A stretch of 64,000 nucleotides of DNA. Source: Bigelowiella natans CCMP2755 (lineage: Eukaryota > Protista > Cercozoa). The stretch covers positions 168,927 through 232,926 of the forward strand of contig ADNK01000828.1 in the NCBI GenBank assembly GCA_000320545.1, read 5' to 3'. Positions within the stretch are counted from its first letter, which is position 1, and every line of letters begins with the position of its first letter. The position numbers and the translations under genes are program-made. The notes beneath the pieces were generated by a model that saw only the letters and a list, made by a program, of their open reading frames with translations, had not been told where the DNA came from and ran no database searches. Positions 1 through 64,000 of the stretch are shown here, in pieces.

Positions 1-162
1 TTGAGAGGCATGCCAGTTACTACCAGTATTCTTCTTCTTGTTATTTTAGAACAATAATGGCCTCAGTTTGGTAGATGCGACAAAGAAATAATAGTAATTC
101 ATCTAGTCATCAGCTTATTACCCAACAAATCGTCAACAACGTGCCAGATACTGCACACAACC

Positions 163-822
163 ATGGTGCCTTACGAGCGGCTTATTAGCCTTCTCCTCCT
201 CCTCCTCAGAGCTAGTACCACACATGCTATTAACATTACTGGTACTGGAGCTTCCTTTATGGACTGTGGTTCTGCGCCGTTGTGTGGTGAGACAAGCTTT
301 TTACAAGAAGCTGAAAGCTGTAAACTTTCCTCTGAAACTCATTTGAATTATTTAGGCGTAATGGTTCTGGAGACGGGTTACGGTATAGTCAACAATGCGT
401 GCTAAAAAACAAAAACAACAACAATATAGTGAATTTTTACTGCATTATAGGCCCATCAGCGTATCACCACGATGTACCATGCGTGCATGGAATCTGGCCT
501 CAAGTTGGAAGCTATGGCTCTTCCCAATGCATCGCTCCTTCTGACACCTCTGATCCAACTTCCATGGCTAGCTGTTATGTACGTTTATCTTCGTTGTGTG
601 TTTGTGTAAAGTAGTACAATATGGAGGAGAGCAACAACTGATTCGTCGTTTTCCACTTAAAGGATGATTTGAGCTTCATGACTCACGAATGGGAGAAGCA
701 TGGAACTTGTGCTGGTGTCAAGGACTCCGACGATTTTTTCAGCCAAGTTTGCTCACTATCAGCGCAGCCTCTCTCGGTGATGCAGCCTCTGAGGGCCCAG
801 GTAGAAATTGATGATAAAGCAA

Positions 823-863
<41 letters not shown>

Positions 864-1779
864 TATATTTGAGTATGTATTTGTGCGGTGTTGTTAGATC
901 ATTCTCCTCGTCCTTATATTGTTCAATTTATTATTAGAGTCAAAGCTTGGCCGACATGGCTAGTGCTTTAAAGAATGGTGGATATCCTGTTTACTACGTT
1001 GACGACGTTGACTCTCAGATCTACATATCTGTCTGTGCGTCCAACGACGGGCAGTGGAAGATCGCTGATGTCTCGCAGTTCTCGACTGTGTGCAAGGGTG
1101 GTGTAATTTAAACGACGGTGACTAATCGATTGTGTTAGCAGCAGCCGCCATGTAGTATTAGCATATATCTGTTTGAGTAGTAGTGATGATAATGTGTGGA
1201 TGATGGTATTATTATTAATCACAGGTACTGCACCTGCACCAGGACCGTCTCCAGGCCCTTCTCCCTCCCCTGGTACTACTACTAGTACTAGTAGTAATGA
1301 TAGTAATAGTATTATGATCAGTTGCGATGCTATAAATAAATTGATGATAATGCATGTATTTCCTGATGGATGCTCTCCTCCTCCCCCCCCCTCCAGGTGG
1401 AAGTAAGTGCATCGCAGACCAGCACGGCCCAGCTTGTTCTTCTGACTCTGATTGCACGCAATATGACTCCTGCATCCGCTGTGCCGGCTCTGGTTATTGT
1501 ACTTGTGTTGATGAGACCACGGGACAATGTGCTGCTGCTGCTGCTACCTCTGCTGCTCAACTATCATCTGCTACCACTCGCACTAGTAAATCTGCTTTGG
1601 CAAATGGTACTACTACGGGTATGAAACATCATCATCGTGGTGGCGGACTAGGCGGTGCACCGTACATGAATTGTGGATCTTCATCGTTATGCGGTACTAC
1701 AAACTAGTATTGGGTTATCATAACAACCTCGACGACAATCGTCGCTGCTAGTAGTGCTGTTTACTTGCTGGCAGGGATA

Positions 1780-1814
<35 letters not shown>

Positions 1815-2773
1815 CCACTAAAACGACATACGCGTAATTTTACATCGACGACTAGTTAGATGTTGCACGACTATTCGCTGCTGCTGCCGCTGCTGCTACT
1901 ACTACTAGAATAGTAATAATCATCGATGATCACACACTTAAATTGTTGATGGGATGTAGGTGTGTTGGTGCTGGAAAGTGGCTACGGTAAACAACAACAA
2001 CAACTACTACTACTACTACTACTACTACTGCTAATGATCTCTTTGTATACATAACAATGCACACTATTTTCTTTTTTAACTCCTCCTTCCGAAGCAACGG
2101 TAAAAGGAATGGTGATTGTTATCATTATCATCTTTAAACCTCCTCATCCATGCAGGCCCACCAGACTATCACCACGATGTACCATGCGTGCATGGAATCT
2201 GGCCTCAAGTTGGAAGCTATGGCTCTTCCCAATGCATCGCTCCTTCTGACACCTCTGATCCAACTTCCATGGCTAGCTGTTATGTACGTTTATCTTCGTT
2301 GTGTGTTTGTGTAAAGTAGTACAATATGGAGGAGAGCAACAACTGATTCGTCGTTTTCCACTTAAAGGATGATTTGGGCTTCATGACTCACGAATGGGAG
2401 AAGCATGGAACTTGTGCTGGTGTCAAGGACTCCGACGATTTTTTCAGCCAAGTTTGCTCACTATCAGCGCAGCCTCTCTCGGTGATGCAGCCTCTGAAGG
2501 CCCAGGTAGAAATTGATGATAAAGCAAGCATGTATAGATATATATTTGAGTATGTATTTGTACGGTGTTGTTAGATCATTCTCCTCGTCCTTATATTGTT
2601 CAATTTATTGTTAGAGTCAAAGCTTGGCCGACATGGCTAGTGCTTTAAAGAATGGTGGATATCCTGTTTACTACGTTGACGACGTTGACTCTCAGATCTA
2701 CATATCTGTCTGTGCGTCCAACGACGGGCAGTGGAAGATCGCTGATGTCTCGCAGTTCTCGACGAAGTGCTAG
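163..2773 (+). CDS. Secreted RNase T2 family protein with two tandem RNase T2 domains separated by a Pro-rich linker, a Cys-rich module and an Ala/Ser/Thr linker (multi-exon)
   Basis: Signal-like start MVPYERLISLLLLLLRASTTHA at 163. Both halves carry CAS-I (VHGIWPQ, ~484 and ~2189) and CAS-II (FMTHEWEKHGTC, ~675 and ~2380) with catalytic His/Glu/Lys/His intact. GT-AG exons join in frame from domain 1 (..SQFSTVCKG) through TAPAPGPSPGPSPSPG, GGSKCIADQHGPACSSDSDCTQYDSCIRCAGSGYCTC and GAPYMNCGSSSLCG|VLVLESGYG into domain 2, which ends SQFSTKC* (TAG 2771-2773). Confidence 0.85.
462..1086 (+). repeat. Copy 1 of near-identical ~620 bp intragenic duplication (RNase T2 core exons plus introns)
   Basis: Matches 2167-2763 almost base for base, including introns. 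The main difference is a (TA)n expansion at ~825-862 absent from copy 2. Confidence 0.95.
2167..2763 (+). repeat. Copy 2 of near-identical intragenic duplication
   Basis: Direct visual alignment with 462-1086: only scattered substitutions (e.g. ttgagc/ttgggc, ctgagg/ctgaag, attattag/attgttag). Confidence 0.95.
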
Positions 2774-2999
2774 ATATTCGAATTACTATGTAGAGATGCA
2801 ACTTTATCATAGAAATTTATCCTTTTTTCCGTCCCAATAGATATTGTTCAGTTGCAGAAGCTTATTCAAATTGTGGTGATTGAATGAACTTCGCATAATT
2901 CAAATGACACTGAATATTTTTGGTACTTCGCAACTGAAGATGTCAATCTAAATTCGACGAAGTTAAAACCGGTACGTTGTATTCAAAAAGTGCAATGTA

Positions 3000-3450
3000 A
3001 AACTAAACTGGTGAAAGCAAATAAACATATTGAGATTGTTACAAGTGCATTCATCAGCGCATACATGCGTATACAAGCGAACACTGCAGCTGCATGCATG
3101 GTGCAGCACCGGGTGTCATGCAAAATGATGCATTTTGTCCGCATCGGCAATGATGTCTGCATGTAGACGGTGTCAGATGCATCATCGCCAAAATGATCTA
3201 CAACTGGATGTTTACAACGTCGTTACAAGCTACTCTTTATCTATAGTAGTGACGGCCATGCGTGCTGCAAAGGCATGTAGAGTCATTTGTATGTAGCAAT
3301 AATTAACGGCTCAACGTGCAAGGATCAAAGCAAGGAGGTCCCATCTAGCTAGCCATGCCGGGGTGCTAACAATTAATGAAGCTTTTGATCAGTGTCTAGA
3401 GTGTGCCTTATTGTTATAATTATGTCTTCTACATATCTAGATATCTGGTG
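3000..3450. other. Weak palindrome-rich (TGCA/CATG/CTAG) island between convergent 3' ends
   Basis: gcagctgcatgcatggtgcagc, caaaatgatgcattttg (inverted arms), tctagctagccatgc, atctagatat. Lies between the RNase T2 stop (2773) and the SET gene stop (3503). Confidence 0.5.
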
Positions 3451-3502
3451 AGTTCAAATAATCGTTACAGCTGCGAGATCATTAGGCAGTAGACTTGTAC
3501 TC

Positions 3503-4778
3503 CTATCGGTTTGAGTCATCCTCATCCGGATCCTTCCAGTTATTTTCATCTTCAAAAATATGTAACAAGAGTGAATGAAAAAGATCAACTTCTAAATGCT
3601 AAGGAGAACCAAAATATTGTGCTTGGCAAATTTTGGTATTGCTTGTGACATACATATTCTGTACATATATACATACATATGTATATATATATATATATAT
3701 ATATATGCAAATATGAATACATTTATCATGTATGCATATGTGACAATTCATTACTTAATATTTTTTTCAAGTTATATAATCCTGAGCGATAACTTTGTGT
3801 AAATCGTCATCACGATAATAAATACCAGTCCACCAGTTGGTGAAGCTTTTGATCGCCTTTCCCGGTACAGATGGAAGCGACTCAAAAGTCTCAAACATGT
3901 CAAGAATTTCCTAATGTTGTATAAGGATGTTATAAATATCATCATCATCATCTACTATTTTTTTACTCTTCATGATCGTCATAAGCTGTATTGCGGATTA
4001 AAGCGCATAAGCGTAGACTATTATAATTATCACACACGATTAAAGTTTTTACTGTTCAACCTCATCACCATCCTCTTTTTTGTTTTTAATATCTCATAAT
4101 TGGGTAGTTATTCTTCAATAACCTGATTTTGGTTCTCCATTCCTTTCTTCGTTGGAATCCCTCGAATAGGTGCCAATCTTGTTCGCACCTTTGCAATTTA
4201 TTGTTGTCCACTCAGTGAGTTGTTTGCTGCTATTCATCGTGGCACAACATGCATTGCATACATACATGCACCAACAAATATTATTTGGAAAACATCAATT
4301 TTGCGATGAGAAATACTGAACATCATCGAGCACCGTTACAACGAACCGATAAAATTTCTTGTGCTGATATCAATATTGTAATGACTACAACGATCCAACC
4401 TCTTCCATATTCTCTCTCTCTCTCATTCTACATTACTAATATTATCTAATGTAATCATTATTAATCAATATGATTATTATCACCGTATCCATAAACGACG
4501 AAACAACTTGCTTCTCACCAATACGAAGCAGCTACGAAGTAGTAGTAGTAGTAGTAGGAAGTAACGAGATGTTGATAAAGTAGTACGATAGTTGTGCGTG
4601 CACACGATAAATATACCCTAATACAATCACTTATACCCCCTTATACCCTCCTCCTCCTCCTCCTCCTCCTCCTCCTCCTCCTCTCCTCCTCTCCCCCTCC
4701 TCCTCTTCATGACCATACTCAAATCACGATAACTTCTTTACTTGAGCATAGCTCATTGATATCATTACAATTCCTTTA

Positions 4779-4813
<35 letters not shown>

Positions 4814-5378
4814 GTACTAACTTAACAGTAAAGCACAAAACATTATCAACCGCTGCTAACTTTGCCGGAACAGAAGATTCCATGTCTTTGAGAACAAATC
4901 GGTCAGAGTCAGTGTCAGGAGTCCGATATCCCTGATAGATAGATAAATGCTTATCGTCGTCGTCCTCCTCCTCCTCCTCCTCCTCCTCCTCATCATCATC
5001 ATCATCATCATTATGATCATCATCTTCGAACATACCGCAGAAATCATCCTAGCCTCGGTTAGTAAGAGCTGCAAAATCTGTTCCAAAAAATCATTATCAT
5101 TTTATGTTCATAGTATTAATCCAGTATTTCCTCCTCCTCCTCCTCCTCCTCCTCTCCTTCTCTCCCTCCTCGCCATCATCATCATCATCATCATCATCAT
5201 CATTGGGTAGTCACGTTATCAAATTGTCAATACCGACAGACACAATTGCTACTACTACTACTCTTATCAACACCATCAGAAAGCTTGTAGGAATAGGTTT
5301 CGTATATCTTACACGTGTTTGTAGTCATTAAATCGTCACATTAATTCTTCTTGATTACGACGGTATGAGGTGCAGTAG

Positions 5379-5411
<33 letters not shown>

Positions 5412-6234
5412 TATGATAGTGATAGCAACCTCGTATTCATTCATTTCACTTATCGGCTTGTCGCCTTCAAAATCAAGCTTTAACAGCTCATCGGTACTAC
5501 ACACAGTAGTAGTGATAGTCATTTAGTTGTTGTTTGCATCATGATGATATATTCAACCATGCAATACTACTACTACTACTACCACTACCACTACTACAAC
5601 TACTGCTGCTACTACTTTTGCAGTCGTGATAAGCGAAGATATCTGCCAAGCATAGCAATATAAGAAAACGGATAAGATTAGGAGGGTAGTAGGAAGAAGA
5701 AGAAGAAGAAGTAGTAACATATAGACGACGTGGTGTGTATGGAAACATTGTCATCGTTATTGTGGTGGTGTGCGTACGATAACAGCTCTAGCGGAAGTCG
5801 GTCTTTGTAAACGAGGAATGTCTGTTCTTCGGACATGTTGTAGGCATCCAAAATCTTAACCACGAAGAAAAACAAAAGCAAGAACAAGAACAAAAGACCA
5901 CCAACGAGAAGAACAAAATCAAAACAAAGAATTATCATCAAACTCACGAGTTGTCAATGAGTCATGTATTACTAGTTATGATTTATGATCCAATGATGCA
6001 ACCCCTACTACTCTACCTACTACTCTACAAAATGAATGAACAGTACAATGAAGTCACTAATGCACTTGATAGTACTACTCTTTTAAACTCTCTCTCTTAC
6101 CTGTTTCTTCGCTGTATACAAAGCATCAGCCATTACGACGTTTGCTTGGACGGTTACAAAGTCGTCGGGGTTATCAGATCTAGGAGAGAATGAGTAACAC
6201 ATGATCTCTCTTAATGGACAACATTCTATGTATC

Positions 6235-6280
<46 letters not shown>

Positions 6281-7335
6281 CCATAATATTGATTTATGAT
6301 CATTACATATTGATTTATTTTATCGGTTTCATCACAGTTATTATTATCATTATCATACTATTCATATCTTGGTGATTTTTATACCATATATCAGCACGAC
6401 TACTACTCGTACAGAATGAAACACAGGGCAGTACACAAAGTGAGGTAGTAGCAGAGCAGCACCCACCCACCTACAATATCCCTTGGTCAAGAGAAGCTCA
6501 GCATTGGACATACCTGAACAACAATTCAACAACAACAATCAATCATCAAATTGTGATAACAAGAACTAGTTAGCTGAAAAGGAGATGATGTAGTAGTAGC
6601 CAGTATCATATCCAATGCTGCTGCTGTTGTTGTTGTTGTTGTTGTTGTTGTTCCTGCTTTTGAACTAATAATAGCCTTCTTTTTAACTAATAATATCACC
6701 CAATTATGTATTATTATCTCTTTGTGTTGCTGTTAATGATACGTATACCGTGAATGAAGGATTTAATAGGGTTGATACTCTCCCTCTTCTTCTTTTTGTA
6801 ATGGTTGTTGTTGGTGGTGGTGGTGGTGATGATGGTGATGATGATGATGGAAATGGTTGCTAACCAACGGGCTCTGTGACATAGATTTCATCTCCTTTTC
6901 CAATCTATGGTCGGTATGGATTAGACAAAAGAACAAACAACTTAGTAGTAATAGTAGTCATAAATCATCAACTTTAAGAAGAGAAGGAGAGATATAGAGA
7001 GAAGGCGAATAATGATTGATGACAATAAGGCACATAGTGTTATTACCTTGGTATCAGCGGTCAAGACTACCGCATCTTTGCTTTGATCGTAGTCAAGGGT
7101 GGCCATCAAAGTAGTACCACCAGTTGAAGAAGAAGAAGAAGAAGAAGAAGAAGAAGAGACTACAACCCTTGGAAGAAGCTCTGTTAGCGGTACCAAAGCC
7201 ACCTGTTTCACTGACTCTAGATACACCTAGAAGAAGAAGAAGAAGAAGAAGAAGAAGAAGAACATCAACAACAAGAAGTTGTAGCAGTAAGTCCTCTCAC
7301 ACACACTCAGTCGTTGGTTGTTGCTGCTTATCTTG

Positions 7336-7371
<36 letters not shown>

Positions 7372-8123
7372 CGCCGCACCGCGGTTTATACGAATATCAG
7401 TGATCATTTTCATTATCATCCTCCTCCTTCTCCTCCTCCTCCTCCTCCTCCCCATTCTTCTCTATTTCACCATCATTCAGATATTATTAGTAGTAATAAA
7501 AACCAACCAACCCCGTGAGCCAAAACAACCGAGAATGCGTCTACAAAGGCTTGGAACGTAAGTCCTCCACGTAGTGCATCCAGTGATGACGACGAAGAGG
7601 AGGAGGACGATATTAATTCATCGATTTTCTGATGATGATGATGATGATTACGATGATAGTAAATCTTGTTAGTCGTCATACAACACCGGTATATCTGCAT
7701 CATCATCATGATCATCATGCAAGATGATCACTGTTTATGGTTATATTATTATCCTCATTATTCTGATCATCATCATCATCAACATCATTCTAGTTCCTAC
7801 TACTACTCTACCTGTTCAAGTGCTATCCATCTTTTCTCCAAAGCCTTAATTCAAAACATTGAAGCGAGTAGTAGGAGTACATTTACACATTATTTATTAT
7901 TATTAAAAGCCTTCTCCAGCAACTTTCTCAAAATAGACTAATTTCTACTCATTATATCTTCTCTTCCCTTGTACATATTATAATGCGATCTACTACTTCC
8001 TTCGATTATCTACCTGAACTCGTTGATTTGCTTCCTCTTTTATGAAAGAGCCTTGGAGAAGTGAATTACGTTCTTCCGATGTCCAGGTTATCGGAGAATA
8101 TCTGATTATGATAAGATCACATA

Positions 8124-8159
<36 letters not shown>

Positions 8160-9099
8160 GGCAAAATCAAATCCAGAGAATAATAATGTAAGAAGAACAA
8201 GAATAAAAACAAAAAAAAATACAAATAAGAAACAATATGGATATGTACATATATACATTTCGTCTGTTGTGGGTTTTGTTTGGAATGTATTTATGTGTTC
8301 TTGAAGCATCCACAAATATTTATCAACGAGTGTTTCTCTAGTGTGTAAAGTTATTTCATCATCATCATCATCATCACCATCATCATCATATCACCATAAC
8401 AAATAATTTTAATAATCGTAAAGACTGCTTCTACTTACGTGAATAATGGCAAAGTTTTAAAGTACCCAACCCATTTCGAATCCTGATGCAATGAATTATT
8501 CAATCAATGAATAGACGATAACGATGATGACGATAATTGAATAGATGCTCCAATTATGCACATACGTCGTTATTGTTATCATTCAGTGCTATATCTGATT
8601 CAGATAAAAATGATGATGATGATGATGGTGATAATGAGCAATAAAATGAACTACTTCTCTATTAAATATTGTAGCACATTACTTGTCCTAATGCTCTTTC
8701 TCTCATAATCCACAATGCGAGGGATGTTAAAGTATCTTGCCCTTCCGAAAGCTGGTAGTAGTTTTGTGTGCATGCATATTATAAAGAAGGAAGAGGTGGA
8801 GAAAACACGCAACGTCGTCCATTTTTTACGACGTCATATATTTGAGATCAAATGCATCAAAAACAAAAACAATGGCAGCAGCAGCAGTAGCATATAGAAA
8901 AACCAACCTCCTTGAGTAAAGGGTCGTCCTCTACATCCTTCTTTGTGATACAAAGCATTGATGGAACGCTTAAGATGGGCTCACCTGTCATTATCATCAT
9001 CATCATCATATTATCATATCATCATCATGTGAGATAACCTATTTCAATTGTGGCCTCCCTTGCTATCGTGCGTGTATTATAATTTTGTATATACCATAA

Positions 9100-9132
<33 letters not shown>

Positions 9133-10310
9133 TAATAATGATAAAGATAGATAATAATAAAACAAAAAAGAACGATGTATACAAACCCTTTGGAATCTCC
9201 TCAGTGCTAATCATGCTCATTCGTCCGCCTAGCATTGCCGGTTTCATCTTCTGCATGTTGGTTATTCAAGATGATAAAATCACGATGATCGCAATGCACA
9301 TCACGCATGCATGAGAGGTGAGTATAAACATTGCTTATTATATGTGCATCTTAAAGTGGTTTGTTCCACCACATCCGTGAGGCCTTTTGACTGGAAGAAT
9401 TCATAGGCTTGCTCTACGAGGTTGCTAGCTACATAGATAAGTTAATAAAGTAGTAAGGAAAAAACGTTATAATAAGATGGCAGAAGGAAATAAAATTAAG
9501 CTTACTAAAGATAAATTAAGGTAGTAGAAGGTAGGCTTAATTTAGATCAGCAATGCCGCATTGTTTGTTTGATATTAGCTTCAGGTGCAGTTGACGGATT
9601 CCAAACCTGGTTCTGGCATGAAATCAGGTATTTTCGACACACTTTGCAGATTTGCAATAGTGGGGATGGTTGTTGCTCTAGGGGAATGATGCTCAAGTCT
9701 TCGAAGTCTTCGCACCGAAAAGCCTAAAACAAAAAGACGATATGCAAGAAACATAAAGGTATGTTTGAAGCCGTATACCGGCACATAGGCACATGATTTT
9801 GTGCATCGAGCTTAATATGCTCTTTCAGCATCATCCTGGGGATCTCTCGTCCATGCAGGAGGTTCGTTGTTGTGGTTGTTGTTGTTGGAGGGGGAGGAGG
9901 AGGAGGAGGAGGAGGAGGGTTTAAATAAATTTATTCGACGTTAGCAAAATTTTGTCGCTCTCTCTCTGACAGAACTCCCCCTCTTGATACTACAATACGA
10001 GGAGGGGCGAAAAAGCAGGACAGGTTTCTCATTGTTAATGAGGAGGAGGGAAATAAGTGCTACCCCGAGCCTGGGACTTCCTATGCAAAAAAGTCGATTT
10101 GGACGAGCTTGTGAACCTTCTTCCAACTATAGAACCTGCTGCATATGTTATCGCTGATGAAATAATGCAGCAAGAACCACAAAGGAGGGTATTATAAGCA
10201 CTACTCGAAGGTACCTTGGACCACTTGGTTCATAATGAGGAGACAGCAAAGTAAGACAGGGGAGGGCATGCTTTTTCGAAGAACCCATCTATTGTCCGAC
10301 AAGATGCACA
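3503..10310 (-). CDS. Rubisco LSMT-like SET-domain protein with LSMT substrate-binding domain, probably plastid-targeted; 5' end approximate
   Basis: Minus-strand exons splice to family motifs: EEIPK|GEPILSVPSMLCIT, SLALWIMRERALGQ|DSKWVGYFKTLP, SPITWTSEERNSLLQGS, FVDAFSVVLAHG, VALVPLTELLPR, LDYDQSKDAVVLTADTK|IGKGDEIYV..GMSNAELLLTKGYC, DNPDDFV, LPLELLS|YLRLSRLQ, ISEMNEYE|ILQLLL, LLRIGEKQV, VRTRLAPIRGIPTKKG, ending DEDDSNR* (TAG at 3503-3505). Ser/Thr/Arg-rich pieces at 9.6-10.1 kb resemble a transit peptide. Start codon not resolved. Confidence 0.85.
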
Positions 10311-10408
10311 TCGTAGTTTTGGTAGGTAGGGATGCTGCGCAACGAGGAGGAGGAGGACGAGGAGGAGGACGAGGAGGAGGAGGACACGAGGACAGCAAGT
10401 CCTGCTCG

Positions 10409-10600
10409 TACCAGAGACTCGTTCTACTTCTGCTAATTTTTTATTCTCCTTGTCGTCAATACGAAACCCGATCCAATACCATGATGCGACAACGGAGAAA
10501 ATCAGGAAAATTGGGATAAACCTGTAAGCATAAATCCAACATGAAAATTGTGTCATTGGGGAGAGCCAAGGTTGTATAGAGAATACGACATCTGAAACTG
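10409..10600 (-). CDS. Possible exon encoding a hydrophobic/TM segment (small separate gene or 5' exon of the SET gene)
   Basis: Open frame SDVVFSIQPWLSPMTQF..RFIPIFLIFSVVASWYWIGFRIDDKENKKLAEVERVS with non-repetitive coding-like composition and a GT donor (tctg|gtacga). Linkage to other exons is unresolved. Confidence 0.3.
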
Positions 10601-11034
10601 CGAATTATTCATGATGTAATGGGCTAAGGTTGTAGGGAAGTATACCTAGCGTGATCTGAATTCATGAGTGAACTTGGTAAAAAGAAAGAAAGAAGACAGA
10701 CCGAACTAATATAGAAAGAGAATTGAATCTACGACGGAGGGGAAGGGAAGGTAGTAGCCACCCGCAGTAAGAAGAAGAAGAACAACAACAACATCAACAA
10801 CCAGAACAAGAACAAGAAAAAGGAAAAAAGCACAGGCACTGACTAGAGAGCTCTTATAGTTCCTCTAGGAAGCAAATTCCAAATCTGCATCAGGAATAAA
10901 GCTAAGCCATCGTTGTGACAAATAAATTCATTGATTTTGACTTCTGATAGACAGATAGGCAGACGGACAACAGCAGTAGCAGCAGAAAATTACGAGATTA
11001 CCCACAGAAGTGCAACGGTAGCAGCGTCCTCAAC

Positions 11035-12682
11035 ATGGATTTCCTGAAGAAAGGTCTTGCCTCTGCAAGCAAGATGGTGGGTTCAGCGTCGGACATGCTC
11101 ACATCCGGTGTACTTAAGGAGAGGAGGGACAAGTCGTTGGAGGATGACAGGCAAAAACTCAAGGCCTTGGAAAAGATGTTAGCAAACTTTAAAAAGACAC
11201 TCAAATCCTTCCAAAAGAGGGCATCTAGTCAATCACTTGCACAGCTTCAACTTGCACAGGTTAGTGAATTTATAGTTGTCGTTCTTTTTTTTGCAGCAAG
11301 CAATTACAGTCTGATATCTTATTCAAAGGATTGCCTGTATATTTTTGGCATTGTGGTAACATTTTTTTTGCCGTTATGGTATGTTCGTTAGCACATTGGT
11401 GTAGTCTACAAGGCAAGCAAATCCAGGCAAAAGTCCATTCGAGAGTTCATTGACATCCACACTCAGCTCGATTCGGTACGCTGCCATTAACAGTGATTTA
11501 ATGAAAAGTAAAACCTCTTCTGAAGAAAATTTCTCGCACTCAATATTAGTTATATTTATTGAAAAAGTTTATCCTCTCCCTTGTCATTAGAGTGTAACAG
11601 TCGTAGTATTGACTCCTTCATTATATTATCTAGATGACAGGAGGGATGTTCCATATGAACTTCGATGACGTAGTTGTATCTGTCATTGATGAGTGGGCCG
11701 ATTTAACAAGGAAAACCGCAATATTTCTTAAGAAAACTAATACAGAGATTAACCGGTTGAGAAAGGTAAGGTTGCCATTTCTCTCCTTTTAGTTCGTCAA
11801 TAGCTGACTCGTGGAAGCAGTAGCAGCAGTAGCGGGTGTAACTGTGTGACATTTCTACTATCCTTTCATAACAACACAGGAGGAAGCAGAGTTCATCCGT
11901 GAAAAAAAACAAGCTTTGAAGGCCAAGGATATGGGGAGGTTAAAATGTCATAGACACGCCATCACCATCATCATAACCATTATTATTTGGTTTCACCAGA
12001 TTGACAGAAGAACACAGGAAAGAGATTCGCATGCGAGAGAGTCGGGTGAATCACGTCAAAGGCGTGGTGGCTCAGATGAAATCCGATGTATGTGCGTATA
12101 TCGCTTTATATATTAAAGTATATAATGTGAACGTGTGGGAATGTGAGTAATCTTTAATATGTTTGAATATGAATCAGAAGGTCAGTTGGTACTTAGTTGT
12201 GATAACCGTTACAACAATTATTCAAAAGAAGATTACAAAACAACACCCCTTTCCTTCTTATTATGTTTTTATTATCACCATCGTCATCATCATCATCATC
12301 AAAGCCGTACAAACAATATTACAATCAGTTAAAAGCCATGGTCAAAAAACTGGTTGACAACCGATTCTCCATTTTCGACGAGTGTTTTGTGCGATTGATG
12401 GAAACGCAGGTAACCAGGGACTATTGTGAAACACAACATAAGTATTTTCCTGCTTGACATTATTTCCGCAATCCGAACTTAATAAACAACATTCTTTACG
12501 TTATATTTGATGCATCGTTGTTATCACGCCATCCATTATTCTAACCCGCATGTGCACACTATATGTTTAGGTGTCCTACTATGAGAAGGCTGCAGAAATG
12601 GTGAAAAGCCTGAAAGTGAAAATAAATGTGTACCGTTCTAAGCGAGCAAGAATCCTCTCTTCTCCTGGTACGAAGGCCTATT

Positions 12683-12720
<38 letters not shown>

Positions 12721-14437
12721 ATGATGGTCACTCATTCACGCACTACAACGTAGTAGTAATAAATAGTAGTAATAGTCGTCGTCGTCCAAGAGTAGTGAGT
12801 CACTGGGTTGCATCCCCCCGCATGAAAATGATCTATGATCCTATCCTCCTCCTCCTCCTCCTCCTATTTCCTTCCTTAGTGGAGAAAATGCTTGGTGATG
12901 TTCCTCCAAGCATCCTTGCTCCAGGAGATGTAGACGACGTCGCAGATATTCCAGAGCCAATGATGAGAGAGGTCGAGTAGTAGTCAGTGGTGTTTGATGA
13001 TGATCATGATGATGATGATGATGATGATGATCATATTATACGGTAGTATCACGATTTTCTCTTTACTACTAGCAAATAAAGATGACGTAAGATACAAAAA
13101 TAATAATGAATGAGTGGATAAATGATGAAGCTGCTCTCTCTCCATTTGATAGTAATTATTGTTTTGTTTGACTAATCTCCTCCTGCCAGGATGCTAGTAC
13201 AGATTTTGACTCGAAGAAGAAGAAAGGAGGGAAAGAGAGACACTTCAACGCTACCCAAGTTAACGGCAGCAGCTATGCAGTACACTCGGATGATGATGAA
13301 GACGAAGACGAAAGCTCGGTTAATATTACAAACATATCACATGATCTTGATGATATGATCTTGATGATGGTTATGGTGATGGTGGTGATAGGGCTTGGAT
13401 GAACCTACTATGCCTTCAAGCGACCAGAGAAGGCAACAGGAGGAAGAACAAATAGAAAAAAAGGAACAAGAAGAAAAGGAGCAGCTACCCCCAAGAGTGC
13501 AACTTACACAACAAGACCTGAACAATATGGTTATTATTATTATTATTAGGGTTAGTACTCTGTCTGTAGAGGGGGAGGAGGGATTTAGTCAGTCAGTCAT
13601 TACACCATCGAAGAGAACATAAGAAAAAGAAGAAGAAGACGAAAAAGAAGAAATACACAAGAAGTACTTGTTGTATATTGTTACTGCCACCGCCACAAAA
13701 TTGTATACTTATGATGGCGTTGATGATTCGAATTTCCCTTATTATTGGGTTGGTTTGCCAATAGATGATGGGTTTGATTTCGTGAACGATACTCTTATGA
13801 TGATGATGATGATCATCACCATCAATGACAATAACAGGCGACTGCTGAGATGTATAAGAAAGCAGGCGTTGCTGCCTTCAAAGAGAGCCACTTCGAAGAG
13901 GTCATATTATATTTTTAATTCAACTCTCTCTCTCTCTCTCTCCCTCCCTCCCTCTCGCTCTCTCTTGTGCACTCATACACTCATATATTTATAAAAGTAG
14001 AGGGGGGAGGGGGGGAGTGAAAGAGGGGACACGAAATAAGGCCTTGCCGTCTTTTCTGATATTCGATGATCGCGGTAATGATCTGTTTGTCTCACCTCTC
14101 TCCTCTCCTTTCCTCTTCTTGACTAGGCTGTGACAGAGTTCGGGAAGGCTCTGAGTGTGTTGGGTTTTAATGTCGACAGTAGTAGCAGTAGTAGTAGTAG
14201 TAGTGAAAATAAGACGAGGATCATGATGATGGCGAATGCGGCGGAGAGGTACTTCTACTATTGTTATCAAATAAATAACTACAAATGCCAAGAAATTATT
14301 GTAGTGGTGGTAGTCGTAGTAGTAGTAGTAGCAGTAGGTGGAAATTGAAGAAGTGGTGGTGGAAATGGTGGTTATTAAGGCAACAGCAGCAGCAGCAGCA
14401 GCAGGTTTTTGTAGGGTATGCATGTAAGTAATAACAA

Positions 14438-14470
<33 letters not shown>

Positions 14471-15051
14471 CTACTCAAAGGAGGGCAGATGAGGTAGTGG
14501 ATCTAGCTTGCAGCTGCCTCAGCAACAGGGCAATGGTAATACAAAATAAGAGCGGAGACGAAAGGAGTGACCGTTATGGTGCTGATGATGATTATTGATG
14601 TGCTCTAAACCAATAGTTACTTGAAATGAATAATAACTAACACACCAACAACGTCACCACATGATGTAGTGTCAAAAGCAGCTGAGAAGCTGGAGCAAGA
14701 TCGTAAAGGATGCCTCTCTTTGCATTTCCCTCAAACCTACCAAGTATGATGATGTTTCAATCAACAAGACATTAGGGGAGGGAGCGGGGAGGGGGGATTA
14801 TTGTGCTCAGAAAATCACCAGAAACATGCACATACAACAACACCACACACAAGTTTTCTAGAAATTGATATTTTCCCCTCCTTTCTTCGTCCTGCGCATT
14901 GTTGTCGTTACAATGGTGTTTATGATTACGATGTAATTGCATAGAAACATCATCATGAAGAATCTGATAAACCGAGGTTTTGCATACGAGGCACTGGGAA
15001 AAGTAATTTATGTAGTATAATAAAAGAAAGGAAGAAAGCAGAAAACACCTA

Positions 15052-15092
<41 letters not shown>

Positions 15093-15739
15093 ATACACAT
15101 ACACATGCGGGGAGAGGGAGAGAGAGGGGGGGGGGGGGTGGTGATTGAGTTCTGATATACATGCTACATACATCCAATGATCCATCCTCCTAATAGTTAA
15201 TCCTCTTCTTGACTCCTCACTCTTGAGTTCCTCAATATTGGTTTCCCCACCTTATGCCAGCATCATCATCAGCATCATCAGCATCAGCATTTCATAACTC
15301 CTACTACTACTACTACTTACAATTATGATGTAGATGCAAGAGGCTTTGAATGACTTTCTCTCTGCTCGAAACATGGGAGCTACCACCCCCAAGGTCCTTC
15401 AAACCATCGGCAGGATCAAGAAAGCAGCAAAACAACCAAAAATCATTCCAATGTACGAATCGAGGCCGTATGCGGTAAGTACATAATAGAAGTACAGCAA
15501 CAGCAACAGGAATATCAAAATTCGCAATGATAATTAAACCCCCCCCCCCCCCGCTTACACACAACTTTGTGCGTAAAACAGGGAACTAAAGCATCATCAT
15601 CAACAACAACCAACGCAACGGCGACAACAACAGCGAAAAAGTATGCTGCTGGGACGAAGAACATGAATTCGCAGCAGCAGCAGCAGCAACCAGCAGCTAT
15701 TCCAAGCATCTTTGAAGGATTGGTAAACTTGTGTGTGTA

Positions 15740-15775
<36 letters not shown>

Positions 15776-15813
15776 TAAGAGCGAGGGCAAAGTATTGCTT
15801 TTGATATTAGCCT

Positions 15814-15844
<31 letters not shown>

Positions 15845-16398
15845 GACTGTGGTAGAATGAAGAATTCGACGATGATGATAGTCAATGGTTTGTTCCTTTG
15901 TTGTTGTTATTGTGCATGTTGTTGATTCTCTTTCCGTTCCTTATTATTAGGATATTCCCTCGGGGCACAAACCAGTTCCTCCATCATCATCATCATCATC
16001 ATTGGGTGGTGGTACTACTTCTTCTTCTTCTTCTGCAGCTCCTCCTGCTTCTACCAACCTTTTTGATTGGGACGGAGGTGGTGGTGATGGTGGAGGATCA
16101 TCATCTGGGGTAGTATAGTAGTAGTAGGAGTAGTAGTAAATGTATGGTTAATCACATCTAATATGTGCAGTAGTAGAAGTAGTAGTAATAAAATACCAAT
16201 AATAATTGTATGAATACCACAACATAAGATTTACGATCGGGAAATAGAGAGAGGGGGGGGGGGGGGGGGAGGAGAGAGACAGAGAGAGAGAGAGAGAGAA
16301 GGAGAGAAGGAGAGTAGAAGAGAAGAATGGTGAAATAAAAAACAAATAAAATCGGCAGTGATGTTGACTTGATCGTTTTCATCATCATCATATCTGTT

Positions 16399-16432
<34 letters not shown>

Positions 16433-16579
16433 CTATTATCGTCCGTTCACATACATACATCTCTCATCCATCTACGCAGCAGCAACAACCAACGGCAGCA
16501 GCTGGTAGCGCTGCAAGAAGAGTCTCTAATGATTGGACTAAGTATATTGGAGGAGGGAATTCGGCATCAAGCGTGGTAT

Positions 16580-16624
<45 letters not shown>

Positions 16625-17516
16625 TGTGTATCAATGCTGCTGCTGCTATTCCATGTGTTGTGCCGTATGTGTGCTGGTGGTGGTAGTGGTGATGCTCTGT
16701 CTGTTCCTTGCTTAAAATAACAACAACAACAACAACATTAATTCGCTGATTGATTCTGACATATATGATTATGATGATCATGATCAGATCAATGAGTTCA
16801 ACCCAAATAACGTCAAACCTACGCCGTCCAAAAAATCGGGTGGGAAGAGGAGTTCAGGTAGTAGTAGTAATAATGATGTGTATTATTATACAAGCCCTCA
16901 CACCTCACTCACTGACTCACAAACAAAAGTAATATAAGGAATGATGATCCTCTTGATCATTGCCACAAATTTGGTGGTGGTGGTATATTTTAGCTGTTGT
17001 TATGAGTGCATTGTTTGATTGTCATCCTTATGTATCCTCCTCGCTGCTAGCAGCAGCAGCAGCGCCCACAGTTATGTACTGTGGTATTGCTGTAGGAGGA
17101 ATCATTCACTGCATGTTTGCTTGTGTTTCTACTGGTGGAGGTGATGATGATAGTATGCAAATGCTAATGATATTTCCTGCTAGAACTCCTATTCTTATAA
17201 TAGTTTTTGATGTTATTGTCGTTGTTGTGATCCCTTTCCGTCCCCCCCTTCTCGCTCTCAAGGGATCATATTCGACGAAATATTTGGCTCGGATGGCGGT
17301 GATGAAGGAGATCTTGATGTACCCGCTCCATCATCATCATCATCATCATCGTTACCGACTGGCGACGACGTTAAAGAAAGAGGAGGAGGAGGAGGAGGAA
17401 GCAGCAATAGCCACAATGGTGGCCCAGCACAATCATCATCGTCCTCTGTCATTTTCGATGATCCTGGACAACAACAGGTACTGCTATTGCTACTACTCCT
17501 ACTACCACTACTGCTA

Positions 17517-17560
<44 letters not shown>

Positions 17561-18216
17561 AATATAAATAGATAGATATATTTATATATAAACTGGTATT
17601 GTCTAAATCATCAAAAATAAGAGGACGATTACTGGATCATCTTCGTTTGTGTGGACCGCTGCTCTTCTTCTTCTTCTTCTTCTTCTTCTTCTTCATTTTA
17701 TTACTATTATCATTGTTGTTGTTACTTTCACTAGGGTGGCCCTATCACGCAAATGTGCAACATCCTTGAGGCTATGGAAGACCAAAAATTTTGGCATTTC
17801 GCACACGATAATCTGTCTCCAAACCAGTATGCAAGAATTCCTCGCGACAAGAAGATGGCCATAAGGTGGTATTTGGCTACTACAGTGCTATCATTAATAT
17901 AACAAAATGAACAAGATATGACGACACAGCAAGGAAATTTGATCGATGAGTCATTAATGCCTTGTTGGTAATCTTGGTATTTCTATGCCTCCTCTTCTTC
18001 TCCTTATTCTTATTCTTCGCCTTGTCCTGGATGATGTCACCTAACAAACACCCAAATAGACCTATATGTCTATATTCTAATCATCATCGTCGTCGTCATA
18101 AAGATTCTTGATGATATGATGTACTATATTACACACCCCTCCCTTTGGTAGATATTTGATAAAGTTGGGCATTAACAACACGTCTTTCGTCACAAGCTGG
18201 GAAACAACATTGTGTG

Positions 18217-18249
<33 letters not shown>

Positions 18250-18523
18250 ACGTTACATACCATACCAACCAACACCAAAGATAGATAAAAACGATGATGA
18301 GGAAAAAGGAAGAGAGTGACCGGTTTTACTCTGAGATCGAGGAAAGGGGAGGATAAATATTAGCGACAAAAAGGATTCATGAATTGAACCCACACACACA
18401 CACACACATACACACACACACACACGCCACTTTTTTGCAAACCATTCTAAGAAAAATCAATGATAAATTGTAGGGAGGAGAAGCGTTACATGCAGGCCCT
18501 TGATCAATGGGAGTTTAGGGTGT

Positions 18524-18554
<31 letters not shown>

Positions 18555-18567
18555 CAGTGGTATGATG

Positions 18568-18604
<37 letters not shown>

Positions 18605-19054
18605 GATAATGGTAATAAATTTCTCCTTCCTCATACTTTCTCTCTCCTCATCACCGCGATCGTGATCGTTATCATCATCATTCACAAACAAACTCCAGGG
18701 AGGGATACGGAAAGACTTGATGGCTCTTCTCTCGGGACTTCATAACCTCTGTGATCTAGTCCCATGGCAAGGAAGAAAATGGAAGAGGGTCAGATCATTA
18801 CTTTAGCTGGTCAATAATTAGGATGATGATGATGATATATGGGCTTTACAGATATTGTATTTGTACTCCTCTCTTCCATTCGTGGTTGTTGTTTGTTCTT
18901 ATCACACTTACGATGTTAGCACCACCGCCACCACCGACTGACTAGCCTTGTTTGTTAAAGGTTGGTCTAGGGGATCTTCAAGACCCAAATGCTCGCAAAA
19001 AATACTTCAAAAAGGCTATGCTGGTAACACTATGTAGTCTGGTTTTTCTTTGTG

Positions 19055-19111
<57 letters not shown>

Positions 19112-19383
19112 AATAGAAGGAGTATGGTGGTAGGAATTTTTAGTGGTAGAGGAGGAGGAGTTGTGGTCCGTTGGGATGATAAAACAAATGATGGTGACAT
19201 GTAGTAATATATGCTATCATGCCTGACTCATCAGTATTTTCCTCGACTAACTTTTGTTGGATGATGGTTTTAATCAAACAGATCGTGCATCCTGATCATA
19301 ACCACTCAAAGCCAGCAGCACAGAGAGCTATCACGGAACGTGCCTTCACCGCGTTAACCGAAGCACTCAAGCAAGAAGCTTGA
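11035..19383 (+). CDS. BAR domain - TPR repeats - auxilin/Swa2-type J-domain protein (multi-exon)
   Basis: ATG 11035 MDFLKKGLASASK.. helical BAR-like region ending LVDNRFSIFDECFVRLMETQ|VSYYEKAAEMV (~12660). TPR exons ATAEMYKKAGVAAFKESHFEE|AVTEFGKAL, SCLSNRAM, LINRGFAYEALGK|MQEALNDF (13.8-15.4 kb). C-terminal ALDQWEFR|GGIRKDLMALLSGL, VGLGDLQDPNARKKYFKKAML|IVHPDHNHSKPAAQRAITERAFTALTEALKQEA* with HPD motif. TGA 19381-19383. Some middle exons are approximate. Confidence 0.8.
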
Positions 19384-19599
19384 AGTGGAGAATACTAAAT
19401 ATTACTACAAAGTATTGAACATTCCTCAGAAGTAGCTAGTGAAGATTATGGGCGGGTGAATTGTAATACGCCAACTGATGAGATATATGATTATATCTCA
19501 ACTTGAACGTGGGAAGATTGTACCATTTGCAATCATGGTTATATATCTTCATGCGTGTGGCTAAGAAGAGTCTGCGTATTTTGATTTTATACTTTCAAA

Positions 19600-20060
19600 T
19601 TGTTCGAACCACGTCGACTAGTCGACTGCATGTGGAATTGTTATTCCAGGCACAATAAGCATGAATAAATGCACATACTGACCCATAAGTGGAATAGCGC
19701 TGATACGATGCCCTTAGCCCTAGTCTAGTCGTAGTGCCCATGCATGATGCGCGCATGCACGCCTAGACGAGTAGACAAAAACGTACGTGCTTTTTCAGGT
19801 GCTTAGCTAGCTAGCTAGCTAGTTGCCAAGTTTGCCGCATGCATCGTAGTGTTGACCTAGATGTGGGTTCGTGAATAATCACTTGAAGCACATGCTTGCA
19901 TATGATAGACATGCAATACACTATATATATAATATATATTGTGTATTGCATGTCTAGATGTTTAGATGCATGCGTATGTGCCTAGCTAGCTAGCTAAGCT
20001 AGCAGTGCGCCGTGGTTTTGTTTGTTTCTAGCCTGCGCCCTCGCCTAGCGCCAATAAAGC
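19600..20060. other. CTAG/TAGC/CATG palindrome and hairpin island between convergent 3' ends
   Basis: Perfect palindrome GTCGACTAGTCGAC (19613-19626). Perfect 16-bp inverted repeat TAGACATGCAATACAC (19906-19921) / GTGTATTGCATGTCTA (19941-19956). (TAGC)n runs at ~19805 and ~19983. Confidence 0.85.
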
Positions 20061-20751
20061 AACATGCGCGCCGACGCGTATGCGCACTTAAAGTTGTGCG
20101 TATCTGCAGACAACTCAGAACTGTGGATGTGAGTAGGAGGCACAACAGATGCTCGTCGTCATTAATTGCACACCGCCAAAGCAGATCGATGATGATGTCG
20201 GAATGGTGCTCAAATGATCGAAGGCAGTGCTTGCAGCCATGCCATTTCGCAAAGCCACCTCCCTTCCCCTCCTTCTGCTAGTCTGGTAAGGCTAGAAGGG
20301 AGCAAGTTTGAGAGGATCGACTCTGTGTCCTTTGGATGTCGCTCGTGAACCAGCAGCAAGGCGAAAAAAAACAAATCACCGCCTCCAAGGGAAATGGTCG
20401 GCACAACGCTGTTAGCGGTGGAAAAACATTGGGAAGTTAACGGGCTATAGAGAGAGACTCCAGTCGTACTAATCAGGATCAGTACAAAAACGGAAACAAA
20501 GCTAAAAGAGGTATCCCAAAGCTAAAAGGAATTCATTTGTAAAATCATGAATCTCAATGCTGTTTGTGTCATAGGTAGGCCGTAAAAGTAGTCACAAAGA
20601 TGCGAGAAGCGGATAATCTGCAATAGCCCCGATTTTCAACTATGCAAGCAATCGTCGTCGTAAATCTGATTCTTCCCAATCGCATAAGAGAATTGAATAA
20701 ACCAAAAACGCGCGGACTCATCCTTCCGGGAGTCGGGTGAAGGCAGAGGGG

Positions 20752-22568
20752 TTAGGTAGTAGCTGTGCGCGGACAGGGCAACAGAAGTGGACGACAACGA
20801 GAATCGAGAAAAGTGGAATACGCGGTCACAATGAAATCAAAACTAAGAGGAAGAAGGAAGCAGGTTCTAACTCTCTTCCAAACCACCATTTTTTCCGTGA
20901 TACTTAGCGCGCGTTGTGTTGCTTCATTGCCACTCAGGGGCGGCACTGCGATTTCATGGAATCTTGCGGAATGTGCACAATGATGATTATTTTCATACAA
21001 AATATAGGTATTATATATATTTGGATATTTGCTGCGCCTTGTTCGCTCGATCCCTACTATGTAGGTATATATTTGATAGCTAATTTTTTTTTAAGGCGGA
21101 AATTATATACTTCATTGAACAACCATCTCATGAAGGAACTACATGTATACATCCATGCCCGTGATAGTATTTCTCAATTTCTGTCTTCTTCACTTCGGTG
21201 TCGGCTACTGCTACGGCTCTTGACTATCAACCTGACACTATTTTTCTCAGAAGATTCCATACTTACATACCACGGTAGCAGTGGGCTAATGTATGAAGTA
21301 ACCGCCTTGACAGGAGCAGAGGCTGCAGCATCAGCTAATGCGGATGCAAAGCTTGCGACGATCGAAACAAAGGCGGTGGGTTGGATTTTTGCCGTCGTAA
21401 TATCTCTAATGGTAGGGATATTATTTCTGCTTTCAAATGTCTCATCATTATCATCATTATCATCATCATGATTCTTTGTTCGTTTTCTGGAAGTGGTTAG
21501 GCCTGTTTGACGAGAGAACCCTGCACTATTTTTTCCATAAACTCTACAATTGCTACTATTTACACTTGTAATATTGCTTGTGATATTATTACTAGAAAAA
21601 GAATTACCAGCGCTCTGCTGCTGGTGTTGTTGTTTTTGCCGATACCGGTCCTGATGATGTTCCTCCATCAAGATCATCTTTGGAGCAGCAGCTCGTAGGA
21701 GGGTTTGGAAAATTGGTTGCTTCCCTCTACGGTCAAAAACTTGTTGATGCATTGGCACTATCTCCATCTGATTCTTATAATACTCTTCATCCCCATCACT
21801 GTCGTCAGAGAAAATACCCTTATACCATGCTACGTTTTCCAATCCGTCAAATACTGCTGCGGCTTCATCCGTATTTCGCATTTCTTCAGGTAAATTAATT
21901 CCCCCAAATAGCGCCACATCAACATTTCGCGGACCATCATATCGAAGAAATGCCCAAGAAAGAGTAGGAAGAAGTCCTAAACTCATGCCCCCTAATAGTG
22001 ATTTCTTAAAGATCGCTACTTCGCTGAAATGTGCATCAAGACGACGCTGGAAGTAATCCGTTGCTGCCCGCGAGAAAGCAGGATCTACACGAGTATCACG
22101 AAGTGCCTCACGGTCAAGCTTATGATATTCAGCCCAGTAGTGAGCAGTGTGCATAACATTAGTTATCGAATAGTGGCTCTTTCCGTCGAAACAATCACGG
22201 AGCTTGAGTGAAGAATCCAGCATCTCAAGAGTGGCCACACGTTTGCTGTGATCCACCAAAAGTAGTCGCAACCTATTTCGTCGTTCCATCTAGAACATCA
22301 GATAATTGTGAGTGCTAATTATGAATGAAAATATAAATCAGGCAGTGTTAAATCTGAAGAAGTTACCACAAGAATGTACCTCTAGGTCGTGAGCACTAAC
22401 TGTTGACCAGCCAACCCAGGTTGCCCTTGCCGCCCATGCAACAGATTTCCGCAATCGTGTCAAACGTGTCGGAGCAGCCAATGCAACCAAAACACTTCCA
22501 GCGGAGAGGTGAGCCAGAGGCACAACTTCCTTTCTGAAGATGTCTACTCGGGGGGTGGAGGATGCCAT
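20752..22568 (-). CDS. Hypothetical protein (orphan, intron-poor); 3' end approximate
   Basis: Exon 1 MASSTPRVDIFRK..AHDLE|gtacat splices in phase 0 to ttctag|MERRNRLRLLL.. (371-codon open frame 21174-22289 with a globular-looking N-half). Probable donor at PLLPW|gtatgt. Downstream exons uncertain. No family recognised. Confidence 0.65.
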
Positions 22569-23035
22569 TTTAGAAATTTACGTTCCATAATCCAGACATA
22601 ATCCAGAATTAAAAGGTTAGGAGATTAAATTGAAATCACAGAATTATTGTCCTTTTCTCTCTGCGACAATCACAAAAACTAAAAATTATGCGAATTCGGA
22701 TCTAGAAGGACGTCGTTGTCGTATTCGCTGCGCTGCGGTGCAAGGAAAGCAGTGTTTGGGTTGGCCCTCGCATTCTTTCTAAGACGACTTCCAATCTTTC
22801 GTGTCGCAGTGCTGCATTGAGCTCATCGACGTACTACGTCGTCCCTATAAGACATCGGGACTGCTGTTGGCACGGAACTATATTCGGTTTGAAGAGCACA
22901 GCTATTTGTCGCGAAACCTAATTTGTGCTCCTTGTCTCCTTACCGGTACTGCATTCAAACTGCTAAAGAGCGACATCAATTCAAAGATGTCGCATTAAAG
23001 GATAGTCTTTGCATTTGTGAGTTGGAAAAAATGTA

Positions 23036-23112
23036 TATTGGCTGTGGGATTCGAACACCACGAAACCCCGCGCCTTAAGTGCGGGTGCGTTAGACCACTC
23101 CGCCAAGCCAAA
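23036..23112 (-). pseudogene. Degenerate tRNA-Leu(UAA) / tRNA-derived element
   Basis: Reverse complement tttggcttggcggagtggtctaacgcacccgcacttaaggcgcggggtttcgtggtgttcgaatcccacagccaata: A-box TGGCGGAGTGG, B-box GTTCGAATC, acceptor stem TTGGCT/AGCCAA, anticodon loop CT-TAA-GG. It has a 1:72 mismatch, a mismatch in the anticodon stem, a short variable arm for a Leu tRNA and a T-stem bulge. Confidence 0.7.
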
Positions 23113-23316
23113 CAGAAAGTTGATAGTAAATGGATAATGTTATATTTTTACCTGAATTCAGTAGATCTAGATCTAGTGCATTCATGTGGTTACGACAATT
23201 TAAATTAATAAATTAATTTTGGGCAAAATATACTAAAAATACTACTACTTACTACCGAAGCTCTACACTCTTTTACATGATGCCCATCTCTACTACATGC
23301 ACTGTGTGCATCAACC

Positions 23317-26300
23317 ATGCCAAACGTGTCCAACAACGGAAAGAGAATGGACAATAAAGTTTCAAAGGCATCAAACTTCAGCATTAAAAGGCGAATTAAG
23401 ATTTTTCTAAAAGCAAAAAAAAATTGGAGAAAGGTCTGAAGACTGCGAAGAAAGCTCGAATTTCCTTTGAGCAGAAAGCTTTAGAAGGAATAAACGCAAC
23501 GTGCAGAGTCTGGAAAGTCGATAGTAGTTGGGGGATCTTCGAATTCCGCAACTCAGGTGCCTCTAGATTGATCGCCCTTCCAATTGTTTACCCCAACCCA
23601 TGAATAAGGACGGCGAAAACCATCATTCGGAATATGAAGTTGAGGCCATACTCAACGAGAGACATCACGCTGGCAAGCACCAGTTTTTAGTCAAGTGGAA
23701 ACATTTTCCTAGTGCTTACAACACGTGGGAACCGGTATTTCAACATCCGAAACTATTTTTTTGTGCCACTGATTAGAATGTGTACCCTGAATTGGTAGGC
23801 TGAGAATCTCGAAGGTTCGAAGGAACTTATAGGTCAGTATCGACGTCGTGAAGAGAGAGCTCTTCGTTACGAACGAATCCAAACTACACGTGAAAGAAAG
23901 CTTCAGCAGCAAACACGACGCTCATCTCCACCATCACAGCTGAAGGCAAAGCCTCCGATCGTATCTCCAGGAAGCGGAAAGAAAATGGGTGAGCTCACAA
24001 GGGCTACCACCACAACCACCACCACCACCACTCGCAAATTGAAAGCTCAGTTGGGCCCTGACGAAGTCACTGCCTTTCAGTGCAATAGTAAGTCCCTTAT
24101 TTGTGCAACATGCAAACTAAAACAACCAAAGCCACCACCACCACCAGAACAACAATAATCTAATAGTGAATCTTCTCCAATTTAATCAATGGTGGTGGTG
24201 GTGGCTCTACCGTTGGTCAGTTTGCAACCGGTACTTCCGAGCCCCACAAGGGCTTGCACGTCACATGAAAGGATGTGGAAGAAAGAAACAAAAGGTTGGA
24301 GAGCAAGCAAAACCAAAAGGTATGATGGTGCGATGTCTTCTTAACTGCCGATCGATGGTGGTAAACTACTGCTGCCATAAAGAATAATAAAGTGACTTTA
24401 ATGAAATAAACAGCTACGTTGTTAAGGATTTTTACAACCAATTTAGGAAATAGGAGGCCATGGAGGATGCAGAGCAGCTCTGTTAGACCAGTTCAAAGTG
24501 AAAGGGGGGGGGAGCAGACAAAGTCAGAAGTTGGCGCACCAGTTGCAACAACAGCAGCTAGTCGCAAACACGGTCGGCCAAGGAAGCACATTGGGAGGCC
24601 ATATGCAAGGAGACCTCGAGGTGTTGGTGTGGGAGCTCGTGGAAATGAGCAGCAGCAGCCATCATCATCATCATATACATCTAAAGGTGCGTCATCGATG
24701 CGTGTAAATGTGCAAATATTCGCGTTATTTCTCTGAGTATTTCTCTTGCTTGTTTGTGCAATGCTAATCTGGTAACAACACTTCTCTTGCTTCTTCGTGT
24801 AATTCAGAAAGAAGTGATCCTCCTGGTGGCGACCTTAGCAGTAAGGGCAAAAAAGGCGATTTAAGCTTTCGATTGAGTCTGGCCAAACCAGAAGACGGGC
24901 AAAACAACAACAAAAACAACATTACTTCAAGTGTGGAAAGCACTAGTAGTTCAAGGATGCGTCATATTTCGAACAGCGGTCTCGCCGCTACAACTGACAT
25001 TAACGAAAACAACATCACCAGTGATGATGATGATGATGGTGATAACGACGGTGAGGAGGAGGAGGAGGAGGAGGAGGAGGAGGAGGAGGAGGGGGGGAAG
25101 AATTCGGCATGGACATCATTAGCAGTTGCTGCTGCAAATATGACTGCAATTGAAAGTGGTTATCAGCAACAAAGCCACCAGTACCGCAAGAGAAAGGTAA
25201 TCGAATATGATGGTGTTTGAATAAGAAGAAGAATTCCAAAATGATATCATGATGACTGGTAAGGCGAACAAATTAAAGCAATTTTCTTTTATATAAAAGA
25301 GACTACTAAATGATCTAATCGGTCTCCTTAATGATGAATCATCAACCTTATTTTTAAGACTCATCCACCTTTATCGGAAGAAGTGGAAGATTACATCGAC
25401 TGCCCTGCATGCCAAGGCAAACATAGAGCCCACATATGCTCAAGACGGAAGGTGAGAAGAAGAAGAAGAAGAAGAAGAAGAAGAAGAAACCATTCTGGGT
25501 GGTGAAAGTTTTCGGTAGAAAATTATAGAAGAAAAAGTAACGCTTTCTTCTTGTAGTGCTTTTCTTAACAACAAAGATTGTTTGGGCTGATGATGAGAAT
25601 ATCGGCTTGCTGGGATACCAACACCTGATTATTCATATTTATTTTTATTTCTATCAATTGAATGAGGCCCCGCTCTTGCATCTTTGTGGTGATATCCCAA
25701 TGGCAAAGAAAGGAGGCAGTTCTCCACTCCCACCCCTACATTCTGGTAATGATGATGATGATACATGATGATGATCACGGTGATAACTTATGGAGGATAT
25801 GAAAATAACACCTGGTGGCAGTGGTAGCGACATATGTGTCTCATCATCTCCCATATATTCATAGATTGCACAGATTTTTACCATTGTTCTGTGTGATAAC
25901 TAGGGGGGGGGATTCAACAGCTTCTGAGAGAACGAAAAAGGTTGCCGTTGTTTAATAGTAATAGTGCTGTTCTATCTCCTCTTATCTACTTATCTATATT
26001 TATCATCATTATCTTCTTCTTCCTCTTCTTCTTCATTTTCTTCTTACACTGGACTATACGTTAATTTGTTTTTCTTCGTGTTTTACCATCATATATTCAT
26101 ATCAACTAGGAAAAACTCAAAAAGAGGTATTAAGGCATTTAGATCAGTTGGAGTGTCTCTCACTAACAATCACTGGATATGTATGCTCTAACAGTAAATC
26201 ACATCTCCATCCAATATTAACCTTACTATTTTTTGAGTAGAGAATGATAGTGACGACGAAGAAACATCGGATGAAAACGAAAACGCGACAACAGCAGCAG

Positions 26301-27044
26301 CAGCAAGATTCCCAAATGAAGAGGCTATTCGTGAATTGTGGGAGCAAAGAATATACCCCGTAGAAAGGTGGTGATAATAGTAATAATAACTTAAGGAGGA
26401 CAGCGTCTATCTTAATCTTAATTTTGGACGATGAAAGAGGATAGATGATTATGATGACGAAGATGATGAATGAACCATAGCATATAAATTGCACACACAT
26501 CCACACATACTCTTATACGCAACTATTGTACAATATATCTATAGACTGAGCGATAGGAGACATGGGAGCGACCAAATAGAATACCTGGTGGAGTGGATGG
26601 GTCAGCCTGAGGCCTACAACTCATGGTATTAGCAGTAGAAGCAGTAAGTAAGCAGCTGGGTAACTAGGTAGTCGTAGTAGTAGTAGTAGTAGTAGTAGTT
26701 GTTGTTGTAGTAGTAATAGGGGATAGTAGTAGTAGTAGTAGTAGTAGTTGTTGTTGTAGTAGTAATAGGGGATAGTAGTCTTGTGATTAAGAGGGGAAGA
26801 CGTAATGATTAATCCCTTGTAATGAATCATAATGGACGAGTTTCTCCCTTTCATTTTTTATTTGTACAAAACAATTCAGGGAACCTGCGGAAAATATAAT
26901 GTCGGCACAACTTGTTCAGGACTTTCTTGCAAACAGAAGAACGGAATCAAATTTTTCTCAAATAGCAGAAACTACTGCAGGTCGAGAGACTAATAAAATA
27001 GGAAGGGGAATGAATGAGGGAGAAATAAATGAATAAAGAAAGAC

Positions 27045-27086
<42 letters not shown>

Positions 27087-28271
27087 GCGGGTATTATGTT
27101 CAGATAATGACATATTCATAAATACCGGCACATCACATCGAAATGATCTAAATGATCGATCATCGACAATTTGTATATTATCTCTCATTTATTCAAACAA
27201 TAGTGGATAATAATGTCACATGGAAAGGAAATACATCTTCTTCTAGTTATTCATTCTTTATGATATCACCATATGGATGATCAACATCCACATCCTCCTC
27301 TTTATCATCATCACGTGCTACTTACTACCGCATGTCGTACTCATGTAGGAGAGTATCACGTAGTACACAAAAATGGCCGGTTAAAAAGAAAGTTTAGCTC
27401 TTGTGCTGATTGCGGTTCTAAGCACTCTGGCTGGGGAACAAATAGGTAGTAGGCGACACTTAATTTTACTATTACTACTACTATTTCTACTTCTTCTACT
27501 ATATCATAATGAAAATAAGCAGTTGTTGTTGCTAGCTATTGGATGATGATGATCGTGATAATAATGGTGGCCTCCTCCTTTCGATTGATTGATCCTCATC
27601 TACTGTCTACTACTACCACATAATTACTTACTAATAAGGTGGGTGGGTATGGAAAAGTATAAAAGACCTCTCTGTGTGAGATGCTACGACCGTTATCGTA
27701 AGGCTGAAGCACAAAGTGGGGGCGGGGGCGGGGGCAGCAGCAATACCGCCTCATACTCCTCCTCGATGGCGCGGAGTAGTAGTGTTGGTAACAATAGGAG
27801 AGGAGGGGTAAGTGGTAGGAGCCAAAGAAGAGCTGGAGGAGGAGGAGGGAGAAGAAGGAGAAGGATTAAACATCAACAGGGAGAAAAGGTAGTGCGGCTT
27901 TGTCATGGTGGTGATGATGATGGTGATAATGATGATGATGCCATTAATATTTAGGAAAGTTGGAGAAATATCACATGTTATAAACTTTATAGAGAATAGC
28001 ACTAAGATGCCATCCCTAATCATCATTAGAACTCAGGAGGGACAGTAGGTATCCCTTCAAATAGAGAGAGTGCGAGATTACCAGCAGCAGCAGTAGCAGC
28101 AGCGAGGAGGAGGAGGAGGGAATCTCTGTTCAAGTCAGTCGAAATTGATGACGACGACGAATATAGTGAGTTATAGCAAGGACAATGTTGTTGTTGTCCT
28201 AGTAAGAAAGTATTGATTATGCATTATAAAAATGGTGTCTCTGCAAATATGTGTATATTTGTTTTTAATGT

Positions 28272-28304
<33 letters not shown>

Positions 28305-30035
28305 TTGCTGCTTCTGCTTTATCCAAGCGTCATCGTTGTGGCCGTCGTTGTCGCCGTTTTGATTTTTGTTGGCAAGTGCGAGGAGTAGTAGTACTTGTGA
28401 ATCATCAATTGACAGTAGTAATAATAGTAGTAGTAGTAGTAGTTTTTGTTAGTAGTGCAGTAGCAGCAGCAGTAGCAGTATTTCTTATACTCGATGCACA
28501 GATCAAAACTTAGTGGTGGCCGTTGTCGTCCCTCCCTCCTTCCTTCCCTCTTAGCATTATGGATCAGTACTACTGCTTAAATGATGATGCTGATGATGAT
28601 AGTATCGTCGTTTGATGTGATTGCCTAGATCATCGTCGTCGGAGACCATCGTCCAACTCTACTACCAATGATGATGATGATGAGGGGGAGGAGGAGGAGG
28701 AGGAAGATAAGGAGAACTACATCCATAGAAAATACAACTACGAAATTGAAACCGATCATGATGCAAAGGAGGTGGCGGGTGAGGCTGCAGATGCTGCAGA
28801 AAAGGAGAAGGCAATCATCTTTACGGTTAGTATTTTGCCACCACCACCACCACCACCACCACCATTGCGTGTACTACGTTTTACTACTGCTGCTGCTGCT
28901 ACTGCTAATACTACCACCACTTCTAACTCTAGCTGTTATTATCTTTTCAATGATAGAGTAATTGTGAAAGAGACCAAAATGCTTAACAACTTGTTTGCAA
29001 TAATAGCATAATCATCATTCCCTCTTCCTATATTTGCTTGCTCTTCCTACCTTGTATCTATCATTTTCGAAGAGGATTCGTGATTCAGCAAAACGTCGTG
29101 ATCAGCAGGAATTCAACGGTGTAGGTGATACGAGATCAAAAGAAGCATCCATGGTGGTTGGTGGTGCTAGTAATAATGGAGACGTCGTAGTATACAAGAC
29201 AGTGTACATCAAAGATTCCAAAAAGTACACTGTGAGTCAGCTTCCAGTAAAAGCAGCATTGCATAGAAATAATAGGAGGAAGAGGAGGTTACAGCACCTC
29301 CTAGGCTTCCAGCAAAACACCAACCAGGTTAGTACAATAATACGAGTAGTCACTGCTCAGGGAAGGAGATAATGATGATGAAGACGATAATGACAACAGC
29401 AGAATACTGTTCGATTAATTAGAATAGTAATGCAGTCATTATTAGGTTTAAAAACACCAATTTTAGAAAGAAAAATATATTATTAGTTTATTGTTCTTCT
29501 AATTATTATGATTATAACAGATGGCAGAAGTTGGCACAGCTACGGAGAAAGCACTTAAGAATCTCATCGCATGCTTCCAGGTAGAATTATTGTGGAAAAG
29601 GCCGGGGGGGGGAGGAGGAAGAGAGGGGACGAGTGAAAGTATTACTTAAAAGTCATGCATATTGATATATTAAGCGAATGATGAGGGTGTAATAATGATG
29701 GATTACTATCCTCACCCCCGCTTCCCCCTTCTCCTTCTCCGTCTCTTTCCTTTCTTTCAGACAAAGGTTCGCCTTGAGCAAGAAAGAGCAAACTATTGGC
29801 AGCAGGAGTACCTGAAACTTAAGACAGCAGCCTCGTTTGGAAATAATAACAACAGTATTATTAAGATCACTACAAGTAACGACTCGGCAAACCAAAAAGC
29901 ACAAATGTCATCGTCACCATCTTTATCGTCATCTACACGACATCAACAAAAGCAGCAACAAAATATGGTAATACTTGATCTTATTTATCAACGTGATGAC
30001 AAGTAGGATTAACATTACCATCCGGTCATATTTGC

Positions 30036-30067
<32 letters not shown>

Positions 30068-32435
30068 TTCTCGTGATTGAAACCAATAAACAGCATCCCA
30101 AGACATCATCTTCTTCTTCATCATAGTAGTCTCTGTCTGAGTGAATGATGATGATGAAGAAGCACAAATGACACTCTTTCCCTTTGTTGATGGACAACAG
30201 GTGATGGAGTTTCAGGGGACTTCTGAAACAGAGTCATTGTCAAAAAGAGGAGGAGGAGGAGGAGTAGCAGGAGGAGGAGGACTAGAGTTATCATCAGCGG
30301 CAGCAGCAGCAACAGCACTTGGAGGTTCATCCTGCTCTCCTCATCATCCAAGGGGGGGGTTGATGAAAGAAGCAGCAGCATCACCGAATAACACCGCTGG
30401 TGATCAAGGTAGCCATGATGCTAATATTACTAATACTGCTACTGCTGCTGCTGATGATTCTCATCCACAATTAGATTCAGTGCTGCCAAGAGGAGCAAAG
30501 TTGTTGGAAAACACAATAACAGCAGGAGAAAGAGGACCATCGTCGTCATCATCACTTCCACCTCAAAGAGAACAAGAAAGGGAACACCCAAAGGCAACAG
30601 CACTAATAATTGAGGTATCAGCAGAAGCAGCAGCAGCAGCAGAACTTCGCACACAAACAAGCCACACCATATGCAATGTCGGTGACCACGACAACGGACT
30701 ACATCAGGTGAATACTAGTGCTAGTAGACCCAAAGAACATCAAGAAGAAGATGATGATGAAGCAGCACAGCAAAAGAAGGGAAAGGACAAGGCTGCTGGT
30801 GACGATAAAGGAGGAGGAGATGGTCGTGAAATGGCTAAAGTCTCAAGAGAGGGCATTAATGGAGGAGATGGTCGTGAAATGGCTCAAGTCTCAACAGAGG
30901 GCATTAGTAATAAAACATGGGTTGATTCTGTTTCTGAAAAAAGAAAGAAGATGATGATCACGAAGAAGCACCAGCAAACAGATTCGACCACTACAGATGC
31001 TACATCATTTTCTCCCCCTCCTACTTCTTCCACTGTGGTAAAATTACCTTTAGAGATTAAGAAGCATCTAAGAAACAGTGTGCACTACAAACTGCTAAAT
31101 TATCATTATGGTAATTATTCGGATAATAATATACGGCGAGCAACCTCCTCGCTCTCCTCGTCATCGAAGAAATTTGCTGTTCTTTCCTTTCAACTAGACA
31201 AGATTACATCCTCGAAGACCTTTCGAGGTAGCAGTAAGAGGAGCAGCAGTAGTAGAATTAAGTACGGTTATTTAGTTAATCAATTTATCATAGCATGTAT
31301 CATCATCATTATACTGTGATAATAATATGTGGTGGTGGAACTTTTCCATGCCCCCCCCTTTAAAACGTTGTCTATTATTTTGTTCTTTTCATTAAGTAGT
31401 GTTAATGGTACATTAAGATGTGCATAATTCACCATTTGTGTCAGGTGGGGAGATAAACCTAACACTACGAGTAGCTTTGTCCGCATCATCATCATCGTTA
31501 TCATCATCTTCATCTGTGGACGGAAAAAAGGAGATAGACGAGAGCCAAAAAAAAGGAGTCGAAGAAGCAAATGAAAAAGAAAAAGGAGGAAAAGTAGTAC
31601 GGAAAGAGAGGCATAATGATTCCCTTCCTCCCCCATCTCCATGTCTCTTTCTCAGAGCTTTGGAAAAACCTAAATTCGAAGTTTTTCTTAAAAAAGCTGC
31701 TCCTGCTACTGCTGCTACTACCGCTGCAATAAGTGTGGCTAATGGTATTGCTCCTCCTGCAGCTGTCTCAACTCCTCATAAAATAGTATCAGGATCGACA
31801 CCAACATCAATCACACACCCGTCATCGGTATTATCATCATCATCTTCTTCTTCTACCTCATTTACTGATTCTTCTTGCTGGACGAAAGGTAGGAAGTAGC
31901 CTCATGCATGCTTCTAAGTAGTATTATGTTTGTAGTCAGTAATAAATACATCAAACAACACAACGCGCACAAAAGAAGCAACACAACAGCTAATGTTACC
32001 GGTGATGATAATGATGGTATGGATAGTAACAGTACCATCATCATGTAGTTCACGTTGATAACCAATGACATCCTAGCCTTGTTCATGTTATTCTCTTCAA
32101 TCTCATCCTCATCCTCATCCTCATCCTCCTCATCCTCCTCATAATCATTGTTTTAGTTGACTCTACGGTGACAATTGCTTCCCTGCAAAAAGAAGAAGAT
32201 AATGATGTTGTTACCATTAACAACGATGAGGATATTGGCCTCGAAGCTAATGATGGAATAAGTAGTGATAACACCAACTATTCCTATTTCAAAGTATCGA
32301 TTTCATTCTCACTTGATCACAACCACTACTACAATTTTGCTTCTTCTGACTCTGCTCCAAAGCATAGCATGAAGGTACTGTACTTGAGCCACTACTACCA
32401 TCTCGCACTACCACAACTATTTTAAAGTGAGATAA

Positions 32436-32478
<43 letters not shown>

Positions 32479-32565
32479 AGCTGATATGTTATTTTTGTTA
32501 TGTATACGATTCAATAAGCGCGCAATACTACTCATTGGTTATCCTACAGCTGCTGCTGCTGATAC

Positions 32566-32599
<34 letters not shown>

Positions 32600-33574
32600 G
32601 TTAATTCATGTTACTACTGATGTGATAACGACATAACATTATAGTATTGTCTACTTTGACCACGGTTTAAGTCCTCCGCCTCCTCCTCCTACTCTTCCAC
32701 TACCTTCATCATACAATCAATGTGCTGGTGTATCAGAATCATCCTGTTCCAAGCAAATCATCGGTATCCTTATCATCATCATCATCATTTTCACCGCCGT
32801 CTTGGTCGTTCCGTTGGGTAAGAGTAAAGCTTTCTCTCTCACTGGATAACAAGAGTAGTACTACCAATGACGGCGCTGCTGATATCAATAATGATAGAGC
32901 GTGTAGAGGAGGAGGAGGAGGAGGAGGAGGAGGAGGAGGAGATAATACGTGTTTGCCACAAAGGAGCAGTACATTGATGGCGGCTGGTACTTCAACCCAT
33001 CATGTGACTACTACTGATGATGCACCCACTTCTTTTCATGATGATCATCATACAATTTCCTACAAAATTGATGATGGAGAGACTAAAGAAAGAGGGGGGG
33101 GAGGGAATACATCATCATCACAAATGGAGGAAGAGAAGGAGGACGAGGAGGATGAGAAGATACTCCAGCAGGAGATTAGCACTTTGGAAACTACTAAGGA
33201 GATAGTCATGATGAGGAAGGGACAAGAAGAAGAAGAAAAAGAAAAAGAAGAAGAAAAAGAGGAAAAAGAAGGACGACGAACACCGATAATAACGACATCA
33301 CTGGTAGTTTGAATATCATTATCACTGTTATTGTTATTATTATTATTAAGAGCAAAGTATGCGCTGAATATACATGTCTATCTCTCTGTGGGTAGATCTA
33401 AAAACAACTGTTTTAAGTACTGATTATTCTTTGATGTCTTCGTACAACATTATCTCACATATATAAGAAGACAAATCGATGTTATTTGAGACTGTTATGT
33501 CATTGATTTTTATGCTTTCTCTTAAACGTCATGTATGTTTCTTATTTCAGATTAAAATATAAATATGTATCAAT

Positions 33575-33609
<35 letters not shown>

Positions 33610-36282
33610 TATATATTCTGTTTATTGTTAGGGCTTGGTGGATGCGTACATTAAGTTTTTCCCCAGAGAAAATCAAGGAGAAATGGATTTGAAGAAGAAA
33701 AGCACAGGGCGTTGTAGTAGTAGCAGGGGTAGTAGTGGTAGAATAATCCGTAATACTTCTACCACCACTACTACTAATACTAATACTACTACTCAGAGGG
33801 CAAGAGGTAGGTCCGTAGCTAGTTTCTCCTGCTATTACTACTACTACAACTACTACTTCTTCTACCTTTCCTCCTAATCTTTACTCAAATTACTGATGAT
33901 TATTGTCACACACCACATCTAATCAATCAGGAGCAGCGTCGCTACTACCCCCCAACACCTCCACCTCCTCCCCGTCATCACCTTCCTATTTCTTGCCTAA
34001 AAACAGTGCAACAACATCAATGACAACAATCCCCTGGGAAGCAATGGTGGTGAGGAAAATCATCAGAGTAGCAAGGGGAGAAGAAAAACAAAATGGAGGA
34101 GGTACAGAAGTAGGAGGGGGAGGACAGAATCAAAATGAGACATCATCATCTGGTTCTGGTTTAGTAGTTGGTACAAGTAGTAATAGTACGAGCAGTAGTG
34201 CTGTTGAATTTAAAGAAAGGATAATTAATGACCCATCAAGTCAACATCAGCACCAGCACCAGCACCATCAGCAGAAAGAACATGGACAAAGTCATAACTG
34301 TCAAGGGGGAGGCGAGACTATAGAAGGGGAAAATAATAATAGTAATATCATCAACATTTTAAGTAGTAACTACAACAACAATAACAACGATAAAAGCAGG
34401 CAGAAGCTTTCTCCTGTTTCTATTGGGTCAAAATGCGGAGAATCGTTGATGCTAATGATACCGCAGAAATACTTCGAAATGAATTTGTCAAAGAAGAAGA
34501 AGGAATCATTGCCGTCGTCCTTATCCTCCTCCCTGCCATCGTCAAAAGTTGGACGCTTTTTTGCATCGTTTTCATACTGCATTAGTTTTTTAGAAGCACC
34601 GATTGAATACCAGACGAAGAAATCGTCTGTAAGTCTATCAATCAGTGGCCTCAAGAGCTACTTCTGGCCACGTAATAGTAATAATAAGAAGACAAACAAT
34701 AACAACAACATCGTCAATGCTGTCCCACTCAAAGATGATAATGATCAAACAAATTGGCAAGATCTAGGAGTACGTGTAGGGCCATACGATATCATAATGC
34801 AGAAAAGTGGCAACGTCACATTTAAGCTCGATCAGGATTTTTGTCAATGCCTTGAAGAGGAGCAAAATAGCAGTAGTAGTAGTAGTAGAAACAAGGAGAA
34901 GGACGATTATGCTGTGTATAAAGTACTTAGAATTGAAGTAGATTGCGACGAAATGATGGAAGGACAGGAAGTTACAATATGGTGTGGTGTTATCCAACTA
35001 CTAACCCTATTTCACTATTATTATTATTATTATTATTATTATTGTTATTTTTGATAATGATTATTAGTGTACTACATGATGTGCAATTTCGTAGTATGTG
35101 TTTACCGTGCACGCACGTGTAACACATAGTATATAAGATAAGACCGATTTTTCATTAACAAAAGGGTCATGTTTAAAGAATATGTCAGTGATGAGTTGAT
35201 ATGAGTAATATTAGATATTATTGTGCATCATATGTGGATTGCTATGTTAGCACCAACTCGTTAAAACAGAGCTGCTGTTGGTGATATTCTTCTTATCTGA
35301 TCATGCACCGTCGTCATCGTCGTCGTCATTGTTGCTAAATGCCAGGGATTGTTGTGTGCAATACATCGTTGATGACCCAGTAGCAGCAGCAGCTAAACTT
35401 GAGCACGGTGATGACAGTGGCGAGGTATATCTACTCCTCCTCCTCCTCCTCCTCCTCCTCCTACTATTAATACCACTACTACTGCTACTGCTTTTACTAC
35501 TGCAACTACACTACTACTACTACTACTACTACTACACTACTGCTACACGCAACTGTGGATGTCATAGTGTTAATTGTTTAAATTTTGACCATCAACGCAC
35601 TGTCGTGGGTTGTGCTTAGATGATAAAGGAAGGGAACGAAAAACAAGAAGAAATTCATGAAGCAGACAAGCAAAAGGTCATTATAGGATCATCAGCAAGC
35701 CATTATATAGTAGAAGGAAATCAGCAGCAGCAGCAGCAACAACAGGCAATAATCACTAACACTCTCACTCCTACCACAAGTCATCATCATCATCAACAGC
35801 TCACTTTAAGCAGCAGCAGCAGCAGCAGTAGACTTGCTGGGTATCATCACCATCATCATCGTTCATACTCCTACTACCGCTTTCACTTACTCGTCATCAC
35901 CACCACCAGCAGCAGTAGCTAGCAAAGATAATATGAAATAGAATAAGATGACCGAGTGCTTTGCGGTTATGTATCATTGTCAGTTACTACTACTACTACT
36001 ACTACTACTACTACAACTAAAAAAAAAAATAATAATAATGTGATAATGATAGTTAGAGAGAGAGAGAGGGAGAGAGAGAGTCTCAAACAAAATCTTCGTC
36101 ATCCTAACTTTATATGACGTATTGACAGCAAACATTTTCCCACTCAGCAGCAGCAGCCGATGATGATGATGATGATGACGCCGACGACGATAAACTCTCT
36201 GCAAGATCACGACGTGAAAAGGAACAGCAATTACAATTCTACTACGATCACTCCGACAACTCGGCATCCTGGTCATCGTAAG

Positions 36283-36313
<31 letters not shown>

Positions 36314-36801
36314 ATATAATTGTTATCGTTATGATCATCATTGATTACACTATCCTCGTCGTTTGTATCTAACACTACTCTCCCTTCTTCCCCCCTCACT
36401 TTTGCTGTCGTGATTCTGAATTCAAAGGCATGCTACAGGTGGTACATCCATTAGGTGGAGAGTCCTTTCGTGCAGGGTCCAGTCTTAAAGTAGAATGGAC
36501 GTATTCTGGAAACGTCGGCACATATGTGTCAATTAAGCTTTTTCGGGCATCAATGTCACAAGAGGTGGTGGGACTGATTATGATAAATAAGAAAACTACG
36601 TGATTTCGAAAGAGGCTGATCCAATTGAAGGGATCGATGCTGTAATGAGATCTTCTTGCGAAGTGTTTGCTGGTGGTATTGGATTGGGGGGTAGGATGGA
36701 AGATAGATGAAGCAAGAAATTCAGAACCTGCTAACAATGTAACTCCATTGTCGAATATAATTGAAAGGGATTCGAAGAGGAGAACCTTGAAGCAACAATA
36801 G
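23317..36801 (+). CDS. Very large chromatin-associated protein: chromodomain, C2HC Zn finger, AT-hook, CxxC-H-H-C motif, second chromodomain, GATA-like C4 finger, coiled coil, long low-complexity exons, C-terminal beta-rich domain; start and single-gene status uncertain
   Basis: [35 protein letters not shown]|AENL (23.63-23.81 kb). FQCN|ICNRYFRAPQGLARHMKGC (24.08-24.27 kb). KHGRPRKH (~24570). CPACQGKHRAHIC (~25400). IYPVER|LSDRRHGSDQIEYLVEWMGQPEAYNSW|EPAENI (26.36-26.9 kb). CADCGSKHSGWGTN|RWVGMEKYKRPLCVRC (27.4-27.7 kb). The last plausible stop is TAG 36799-36801. No 3'-type island interrupts the span. Confidence 0.7.
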
Positions 36802-37199
36802 CGACTTTCGTTAACGTACAGAGGTGTGAATTTGAGGTCACACTTCCTATAAACTTACGGCCTTCAGATTGCTACAGGTGATTCTTGTCAACAATTGCTA
36901 CGTAGGGGATAACATTAGCTCATATTTCAAATATTAGGTTGGAAATGGCATCCCACGACAATCCAATTGTTTGCGGTTACAGTAGATATTTTTCCGTTAC
37001 ATCCGCTTTTTTCACATAATTAACGTTGCTGTTTCGATTAAAATATTCCTCAATGTAAAAGTCAAGAGTTGAGTTGAAAGGTGAAGCATTTTTAGCAATT
37101 CACCCGTCTCGTTATTACGCAAAGCTAGAAAGAAACAGAACGGCGTGACATCATCATTCATGCATGATTGTTCATCATCATTTAAGCTACTAAAAACAT

Positions 37200-38200
37200 G
37201 CACTACTCTCTAGACTCCAGCTAGCTAGCCATTCCCATGTCAAGAAGTCATTGTGCAGATTCATGCGGCAAGGTGGCCATCCAAATTTGATGTGCTGTGT
37301 GGACTGTCCACAAACTTCATGATCTAGACTAGTAATTCTAGAGATGACAAAGATGTTCAAAGTTTGTGCGCAAATGAACATGAACCATGCTTTTCATTGA
37401 GCTGTGCTAGTGTGGTCCAGTGGTGGCCAGCTTGCGAAGCTACATTTTTTTGAAGCAACTAGCTAGCTAGTAGGTGAGCAGATATTGTTGCAACAAAGCT
37501 CTCTAGCTCTGCTGCTCTGGAGCTAAGCTAGCTAGCTAGTACGCTCTAACTAGCTAGCTAGCGCTACTCAAGCAATGCTAGAGTGCTACAGTGACATGCT
37601 CTAGTGGTGCTGACAACCGACACTAGATAGCTAGCTAGCTAGCTAGGACAGCTACGCTAGTACGCCTTCATTCTAGCTTTGTCTAGTCATGCTAGCATGC
37701 TAGCATGCTAGAATGCGTGAGAATGAACGTGCCAGACACAACTAGCTAGCTAGACAAATGTGGGCATGCTAGCATGCCTACTAGCCTAGCTGTAGCTAGC
37801 TAGATGCATTCTAGCATTGTTAGATTGCTAACTAGCTAGATTGGGCACGGCGAGCGCTGAGATGTCTAGATGTGCATCTAGCTAGCTAGCTCTAGAGCTA
37901 TGATCCACACACCTAGCTAGCTAGACATTTCTAGACCTTCTTGCTGGAAGATGCTAGAATGTTTCATCCACAGATCTAGAGATCTAGAGACTCTAGAGTT
38001 GAATCTGATGCACGCGAGCAGTGACAATGTCACTCATCAATCACATGACAAACAACAACGTGTAGCTACACTAGAGTAGACTTCGTGTCTGATCATCTTC
38101 TCACTGTCTTTTATTCACGAGATGGTTACTCTGTGGTGTGCATGCTGTAGCAGACCAGACCAAAATGTCATTGCAACTAGCTGGCAAAGAAACTGCATCG
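37200..38200. other. Strongest CTAG/TAGC/CATG palindrome island, between convergent 3' ends
   Basis: Many (TAGC)n runs. (CATGCTAG)3 at 37688-37711, AGTGACA-A-TGTCACT at 38020-38034, GTGTAGCTACAC at 38060-38071, GTGGAC-T-GTCCAC at ~37300. Confidence 0.9.
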
Positions 38201-38289
38201 GTCACGTCTTGCAATTTAATAATACGATGATATAGAAGGAATGTACAATGGAGACTAGGGTGCGAATCAACCAATCGTCGTCGTCGTCG

Positions 38290-39007
38290 TTAGCCAGCAG
38301 TTGGTCCGACTCCGGTCCAGCTGAAATACTTCATTCTACCTGCAGCTCTGTTGAGGAACATATCAATTGTGTGTTTGTTGTCATTGCATCGTCATCATCA
38401 TCATTAAGCATTCACATGTGCTTCACAAATAGTTTCTCAAGTCGTACTACCTTTTCCAGCTTGGCACGCAGCTCTTTACAGTCATCAAACCCGCATAAAT
38501 TAAGCACAAACACCCCACAATAACGTACACCGATCCCAAAAAGAAATTTTCACCCCCCAGAATAGTTACAGTTGACAACATGACGTGCTTCTCGCCGTCA
38601 AAATCTGAAACTCGGAAGTTGTTTTGTATTGTCAGCTCAAGCGTGTCCCCTGCTTCGAAATCCATATCATTGATCTTGCGATGTAATTTACTGAATCTTG
38701 GAAACCCGGCGACACGAAACCAAACTCTAAATTCTTGAGAAGTCGGAAGTGGTAACGTATTGCCCTCTGTTCCAATTCTCGAAACGTCCTGATTTTCATT
38801 CGGAAAATGTTGATAAAGCCTGACTCAAACGAAATTAAACGATACATACATCATATTGAGTTTTAAGGAAAACTATCTTTGTACCGCCAAGTCGTCAGGA
38901 TTTGAGATGTTCAGAAATTTGTCATCATCAGACTCCCATGCAATGTCACTGCCGTCAAAATTCTGAAGTGATATTTATACTATGTGCATGCTTGTGTGTA
39001 TGTGGAG

Positions 39008-39046
<39 letters not shown>

Positions 39047-40010
39047 GTGTGTGTGTGTGTGTGTGTGCGTATATCCACAAATTTGAAGGTACAATCTTTT
39101 ATAACAAGCTCTTTTATGACATCTCCTGAAAGAGTCGTTCGGTTCCCGTCTCGAATTAATATAGCCGAATATTCATCTAATTGTACATGTTCGTGGTATG
39201 AGACAACGTGGAGGTAAAAGAATTTTTCAGAAACTATTTACGTATTAAGTTTGGGATATACACCATTGAAGAAGCTGTTTGCAATTATTCCACACGGGTA
39301 TATTGGCATGCCATTTCTGTTCTTAGCCTCGTCGATAGTGCAAGAACCTACTTCCTGTGCTTCGCCTCGAAGTTGCTGTGATGTTTTCGGTATAATAAAA
39401 TATTTCGATAGAAGTAATTAAAAATAAATACAAAGACGACGACGACGATGACGATGATGAACGACAACGAGGACCCGAATATCAAAATCTTGGACATAAG
39501 ATCTATGGTTCTGGTAAAAATTCACCAGCCTGTAGTAGAAGTAAATTGGTGCTTCCTGATGCCAATGATGAGTAGAGTATTTTGTTCAGTAATTCGACTA
39601 TATATCTTCATTTCAATATGAACCATTTTTTCGTCGATATCCAGGCTAATTGTGCACGATGATTGACCGTCGCAAATTTGGTCGTATCGCTTTGAGAGAG
39701 ACACAACCTAAAACTACCTGCTTTATTTATCACAAATCTAAATGATGTCCCCCATCTTTGTTACCTGGTTCGACGCCTGTAGGATTACTATTCCTAGGAT
39801 AATGAAAATAACGGCCACAACGTAAAAGATCTGGGCTATGCACATAGGTCTCCAATTCGGCCGCCATGTACGAAGTCTCTGCTGAGAAAAATCATTCTTC
39901 TCGTACCTTGCCTTCTTTTGAACCTAAGAATTCTTCAGTTCAACAATTAACCAAATAGAACTAGCTCTCTTTACATTTGTCAGATCTTCTTCGTCTTGCA
40001 CATCAGTCAT
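38290..40010 (-). CDS. CDC50: CDC50/LEM3 family P4-ATPase (flippase) beta subunit
   Basis: MTDVQDEEDLTN|VQKKARYEKNDFSQQRLRTWRP.. TM1 IFYVVAVIFIILGIVILQASNQ; SQEFRVWFRVAGFPRFSKLHRKI; TVTILGGENFFLGSVYVIVGCLC; C-terminal KRAAGRMKYFSWTGVGPTAG* (TAA 38290-38292). Confidence 0.93.
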
Positions 40011-40046
40011 ATTTGATAGTCTTCTTCTTCCTAAAAAGTCTCTTTC

Positions 40047-40087
<41 letters not shown>

Positions 40088-40356
40088 CTGTTTGATTTAT
40101 TTGGGGGATTTGAGGCAGTAGTCGAAGAATGGACAAAGGAAGCACAACGTGTGGAATGAAGGCTTTTTCATTCATGCGACAACTGTCGGCCTTTTATTTA
40201 TTTACTTTCTGTCAATCTCCGATGGTGAGTGCATGTCGTAGGTAACAAATGCATGCGTATTTTCGTATTATTATCATATTAAAACCCACGTGTTCTCTCA
40301 TCTCATCATCATCATCATCATAGATCATCAGCCCTGATCGATCGACTACGATAATA

Positions 40357-43300
40357 ATGGGCACAGCTGCGATCTCGAAATTAGCAAGGTGGTTGACTAG
40401 TACTTCGAGTAGACACGATCATGGAAATGCCATGCTCAAATAGACGAAAAGAGTCATTATTACATGTATGAGGCAGCACATTGTTGTTGATAACACCCAT
40501 AAATCCATATTTAGGGAGAACCCATTGAAGATAGAGCACTTCAAGGATGCAATTAAGGTATCATTCTTTCACAAAATAATATGGAATTTTAATTAATTTG
40601 GTGATCACAATTGTACAGGTCAACTTGGAAGCATTACGGCGTGACAAGTTTTTCCTTGCATTTCTCGGAGGTCAGTTGTAAATGCGCCTCTTGCATGCTA
40701 AAGAATCACTTTTCTTCAATTTTCCAATTTGTCCAGGGTCAGGAATTTCATTGAGTTGGCTACTCTTATCGCAATACCGTACGCTAAAACGAGAAGGCTA
40801 CTTCAAAGAAATGGCTGCATCATCATTGAAGTCTCCAACCAAGAAAAGTAGGAAGAAAGGGAAAAAAAGGAGGCCAGGACTCACACCGGTAGTATCACAA
40901 CCCCCACACTCTTATTTTCTAAAACTTCTAAATTTTTTGATGACTTAAAATGGTACATACGATGGAGGAACACTAAAAGAGCTATATATTCAATTTTGTG
41001 GAAATATAATCGGCAGCTCTTTTGGAAAAGAATGCGACGAATCATTCAGATTTGTGTACCACGTCTTAACTCCAACGAAGCTGCACTTCTTCTGGTACCT
41101 TCGGACTGTTATTCTATCAATCCCAAGAAAAATGTGTTAAATTACTTGTGATTATTATTTAGGTTCAATTCGGGTTGCTTGTCCTACGGACACTTTTGAC
41201 GGTGCGCTTAAACCGTGTCAACACCCTCTTTCTTACCCAGGTAATTATCATAAACAAATGCAACAAATTAATTCCTTTCATTGAGTTCGTCCCCGATAAA
41301 TGATTTATGATTGATTTCCTCCCTCGATTAAAGGCCATTTCTCGTGCATCGTACAGACACTGGGCGAGATGGATTATCAATATGATCGGTGTTAATAAAT
41401 GCTACTGGTGGCGTCATGCCAAAGCATATTAAGTCTTAATAATGATAATGTCTTAGGATGGACGATCATGGGAACTTTCAACAATGCCGCTCTGCGGGTT
41501 GTCCATAACTTGTCGCCTAGTATTAACCCAAAACACTGTTCAAGAAAGAACCACGCAAGAATCTCACTAGTACTATTTTATTTGTTTTCTCATTAGTACG
41601 TCGAGACTCTTTGTGGTCTTCGCTTCCGTCACCGTCTTACCTCCCATCTGCATAAGTATGATCATCACCAAATACCACAATAATATGTGCATCGCTAATA
41701 TTTTTTTGCTCAGAGATCAAAATTAAAAACCTGCCAATTGTTGTTCCTAAATTTGAAGAAGCAGCACAGTGGCAAACAAGATTCCGAGTTGCTAACCACA
41801 CTTTGTTGTCGTATTATATACCAGATTGTATATGCGAAATGACGGCTACTACCGGCTTTCTGCTGGAGCTCCCTCAATGAAATCCAAGAGTGATAGCAAG
41901 AATATTAAAGGGGAAGCTGTCCGTATGATTGACCATGTGGATCAAAGAATCGCTGAGGATGTCAAGGTGTTAGTAGTAGTAGTAGTAGTATGGGATACTA
42001 TTCAATAGTAGTAGTAAGTGCTGCTGCTGCTGCTGCTGCTGGTGGTGGTGACTTTTGTTGAATGATTATAGGTATTTTGCGACAAACTTGCTCACCTTTA
42101 TGGTCACTCGTTTAAACCGATTCTTGAATTCTCGATGATTATTACGGCAACTCTCTCTGATCTCGGGTATTTCCTCACTTCTCACGTATACCCTTCAATG
42201 CTGTTGATGAAACCCATTAGTGTGTATTTTTCAGTATACTGCAGAATCCTGTATCATTTCTACATTTTCACCCTATATTCTACTATTTCTCTCACAGTAG
42301 TGTTTTTGACCTTATTGACCTACAATCTATCTGATGAAAGACCTTGGAGGCCATTCATGTTGTTCTTAATGCTGGGAGCTCTCCAAAATACATTACGACT
42401 GATCACGCCGAATATCTCAGCCATGATAGCGTCAGGTAACAATTAAGTCTAGCGAATGGGTAAAGGTGATGATAACGATGATGATGATGACGATGATAAC
42501 CATGGTAATCATATTTTATAATCGAGCTTCATTTTGGTGAAAGGTTTTATTATTCTTTGAGCTCGCATCTGATACTTAAATCGACAATAATACAGAGCAA
42601 TCAGCTGAAGGATCATTCCGGTATGCTCATTCACGTCTGAGACAGCATGCAGAAGCCGTAGCCTTTCTTAAGGGTCGTAAGGCAGAGGAGGTGCACCTAC
42701 CACTATTATCCAAAATGATATTGCTTTTCTTATTAATCATTTTCCTTTCAGAGAATTCTCAACGAATCATTCTCCCGCCTCTATCGCCTCCGGTATGCTG
42801 ATACTTAAAAATAGACTTATCCGTTACAAAGAGCTCTACACTAATTCAACCTTCGCTTACAAATGATGGCTTAAATTTTCTTTCGCAAGTTATGATTTTT
42901 ATGTTGAATATGTGGCATCATTAATCAGATGTTGGCATGCAATAAAGACTATTGTAAAGTCACTTGCAGATAACGTCTTCAAGTTCCAGGTACGTACTCG
43001 AAAGAAATGGTGTTTTAATTCCAAACAAAATCCTTGTCATCATCAATTATTTGTTTCAATGTGCTTGACTGCAAGGTGTTGTTCAAATATATTATCAAGT
43101 AGTGCTACCCATGTCACAAATATCGTCGTTTCCGTACTCATTGAATGAGTGATGGGCCTAATAAAGTAACACTCCTCCTCCTCCTCCTCCTCCTCCTCTC
43201 CATCTATCTATCTGATTTCTTCTCTTAGGGCATCGTTATTGGAGGAATATTCATCCACATTCCTTTCCTTAGAAGGTACTAACAATTATTTGCGACTTAA

Positions 43301-44938
43301 ATAACCCTACTGAGAGAGCTAACATCTCCAAATTTTCCGTGATTGTTACATCTTGCTTGTAATCTGTGAGGGGTGTTCCGTTGTGTGTCATCCTTTTCGT
43401 ATTACTTTTTCTATACCTTACTTTTTTCATGTTTTATCTATACGTGGTGTATCAGGCATGTTGTTGTTTGAATCATTCTTTGACGAGAGCAGTACTTTTA
43501 GATGCTATTTTTTATATGTGTTGCATGCTATTAGAAAGGACATGAGTCCCGCGGATAGAATTGCTGCATTTCGTGCATGTGAGGTTCTTATGTTAAAGTC
43601 TGGGGCAGCTTTCACTGAAATGCTACTACTCACAAAAAATCTGCAGGTAAGTCGCCTCGTATTCTCCCCCCCTCCTTTTCACGATTATGGGGGGGGGATC
43701 ATAACTATATGGGAGGAGTATTTGTTATGAGCTTACATATAACTCGCACAACATACGACACACTAGAAGCGTATTGGGACTATTAGTCTCGTACATAATG
43801 TACTTTCAGCATTTGTATGTAAGTTACTTAATGCAAAACATACATAGCATACATGCTGCAGACTATTGCGGGTTACTCTGGGAGAATTGGAGAATTGCTT
43901 GAAGCTCTAGGAGATAAGAATGGCGATGTTAACTGCGACGACGACGATGATGATGATGATGATGAAGGCACCTTCTCATCAAGATCTTCCCCTATTTCTG
44001 CTGATAAGAAGGAGGGAAAACCACTCATTCAAATCGAATTCAAAGGGTAGTAGTGGGAATTGTTGCTAGGATTATTACCAATGAAAAGATGACGACGTCT
44101 ATACTTTATACGTAAACTGTAAAGCGGGTGCTTTGATGAAATTTTGAAGGGAGCAGCAGCAGCAGCAGCACGAGGCTCATATTCTATTGGAATCAGTAGT
44201 GCATTGTTGTTGCTATTATTAGCTATGCACTAGTATCGTGGTTTTTATGAATGCATGTGTTGATCTGAACATCATCGACAAAACAACTAATGGACGTCCC
44301 TGCTGACTCGATGACTCATTGGCTTCACCATCGTTGTCATAACTTTTCGTTTATGATTTTTATATGTTGATGGTTGCAAAAGTTGATCATCGATGATTCC
44401 ATCCATCTAACCAATCTAATCCCATCAATATAATATGATGATCATCCTCATAGGCTAGAAGTTGGTGCGCCAGAACCTGAAGGTAAGTTCAGAACGTTGG
44501 TAAAAGATCTCAACCTCAAGGTGGCAGAGGGTACAAACGTTCTTATCACAGGACCAAATGGTAGGTTGGCAATTGATAGTAAGAGGATTGATACTAGTAT
44601 GTTGTTACTGCTATAGGAGGAGGAGGAGGAGGAGGAGGAGGAAGAGGCTCGAAGTAATAATGTAAATGGTACTGGTTGATGATTGATTATAACAATCAAA
44701 GGTTGTGGGAAGACGTCACTGTTCCGGGTGTTGGCGGGACTGTGGAAACCTGTTAAAGGTTCAGTGAAAAAACCTAGTAACAGCTTCATCATGTGGCTGC
44801 CTCAAGATCCTTACCTCGTAACTGGCACTCTAAGAGATCAGGTGGTGATGATCATATTATCGTTGATGAATGATGAGACTCTTGGTGTATTGTTATGGTG
44901 CGATAACGATATGTGTCGTTGTGCTGGTTGTTGTGTTG

Positions 44939-44974
<36 letters not shown>

Positions 44975-45278
44975 GATTCTTCTCAGGTGACTTATCCTGA
45001 TTTCCATGGCATGGGTCCGATAGTAGACTCTGAGATTGATCAACGAGTCTCTCAAGCTCTAAACCTTGCAGGTATCACCATAGTAAGAGAGAAGGATTAT
45101 ATATAATAACACATATATCTATCCATAATACTTGAGACTTTCTCCTACTGAGCGAGCCACAATGCTAATATTTTGTAAATAGGGTTGAAGAAGGTGGTGG
45201 CAAGGAATAAAGATGGAATCAATCACGTAGCGGAATGGAGAAATGAGGTAATACGACTACTACTGCTACTACTACTAT

Positions 45279-45314
<36 letters not shown>

Positions 45315-45477
45315 CACTGCTACTACTACATGCTATGTACGTACTTGTTTCGAGTATACATTGCACTAAGATGTGAAGGTACCATCACCATCACCATCAT
45401 CACCATCATCATCATCATCATCCCTAATGTATTACTACCTCGTTTCCCCTCCTCCTCGTCCTCCTCCTCCTTCATGT

Positions 45478-45509
<32 letters not shown>

Positions 45510-45970
45510 TACCTACTGCTACCATGTGTTGGAAGCTAAGTGGAGGTGAGAGACAGCGAGTGGCATTTGCTCGTCTATTTTTCCACAAACCGACGTTTGC
45601 GGTTATAGACGAGGCAACTGCTGCAGTAAGTGCTCTAGGCGAGGTAGTAGTAGTTGTAGCAGTAGTAGTATTAGTAGTAGTAGTATCCGTTTTCTCACAA
45701 CAGTAGCGCTCAGAATCCTTGCTGATGTAAATATTTATGATGTTTCAGGTGGAGCTTTATGAACAATTGAATAAAGTCAACTGCACAGTCTTTTCTATTG
45801 CCCATCGTGTCTCCGTTAGGTGAAGAATGCAACGACGAGCGAAGTTCATTGATCAGCGTAAACGATGCATAATGTTTTATTATTGCAGGAAATTTCACCA
45901 GCTTGAGCTTGAGTTTGTTGGTGATGGCAGTGGAGGATACAATTTTTATAAACTTGGAGATAAAGGTTTG
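40357..45970 (+). CDS. ABCD: ABC transporter subfamily D half-transporter (peroxisomal fatty acyl-CoA importer type); final codons uncertain
   Basis: [11 protein letters not shown]|ENPL..; [12 protein letters not shown]; [12 protein letters not shown]|[16 protein letters not shown]; EAA motif [23 protein letters not shown]; Walker A GPNG|[14 protein letters not shown]; [15 protein letters not shown]|VTYP; signature [19 protein letters not shown]; Walker [11 protein letters not shown]; H-loop FSIAHR. Confidence 0.95.
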
Positions 45971-46064
45971 TTTTGCTATAAAGCTTCCAACAGTAATTGT
46001 TATTTAAAGAGACGAACTAATTCAATTTTCTCTAATTATAGGCGATTCGCGGATTCGTTTAGAG

Positions 46065-46097
<33 letters not shown>

Positions 46098-46379
46098 AGA
46101 TCAACCTTTGTTCATGTCTCATCTCATCATAAGCGACGACCGACTTGCTGCTTCACACGTTTGTTTTTTTAGGGTTACATGAAATGAGAGAGCAGTTCAA
46201 CTTGGCACATGCCTACAAATATTGGTTCATATGGAGCTTGTGCAACGAAACTACAAAGTTGTCGGGACATTTTATTGTTCAGTGTCCACTTTGGAGCCGT
46301 GTAATGGTGACATACATCTCTCAGGTGTCATTGCATATTGATTTGCACATGCGAGACCGATATAGTGAATGAATAAATC

Positions 46380-46414
46380 ACATGCTATCAATGGTCATGC
46401 GTAGCTGTGCAAAG

Positions 46415-46452
<38 letters not shown>

Positions 46453-46830
46453 CGAGAGAGAGACAGAGAGAGCTAGATAGACCTAAACATGAGCCCATCT
46501 AGCCATGCTAGCATGTCTGAGATGTGCTAGTGTGGCACGTGCGCATTGCTCTAGTGCTTTGTGCATGCATATGTTCATGCATACAATAAACAAACTTAGC
46601 GCTGTAGCCACCGCATTCACTAGTTCATTGCATAGCTACATTAATTTGACTGATGATTGAAATTAATAAAAGAAAAAATGTGATCATTTCATTCATCCGC
46701 CGTCTCACATATCGAGATGCGCCAGTCATAGCTAGATAGCTAGCATAGCCATAGCGCTAGATAGTACGTCATACGTCATGCATGACGAAGCGCACTTTCC
46801 CGATGCTAGCTAGCTAGCTAGTAGTAGATG
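46380..46830. other. CTAG/CATG palindrome island between convergent 3' ends
   Basis: CGTCATGCATGACG perfect palindrome at 46774-46787, gctagatagctagcatagc, (TAGC)n at ~46806, many gcatgc/tgca motifs. Lies between ABCD (+) and MIF (-). Confidence 0.85.
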
Positions 46831-47059
46831 GATGATAGCGACTGCGATTGACATATTTTTAAGCGAATTTTGGAATCGGAATCAGAGTTGGTCTTTAGCA
46901 GCTGATAGCTATTTCATGGGAATCTTGGACCGTTTTATCATAAGAGTTGACAGGGAAGAAGGACATTGTCTTGTATGCTCTGTACACTACTTTCCTCAAA
47001 GAATCCTCATTATCCCATAAGCTAATAATTTCAATGCTCACTTCAGGAGAATACGATTA

Positions 47060-48304
47060 CTAACCAGCAAAAGTCTTTCCATCATAGCCCATGTTCTCAC
47101 GAGCAACGTCTCGAAATTCAATGTAAACTTTCGTGCCTTCTATTCCAAATTCCCTACAAAAAAGTCATTCAATTGAAACGTAGGCATGCGATTTTGTCTA
47201 AGAATGATCTCACTTTAGCATTTTACATAGCCCAGCAGATACTTTCTTGTTGTTTTCTAAATTGATAGAACCGAGAGAAACCACTTGGCACATTGCAGCA
47301 GGCCTGAGATGAAGTTCAGCATGGAACATCAAGTCACTCTCAATACCTCAATTCAAACTATTGTTTTATACCCAGTTTCTCCACCCCATATTATGTCCAA
47401 GTTATCTTGCACAACAACTGCCACGTATGATTCAGGCTTTCCTGTGCGAATTCACATGTAAACACATTTAATCCAAAAAATCTCAAAATGAGCTCACCGA
47501 GAGAGTTTGCAACCAACTTTGAAGCAGCTTTCATAAATTCCTTCATTCAAGATACAAATTAATACTTTGAATACCAGAGGCAATATTGGTGAAAACCATC
47601 TTCTTATCCTTTTCCATAGACACGCTAGTGGCGACCTTCCAATGTTCAAGAATCAAACAAAGTTCCTCAAGATTTAAGAATATGTTATTAGTTTGTTTCA
47701 TGGTGCTTCTTCTGCGAGTCGCAGCACTACCGAGAGGGAAGGGTCTCCAATATCTTTAGGATCCGTCATTTCGCCTTTTATACAAGACAGTCGTATCATG
47801 TGGAGACACACATTCGTTATCATTAATACCAGTGCCTTAACAATGAATGGCGACAAAAGGCGATGTTTTATATTGACAATCTAGAACAACATTCGACCTA
47901 CCTGCGGTATTCAGGGCATGGATGCGTACGGAACGAGTACTTTTATCGAAGATTCCAACTCCTCCCCGTAGTAAAAGACTGCTGTCCATGACCACCCATA
48001 GGGAGGAGAGAAAATTCAACGAGTAAAACATAGAAGAAATTCTGGCTACTATATACCACCTTGATGTTTGGAGTGGTAAAGATGACCTGAATGCAGCGGG
48101 TAGAACTGATGCAGAAACTCTTCTCCTCGCTGCAGCACCCACACGACGGCGGATAGGGGTAGTGTTGTACCCATTAGTAGTAGTTGCTGGAGGCGTACAA
48201 GAAGAAATGTGATAGCTTCCAATGCACGGTGATGCAATGAATGAGTGAAGGAGAAGCAGTCCAATGCCAAAGATCACCGTCAACAGCAGCACCATTCTCG
48301 CCAT
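47060..48304 (-). CDS. MIF: Macrophage migration inhibitory factor (MIF)/tautomerase family protein with N-terminal signal peptide plus transit-like leader
   Basis: Spliced product MARMVLLLTVIFGIGLLLLHSFIASP..(Ser/Thr/Arg-rich)..LNTA|GEMTDPKDIGDPSLS|VATSVSMEKDKKM|EFMKAASKLVANSL|GKPESYVAVVVQDNLDIIWGGETG|PAAMCQVVSLGSINLENNKKVSAGLCKMLK|EFGIEGTKVYIEFRDVARENMGYDGKTFAG*. Matches MIF consensus (GKP..YV, SIG.I...N, YI.F.D, G..G.TF). Confidence 0.92.
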
Positions 48305-48395
48305 TGTGATTCGTTTGTTCCTTCGCACGGAGGGAAGAGGGAGAAGAAAGGGCAGCAAAATCTAATTATTTGCCTGCGACAAAGGGAGACAGTAT

Positions 48396-48498
48396 GTCTC
48401 ATCTGATGAAATGCATGCGACAATGAAGAAATCATGTCTCATCTGATGAAATGCATGCGACAAGGAAGGACATAAGGTCTCATCTGATGAAATGCATG
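48396..48498. repeat. 3 x ~40 bp tandem repeat with palindromic cores just upstream of MIF
   Basis: GTCTCATCTGATGAAATGCATG at 48396, 48436, 48477. Each unit contains TCATC-T-GATGA and ATGCAT. Confidence 0.9.
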
Positions 48499-48956
48499 GA
48501 TAAGGAAAACATCATGACGATCTGAAACATCGTTTTTCACAATGCTTAGCGATGATGAACTTTCTCCAATCTAGGACATTATTTTACGATGTTTGTGCGA
48601 TGATAAAGCTTTACCTTGATTTCCATGGATTTCGAAGATCATCCACTGGAGAACGATAAAGGCAAATTGGAGCGTTAATTGTCGCTGTATCCCTTAAAAT
48701 TCCCAAATTAGAAACGTGAAGATAATTTGTCGAATTAAGGTTGTCGCAGTCGGGATTTGCTGCACTTGCAAAACTAAGAAAATGTTCTCTGACGGCATGT
48801 CTGCTCGTACATTAAGCCATAAAGCCGTTTCGTAAAAATGGCACCCATTTGTAGGAAAAACGGTGATAATCTCGGCGGTAGATCAATCTTTCTCCTCCTC
48901 TGTTCTCCCGAGCCGATGACAACTGTGCATGCTGGAATGGTTGGTTCGGCAAAATG

Positions 48957-49580
48957 GCGAACCTGACAGTCGGAAAGACGGCCGGTCATGGCATGGGGCC
49001 GCAATCCCAGACCCGGAGCTTCCATTTTTGCAGTTGCATTTTTGCACTTCATCACAGCAGAAGCTCGTCGCAACACACAGGAGTGCGCGACCTGAATGCA
49101 ACTTGATCAAAAATGCATGCGCTGTCACCAGGTCAGTTCAGCCAATCCAGTTATAATGAGCGAACCTGGCAGTCGGAAAGGCCTGCTCTAGTGCTAGCCT
49201 GGCCTGGCTCAGAGCGCAGCTGAGACGGCCGGCATGGCTAGATGGCTTCATGGGTGCCGCAACACCAGACCCAAGCTAGCAAGCTTCCATTTTTTGCAGT
49301 CACGTTTTTGGCACACAGATGCGATTTGCATCACGTCACTGAACCACTCAACCCAAAATTGTGATGTGACAACCACGCGACCACCAGACCAAACAGTCCA
49401 AACCACAAACTGATGACAGCCGGAACTAGAGAGAGACGGTCGGCATCACTACTAGACTAGATCACACAAATCACTCAATCGCTAGATCGAACATCGCTAG
49501 ATCGGGTCGCAATCCTACCTAGCCAGACCCAAAGCCAAGCTCTCATCTAGTCATTTTTGCAGTTGTGTTTTTTGCAACCA
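48957..49580. repeat. Three degenerate direct repeats (period ~200-250 bp) of increasing length
   Basis: Shared anchors cag(t/c)cggaa, gacgg(c/t)cgg, g(c/t)cgcaa..ccagaccc, agct, catttttgcag, tttttg(c/g)a at ~48967, ~49170, ~49417. Confidence 0.85.
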
Positions 49581-50120
49581 CAGACACGGTCGTGCACTCT
49601 GCATGCACGACGTGCATTGCATCGTGTGTGCTAGCCATTTGTTGCAAGCAGTCTAGCAGTGTGCACGATGACTTGCATGCGCACAATTGCATGCTGGCAT
49701 GGCCTAAATGACGCGATCATTGATTGCGGTAGAGCAGCAAGCAATGATGATCATGATGGGGGCACACATTGCGAAGTGCATCTAGCTAGCTATGACTACT
49801 AGCTAGATCTAGGGTTGTGTGGGCAGTGAGTGTGCAAGAACACGTCGTGCATGCTAGCATGGATGACCATGCTAGCATGCCTGCGCTTCGTTGCGCCCTG
49901 TGCTAGTATGCAGCATGGATGCAAAACTAGCAGAACAAGCAACGAGTGTCACATGCACGCGCATGATCGCTAGATCGATACGAAATTTTGTGAACAAATC
50001 GATTTGTGGCAAGTGAACAGGCATTCAACTTACACATTGCTACATGGACAGACACACTAGTCAAGCATAGTGCTGCACATCATGCACATTGTAGAGCATT
50101 ACATGTATTGTGTACACGCA
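49150..50120. other. CTAG/CATG palindrome island downstream of a minus-strand 3' end (tandem junction)
   Basis: CATGCTAGCATG twice (~49850, ~49870), GTCGTGCA..TGCACGAC (~49590-49612), tctagctagctatgactactagctagatctag. Lies 3' of the gene ending at 50324. Confidence 0.85.
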
Positions 50121-50323
50121 TCTTAATCATTGAAAGTTTAGTAGTGCTCATTTCGTTCGCGCTGTTTCGAGACACTATGAAGTGAGGTATCGTTGAATGC
50201 TTTACTTAATTCAAGATCAAAAAGATGTTCGTCGATGCTACGGTAAGAAACCTGATCCAATAGCAAGTTTAAGTCAAAACAAGATAGCCTGAAAGACACA
50301 ATAATAAAGTACCAAATTAAGGG

Positions 50324-50712
50324 CTAGTGCAATTCGAAGCGCCAGTTGATGTTTGCAACAATGTACTTTTCCATCCTGTATCATCTGTTATTTATTCAAA
50401 AAATGACGTCTAAAATGAAATAACGTCAAACAGCAGTACAATAAACCTTGTATCTCTGGTAGAAAAATGCAGAGCACTGGCACCATTCGGAAGATACTCG
50501 ATAGTATGAATTAGAATCGCTGCAGCAACAAGAACGAGGGGGGAAATAAATTTAACATCGAATAGGTACGGTCAACATTTTACTGCTATTACTATTACTA
50601 TTTGATAAAAAATCATCAGCAGCAAGGATACTACCAGCCGATGGCATCTTTAGCATGACTTGTTTTCACCTAGATTAGCCATCAAATTGGTCGCGCTAGC
50701 CATATAATATAA

Positions 50713-50748
<36 letters not shown>

Positions 50749-51639
50749 GTGCTACGAGTTGTCTTAATGACAGACTTACTTCCATGATGCAGCGTCGCAA
50801 TATTTGACTAAAGGTTATCCGTACACAGCTGCTGGAACTGCTGCTGCCTCCTGGGTTTTGGTGATAAAAAATATTCGTTGCCGATGAAACAAAATGACAG
50901 GGAACTTTTAGTAATGGGGGATTTCCAGGAGTACCAGCTGATACAAATTCAACATGGAGAAGAGATTGGGAGGATGGGGAGGAATGAATCAAAAAACAAA
51001 GTTGTAAATTAGCAGGTAACCAACTCTTTTCTCCCTCATTTTTTAGGTCGTCGCCTTTTGCCTCTTCTTCTTCTTCTTCCTTTTTGTTGTTGTCCGACAC
51101 AATGATGCCGCCATCCTCTTGTAGCTCCAAACCAAGAATACTTAAGGCCTTGGAAACCAATCTAATGATGAACATATACACACATGTAACAATAATCTGA
51201 TGTAATAATGAATGACTTGGCTAGAAGATTCGGTGTTGTCATTCATCAGACAACAATCATGGCTTTGCAGCTGCTGCTTTCTTGTTGTTGTTGTTGTTAT
51301 TGTGCTATCATGTTTCAAATACAACTCAGCTACACAAGTTCGTCGTCACATTACTCAGTCACTCAGTGACTGATACTTTGATGTCACTCTAGAAATTTCA
51401 CACACACACACACACACAAGCACACACTTCTTACATATATAATGGTACAGGCTAATACTTACTAGTGAGTGTTGGTAGAATATGAATAATGATTGATATT
51501 TGTTCTCTCACTATAACTATTTAGCTCTTAGTTGTTCTAAACACAGCAGGTATACTTGTTCTTTAGTAGTAGTAGTATTACTAATTGTCTAAGGGGAAAG
51601 CTGACTATGAAGTGTCTGGTGTAGTACTACGAAGTAACT

Positions 51640-51685
<46 letters not shown>

Positions 51686-54000
51686 AAACCACCACCTGTA
51701 AGAGAAAGCAGTGACCAAAAGGTCAATAACTTGGGGTGTGAGCAATGAGTAGTAGGAACACGTGGAAAGAGAAAGGCTTCCGTGGTTAGAATGAATGGAG
51801 GAAGAGGAGATATTTGCCAAAGCTGCTTCGTCGTTAGAATGAATAGATAAGGAGATATTTGCCAAGGCTTCGTCACAAAGCTCAAAGATAGTAGACTCCT
51901 ATTAAGTGAGGTGGATGTCAATATAAAGCAATATTGGTTCCTTCTTCCAATGCAATGAGATAGGTGTATGTCAACTGTGGTTCCTTATTCCATACCAATG
52001 AGATTATTCGGATAACTAACTCTAGCATTATTACCGTGACATCATTATCTTTAATTCCAAATTGACTTAAAATTTTGTGAGGAAGTGAAATACCTACTTG
52101 ATCATCACCATCAGCAGCAGCACACCATCACCAGTTGCAAACAGAATATGATGATGATGATGGATGATGATGGTGACAACGACGTCCAACTATATATTTT
52201 ATTTTACCATTCAGTATCTACTAATTATAAAAGACTACTACTCATTCCGAACAAATGTTGTAGTAGCTGTAACCTTCCTCTTTCTTGTTCTTCCTTTTTA
52301 TTTCTACTACTACTACTACTTCTACTACTACTACTACCAATATAACAACTACTGCACTCACTCTGCTCTACTACCATAGTTTTTTCAATACCGGGACGAT
52401 AATGAAGAGATACGTTTGCACTTGGATATTTGAGTTCTAAGAGTTTTCCTCCACCACCTTGAATCATTGCCTAATTGATATTTGATTGGATATGTCTGAA
52501 TTACTGCGCTAGTACTTGAGTTATCTTTCAAGCAGCAATTACTTCAGTATTAATACACTACAACAACCTTATATAAACAAATTATTAGTGCTATTATTTC
52601 TGAAACAACACCTTGATCGTACATGGTTTGACACTAAATCTTTTATCAACCTGACGCAAATATCAGCACTGAACAATCAATAGGACAGAGCTAGATATAC
52701 TACTACTACTACATTCCTTTATTGCTACTACTACTACTACCAATCCTTGATCTATCAGAGTCTGTATATTAACGCCTAGACCATTCGCCATTTCGTAAGT
52801 TATCCTCTTTTTAATTATCGTTATCATCAACAAAACAAATAAGGTGTTACGATGATGCACATGGTCACTTAAGGAGGATGATGCAAGCTGAAAGAAACTC
52901 GCAAGATAACATGTGTATCTGCTGGTGCTGGTGCTGGTGCATGGTTGTTGTTGCATATGAAGAACTTACATGTTTTTTTGGTATGGAGTCTAAAACCATA
53001 TTTTGGTCTTTATCTAAGGGCGCAGCAGCAGTTGCTGCTATCGATAATCCATCATGTTCGTCATTCTCGAAGCAGACACTTGCGATTGCTCCCCTGACGA
53101 GTAACAAGCGGAGGCGGAGGCAAACAAATAACCATCAGAGAATATCATCTAACCCCTCATAACATGCATAAAATAACTATTCACAGGCACGAAACAACAG
53201 CATGCGGAAATACTATTTACCATCTCTTTTTCCCACTTGAATCGCTCACACAAACTATTTGGCCTGAGGACATGCAGGCGCTTTTAAGTTAGTCTTCTAA
53301 CCATGTCTGGATCCACTTCAATACAGTGAGTGCTGCTCATTGATTTGATGTGTGACTGGTTTTTTGATCATGATGATGATGCTTATTTGCTACTTACTTA
53401 CTTACTTACTTAGTACGTACCTTCTTGAGGGATAGTGGGGTTTAACCCTGGAAGAAGGAGCCTACTTGTACTTGGAGAAGGTAGATGATAACACTATAAT
53501 CATCATCATCGTCATCTTTTTACACTAAATATTTATACTCTTCTACCGAGCGAGAAGCTGGAACCAATTATTGGGAAAGGTGGGGCATGTCTGCCATAAG
53601 AATGAAACGATAATGTATGAGTACGCGACAAAGTACAGTAGCAGCAGAGATCAATTAAAAGCATGGAAGACGAAAATGGTGCTTACTTCTCTTTGTACAG
53701 CGTGAGCAAGCCAATTCCCTGAAGTGATATTCAATGTGTGATAAAGGTTGAGCTGTGCAATCCTGGAGGAAAGGTGATGAGCTCTTCTTCTTAAAGAAAA
53801 CCCATCCAAAATCCGGAATGAATCAGTTAATAGGAAGTTTGTTACTGCCGCAATTATTCTCAAGCTTCTTTCATTGCGGTGAAAGGTCAGGAGTGACGTT
53901 TGTTTGATGCCCAATAATCTATGTATTCATTCATGTTCATCTTCATTCTTCCAGACGATCGATCTCCCCCATTGGACGATCCGTTGAAAGAGCGAATAGG
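50324..54000 (-). CDS. Hypothetical multi-exon protein (orphan); 5' end approximate
   Basis: Chain of phase-compatible GT-AG exons: ..NWLAHAVQRE|TCPTFPNNWFQLLA|RTSRLLLPGLNPTIPQE|AALTVLKWIQT|WPNSLCERF|KGAIASVCFE..; a large exon 50.76-51.15 kb; final AILIHTIEYLPNGASALHFSTRDT|RMEKYIVANINWRFELH* (TAG 50324-50326). No family recognised. Confidence 0.6.
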
Positions 54001-54249
54001 ATTCTGCGATGATCCATATTGCTTGTCGCAGAATTAAAATCGAGGAAATATCAGAAGAACCTTTTCAAAATAGTCAAATGCTGGCGATTAAAGGTGAGCG
54101 TCATGATTCATGTTTTCTTTTCCAAAGATAAACACAGTACTAGAAATCATACGACTACCCTACTCCCCCCATACCAACGACTGACAGATAGTTCGGTTAC
54201 TACATCCGCAGGACATAGACTTCTGTGTCCAGCAAAGCTGACCACCAGT

Positions 54250-57549
<3,300 letters not shown>

Positions 57550-57879
57550 GAAACTAAGACTTTCAGCTTAGCCTTGAATAAGCAATGAAGACGATCCAAA
57601 TTGAGTTTCAAACTTGAGAGATTCAGGCAACAAACTAAATTTCGCTTGAATAGCCAATTTTTAAAGACAACCTGCGTTTCAGAGCCCGAAACTTACTGAA
57701 TACCGCCATGGAATGTGTGCTACTGAGTGAGGCATGTCAGTGCGCACGCTCTATCATGGCGTAGTCTTGCCTCAGATACGACATTATGGGAAGAATGTAA
57801 TGAATATGTCAAATTTTTTCAATAATAGTCATTCTAATATTGTTAGCTCTGCCAAGATCTCAGCGGCGACATGATAGAC

Positions 57880-58430
57880 ATGCAATATGTTATATGTATG
57901 TTATATTTATTTGACACATAGCTTGCTAGACAGCTCTGAGAGCTACATGAGTATGACTGCTGTAATTAAAATGTTAATAATAACTTCAGCACACAATTGC
58001 ATCACATCCTTCTCGCTACTACTAGACTAGAGTAGGCTAGCTCGTTGTCCTTTGTTAGCCATGCAATACTAGCTATAGACTAGAATGTGCTGCTATGCTC
58101 CTGGAGCACATGTGCTTCATCTGTTCGTTTCCATTAGTATGTCGTCTTTCATGCATCAAAAGCATCAATTATGCAACAGACACACATCAGACGCATGTGC
58201 AGCGCACGTATACGTTCATTTCATGCATGCATCATCACATCATCACTCGATCGTTGCTCAGTAGTATAGTAGCACGCATTTCATGGCGGTACTCACTAGC
58301 TCAGTCTAGCAGTGCACATTACAGTTCAGTGGACAACAATGAACAAATCAGATCGAATGCTCTCAGCGCGCGGATCCTGCTAGGCTGCGTCGCTATGATG
58401 AAAGTCATTGTGTGCGAGATTGGAGTAGTA
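57880..58430. other. CTAG/CATG palindrome island between convergent 3' ends
   Basis: actactagactagagtaggctagctc, tactagctatagactag, atgcatgcat, agctcagtctagc. Lies between the MTase stop (57549) and the sigma stop (58498). Confidence 0.75.
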
Positions 58431-58497
58431 TAGGTTACTTTTTACTGAAGTGTGTGAGAAATGTCCAACCGCATCATGTAATAGACTAAGCTTTTCT

Positions 58498-59080
58498 TCA
58501 CGCTTTCTTCTCTACTTCTGCAAGATAGTTCATACGAGCTAAAATTACTTTCTTACTTGATTCTTGGAGCTCGCCAGCGAGAAAGAATTCATCTAAGAGA
58601 GCGAAAACCTAAGAGTAGAAGTTGCTTCATCAGTCCATTCGTAGAGTTGCGTCACATAAGCGTCACATAAGTGTCACATAAATGTAAATGTTACCTTATA
58701 AAATCCAAAGACAAGATCCAGTTCGCATACATCAACGAAGTAGTCGTCGAGGCATTCAACAAATAAATGAATTGCTTCAAGCATAGCCATCTCGTTGTCG
58801 CTTGGGTCGCAGCAAATTGTGAAGAACACACCCTTATACCGACGATAAACAAGAGTATAGTTTCGAAACTCCACGAAATTGGTGTACTTTGAAGGCCTAT
58901 CGTTTAAAGAAACCACTTCTCAGATTTTAGGTTTCAGTTTACTCGCATGATTAACCTTTGAATCAACGTTCTGTAGATTTCCGACTGAAGTTTTTTCTTC
59001 TCTTCGTGTTCGAACGACGAATACCATTTGGCAATTCGTGTCTGGCCTTGACGATTTTGAAGGATAAAGAAGTGGATCAT
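58498..59080 (-). CDS. AP2S1: AP-2 adaptor complex sigma subunit (divergent)
   Basis: Three exons: [42 protein letters not shown]|[67 protein letters not shown]|[52 protein letters not shown] and LDLVF.FYKV are sigma-2 type. Confidence 0.93.
58649..58681. repeat. 3 x 11 bp tandem repeat in sigma intron 2
   Basis: GCGTCACATAA GCGTCACATAA GTGTCACATAA. Confidence 0.9.
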
Positions 59081-59769
59081 AACCTAGAAGTAATTTTCAC
59101 TTATTTTAGCAAATGATGAAAGGTTATAGCACCGAAAGAACCTGTAATCTTAGTAGAAAGGATTTGCTGGTGGATTTTAAAAAGGTCTCGATGTTGCATA
59201 AATGAACTACTAACTTTGTTATTTGTTTATGCAATCAGGTAAGCTTATTGCAAGAATTTTTGACCATCTAGTTCGGTTGGACATAAGAAAGATTTGCCAG
59301 TTGATTTTGGAAAACAATCAATAACCGACTAGTCTACTCCTTTAGTGTAACCAGGTAAAATTGTTACATAAATTATGATTATTGGTCCGTTTGGAAATTC
59401 TTCATTGGGAAAAACAAACAAAAAGATATGAAAGAAAGAGATAGTCGAACCAGAGGGATAGGGGTGGGCTGATATGCTTGTGATCCAGTTATAAATCCAG
59501 CGCTGTTCGCAACAGTTTCGAATAGGATCGATTTTATTCTTACGACATCATTTTTATGATGAACGACATCACGTCTCCTTCGCCTTTTTCCTACTCTTGA
59601 GAGTCTCTGAAATATTATCAAAATAACAACAGACAATTGACAGATATGTAGGAGTACTCGTCCGTGTGACTTCCATTTTCAGCTTTCTACCAACAAAATA
59701 TGCTAGTATTTTCGACATTCTTGAAAATTATTTTCGATGTCTCTTTCTAAAAACTTAGGTTTATTTACA

Positions 59770-62224
59770 ATGAGCGACAACACAGATGTTCGGTGGCTAC
59801 ACGAGGCCGCAAAACCCACCCTTAAAAAAATATGGTTGGAACTTTTTTATTCGTAAGCTTATGTAACATTATTCGGACAAGATGCATCCACTGCCCTTCT
59901 TTATTGTGGTGCTACTTCTGCGTAGCTGTTTAGACATGCCCTTTTCCAAACCATTTAATTTTCAGGAGTCTGAATACTTGATATTTTTGTACATGATAGG
60001 TCTCCTTTAGAAGACATCTGACGGATAATTGCTTCAAGGAGAACAATTGATAAGCTTGCCATTCTCCTAAAAGGTAGAATTCCACCTAAATTCTCCCTTC
60101 CTATTGTTGATGAAAACGAACATGGATATTCCGGTATGCGGTCACTGCATCAAAACCGTAAATGCACACCACTAACACTTTTCTATCTTTTTAAGCAACA
60201 GGGGAGACTTATGTAAAACAACCATAAATTAGAGACTTTACTATTGTGAGTGCAGACACAACGACGATAAATGGTAAATATTTGATAGGTGATTGGGAGG
60301 GGTGGTGGTGGGAACAACAGCGAGAGACAGCAGACTCCCCCCACTGTAAAAGAAAAAGAAAGCTGCTGCAATTTTGAGACTTAAGAACAAATTTTCGGCA
60401 CTAGAATGGAACGCAATGGATACACCGATTATAATGATGAGAACGATACAGCGATAGGAGCAGGAACTTCACTTGTTGGAAGGACGCAAGACATAACTCT
60501 CGGGATGCCAATTGTCAATGCTGCCAGTGGAGACTACGACGACTACGACAATAATAATGACGACATTAAGAATGATAGTGATAATAATGATTATGCTAAT
60601 GATCACGATGAGACCACAACGGGATCTGATAAGCAGCCCTTTTGGGATAAGGCAAAGGCAGTGTTATTGCCTCACGCCTCTCTCCCTATTCAGGAGGAGG
60701 AGAATCTGATGAGCAGAAGTCAAACTGATGACCACCATCTTCAAAAAAACATTTCTTCCGCAGGTTGTCGCAAGGAAGGTAAAACAGAAATGGATGTTAT
60801 CCAACATTCAACTCATTGCAATGAAATCAAGACTAGAGTGCAGAAGAAAGAAGAAGAAGAAGATAAAACCCAGATACAGGATGATTGTCGAGACGAAGTG
60901 GCTTGTGGGGGCTGCAATGTAATGAATAGCAGCATATTCGGTGATGGTGGAATTTTCCAGACAAGCATTATTGATGAAGAGCCTAGGACAAGCTTAAATA
61001 AAAATGACGACGAGTCCGTCGTGGCAGTTATGAAAGAAGAAGAAGAAGAAGAAGAAGAAGAGGACTGTTGTCACGGCGGCGGAGGAGGAGGAGGAGGAGG
61101 AGGAGGAGGAGGAGTAACAAGAAGAGATCACATGGAGTCGTTGAAGATTACACAGGGAAAAACTAGTGAGACGAGATATTATACTAGAAACAAACTTGAT
61201 GCAGGTAAAGATACCATGTCAGCTACAGCTACCACTACAAGTCTCAACTTGGACGATGACGACGACGGAATATTGGTGAGAAGGAGGAAACTGCAGCAGC
61301 AGCAGCAGAAAAGACCACTGATGGTAACAACAACAACAACAACAACAACACCACCACCACCACAACAGCAGGGACTAGACAAGGAGAAAGGTCAAATTGG
61401 ATCTAACCATCAACAGCCAGTCGTGCTTCGTAGGAGTAGTAGTACACCAGGGGGAAAGAAAGAATTTGTGCCTACGATGGAAGTGGAAGGGGGAGGAAAT
61501 AAAAATGACGGTATTAAGTAGCTGATGCTTTAGTTAATTGTTATCAACGAAATGATAAAATCTAATGTGCTTCTTTCTGCTGCTGCAGGTGAAGAAGAAG
61601 CGCTTGTTGCTGTTGTTGCTGCAAAGCTTGTCAAGGATGACGAGCGTGCTGTTACCCAGAAAAATGATGACAGCAAGAAGGAAACGCTCGGAAAAATAGC
61701 AGCCAAACAATCAGCTTCTTCTTCTTCTTCTTCTTCTTCTTCTTCTTCTTCATCGTCATCATCAATATCTGTCACAGCTTCCTCCTCCTCCTCCCCTGCT
61801 TATCGACGACCTTCTTCGTTGCCTCAAATACTCTATCCTACGAAGATAAAAATATCGAAAACGTCATCCATCACGCCGCCCTCCTCATCAAAGAGTAAGG
61901 AAGTGCCGCGCATCGATGATTCTAAAGCCAAGAAACGTCGTCGTCGTAGTACTACAACCAAGTATTTCGGCGTGTACACCAATGGTAAAGTTGGTTTCAA
62001 AGCACAGCTCCAATCAAGAGGAAATAAAATGTGATCATGCATACTAAGTTAACTTCATGATACTAGAAATTACCTACCCAATTACTACTTGGATTATGAA
62101 TCTACTCACATCATCGTCATTATCCTGATCGTCATCATCGTCATCATCATCATTAGGTACTTTGGAACGTTTCCCACAGCTAAAATGGCGGCAAGGTAGT
62201 ACAAGAACAACAACTTGAACACAT

Positions 62225-62256
<32 letters not shown>

Positions 62257-62622
62257 GATTCTTGTCGATGAATGATAAAGAATCTTCCTTTTCTTAGAGT
62301 CTACAACATGTATGCCGAGGATTACGGGAAGCCGATCAACAACATTTCAGACATTGACGACGAAGAAGAAGAGGAGGATAGCGTCGTTCACAAGAACAAG
62401 AAGAAGAACAAGAAGCTCCTCCCTGATCACATTCCAAAACCGATTAACTATGCTAAGAAGAAGGAGGAGAAGAAGAAGAAGAAGTGCAGTAAGAAGATGA
62501 TGTCAAAGAGGAGGAGGAGGAGGAGGACTATACGCGATCGATGTGAGGAGGAGGAGGGTCAAGATGCTGCTGTATCATCTATGGAAAGCAGCACCACCAC
62601 TATCAGCAGCAGCAGCAGCAGC

Positions 62623-62653
<31 letters not shown>

Positions 62654-62803
62654 GGGGACTGTTGAGGAGGAGGAGGAGCACAAGAAGAACAAGGAGTGCA
62701 ACAATGGAACAAGAAGCGAAAAAGAACAAGAAAGAAGACCTGGTAGTGGTACGACAACAATACCTTCACAACAACTCGTTGCTGCCCCACTCACGGACGA
62801 CGA

Positions 62804-62838
<35 letters not shown>

Positions 62839-63920
62839 ATATATTAGTACAAATACCACGCATAACATCTGTATTATTTCTACCACATCCATCATCTTCA
62901 TTTTCTAATAATCCCTACTTACTTCTCATCAAATCTGGCATTATCAGTATCATCATCATCATCATCATCGTCATTATCATCACCATACTCGCCATCATCC
63001 AAAAGTCGATTCACTCGTTCTAACAAGCGTCAAAATCGTTTTATTCCTCTATTATAATTCTTATTATTATTCCTTACCACCTTGCAGCAGAGATCCTTTG
63101 ATCAGGATTCGTCGTTGGGTTGTTGTGATCGTCGTCGACATCATCATCGACAAAAGATGATGAACAATAATAATAATGGGTTGTCGTCGTCAACGAAAAG
63201 CAACAAGTTGTTGGGACTTAAGAGCAGCTCCTCCTCTAACACCATCAAAGATGATGATCATTCAATGATGAGATTAGCTTGGAACATGAGGAGGGGGCAA
63301 ATGATCAGTACTGATGAAAACGTTTCTATTACCACGAGAACCGCAAAGCATCATCATCATCCTCCTCCTTCTCTTGCTACTACCTCCTCTACTACATCTT
63401 TTACCCTCCGAGATATGTTCTCTCCAGAATTGTTGTTCAAAGTGATCAGTGTTGACACGCTCATAGCGATTATCACTGGGAGAGAACAAGCAACAACAAT
63501 CGGTAGCAATCCTACAACAACAACAACAACAACAACAAGGTGTTCCTTCTCTTCCTTCTTACATTTCTATTGTATATATTGTCACCAATAATCAACCACA
63601 ACTGCACATTAGCTTTCCTGTGGATTTCTTACCAAATGAGCTCAAGAGTCTCGAGAAGCATCTGCTTCCAACACTTCGCTCTATTGCGTAATAGATGATG
63701 ATGATGATCATGATCATGATCATGATGAATTGATTATGAGAATAATGACGATACTGATAATGATGGTTGATAATGACGACGACGATGATGATGATCATGA
63801 TCATGATGACGATGACGATGGTGATGCTGAAAACAAAAAAGTTGTGAGAAACTCTATCAGATATCATTATATCATACAGAAAATGACGTGTATTAGAAAT
63901 ACTCACATCACAACACACAC

Positions 63921-63959
<39 letters not shown>

Positions 63960-64000
63960 TAGTTATTATTAAGTTAGTGTGTGTGTGTGTGTGTGTGTGT
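59770..64000 (+). CDS. AP2/ERF-domain putative transcription factor, low-complexity rich; incomplete at 3' edge of window
   Basis: ATG 59770 MSDNTDVRWLHEAAKPTLKKI. A large acidic exon 60.4-61.5 kb. AP2 domain split over three exons: TKYFGVYTNGKVGFKAQLQSRGNKM|YFGTFPTAKMAAR|VYNMYAEDYGKPINN (61.96-62.35 kb). Further exons at 63.08-63.5 kb and 63.61-63.69 kb. Confidence 0.75.

What the first reader, a model, noticed from the sequence alone, without database searches (positions are those of the whole stretch)
11035..19383. Single protein joining a BAR domain, TPR repeats and an auxilin-type J domain
The exons splice in frame from an N-terminal amphiphysin/endophilin-like BAR region (QQDLNNM|ATAEMYKKAG links it to the TPRs) to a C-terminal auxilin/Swa2-type J domain (W..LMALLS..L.DL..KKYFKKAML.VHPD). 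Established: yeast Swa2 is UBA-TPR-J, animal auxilin/GAK is kinase/PTEN-like-J, plant auxilin-likes have J only, and BAR proteins sense neck curvature. A BAR-TPR-J fusion would couple curvature sensing or scission directly to Hsc70 uncoating. I do not recall this architecture being described. The linker holds a clathrin-box-like LFDWD (~16060) and acidic-aromatic motifs (IFDEIF, IFDDP).
Basis: partly seen in the sequence, partly recalled or inferred. Interest (0 to 1): 0.7.

Follow-up and report, generated by a model that had tools for sequence, protein, structure and literature searches.

The report
BAR-TPR-auxilin J fusion gene
One 27-exon gene of the alga Bigelowiella natans really does encode a single protein that joins a membrane-curvature (BAR-like) domain to a Swa2/auxilin-type clathrin-uncoating module. 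This architecture is conserved in related algae, and I found no paper that describes it.

Summary
Two independently assembled transcript contigs (L003, L004) match 27 GT-AG exons between 10721 and 19643 at 98.4-100% identity. They include the critical 13529|13838 junction and carry one 936-aa ORF (P0001).

The architecture recurs in three other proteins that are 39-49% identical over local BLASTP alignments:
- Amorphochlora amoebiformis, where the genome model and an MMETSP transcript ORF agree at 837 of 838 residues.
- An unnamed transcriptome, with a complete ORF on a 2.7-kb contig.
- An unidentified assembly, where the gene is one uninterrupted ORF.

The C-terminus is an auxilin-type J domain (PDB profile E about 3e-11; fold Z 14.3 to bovine auxilin; HPD invariant). 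The TPR and J parts align, in the same order, with a fungal UBA-TPR-J (Swa2-like) protein (hhalign 95%, E 3e-8 and 4e-8).

The N-terminal 260 residues are probably a BAR-superfamily domain. Pfam Vps5 passes its cut-off in one orthologue and Pfam BAR is sub-threshold in another. BAR structures top both fold searches, and the domain is basic (pI 9.6-9.9). The B. natans sequence itself has no significant Pfam hit, and the subfamily is unresolved.

The function, curvature-targeted Hsc70 uncoating, is inferred. This is a new variant of a known kind.

The parts
10721..11034 (+). 5' UTR, contiguous with exon 1
   Evidence: Transcript contig L003 aligns at 100% from 10721, and L004 from 10862. An in-frame stop lies at 10948-10950, and the ATG at 11035 is the first after it.
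11035..12667 (+). Exons 1-7 (11035-11259, 11392-11475, 11634-11765, 11880-11938, 12000-12087, 12329-12409, 12571-12667). They encode residues 1-256, the BAR-like domain with a conserved MDFLKKG N-terminus.
   Evidence: Exon matches. AF2 model with long helices. BAR structures top the fold searches. Pfam Vps5 and BAR in orthologues. Atlas features 0.93 to Bin3/Hob3 BAR clusters. pI 9.9.
12880..13529 (+). Exons 8-10 (12880-12971, 13190-13318, 13392-13529). They encode residues 256-375, a charged and acidic low-complexity linker between BAR and TPR. If intron 8 is retained the frame stops at 12978-12980.
   Evidence: The region is poorly conserved in alignment A1.
13838..15474 (+). Exons 11-16 (13838-13900, 14127-14248, 14481-14535, 14670-14743, 14945-15002, 15334-15474). 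They encode residues 376-546: three TPR motifs plus a capping helix, with a B. natans-specific poly-Ser insert.
   Evidence: Sub-threshold Pfam TPR_1/TPR_2 hits. hhalign 95%, E 3e-8 to the TPR region of a fungal UBA-TPR-J protein, P0017. Splice joints in the X19 contig.
15582..17477 (+). Exons 17-21 (15582-15722, 15951-16109, 16480-16575, 16788-16857, 17263-17477). They encode residues 547-773, a disordered linker rich in S, G, P and A, with short hydrophobic-acidic motifs (IFEGLD; LFDWD at 16059-16073; IIFDEIF; VIFDD).
17735..18211 (+). Exons 22-23 (17735-17865, 18152-18211). They encode residues 774-837, a conserved helical module just before the J domain (GGPI..FW.FA.DNL..ARIPRDK..GINN.SF..WE). 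Its fold is unassigned.
   Evidence: Conserved in 3 of 4 orthologues and absent in P0016. AF2 pLDDT 88-93. No convincing fold match. Joint 17865|18152 seen in runs X2 and X19.
18474..19383 (+). Exons 24-27 (18474-18519, 18699-18788, 18961-19023, 19282-19383, stop included). They encode residues 837-936, the auxilin-type J domain with HPD at residues 906-908.
   Evidence: PDB profile E 2.6e-11 to 1.1e-10 to JAC1 and auxilin, against about 0.6 for canonical DnaJ. VIA Z 14.3, rmsd 1.5 A over 90 residues to 1nz6. hhalign 95%, E 4e-8 to the P0017 C-terminus.
19384..19643 (+). 3' UTR
   Evidence: L003 ends at 19576 and L004 at 19643.
19618..20045 (.). CTAG-rich island just beyond the transcript end
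   Evidence: There are 14 CTAG in 19500-19999, against 0-3 per 500 nt anywhere inside the gene. This fits the earlier scan note that such islands mark gene tails. No island lies between the BAR and TPR exons.

Best explanation
Shown: a single 27-exon nuclear gene of Bigelowiella natans (transcript about 10721-19643, + strand) encodes a 936-aa cytosolic protein. In order it has a basic, three-helix BAR-like domain (about residues 1-250), a charged linker, a Swa2-type three-repeat TPR domain (376-533), a disordered linker of about 230 residues carrying short hydrophobic-acidic motifs, a small conserved helical module (774-836), and a C-terminal auxilin-type J domain with an intact HPD (837-936).

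Inferred mechanism: the BAR domain dimerises and binds curved, anionic membrane, such as a vesicle neck, a freshly pinched vesicle or an endosomal tubule. The linker motifs make weak, multivalent contacts with clathrin or adaptors. The J domain then loads Hsc70-ATP onto the coat and triggers disassembly. The TPR domain gives a second docking site for the Hsp70/Hsp90 C-terminal tail, as proposed for Swa2.

On this reading the protein hard-wires in one chain a coupling that other lineages achieve with separate proteins: plant BAR-SH3 proteins SH3P1-3 recruit AUXILIN-LIKE1, and animal and yeast BAR-SH3 proteins (endophilins, amphiphysins) recruit uncoating factors.
For: One gene:
- Transcript contigs L003 and L004 cover all exons at 98.4-100% and hold one ORF.
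- Partial MMETSP ORFs cross the BAR-TPR junction.
- The X19 spliced contig joins TPR to J.
- The only CTAG gene-tail island lies after 19.6 kb.

Conserved architecture:
- P0003 (Amorphochlora; the genome model and the MMETSP transcript ORF agree at 837 of 838 residues), P0004 (complete ORF on transcript contig L002) and P0016 (one uninterrupted ORF in L005) share it.

J domain:
- PDB profile hits to auxilin and JAC1 at E about 3e-11, against about 0.6 for DnaJ.
- VIA Z 14.3, 13.9 and 12.6, with the next hit at 6.4.
- HPD is invariant.

TPR-J module:
- It is collinear with a fungal UBA-TPR-J protein, with hhalign probability 95% for both parts.
- The nearest Atlas clusters are fungal TPR/UBA-named families: 'UBA domain-containing protein 7' (0.91) and a PF09145 Ubiq-assoc plus TPR cluster (0.88).

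BAR:
- Pfam Vps5 scores 29.6 bits (cut-off 27) in P0003, and E 4.3e-8 on the isolated domain. Pfam BAR gives E 9.6e-5 in P0016.
- The Foldseek top hits are SNX1/SNX5, a Galdieria BAR protein, endophilin, Bin1, FAM92A and arfaptin.
- VIA Z is 10.1 and 10.0 to 3caz and the SNX1 BAR.
- Atlas features score 0.93 (194 of 256 shared) to Bin3/Hob3/BAR clusters.
- pI is 9.6-9.9 with a net positive charge.

Precedent for BAR-to-uncoating coupling: bioRxiv 10.1101/2022.01.07.475403.
Against: - The B. natans N-terminal domain has no significant Pfam hit of its own.
- The profile search against PDB gives only SNX9 BAR at E 0.26.
- Foldseek E-values are all 0.017 or higher, and Z of about 10 is within the range that helical bundles reach by chance.
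- The AF2 model rests on 4 sequences (pLDDT 72), and dimerisation was not modelled.
- No strict clathrin box, DPF, DLL, NPF or WxxF motif is conserved in the linker. LFDWD is specific to B. natans.
- No clathrin, Hsc70 or membrane binding was tested.
- In raw RNA reads (X21, about 6% of the run sampled), exons 8-10 had depth 1.6-4.4 while the TPR and J exons had about 0-0.2. This could mean a more abundant short isoform.
Confidence: 0.55

Rival explanations
1. The N-terminal domain is SNX-BAR-like and the protein works on endosomal tubules rather than at endocytic pits. On this reading it is a one-chain analogue of the SNX1/RME-8/Hsc70 partnership, which regulates endosomal clathrin and retrograde sorting.
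For: The only Pfam hit above its curated cut-off is Vps5 (SNX-BAR C-terminal) in the Amorphochlora orthologue. UniRef names that protein Sorting nexin/Vps5-like. The top Foldseek hits are SNX1-SNX5/ESCPE-1 and the SNX1 BAR. The best PDB profile hit is the SNX9 BAR.
Against: No PX domain is present. The J domain is auxilin-type, not RME-8-type. Another orthologue matches classical BAR, PF03114, and the language-model neighbours are Bin3, Hob3 and endophilin. The conserved N-terminal MDFLKKG helix resembles an N-BAR H0 helix (my own comparison; one search gives a moderate hydrophobic moment).
Confidence: 0.2
2. The N-terminal region is a generic dimerising coiled coil that does not sense membranes. 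The protein would then be a Swa2-like Hsp70 co-chaperone whose N-terminus only provides oligomerisation or binds another partner.
For: There is no significant family hit for the B. natans sequence. The single-sequence PDB searches with P0003 and P0016 are empty of BAR hits. The shape search of the Atlas was uninformative. Long helical models often reach Z of about 10 by chance (note).
Against: BAR-clan hits appear in two orthologues. BAR domains, rather than random coiled coils, dominate both fold-search lists and cover residues 30-235. All ten best named Atlas neighbours belong to BAR-type families (BAR, Arfaptin, FAM92). The domain is strongly basic in all four orthologues.
Confidence: 0.15
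3. The protein is a membrane-tethered general Hsp70/Hsp90 co-chaperone unrelated to clathrin, for example for protein quality control or for import at a curved organelle membrane of this alga with a secondary plastid.
For: No conserved canonical clathrin or adaptor motifs are present. A TPR plus J pairing also defines non-clathrin co-chaperones such as DNAJC7 and p58IPK, which appear as weaker neighbours.
Against: The J domain is specifically auxilin-type and stands far above other J domains (Z 14 against about 6; E 1e-11 against about 0.6). The TPR matches the Swa2-like fungal family specifically. No signal or transit peptide is evident: the N-terminus is the conserved BAR-type helix.
Confidence: 0.08
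4. There are two adjacent genes (a BAR protein and a TPR-J protein), joined only by read-through transcription or by assembly error.
For: Coverage in X21 raw reads is uneven, high on exons 8-10 and near zero downstream. No exon 10-to-11 joint was listed in the read-laying output. The JGI Bigna1 model 60861 covers only the last 157 residues.
Against: The junction is a spliced GT-AG intron, in frame, in two independent assemblies and two further partial transcripts. The architecture is conserved in three other organisms, and in one of them the gene is a single uninterrupted ORF in an assembly contig with neighbouring genes on both strands. No CTAG tail island lies between the halves.
Confidence: 0.02

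Closest known systems
Yeast/fungal Swa2 (auxilin homologue; architecture of clathrin-binding motifs, UBA, TPR and J)
   Same: It has a TPR domain followed by a C-terminal auxilin-type J domain, in the same order. Both parts align with a Penicillium UBA-TPR-J protein at hhalign 95%. The nearest language-model clusters are fungal TPR/UBA-named families.
   Different: There is no UBA domain and there are no N-terminal clathrin-binding motifs. Instead it has an N-terminal BAR-like domain. The long disordered motif-bearing linker lies between TPR and J, and an extra conserved helical module precedes the J domain.
Animal auxilin/GAK and plant auxilin-likes (including JAC1)
   Same: The J domain has the auxilin-specific fold and an intact HPD at the extreme C-terminus. 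A disordered region lies upstream of it.
   Different: There is no kinase or PTEN-like/C2 lipid-sensing region (no Pfam hits). Membrane targeting would come from a BAR domain instead. It carries TPR repeats, which auxilin and GAK lack.
BAR-SH3 proteins that recruit uncoating factors: plant SH3P1-3 with AUXILIN-LIKE1, and animal and yeast endophilins and amphiphysins
   Same: The functional logic is the same: a BAR protein at a late stage of clathrin-mediated endocytosis brings in the uncoating machinery (bioRxiv 10.1101/2022.01.07.475403).
   Different: In those systems the link is a non-covalent SH3-proline interaction between two proteins. Here BAR and J are one polypeptide and no SH3 domain is present.
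SNX-BAR sorting nexins (Vps5/SNX1)
   Same: The Pfam Vps5 match in the Amorphochlora orthologue and the top structural matches are to SNX1/SNX5 BAR domains.
   Different: There is no PX domain, the BAR-like domain is N-terminal rather than C-terminal, and it is fused to a co-chaperone module.

Membership tests
BAR domain superfamily | Significant profile match to a BAR-clan family | tested here: inconclusive
   Vps5 (PF09325) scores 29.6 bits against a cut-off of 27 in orthologue P0003, and E 4.3e-8 on the isolated domain. BAR (PF03114) scores 20 bits, below its 28.5 cut-off, in P0016. There is no hit for B. natans P0001 or for P0004. The profile of the 4 sequences against PDB gives only SNX9 BAR at E 0.26.
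BAR domain superfamily | About 200-250 residues forming three long antiparallel helices | tested here: met
   The AF2 model (pLDDT 72) has helices 33-104 (kinked), 113-164 and 170-247. BAR domains head both the Foldseek and VIA lists and cover residues 30-235, with Z 10.1 and 10.0. These scores are not individually significant.
BAR domain superfamily | Crescent-shaped homodimer | not testable with these tools
   Only single-chain prediction was available.
BAR domain superfamily | Basic membrane-binding surface, with or without an N-terminal amphipathic helix | tested here: inconclusive
   The domain has pI 9.6-9.9 and a net charge of +13 to +23 in all four orthologues. The conserved MDFLKKG..ASK N-terminus has a moderate hydrophobic moment of 0.45, and it is missing in P0016. 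Surface mapping was not done.
Auxilin-type J-domain proteins | C-terminal J domain with an HPD tripeptide | tested here: met
   H906-P907-D908 are invariant in 4 of 4 sequences, and the domain ends the protein.
Auxilin-type J-domain proteins | Auxilin-specific J-domain sequence and fold, meaning closer to auxilin than to canonical DnaJ | tested here: met
   Profile E is 2.6e-11 to 1.1e-10 to 3ag7, 1nz6, 1xi5 and 1n4c, against 0.6-0.9 for DnaJ domains. VIA Z is 14.3 (rmsd 1.5 A over 90 residues), 13.9 and 12.6, and the next hit is 6.4.
Auxilin-type J-domain proteins | Clathrin- or adaptor-binding short motifs in a disordered region | tested here: inconclusive
   The disordered linker is present. 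No strict clathrin box, DPF/W, NPF or WxxF is found in any orthologue. LFDWD (relaxed box) occurs only in B. natans. The recurring motifs are [IVL]F[DE][DE] and F[DES]xxF. Binding was not tested.
Auxilin-type J-domain proteins | Stimulates Hsc70 and disassembles clathrin coats | not testable with these tools
   This needs biochemistry.
Swa2 family (fungal UBA-TPR-J) | Swa2-type TPR domain upstream of the J domain | tested here: met
   hhalign gives 95%, E 3e-8 (TPR, 136 columns) and 95%, E 4e-8 (J, 79 columns) to P0017, in the same order.
Swa2 family (fungal UBA-TPR-J) | UBA domain | tested here: not met
   No UBA hit in P0001, P0003, P0004 or P0016. P0017 does have UBA_7 and UBA.
SNX-BAR sorting nexins | PX domain preceding the BAR domain | tested here: not met
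   No PX hit in any orthologue, and the BAR-like domain starts at residue 1.
Auxilin/GAK (metazoan architecture) | PTEN-like phosphatase/C2 region, with or without a kinase | tested here: not met
   No such Pfam hits.

The most novel reading that the evidence does not exclude
Chlorarachniophytes time clathrin uncoating by membrane curvature alone. A BAR dimer would replace the PTEN-like lipid sensor of auxilin/GAK and the SH3-mediated recruitment used by plants, delivering two J domains directly to the neck or the new vesicle. That would make this protein a natural 'Rosetta stone' fusion showing that BAR-to-auxilin coupling is a general, ancient logic of endocytosis. It would also be a minimal tool for testing whether curvature sensing is enough to trigger Hsc70 uncoating.
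Probability: 0.3. Interest if true: 0.7.

Novelty: new variant of a known kind. Interest (0 to 1): 0.55.

Why it matters
How uncoating is timed to follow scission is still debated. Animals use phosphoinositide conversion sensed by auxilin's PTEN-like domain, downstream of the BAR protein endophilin. Plants appear to use BAR-SH3 proteins to recruit auxilin-likes directly.

A natural covalent fusion of a BAR-like domain to a Swa2/auxilin module, conserved across several algae, is independent evolutionary evidence for a functional BAR-uncoating link. It also offers a compact, testable protein for three assays: liposome tubulation, Hsc70 ATPase stimulation and clathrin-cage disassembly.

There is also an annotation point. 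The reference B. natans gene model captures only the last 157 residues, so proteome-based surveys of trafficking machinery would miss the architecture.

Tried and rejected
- Pfam on single exon translations gave nothing useful, because the exons are too short.
- Read laying (the single call allowed, on 12860-18859) confirmed the TPR-to-J splicing. It did not list the exon 10-to-11 joint. Many listed joints and loose ends were artefacts of low-complexity triplet repeats (13621-13652, 15258-15290, 15671-15690, 18080-18099). The junction was settled instead by transcript contigs.
- The word-indexed homologue search on the J region (775-936) found only the query and one orthologue.
- The full-length and alignment searches found only the four family members plus one fungal Swa2-like protein.
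- Two metagenome scans (A1 and A3 patterns) found no relatives. Because they did not recover the gene's own transcript assemblies, their silence says nothing about distribution.
- Single-sequence PDB searches with two orthologue N-termini found nothing relevant.
- The shape search of the Atlas with the BAR model was uninformative, with TM below 0.5.
- The whole-protein Atlas search gave no usable hit.
- The module before the J domain got no convincing fold match.
- My first acceptor for exon 6 (12305) was wrong. Transcripts use 12329.
- The two-gene reading was rejected (see rival explanations).
- The organisms behind P0004 (JGI 3300017207) and P0016 (GCA_977009605.1) could not be named with the tools available.

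Full report
**Context.** The window is intron-rich eukaryotic DNA, and the introns are full of microsatellites and triplet repeats. Earlier scan notes name the genome as Bigelowiella natans. This agrees with the EukProt/JGI Bigna1 label on one cluster member.

**Gene model.** Reading the + strand gave a continuous GT-AG, in-frame model from ATG 11035 to the stop at 19381-19383.

An HMMER search of the 75-residue exon 1 against 1.84 billion representatives returned four proteins. One of them, P0001 (936 aa), is 100% identical over exon 1. P0001 is encoded on two transcript contigs from different JGI samples, L003 (3318 nt) and L004 (3244 nt). BLASTN of these contigs against the window gives 27 collinear blocks at 98.4-100% identity:

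- 10721-11259 (5' UTR plus exon 1), 11392-11475, 11634-11765, 11880-11938, 12000-12087, 12329-12409, 12571-12667
- 12880-12971, 13190-13318, 13392-13529
- 13838-13900, 14127-14248, 14481-14535, 14670-14743, 14945-15002, 15334-15474
- 15582-15722, 15951-16109, 16480-16575, 16788-16857, 17263-17477
- 17735-17865, 18152-18211
- 18474-18519, 18699-18788, 18961-19023, 19282-19643 (stop at 19381-19383, then 3' UTR)

Two further partial MMETSP ORFs, P0006 (residues 1-427) and P0007 (residues 1-582), also cross it. They break off at poly-Ser and poly-Gln repeats, which are typical assembly break points.

**Read evidence.** It revealed an exon absent from my first model, 18152-18211.

That call did not list the exon 10-to-11 joint. 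In raw RNA reads (X21, about 6% of the run sampled), depth was 1.6-4.4 over 12860-13459 and about 0-0.2 over the TPR and J exons. I leave this unexplained. It may reflect sampling or repeat masking, or a more abundant short isoform; retention of intron 8 would give a stop at 12978-12980.

There are 14 CTAG per 500 nt there, against 0-3 inside the gene, and none between the BAR and TPR exons.

**Conservation.** Three other proteins share the full N-to-C layout:

- P0003 (838 aa) is from Amorphochlora amoebiformis, NCBI GAB5368949.1, and its gene spans 18.6 kb in the genome. It agrees at 837 of 838 residues with an MMETSP transcript ORF, UniRef A0A7S0DGJ3, which is automatically named 'Sorting nexin/Vps5-like C-terminal domain-containing protein'.
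- P0004 (847 aa) is a complete ORF on a 2734-nt transcript contig from JGI 3300017207.
- P0016 (779 aa) is one uninterrupted ORF on a 15.9-kb contig of GCA_977009605.1, with neighbouring genes on both strands, and is also on a Logan contig.

Local BLASTP identities to P0001 are 39-49%. The word-indexed searches found no other full-length relatives. No Atlas cluster of 50 or more members resembles the whole protein. Within what these tools reach, the family is small and confined to chlorarachniophytes and unidentified relatives.

**J domain.** A profile of the four C-termini hits the Arabidopsis JAC1 J domain (3ag7, E 2.6e-11) and bovine auxilin (1nz6, 1xi5, 1n4c; E 3.3e-11 to 1.1e-10). Canonical DnaJ domains score E 0.6-0.9.

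The AF2 model (pLDDT 78) superposes on auxilin 1nz6 at Z 14.3 (rmsd 1.5 A over 90 residues, 30% identity). It gives Z 13.9 to JAC1 and 12.6 to 1n4c, and the next hit is 6.4. H906-P907-D908 are invariant. The auxilin-type assignment is solid.

**TPR.** Pfam gives only sub-threshold TPR_1 and TPR_2 hits. However, the alignment search pulled out a Penicillium protein, P0017, with UBA and TPR domains. hhalign matches residues 367-533 of P0001 to its TPR region (95%, E 3e-8) and the J region to its C-terminus (95%, E 4e-8), in the same order.

The nearest Atlas clusters to residues 367-936 are 'UBA domain-containing protein 7' (0.91) and a PF09145 Ubiq-assoc plus TPR cluster (0.88), both commonest in Ascomycota. 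By my own knowledge these are Swa2-type families. The TPR-J module is therefore Swa2-like. No UBA domain is present.

**BAR.** The evidence is convergent but individually modest:

- Pfam Vps5 is above its cut-off in P0003 (29.6 against 27 bits; E 4.3e-8 for the isolated domain). Pfam BAR is below its cut-off in P0016 (E 9.6e-5). There is nothing for P0001 or P0004.
- The AF2 model of residues 1-262 (pLDDT 72, 4 sequences) is a bundle of long helices.
- Foldseek's top rows are almost all BAR, F-BAR or I-BAR domains: SNX1-SNX5, ESCPE-1, a Galdieria BAR protein, endophilin, Bin1, FAM92A and arfaptin. All have E of 0.017 or higher.
- The exhaustive VIA search is headed by 3caz (Z 10.1) and the SNX1 BAR (Z 10.0), a level that helical proteins can reach by chance.
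- Language-model features place the domain next to Bin3, Hob3 and BAR clusters (0.93; 194 of 256 features), and all ten best named neighbours belong to BAR-type families (BAR, Arfaptin, FAM92).
- The domain is strongly basic (pI 9.6-9.9). Three orthologues share an MDFLKKG..ASK N-terminal helix of moderate amphipathicity.

I put BAR-superfamily membership at about 0.8. The subfamily (classical N-BAR or SNX-BAR-like) is open. There is no PX or SH3 domain.

**Other parts.**

- Residues 256-375 form a charged, poorly conserved linker.
- Residues 540-773 are disordered (rich in S, G, P and A). They carry recurring motifs of the form [IVL]F[DE][DE], F[DES]xxF and FxGLD.
- Residues 774-836 form a well-predicted small helical module (pLDDT 88-93). 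It is conserved in three orthologues and absent in P0016. It has no convincing structural match, and it could not be folded alone.

**Mechanism (inferred).** A BAR dimer targets curved, acidic membrane. The linker motifs engage coat components weakly and multivalently. The auxilin-type J domain activates Hsc70 to strip clathrin. The TPR domain may dock the Hsp70/Hsp90 C-terminal tail.

This puts into one chain the relationship reported for plant SH3P1-3 (BAR-SH3) recruiting AUXILIN-LIKE1, and for animal and yeast BAR-SH3 proteins recruiting uncoating factors (bioRxiv 10.1101/2022.01.07.475403). The main rival is an endosomal, SNX-like role. Lesser rivals are a plain coiled coil and a non-clathrin co-chaperone. 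The two-gene reading is essentially excluded.

**Novelty.** Full-text searches found no paper describing a BAR-TPR-J or BAR-auxilin fusion, and none treating the B. natans auxilin. The sequences are in public databases under automatic names, and the reference Bigna1 model (60861) is only the last 157 residues. I rate this a new variant of a known kind (the auxilin/Swa2 family). It is lineage-restricted and of moderate-to-good interest to membrane-trafficking specialists.

Noticed in passing
window 17735-19383 (P0005): The public JGI Bigna1/EukProt gene model 60861 for this locus is only a 157-aa fragment (residues 780-936). The reference proteome therefore hides the BAR and TPR parts.
   Followed up: partly
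window 12860-13660 compared with 13838-18860: In raw RNA-seq run X21 (about 6% sampled), exons 8-10 had depth 1.6-4.4 while the TPR and J exons had about 0-0.2. This could mean a short BAR-only isoform (retained intron 8 gives a stop at 12978-12980), or it could be a sampling or repeat-masking artefact.
   Followed up: no
window 17836-18179 and 13565-13806: Unspliced contigs in runs X2 and X1 cover intron sequence. They lie between exons 22 and 23 (alongside the spliced form) and inside intron 10. This indicates intron retention or pre-mRNA in these libraries.
   Followed up: no
window 14176-14205, 15671-15690 and other coding triplet repeats: Coding poly-Ser, poly-Gln and poly-Gly tracts vary in length between B. 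natans assemblies. P0008 differs from P0001 by +SS, +Q, +S and GG to E. These tracts also break short-read transcript assemblies.
   Followed up: partly
window 19618-20045: A dense CTAG island (14 per 500 nt, including runs spaced 4 bases apart) lies immediately after the 3' UTR. This matches the earlier scan note on CTAG scars at gene tails.
   Followed up: partly
L001:22265-24634 (Amorphochlora amoebiformis): The gene next to the Amorphochlora orthologue, on the opposite strand, encodes an SH3-domain protein. This is curious, because BAR-SH3 proteins recruit auxilin-likes in plants. It may be coincidence.
   Followed up: no
L005:2001-4340 (GCA_977009605.1): In this unidentified organism the orthologue is one uninterrupted ORF, against 26 introns in B. 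natans. It lacks both the MDFLKKG N-terminus and the helical module before the J domain.
   Followed up: no
P0014 and P0015 (MMETSP Transcript_9759): A second transcript isoform of the P0004 organism splits the ORF into a 226-aa BAR piece and a 617-aa TPR-J piece. This could be a retained intron or a frameshift, and it hints that BAR-only products may occur there too.
   Followed up: no

What the first reader, a model, noticed from the sequence alone, without database searches (positions are those of the whole stretch)
37200..38200. CTAG/TAGC/CATG palindrome islands mark every gene 3'-end junction but not the head-to-head promoters
Six intergenic islands (3.0-3.4 weak, 19.6-20.1, 37.2-38.2, 46.4-46.8, 49.2-50.1, 57.9-58.4 kb) have a vocabulary different from both exons and microsatellite introns: (TAGC)n, CATGCTAG, TGCA, and perfect 12-16 bp palindromes or hairpins. 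Five lie between convergent stops and one lies downstream of a 3' end in the only tandem junction. The five divergent junctions (10.3-11.0, 22.6-23.3, 40.0-40.36, 54.0-54.25, 59.1-59.8 kb) show at most isolated motifs (e.g. agatctagatct at ~23163). The position rule is seen in sequence. The meaning is inference: a termination/insulator signal, a symmetric DNA-modification or protein-binding platform (conceptually like base J at trypanosome convergent strand-switch regions), or a scar of recurrent breakage and snap-back repair where polymerases converge.
Basis: partly seen in the sequence, partly recalled or inferred. Interest (0 to 1): 0.85.

Follow-up and report, generated by a model that had tools for sequence, protein, structure and literature searches.

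The report
CTAG insertion scars at gene tails
In the alga Bigelowiella natans, the DNA just past the ends of genes is crowded with one identical eight-letter insertion (CTAG plus a four-letter copy of the target), probably scars of an unidentified jumping gene, and these scars create the "palindrome islands".

Summary
The window is Bigelowiella natans nuclear DNA. CTAG is about 18-fold denser in five strong islands (19.6-20.1, 37.2-38.0, 46.45-46.83, 49.15-50.06, 57.9-58.4 kb) than elsewhere; a sixth at 3.05-3.45 kb is weak. All lie past gene 3' ends, which I checked by homology or RNA contigs for most flanking genes. None lies in the five head-to-head junctions.

The islands are not a dispersed repeat. 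They are piles of one mutation. 38 of 199 non-array CTAGs are flanked by an exact 4-nt direct repeat (N4-CTAG-N4; 1.6 expected), and 37 of the 38 lie in 6 kb of 3' spacers. None lies in 3.1 kb of verified introns. The duplicated 4-mer never starts with G or ends with C and sits in a weak palindromic target consensus.

The best reading is excision footprints of an unidentified cut-and-paste element with a 4-bp target duplication and CT..AG ends. Repeated hits give (CTAG)n, (CATGCTAG)n and nearly all the palindromes. The published TpA-to-TpG/CpA hypermutation adds CATG/TGCA vocabulary in two islands.

RNA contigs show the focal island is partly 3' UTR. A related species carries the same kind of island at the orthologous gene end. 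"Every 3' end" is overstated. This scan had already noted the same scars on other DNA of this genome (s1-417272). I found no paper describing them.

The parts
37030..38446 (.). Focal convergent spacer between the stop of gene E3 (+, 37027-29) and the stop of CDC50 gene F (-, 38447-49). The CTAG island core lies at about 37125-38000.
   Evidence: 57 CTAG in 37100-38250 (49.5/kb), with 12 exact N4-CTAG-N4 scars and 28 CTAGs in tandem arrays. Stops.
37121..37132 (.). Scar AAAG-CTAG-AAAG, 96 nt past the E3 stop and inside the E3 3' UTR.
   Evidence: Covered by B. natans RNA contig L004.
37688..37711 (.). (CATGCTAG)3 array, read as three successive insertions at the same CATG target. It forms 20-bp perfect palindromes.
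37631..37646 (.). (CTAG)4 array. Others lie at 19807-19822 and 46806-46821.
   Evidence: CTAG is itself an allowed target 4-mer.
37862..37873 (.). Scar ATGT-CTAG-ATGT. The same 4-mer is used at 19950-19961 and, as its reverse complement, in the related species' contig L002 at 2039-2050.
36766..37029 (+). Last two coding exons of E3 (36766-36878 and 36936-37029), a Kre9/KNH-like protein. Its 3' end faces the island.
   Evidence: P0006 and P0008 map here. RNA contig L004 maps 36766-37390 at 99% identity.
38447..38824 (-). Last coding exon of the CDC50/LEM3 gene F. Its 3' end faces the island.
   Evidence: Pfam PF03381, E = 5.6e-30, profile positions 180-282 of 286. Stop.
19384..21176 (.). Convergent spacer C(+)/D(-). 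The island is at about 19430-20300, with a 51-bp near-perfect palindrome at 19906-19956.
   Evidence: 19 CTAG and 4 scars. Palindrome. Gene ends.
46380..46900 (.). Island downstream of ABC gene G (+).
   Evidence: 13 CTAG and 6 scars. Two nested scars, CCAT and CATG, are offset by 1 bp at 46495-46519.
48901..50140 (.). Island and TpA-erased block next to the 3' end of gene I (-). It contains a degenerate triple tandem repeat at 48957-49580.
   Evidence: 24 CTAG and 11 scars. Non-CTAG TpA o/e is 0.14 in 48901-49900. Copy 1 of the repeat has no CTAG. Copies 2 and 3 carry 8-bp CTAG insertions that the sister copies lack at those sites.
50091..53994 (-). Gene I, 15 exons. The mRNA contig ends 47 nt past the stop and 33 nt before the first island CTAG.
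   Evidence: RNA contig L003, 100% identity.
57550..58497 (.). Convergent spacer J(+)/K(-), island at about 57920-58390.
   Evidence: 9 CTAG and 3 scars. K is Clat_adaptor_s, E = 5e-24, on the minus strand. K stop.
3050..3500 (.). Weak island downstream of the second RNase T2 gene.
   Evidence: 4 CTAG. One exact scar, ATAT-CTAG-ATAT, at 3433-3444; one 5-nt variant, AGTGT-CTAG-AGTGT; and CCAT-(CTAG)2-CCAT.

Best explanation
The islands are graveyards of one stereotyped insertion.

Shown. An enzyme that cuts the target with a 4-bp stagger has repeatedly added the tetranucleotide CTAG and duplicated the 4 target bases, turning N4 into N4-CTAG-N4.

Inferred. The most likely source is an unidentified cut-and-paste DNA transposon with a 4-bp target-site duplication and 5'-CT...AG-3' ends. 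On excision it would leave two bases from each end between the duplicated target. This is the same logic as the Tc1 footprint TA-CATG-TA (recalled, not checked).

How the vocabulary arises (sequence-supported inference):
- Re-insertion into earlier scars and into favoured targets (CATG, CTAG, AGCT) makes (CATGCTAG)n, (CTAG)n and GCTCTAGAGC.
- These products account for nearly all the perfect palindromes.

Why the scars sit where they do (inferred). Scars survive only in 3' UTRs and the spacers behind gene ends. Either the element is aimed there, or a multi-kb insertion is tolerated only there until it excises.

Second process. The published TpA-to-TpG/CpA hypermutation of B. natans acts on two of the five islands. 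It plausibly contributes the CATG, TGCA and GCGC words by editing (TA)n tracts, while CTAG persists.
For: Scar statistics:
- 38 of 199 non-array CTAGs have an exact 4-nt direct flank repeat, against 1.6 expected from shuffled flank pairing.
- Among all 256 tetramer cores, CTAG is the only outlier: 15.6% against a 1.0% background, with the next best core at 5% (n = 2).
- No other core length or flank length shows such a signal.
- Plain 4-bp tandem duplications are not enriched in the spacers.

Polarity. In the triple repeat at 48957-49580, CAAG-CTAG-CAAG, ATGG-CTAG-ATGG and TCAT-CTAG-TCAT are 8-bp insertions relative to sister copies.

Target preference:
- The first base of the duplicated 4-mer is never G and the last never C (0 of 76, both orientations).
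- C/G flank it at -1 and +1; A-rich and T-rich positions lie further out.
- This is a weak palindromic consensus, as dimeric transposases and integrases show.
- Overlapping scars are offset by 1 bp at 46495-46519, and three hits fall on one CATG at 37688-37711.

Location. 37 of 38 scars lie in 6.06 kb of 3' spacers. There are none in five divergent junctions (2.9 kb), none in 3.1 kb of RNA-verified introns, and one in 54 kb of the rest.

Other support:
- The islands share no long homology, so they are not copies of one element.
- In a related chlorarachniophyte, the RNA contig of the E3 ortholog has 12 CTAG and 3 scars in the 370 nt after its stop, against 3 CTAG and no scars in 1,803 nt of coding sequence. 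The sequence there does not align with the window.
- TpA erasure: non-CTAG TpA o/e is 0.14 at 48.9-49.9 kb and 0.31 in the focal island. This matches the process in preprint 10.64898/2026.01.13.699255.
Against: - No intact element with CT..AG ends, inverted terminal repeats and a 4-bp duplication is present in the 64 kb.
- I know of no described superfamily with this combination of ends and duplication (recollection).
- The footprint is unusually uniform. Variant fillers, which end-joining normally produces, are essentially absent.
- 8-bp insertions should be harmless in introns, yet introns have none. The location therefore needs either targeting or selection on the intermediate, and neither is shown.
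- None of the 21 de novo indels in the published mutation-accumulation lines is a +8 N4-CTAG event.
- A 1%-diverged strain shows no presence/absence difference over 361 nt of island. Current activity is therefore undemonstrated.
- Even-numbered (CTAG)n arrays need an extra step such as slippage.
Confidence: 0.55

Rival explanations
1. The scars come from a direct, one-step insertion that is not a transposon footprint. A host or viral nuclease makes 4-nt staggered breaks at gene ends. Both overhangs are filled in and joined with a constant CTAG filler. A cut at ^CTAG followed by fill-in would lengthen the arrays one unit at a time.
For: - The product is extremely uniform.
- No donor element is in the window.
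- (CTAG)n arrays have both odd and even n.
- The genome carries giant-virus and virophage DNA.
Against: - Nothing known supplies a constant 4-bp filler at a staggered break.
- Plain 4-bp duplications without CTAG are not enriched in the spacers, so generic fill-in of staggered breaks is not happening there.
- The weak palindromic target consensus fits a transposase or integrase equally well.
Confidence: 0.2
2. The islands are functional elements kept by selection. Possibilities are bidirectional terminators, insulators, protein-binding or modification platforms, or all-frame stop arrays at gene ends. The insertion process would merely be how they are written.
For: - The strict 3'-side position.
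- The same kind of island at the orthologous gene end in a related species, although the sequence has turned over.
- One mRNA contig ends 33 nt before its island.
- Excess hairpin potential.
- Earlier unverified notes on other windows report the same rule (s1-417313, s1-417317).
Against: - CTAG number varies 6-fold between islands (9 to 57), with no regular spacing.
- A probable tandem 3' end has no island.
- E3 mRNA runs at least 361 nt into its island, and the relative's contig spans the whole spacer, so the islands do not mark mRNA ends consistently.
- A neutral safe-haven model explains the position equally well.
Confidence: 0.12
3. The pattern is ordinary tetranucleotide microsatellite slippage of (CTAG)n plus compositional drift of non-coding DNA.
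For: - The genome is very rich in microsatellites (120 tandem-repeat rows).
- (CTAG)2-4 arrays exist.
Against: - Slippage cannot create single CTAGs flanked by 25 different duplicated 4-mers.
- Slippage cannot explain the ban on G and C at the ends of the duplication.
- Introns are full of di- and trinucleotide repeats but have no scars.
Confidence: 0.03
4. The islands are fragments of one dispersed transposon or MITE family inserted regardless of gene orientation.
For: Two islands are TpA-erased like old mobile DNA. One holds a degenerate triple repeat.
Against: Island-against-window BLAST finds no shared segment beyond (CTAG)n, CATGCTAGCATG and a few words of 21 bp or less. Spacer ORFs have no Pfam domain.
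Confidence: 0.03

Closest known systems
Canonical excision footprints of Tc1/mariner-type cut-and-paste transposons (for example TA-CATG-TA for Tc1, or the 6-bp Minos footprint); recalled from general knowledge
   Same: A duplicated target flanks a constant filler of a few bases taken from the element's two ends. The target preference is weakly palindromic. Footprints remain after the element has gone.
   Different: - The duplication is 4 bp of almost any sequence rather than TA.
- The filler is CTAG rather than CATG or CAG/CTG.
- The product is almost invariant.
- Footprints reach about 6 per kb and build whole islands.
- No donor element is known.
DNA transposon superfamilies with 4-bp target duplications: Ginger1 (4 bp, TG..CA ends, per PMC6839031); Sola and Chapaev (recalled); piggyBac and Kolobok (TTAA)
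   Same: The length of the target-site duplication.
   Different: - Ginger1 ends are TG..CA.
- piggyBac and Kolobok need TTAA, and piggyBac excises precisely.
- No transposase or terminal repeat could be examined here, so membership is open.
TpA-to-TpG/CpA hypermutation of foreign DNA in B. natans (bioRxiv 10.64898/2026.01.13.699255)
   Same: Two islands (48.9-49.9 kb and 37.2-38.2 kb) show the long-term signature: TpA depleted, TG+CA raised.
   Different: - That process makes substitutions only and does not explain the 8-bp insertions.
- Three of the five islands have normal TpA levels.
- The paper does not mention CTAG or gene-end islands (no occurrence of CTAG or 'palindrom' in the text).
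Marks of convergent gene ends in other eukaryotes (base J at trypanosome strand-switch regions; cohesin at fission-yeast convergent genes); recalled
   Same: The position between convergent 3' ends.
   Different: Those are chromatin or base modifications with no sequence scar. Here the feature is a primary-sequence insertion signature, and no modification data exist.

Membership tests
Transposon excision footprint | A fixed-length direct duplication of the target flanks a constant short filler | tested here: met
   38 exact N4-CTAG-N4 against 1.6 expected. Only the 4-nt register and only the CTAG core show it.
Transposon excision footprint | The filler equals the terminal bases of an identifiable element (a filled site exists) | tested here: inconclusive
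   No CT..AG element with inverted ends and a 4-bp duplication in 64 kb.
Transposon excision footprint | An empty site and a scarred site can be compared | tested here: met
   Paralogous copies of the triple repeat at 48957-49580 differ by exact 8-bp CTAG+N4 insertions. No strain polymorphism was seen in 361 nt.
Transposon excision footprint | Weak palindromic target-site consensus centred on the duplication | tested here: met
   First base never G and last never C (0 of 76). S at -1/+1; A-rich and T-rich further out.
Known 4-bp-duplication superfamilies (Ginger1, Sola, Chapaev, piggyBac, Kolobok) | Family-specific transposase and terminal sequences | not testable with these tools
   No element in the window. 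CT..AG ends do not match the TG..CA of Ginger1 or the TTAA targets of piggyBac and Kolobok.
(CTAG)n microsatellite | Head-to-tail arrays from slippage account for the motif excess | tested here: not met
   Only 45 of 244 CTAGs lie in arrays. 38 isolated CTAGs carry variable duplicated flanks.
Dispersed repeat or MITE family | Islands align with each other over tens to hundreds of bases | tested here: not met
   Only CTAG-type words of 21 bp or less are shared.
Transcription terminator or poly(A)-site element | mRNA 3' ends fall at a fixed place relative to the element | tested here: inconclusive
   L003 ends 33 nt before the island. L004 runs 361 nt into it. L002 spans the whole spacer. Contig ends are not mapped poly(A) sites.
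TpA-hypermutated tract (preprint thresholds: Rho TpA at most 0.43, Rho CpA+TpG at least 1.52) | TpA depleted and CA+TG enriched | tested here: met
   Fully met only for 48901-49900, with CTAG excluded (non-CTAG TpA 0.14; TpA 0.49 with CTAG included, above the 0.43 threshold; CA+TG 1.63). The focal island shows TpA depletion only (0.31; CA+TG 1.24). Islands at 19.6, 46.5 and 58 kb do not meet it (0.76-0.87).
Modified-base platform (base J-like) | A chemically modified base at the motif | not testable with these tools
   Sequence alone carries no modification information.

The most novel reading that the evidence does not exclude
B. natans and its relatives have an active or domesticated integrase-like system that is aimed at gene 3' ends and writes CTAG there in one step. 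The resulting CTAG and hairpin arrays would be used by the cell, for example as orientation-independent terminators or insulators between convergent genes, or as stop codons in all six frames. The positional rule would then reflect function rather than tolerance.
Probability: 0.1. Interest if true: 0.85.

Novelty: new variant of a known kind. Interest (0 to 1): 0.62.

Why it matters
- If the scars are transposon footprints, they record a very active and still unidentified mobile element in a rhizarian alga. Extrapolating this window's 38 scars in 64 kb to a 95-Mb genome suggests tens of thousands of events (my extrapolation).
- Its landing zone, or the zone where it survives, is the 3' end of genes. 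No well-studied transposon that I know of behaves this way.
- The scars explain a conspicuous and so far undescribed feature of Bigelowiella intergenic DNA: palindrome-rich CTAG/CATG blocks.
- They also give a simple sequence marker for gene 3' ends and convergent junctions in a genome whose annotation is hard.
- The signature can be searched for directly in other strains, in the published mutation-accumulation lines, and in other chlorarachniophyte genomes.

Tried and rejected
- **Home-made gene finder.** A self-trained spliced-ORF finder collapsed into one giant plus-strand gene twice, because low-complexity purine-rich codons dominate. I abandoned it.
- **Donor-site strand bias.** Counts of donor-site hexamers per strand do not predict the strand even for known genes. 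Genes B and H stay unoriented.
- **Pfam on long ORFs.** About 70 ORFs from genes were scanned. This gave anchors for only some genes.
- **Mixed alignments of unrelated ORFs.** Used as queries to recover B. natans proteins, they worked only for long identical stretches.
- **Missing gene models.** The look-up of encoding contigs has no record of the JGI model P0001 or of the MMETSP proteins P0007 and P0008.
- **Metagenome scan.** A scan of metagenome contigs for the last exon of E3 found nothing, not even the known contig L002. That collection therefore lacks these transcriptome samples.
- **Search for an intact element.** Scans for inverted terminal repeats with a 4-bp duplication and CT..AG ends found only microsatellite noise or array artefacts.
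- **Other database checks.** Rfam gave no match in the window. Spacer ORFs have no Pfam domain.
- **Literature.** Searches for CTAG with Bigelowiella, for footprints with 4-bp duplications, and for CTAGCTAG with 'intergenic' found nothing relevant.
- **Negative control.** Contigs of an unrelated marine picoeukaryote (L005-L009) hold no CTAGCTAG.
- **Rejected readings.**
  - Topoisomerase-II-like fill-in of staggered breaks: plain 4-bp duplications are not enriched.
  - Hairpin-opening (hAT or RAG type) footprints: these would give variable inverted flank copies, not a constant CTAG.
  - A CTAG-specific target with TA duplication (IS630-like): here the variable part is what is duplicated.
Full report
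**What the window is.** A 371-aa ORF at 21174-22289 (-) is 100% identical to EukProt entry jgi/Bigna1/86999. The window is therefore nuclear DNA of the chlorarachniophyte Bigelowiella natans, apparently scaffold 15 to judge from the model name. It is 40% G+C and extremely rich in di- and trinucleotide microsatellites (120 tandem-repeat rows). Published figures give 8.8 exons of 159 bp and 7.8 introns of 184 bp per gene (PMC12730881).

**The observation.**
- CTAG counts per 200 bp pick out 19.6-20.0, 37.2-38.0, 46.4-47.0, 49.4-50.0 and 58.0-58.2 kb.
- These five islands total 3,065 bp and hold 116 of the 244 CTAGs. Elsewhere CTAG is under-represented.
- CTAGCTAG occurs 29 times against 0.8 expected.
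- AGCT, CATG, TGCA, GCGC and GCTAGC-type hexamers are enriched 3- to 80-fold. The purine-rich words of exons and introns are missing.
- Non-(AT)n perfect palindromes of 12 bp or more are about 12-fold denser in the spacers, and nearly all are centred on CTAG.
- A 291-nt island core folds better than all 200 dinucleotide shuffles (z = -3.5). A divergent-junction control gives z = -1.5.

The described vocabulary is real and far beyond chance.

**Gene orientation.** No annotation could be fetched and my own gene finder failed. I therefore anchored genes by homology and by RNA contigs.

| Gene | Strand | Evidence |
|---|---|---|
| A1, A2 | + | Two RNase T2 domain hits at 642-869 and 2347-2571 |
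| C | + | J-domain HPD motif, then stop at 19381-83 |
| D | - | JGI model, 21177-22568 |
| E3 | + | Ortholog P0006, MMETSP ORF P0008 and RNA contig L004; stop at 37027-29 |
| F | - | CDC50, E = 5.6e-30; stop at 38447-49 |
| G | + | ABC signature [15 protein letters not shown] at 45536 |
| I | - | RNA contig L003, 100% identity, 15 exons, 53994-50091 |
| J | + | Methyltransferase motif I at 55673 |
| K | - | AP sigma subunit, E = 5e-24; stop at 58498-500 |

- The islands at 19.6, 37.2 and 58 kb lie between convergent stops that I verified.
- The island at 49.2-50.1 kb abuts the verified 3' end of I. The island at 46.4-46.8 kb follows the end of G.
- Genes B and H could not be oriented.

CTAG density by junction class:

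| Class | CTAG per kb |
|---|---|
| 3'-side spacers | 9-50 |
| Five divergent junctions | 2.5-4.3 |
| Genic remainder | 1.9 |

One probable tandem junction, A1 to A2 at about 1708-2057, has no island. "Every 3' end" is therefore overstated. The safer statement is that islands occur only on the 3' side of genes.

**What the islands are made of.**
- They are not copies of one element. BLAST of each island against the window finds only (CTAG)n, CATGCTAGCATG and a few words of 21 bp or less.
- Instead, CTAG repeatedly sits between two identical 4-mers: ATGT-CTAG-ATGT, TGTG-CTAG-TGTG, TACG-CTAG-TACG and so on.
- Of 199 CTAGs outside tandem arrays, 38 have an exact 4-nt direct flank repeat. Shuffling the pairing of left and right flanks predicts 1.6.
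- Among all 256 tetramer cores, CTAG stands alone: 15.6% against a 1.0% background.
- No other core length or flank length gives a comparable signal.
- Plain 4-bp tandem duplications are not enriched in the spacers.
- The pattern is 1.5 copies of an 8-mer, not 2, so it is not tandem duplication of a pre-existing N4CTAG.

**Polarity.** A degenerate triple tandem repeat at 48957-49580 shows the direction of change. Copy 1 has no CTAG. Copies 2 and 3 carry CAAG-CTAG-CAAG, ATGG-CTAG-ATGG, TCAT-CTAG-TCAT and ATCG-CTAG-ATCG at sites where sister copies have the single 4-mer. The event is therefore an 8-bp insertion: CTAG plus a 4-bp target-site duplication.

**Signs of an enzyme.**
- The 38 reconstructed empty sites show a symmetric preference. 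The first duplicated base is never G and the last never C (0 of 76 when both orientations are counted).
- C/G is favoured just outside the duplication, and A-rich and T-rich positions lie beyond. Weak palindromic consensus of this kind is typical of dimeric transposases and integrases (general knowledge).
- CATG is the commonest target (6 sites). Two scars at 46495-46519 are offset by 1 bp. Three hits on one CATG give (CATGCTAG)3 at 37688-37711.
- CTAG and AGCT are allowed targets under the base rule; TAGC and GCTA are not. This predicts extension of (CTAG)n and the GCTCTAGAGC palindromes that are seen, for example at 37887-37900.
- The perfect 12-20-bp palindromes are thus by-products: N4-CTAG-N4 with a palindromic N4, or arrays.

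**Where the scars are.**
- 37 of 38 lie in 6.06 kb of 3'-side spacers.
- None lies in five divergent junctions (2.9 kb) or in the short tandem junction.
- One, at position 103, lies in the remaining 54 kb.
- In 3.1 kb of introns defined by RNA contigs there are 9 CTAGs and no scar.
- An 8-bp insertion should be harmless in an intron. Either the process is aimed at gene ends, or the intermediate is tolerated only there. A multi-kb element would wreck a 184-bp intron or a promoter.

**Relation to transcripts.**
- L004 is a B. natans RNA contig from a strain 1% diverged. It continues 361 nt past the E3 stop to 37390, across the first scar and the first CTAG arrays. The left part of the focal island is therefore 3' UTR.
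- L003 ends 47 nt past the stop of gene I, 33 nt before the first CTAG of that island.
- L002 is an RNA contig of a related chlorarachniophyte. Its conserved exons are 77-91% identical at the nucleotide level and the long 34-kb exon 69%. It carries the E3 ortholog followed by 12 CTAGs and 3 scars (ACTG, ACAT, ATTA) in 370 nt, against 3 CTAGs and no scars in 1,803 nt of coding sequence. It reaches sequence that resembles the far side of the window's spacer (17-nt match, 15 identical), yet the spacer itself does not align.
- The island type is thus conserved at an orthologous gene end while its sequence turns over. Islands are not consistently outside mRNAs.

**Age and activity.**
- Exact scars number 38. 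One-mismatch scars exceed expectation by about 6 (17 against 11). As a rough estimate of mine, scars are typically about 2% diverged.
- No 8-bp presence/absence difference separates the two B. natans strains over 361 nt.
- None of the 21 de novo indels in the published mutation-accumulation lines is a +8 CTAG event (Table S2 of 10.64898/2026.01.13.699255).
- Present-day activity is therefore not shown.

**A second process.**
- The preprint reports TpA-specific A:T-to-G:C hypermutation in B. natans.
- With CTAG excluded, TpA o/e is 0.14 at 48.9-49.9 kb and 0.31 in the focal island, with TG+CA raised to 1.2-1.6. The other three islands have normal TpA, 0.76-0.87.
- Mixed pyrimidine-purine runs such as ATGCGCGCATGCACGC are what an edited (TA)n tract would become. 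They are 4-fold denser in the spacers.
- This plausibly contributes the CATG, TGCA and GCGC words, but it remains an inference.

**Interpretation.**
- Shown: islands are accumulations of N4-CTAG-N4 insertions, restricted to gene 3' sides, with an enzyme-like target preference.
- Inferred: these are excision footprints of a cut-and-paste transposon with a 4-bp duplication and CT..AG ends, by analogy with Tc1/mariner footprints.
- Against this: no donor element is in the window, no known superfamily matches (and recollection), and the product is unusually uniform.
- Not excluded: a one-step insertion process, and a functional role as terminator or insulator.
- Effectively excluded: microsatellite slippage and a dispersed repeat family.

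**Relation to earlier notes of this scan.**
- The same scars were reported on another piece of this genome, and a follow-up agent reached the same reading (s1-417272).
- Other first-reader notes report CTAG/CATG blocks at all convergent junctions of two other windows (s1-417313, s1-417317).
- I derived the scar statistics independently before seeing these notes.
- New here, as far as those brief summaries show: the base rule at the ends of the duplication, the intron-against-spacer contrast with RNA-verified introns, the 3' UTR overlap, the orthologous island in a related species, and the negative check of the mutation-accumulation indels.
- No paper describing the scars or the islands was found.

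Noticed in passing
window 300-3050: Two RNase T2 domain hits to the same part of the profile lie on the plus strand (642-869 and 2347-2571). This suggests two tandem RNase T2 genes. The first seems to end at the TAG at 1705-1707 and the second to start near 2058.
   Followed up: partly
window 48901-49900: A 1-kb block of 52% G+C with almost no TpA outside CTAG (o/e 0.14) and TG+CA o/e of 1.63. This is the long-term signature of the published TpA hypermutation, here in a block shorter than the preprint's 3-kb cluster threshold. It contains a degenerate triple tandem repeat of about 200-265 bp.
   Followed up: partly
window 19906-19956: A 51-bp near-perfect palindrome (48 of 51) with a (TA)n centre, flanked by TAGACATGCAATACAC arms, inside the C/D spacer.
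   Followed up: no
window 48371-48516: A 40-bp tandem repeat of 3.6 copies (consensus TGCATGCGACAAGGAAGACATCATGTCTCATCTGATGAAA), in a stretch with low TpA. It borders the unresolved region H.
   Followed up: no
window 30473-31823 and L001: B. natans RNA contig L001 runs unspliced through the in-frame stop at 31317-19 for another 500 nt into a second ORF. Either an intron is retained or the gene model is longer than the ORF suggests. The last 285 nt of L001 do not map to the window and are made of GAAGCTTCGAGAATCTTCCAGAA-like repeats, so the contig may be chimeric.
   Followed up: partly
window 36879-36935 and L004 392-448: RNA contig L004 retains the 57-nt last intron of E3, which puts a stop right after exon 36766-36878. 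The MMETSP ORF P0008 shows the spliced form.
   Followed up: partly
L002 1755-1803 against window 36968-37029: The C-terminal 15-18 residues of E3 and its ortholog are unrelated, and the divergence starts exactly at a CTAG in L002 (ATCTAGACATC). A CTAG insertion may have rewritten the end of the coding region.
   Followed up: no
Preprint 10.64898/2026.01.13.699255, Table S2 (not the window): Of the 14 de novo insertions in the mutation-accumulation lines (9 of them 2 nt or longer), 7 end in ACA (GACA, CAACA, ACA, TGTTTGTAACA, ACACA, TACGCGCAACA, CATTACA). One multinucleotide change is TGGC to AACA. This is an odd recurrent insertion signature, unrelated to CTAG.
   Followed up: no
whole window: Mixed pyrimidine-purine runs of 10 nt or more (for example ATGCGCGCATGCACGC at 19747-19762) occur at 4.1/kb in the 3' spacers against 1.0/kb elsewhere. 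They look like (TA)n tracts after transitions at TpA.
   Followed up: partly
window 99-110: The only exact scar outside the defined spacers, TCAT-CTAG-TCAT, sits at the left edge of the window upstream of the first RNase T2 gene. Its context, possibly another gene's 3' spacer, lies outside the window.
   Followed up: no

Follow-up and report, generated by a model that had tools for sequence, protein, structure and literature searches.

CTAG islands of Bigelowiella natans carry an 8-bp insertion with a 4-nt target duplication

CTAG islands and a tandem triple repeat

The 64-kb window, by which we mean the whole stretch of DNA that was analysed, is nuclear DNA of the chlorarachniophyte Bigelowiella natans, since a 371-aa ORF on its minus strand (21177-22289) is 100% identical to JGI Bigna1 protein 86999. 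The B. natans genome measures 94.7 Mb; its genes have about 8 introns each and are separated by a median of 960 bp (PMC13746701). The sole tRNA gene of the window is a tRNA-Leu (TAA) on the minus strand (23036-23112). Long (AT)n, (TG)n and (CA)n microsatellites are very common throughout and dominate all repeat searches, and homopolymeric amino-acid runs are very common within ORFs across the window.

The tetranucleotide CTAG occurs at a background of 0-3 copies per 500 bp and rises to 8-44 copies per 500 bp in five islands, which are distinguished by their CTAG count per 500 bp and together make up 3.5 kb, or 5.5% of the window. Wherever the neighbouring genes are recognisable, the islands appear to lie just beyond gene 3' ends.

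19.5-20.3 kb: CTAG island
37.1-38.1 kb: CTAG island
38450-38824, minus strand: CDC50 C-terminal exon (Pfam, E = 5.6e-30), facing the 37.1-38.1 kb island
up to ~46.1 kb, plus strand: ABC-transporter motifs (translations read by eye)
46.45-46.85 kb: CTAG island
49.2-50.0 kb: CTAG island, next to the repeat units
58.0-58.4 kb: CTAG island
58677-58919, minus strand: adaptor sigma-like exon (translation read by eye)

The densest island (37100-38100), directly 3' of the minus-strand CDC50-family gene, reaches 44 CTAGs per 500 bp and holds many (CTAG)3 runs as well as a recurring CATG-CTAG-CATG. The island beside the repeat units, which an earlier note on this DNA had pointed out, is real: positions 49001-50000 hold 23 CTAGs, against the background of 0-3 per 500 bp. 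Pfam gave no match for the ORFs flanking the 49-50 kb island, and a search for a homologue of the minus-strand ORF at 47840-48304 found none. We note that the minus-strand ORF 47837-48358 opens with a signal-peptide-like stretch, and that a 40-bp tandem repeat (48371-48516; 3.6 copies, 83% matches) sits between this ORF and the units, adjoining the latter on their left.

The units themselves are three tandem copies on the plus strand, each made of a core and a tail. They are listed here with their common anchors and with the number of CTAG scars, as defined in the next section.

48957-49159, plus strand: unit 1, core 48967-49033 (67 nt) plus tail; no CTAG, 0 scars; the empty-site reference
49160-49411, plus strand: unit 2, core 49170-49299 (130 nt) plus tail; 4 perfect scars; tail without CTAG
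49412-49686, plus strand: unit 3, core 49417-49562 (146 nt) plus tail; 5 perfect and 2 decayed scars
48967, 49170 and 49417 (units 1, 2 and 3): anchor CAGYCGGAA
48977, 49224 and 49435 (units 1, 2 and 3): anchor GACGGYCGG
49007, 49265 and 49523 (units 1, 2 and 3): anchor CCAGACCC
49025, 49291 and 49554 (units 1, 2 and 3): anchor TTTTTGCAG

The earlier note had described three homologous units with shared anchors and with cores of about 67, 130 and 146 nt, and we find both descriptions accurate. The distance from first to last anchor is exactly 67, 130 and 146 nt in units 1, 2 and 3, and global alignment against shuffles, with the scars removed first, gives z = 11.9 for units 1 and 2, 8.0 for units 1 and 3, and 5.6 for units 2 and 3. 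After scar removal, identity is 83% across whole units and 88-91% in the cores, units 1 and 2 being the closest pair (91% core identity). The 21-nt left anchor matches the window only at 48957 and 49160, with a shuffle expectation of 0, and anchor searches found no further copies of the unit elsewhere in the window.

No convincing ORF crosses the units, the overlapping ORFs looking non-coding, and no tRNA lies near the locus. Rfam returned nothing credible, either for the whole window at gathering thresholds or for 48300-50300 at E-value thresholds; a match to mir-932 was rejected at 19.7 bits versus a gathering score of 54. A scan for bacterial-type promoters and terminators was uninformative.

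The region 48900-50000 is nearly free of TpA outside CTAG and is enriched in the dinucleotides TG, CA and GC. Unit 1 has 2 TA in 203 nt (observed/expected 0.17). CTAG accounts for all four TAs of unit 2 and for 9 of 11 TAs of unit 3, a placement that would follow if young scars had been inserted into DNA poor in TA.

The 8-bp insertion rule

The inserts listed in the earlier note are all present in units 2 and 3, and its statement that they hold CTAG or duplicate adjacent bases is correct. In fact, one single rule underlies both properties: an 8-bp insertion, composed of CTAG and a 4-nt target duplication, converts XXXX to XXXX-CTAG-XXXX. We are confident that units 2 and 3 grew by this one stereotyped event.

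We define a perfect scar as a CTAG between two identical 4-nt flanks, and leave out (CTAG)n runs where stated. When all CTAGs are counted, 51 of the 244 in the window are perfect scars, and 49 of these 51 lie inside the five islands, where their density is about one per 70 bp. Without (CTAG)n runs the count is 38 of 199 (19%), compared with 0.7% for nine other palindromic tetramer cores, and the excess of exact flanking repeats around CTAG is 27-fold. The length of the duplication is fixed, since among CTAGs outside runs flanks of 4 nt give 38 matches and flanks of 3 and 5 nt only 2 and 3. A comparison of all 4-nt direct repeats whose copies lie 0-10 nt apart gave one outlier only, CTAG at spacer 4, and XXXX-CCGG-XXXX is not enriched in the window. 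Within the islands, 36 of the 75 CTAGs outside runs are perfect scars; shuffling the right flanks among the same CTAGs yields a mean of 1.6 and a maximum of 9 in 20,000 permutations. About half of the CTAGs in the window's five islands are explained by the 8-bp event. Plain 4-bp tandem duplications, with CTAG rotations set aside, are not enriched in islands (9.5 per kb versus 8.2 per kb outside), and no variant footprints were seen among the scars.

The target shows a symmetric preference. Its first position is never G and its fourth never C (0 of 38 in each case), giving H-N-N-D, and a C at -1 and a G at +5 are each found at 16 of the 38 scars. The resulting motif, (C)-H-N-N-D-(G), is weakly palindromic with CWWG preferred, and the favoured targets are CATG (6), ATCG (3) and CTAG itself (10-13). 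When adjacent copies with one substitution are included, the (CTAG)n runs of the window comprise 13 of odd and 3 of even length, as expected because an 8-bp insertion into a CTAG target gives (CTAG)3.

Duplications with one mismatch are weakly in excess (17 of 199, versus 4.9% in controls), and the units have diverged by 9-17% from one another. Because one-mismatch scars are barely enriched while the units differ to this extent, the scars are, judged by sequence divergence, younger than the units.

Scars and empty sites in units 2 and 3

The scars of units 2 and 3, and of the island beyond them, are as follows.

49184-49195: TGCT-CTAG-TGCT; its removal uncovers a nested CCTG-CTAG-CCTG, CTAG at 49194 (recursive-removal events at 49188 and 49186)
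49234-49245: ATGG-CTAG-ATGG, CTAG at 49238; empty site is ATGG of unit 1 (48988-48991)
49272-49283: CAAG-CTAG-CAAG, CTAG at 49276; empty sites are GGAG|CTTCC of unit 1 (from 49015) and CAAG|CTCTC of unit 3 (from 49536)
49422-49433: decayed scar GGAA-CTAG-AGAG, CTAG at 49426; an 8-bp insert in exact register with GGAA|AGACGG of unit 1 (from 48972)
49448-49459: ACTA-CTAG-ACTA; its removal uncovers a nested ATCA-CTAG-ATCA (events at 49452 and 49449)
49478-49504: two ATCG-CTAG-ATCG scars 15 nt apart, reflecting either two hits or a single hit later copied by a 15-bp tandem duplication
49515-49526: decayed scar CTAC-CTAG-CCAG, CTAG at 49519; in register with AATC|CCAG|ACCC of unit 1 (from 49003)
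49543-49554: TCAT-CTAG-TCAT, CTAG at 49547; empty site is CCAT|TTTT of unit 1 (from 49022) and unit 2 (from 49287)
49580-50010: rest of the island, with perfect scars whose CTAG lies at 49653 (CAGT), 49854 and 49872 (both CATG) and 49970 (ATCG)

The cores of units 2 and 3 contain 11 CTAGs, and every one of them obeys the rule if decayed scars are counted along with perfect ones. Recursive removal of scars takes nothing from unit 1, four events (32 nt, one of them nested) from unit 2 and five events (40 nt, again one nested) from unit 3; the segment 49160-49311 thereby shrinks from 152 to 120 nt and the core of unit 2 from 130 to 98 nt. Paralogous empty sites are present for three perfect scars (CTAG at 49238, 49276 and 49547) and for both 8-bp inserts that we infer to be decayed scars (CTAG at 49426 and 49519). 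The latter two each carry two substitutions in one copy of the duplicate, and those at 49422-49433 are two transitions in the right-hand copy.

Units 2 and 3 hold 142 extra nucleotides in all, of which perfect and decayed scars cover 88. What is left over is made up of one block in each unit, 28 nt long in unit 2 and about 20 nt in unit 3, neither of which could be derived from decayed scars or from its flanks, and of a few indels of 1-3 nt. In units 2 and 3 alike, an insertion has struck the core at its first AT(G/C)G. Because each scar duplicates its own unit's variant of this tetranucleotide, in both copies, the sequences point to independent hits at a preferred site.

Scar-like arrangements with other cores also occur at the locus. 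GTCA-CCAG-GTCA in the tail of unit 1 (49124-49135) and the homologous ACCA-CCAG-ACCA in the tail of unit 2 (49380-49391) have a CCAG core; the duplicates differ alike between the units, with a matching change in both copies. Two sequences with a CTGG core, CATG-CTGG-CATG (49690) and CATG-CTGG-AATG (48928), resemble CTAG scars that have possibly decayed at the TA. GCATGC/TGCA palindromes accompany the scars of 49580-50010. The core of the island (49600-49880) contains perfect GCATGC-rich inverted repeats. One has 14-nt arms at 49601/49841; a second pair of arms, GCATGCTAGCATGG / CCATGCTAGCATGC at 49849-49880, consists of two CATG scars in mirror arrangement.

According to the earlier note, ordinary sequence appeared to have been converted into island sequence by a process of insertion for which the triple repeat serves as an internal control. 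Growth by insertion and the value of the repeat as a control both stand, but the inserts are not miscellaneous: they reflect one 8-bp event. Scars confined to unit 2 count by parsimony as gains, since unit 3 is the outgroup to the closest pair, units 1 and 2. Moreover, deletion could never create an excess of exact flanking repeats. Support for the positional gradient also proposed there is weak. Scar counts do rise toward the island (0, 4 and 5-7), but there are only three units, and at 100-bp resolution the density does not change monotonically: CTAG is missing from the tails of units 1 and 2, scars cluster in the cores, and density is roughly flat across 49.2-50.0 kb. The clustering of scars in cores, together with hits into existing scars, suggests that insertions favour sequence already modified. 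Unit 1 may be free of scars through its position outside a targeted zone or through purifying selection, the data from n = 3 units fitting either way.

Possible sources of the scars

Our preferred explanation, held with moderate confidence, is that the scars were left by a cut-and-paste element that had CTAG ends and duplicated 4 bp of its target. The sequences show that an ancestral intergenic-spacer unit of about 200 bp was triplicated in tandem, and that the two copies nearer the island then gained repeated, sometimes nested, 8-bp insertions. The fixed 4-nt duplication, the weakly palindromic target and its CWWG preference suggest a dimeric transposase or integrase, whose cuts, staggered by 4 bp, would give a duplication of constant length. 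The CTAG filler would represent the terminal nucleotides of the element left at excision, and its uniformity could arise either from 2 nt contributed by each inverted end (CT...AG) or from the annealing of self-complementary 4-nt CTAG overhangs; perfect annealing of such overhangs would explain why the footprint is so uniform. The element would land preferentially in the islands at gene 3' ends, where its footprints would build up; hits into existing CTAG would produce (CTAG)3 and render the process self-reinforcing, and unit 1 would have been spared as lying outside the targeted zone or under constraint. Two features expected of footprints are present, namely a fixed-length duplication on both sides of the scar (38 of 199 CTAGs) and comparable sites without the scar (for three perfect and two decayed scars). 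The filler is constant, CTAG being the only enriched spacer; its origin from element termini is putative.

Tc1/mariner transposases provide a precedent for such a filler, since they cut inside the element, so that terminal nucleotides stay between the target duplicates (PMC12255080). Their excision footprints (e.g., Sleeping Beauty, TA-C(A/T)G-TA) resemble the scars in keeping both duplicates with constant terminal nucleotides in between (PMC12255080). The scars differ from Tc1/mariner footprints in that they duplicate 4 nt of almost any sequence (H-N-N-D) rather than TA, have CTAG as their invariable filler and are packed at about one per 70 bp into discrete islands; no element was found in the 64 kb. 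Tc1/mariner ends are inverted, as in Tc1 and Minos, and the filler is consequently palindromic or nearly so. Similarly, cleavage by piggyBac/PiggyMac leaves 4-nt 5' overhangs centred on TA; TTAA there and CTAG here are both 4-nt palindromes with a central TA, whose self-complementary overhangs can anneal to a uniform junction. However, piggyBac duplicates TTAA itself and excises precisely, with no flanking duplication of other sequence, whereas the scars described here need no pre-existing CTAG.

Several observations weigh against the footprint explanation. No intact element, with a 4-bp duplication, CT...AG or CTAG ends and inverted termini, was found in the 64-kb window, where searches for CTAG pairs and inverted repeats gave chance or microsatellite matches only, and no transposase gene was identified there. 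At about one scar per 70 bp of island, very many cycles of insertion and excision would be needed, and the absence of variant footprints is unusual for end-joining repair. We know of no described transposon superfamily with a footprint of CTAG plus a 4-nt duplication. A host activity seeding CTAG with no mobile element involved, which was also the fallback of the earlier note, therefore stays a serious rival, because neither element nor transposase is found in 64 kb and scar density is very high. A nuclease or domesticated transposase would produce 4-nt 5' overhangs in 3'-end islands, and both ends would be filled in and joined via a constant CTAG filler. We consider this possible but rather unlikely. 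Such an activity would generate the same scar statistics as the footprint model, and the strict uniformity of the scars and their confinement to 3'-end islands fit a dedicated host process. Against it, no candidate enzyme has been identified, and no repair pathway is known to us that would insert one and the same palindromic tetranucleotide without a template.

The remaining explanations, namely TOP2 fill-in, slippage, point-mutation sinks and polymerase theta, each fail a direct test. Breaks of the TOP2 type with a 4-bp stagger, concentrated where genes converge, could be filled in and joined into small duplications; the stagger is exactly 4 nt, the islands lie at gene 3' junctions, as illustrated by the CDC50 exon facing the 37.1-38.1 kb island, and a link to convergent transcription is conceivable. 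Trapped Top2 in yeast causes de novo duplications of 2-4 bp. These duplications share the filled 4-nt stagger but have no filler, whereas CTAG is always present here. The expected product, XXXX-XXXX, leaves CTAG unexplained, and such plain duplications show no enrichment in islands, which makes this source improbable. It is more improbable still that no insertion took place at all, and that (CTAG)n slippage or decay of CCGG, CCAG or CTGG to CTAG produced the pattern while unit 1 was shortened by deletion. Runs of (CTAG)2-4 do exist, XXXX-CCAG-XXXX and XXXX-CTGG-XXXX variants are found at 49124, 49380 and 49690, and deletion between 4-nt repeats could erase a scar precisely. But single-CTAG scars with 8-bp differences from their empty sites are impossible by slippage or substitution, deletion cannot yield the 27-fold excess of exact flanking repeats, and XXXX-CCGG-XXXX lacks enrichment. 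Most scars hold a single CTAG and run lengths are biased to odd numbers; in place of the smooth fall-off in length expected of head-to-tail slippage copies, runs of n = 2, 3 and 4 number 6, 7 and 3. For about half of the CTAGs in the islands, absence of insertion is thus contradicted, and it could apply to part of the remainder. We regard templated or snap-back insertion by polymerase theta at recurrent breaks, a mechanism put forward in the earlier note, as the least probable source. Like the products of theta-mediated end joining (TMEJ), the inserts are small, arise at break sites and involve the flanks, in that they duplicate the adjacent 4 nt, and the 28-nt block specific to unit 2 holds short inverted repeats. 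TMEJ, however, leaves inserts of variable length copied from the flanks, whereas the scars duplicate exactly 4 nt every time and CTAG, being absent from the empty sites, has no local template. In addition, the remaining inserts match the flanks within ±60 nt no better than shuffles do, with the one exception of a single local 12-nt duplication.

A literature search found neither a CTAG-scar footprint nor an account of B. natans CTAG islands or intergenic palindromes. Scanning metagenomes with the double CATG scar returned 22 loci, of which those inspected looked unrelated. One of them, L006, looks bacterial. Another, L008 (Ga0115005_10017904), is a marine metagenome contig that looks like DNA of an intron-poor, diatom-like alga. 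Among its products is an FtsY-like protein, plastid-targeted, whose signal ends in AF; the contig contains a similar GCATGC/CATG-CTAG-CATG block at 130-240 and an ATGG-CTAGCTAG-ATGG upstream of a NUDIX-like gene, a single instance that may be coincidence.

There is a real chance that the scars are further removed from anything described than a variant footprint. We tentatively propose that a previously undescribed and highly active process in B. natans writes CTAG with a 4-nt duplication at gene 3'-end junctions, through either a new type of transposon whose footprint is unusually uniform or a host enzyme without a mobile element, and builds the CTAG-rich islands of the genome de novo that may then serve as termination or boundary elements. 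The scar statistics presented here are the first statistical test of the CTAG scar. Because the 4-nt duplication marks each scar as an insertion, the scars can be read without an outgroup, and the triple repeat adds matched empty sites. The scar model provides a concrete, testable hypothesis, and points to a putative transposase or nuclease with a defined target rule. Extrapolated from the window to 94.7 Mb, and if the pattern holds, the genome would contain tens of thousands of scars. Were the process genome-wide, a large class of intergenic sequence in this model chlorarachniophyte would stem from one enzymatic event, rather than from inheritance or point mutation.
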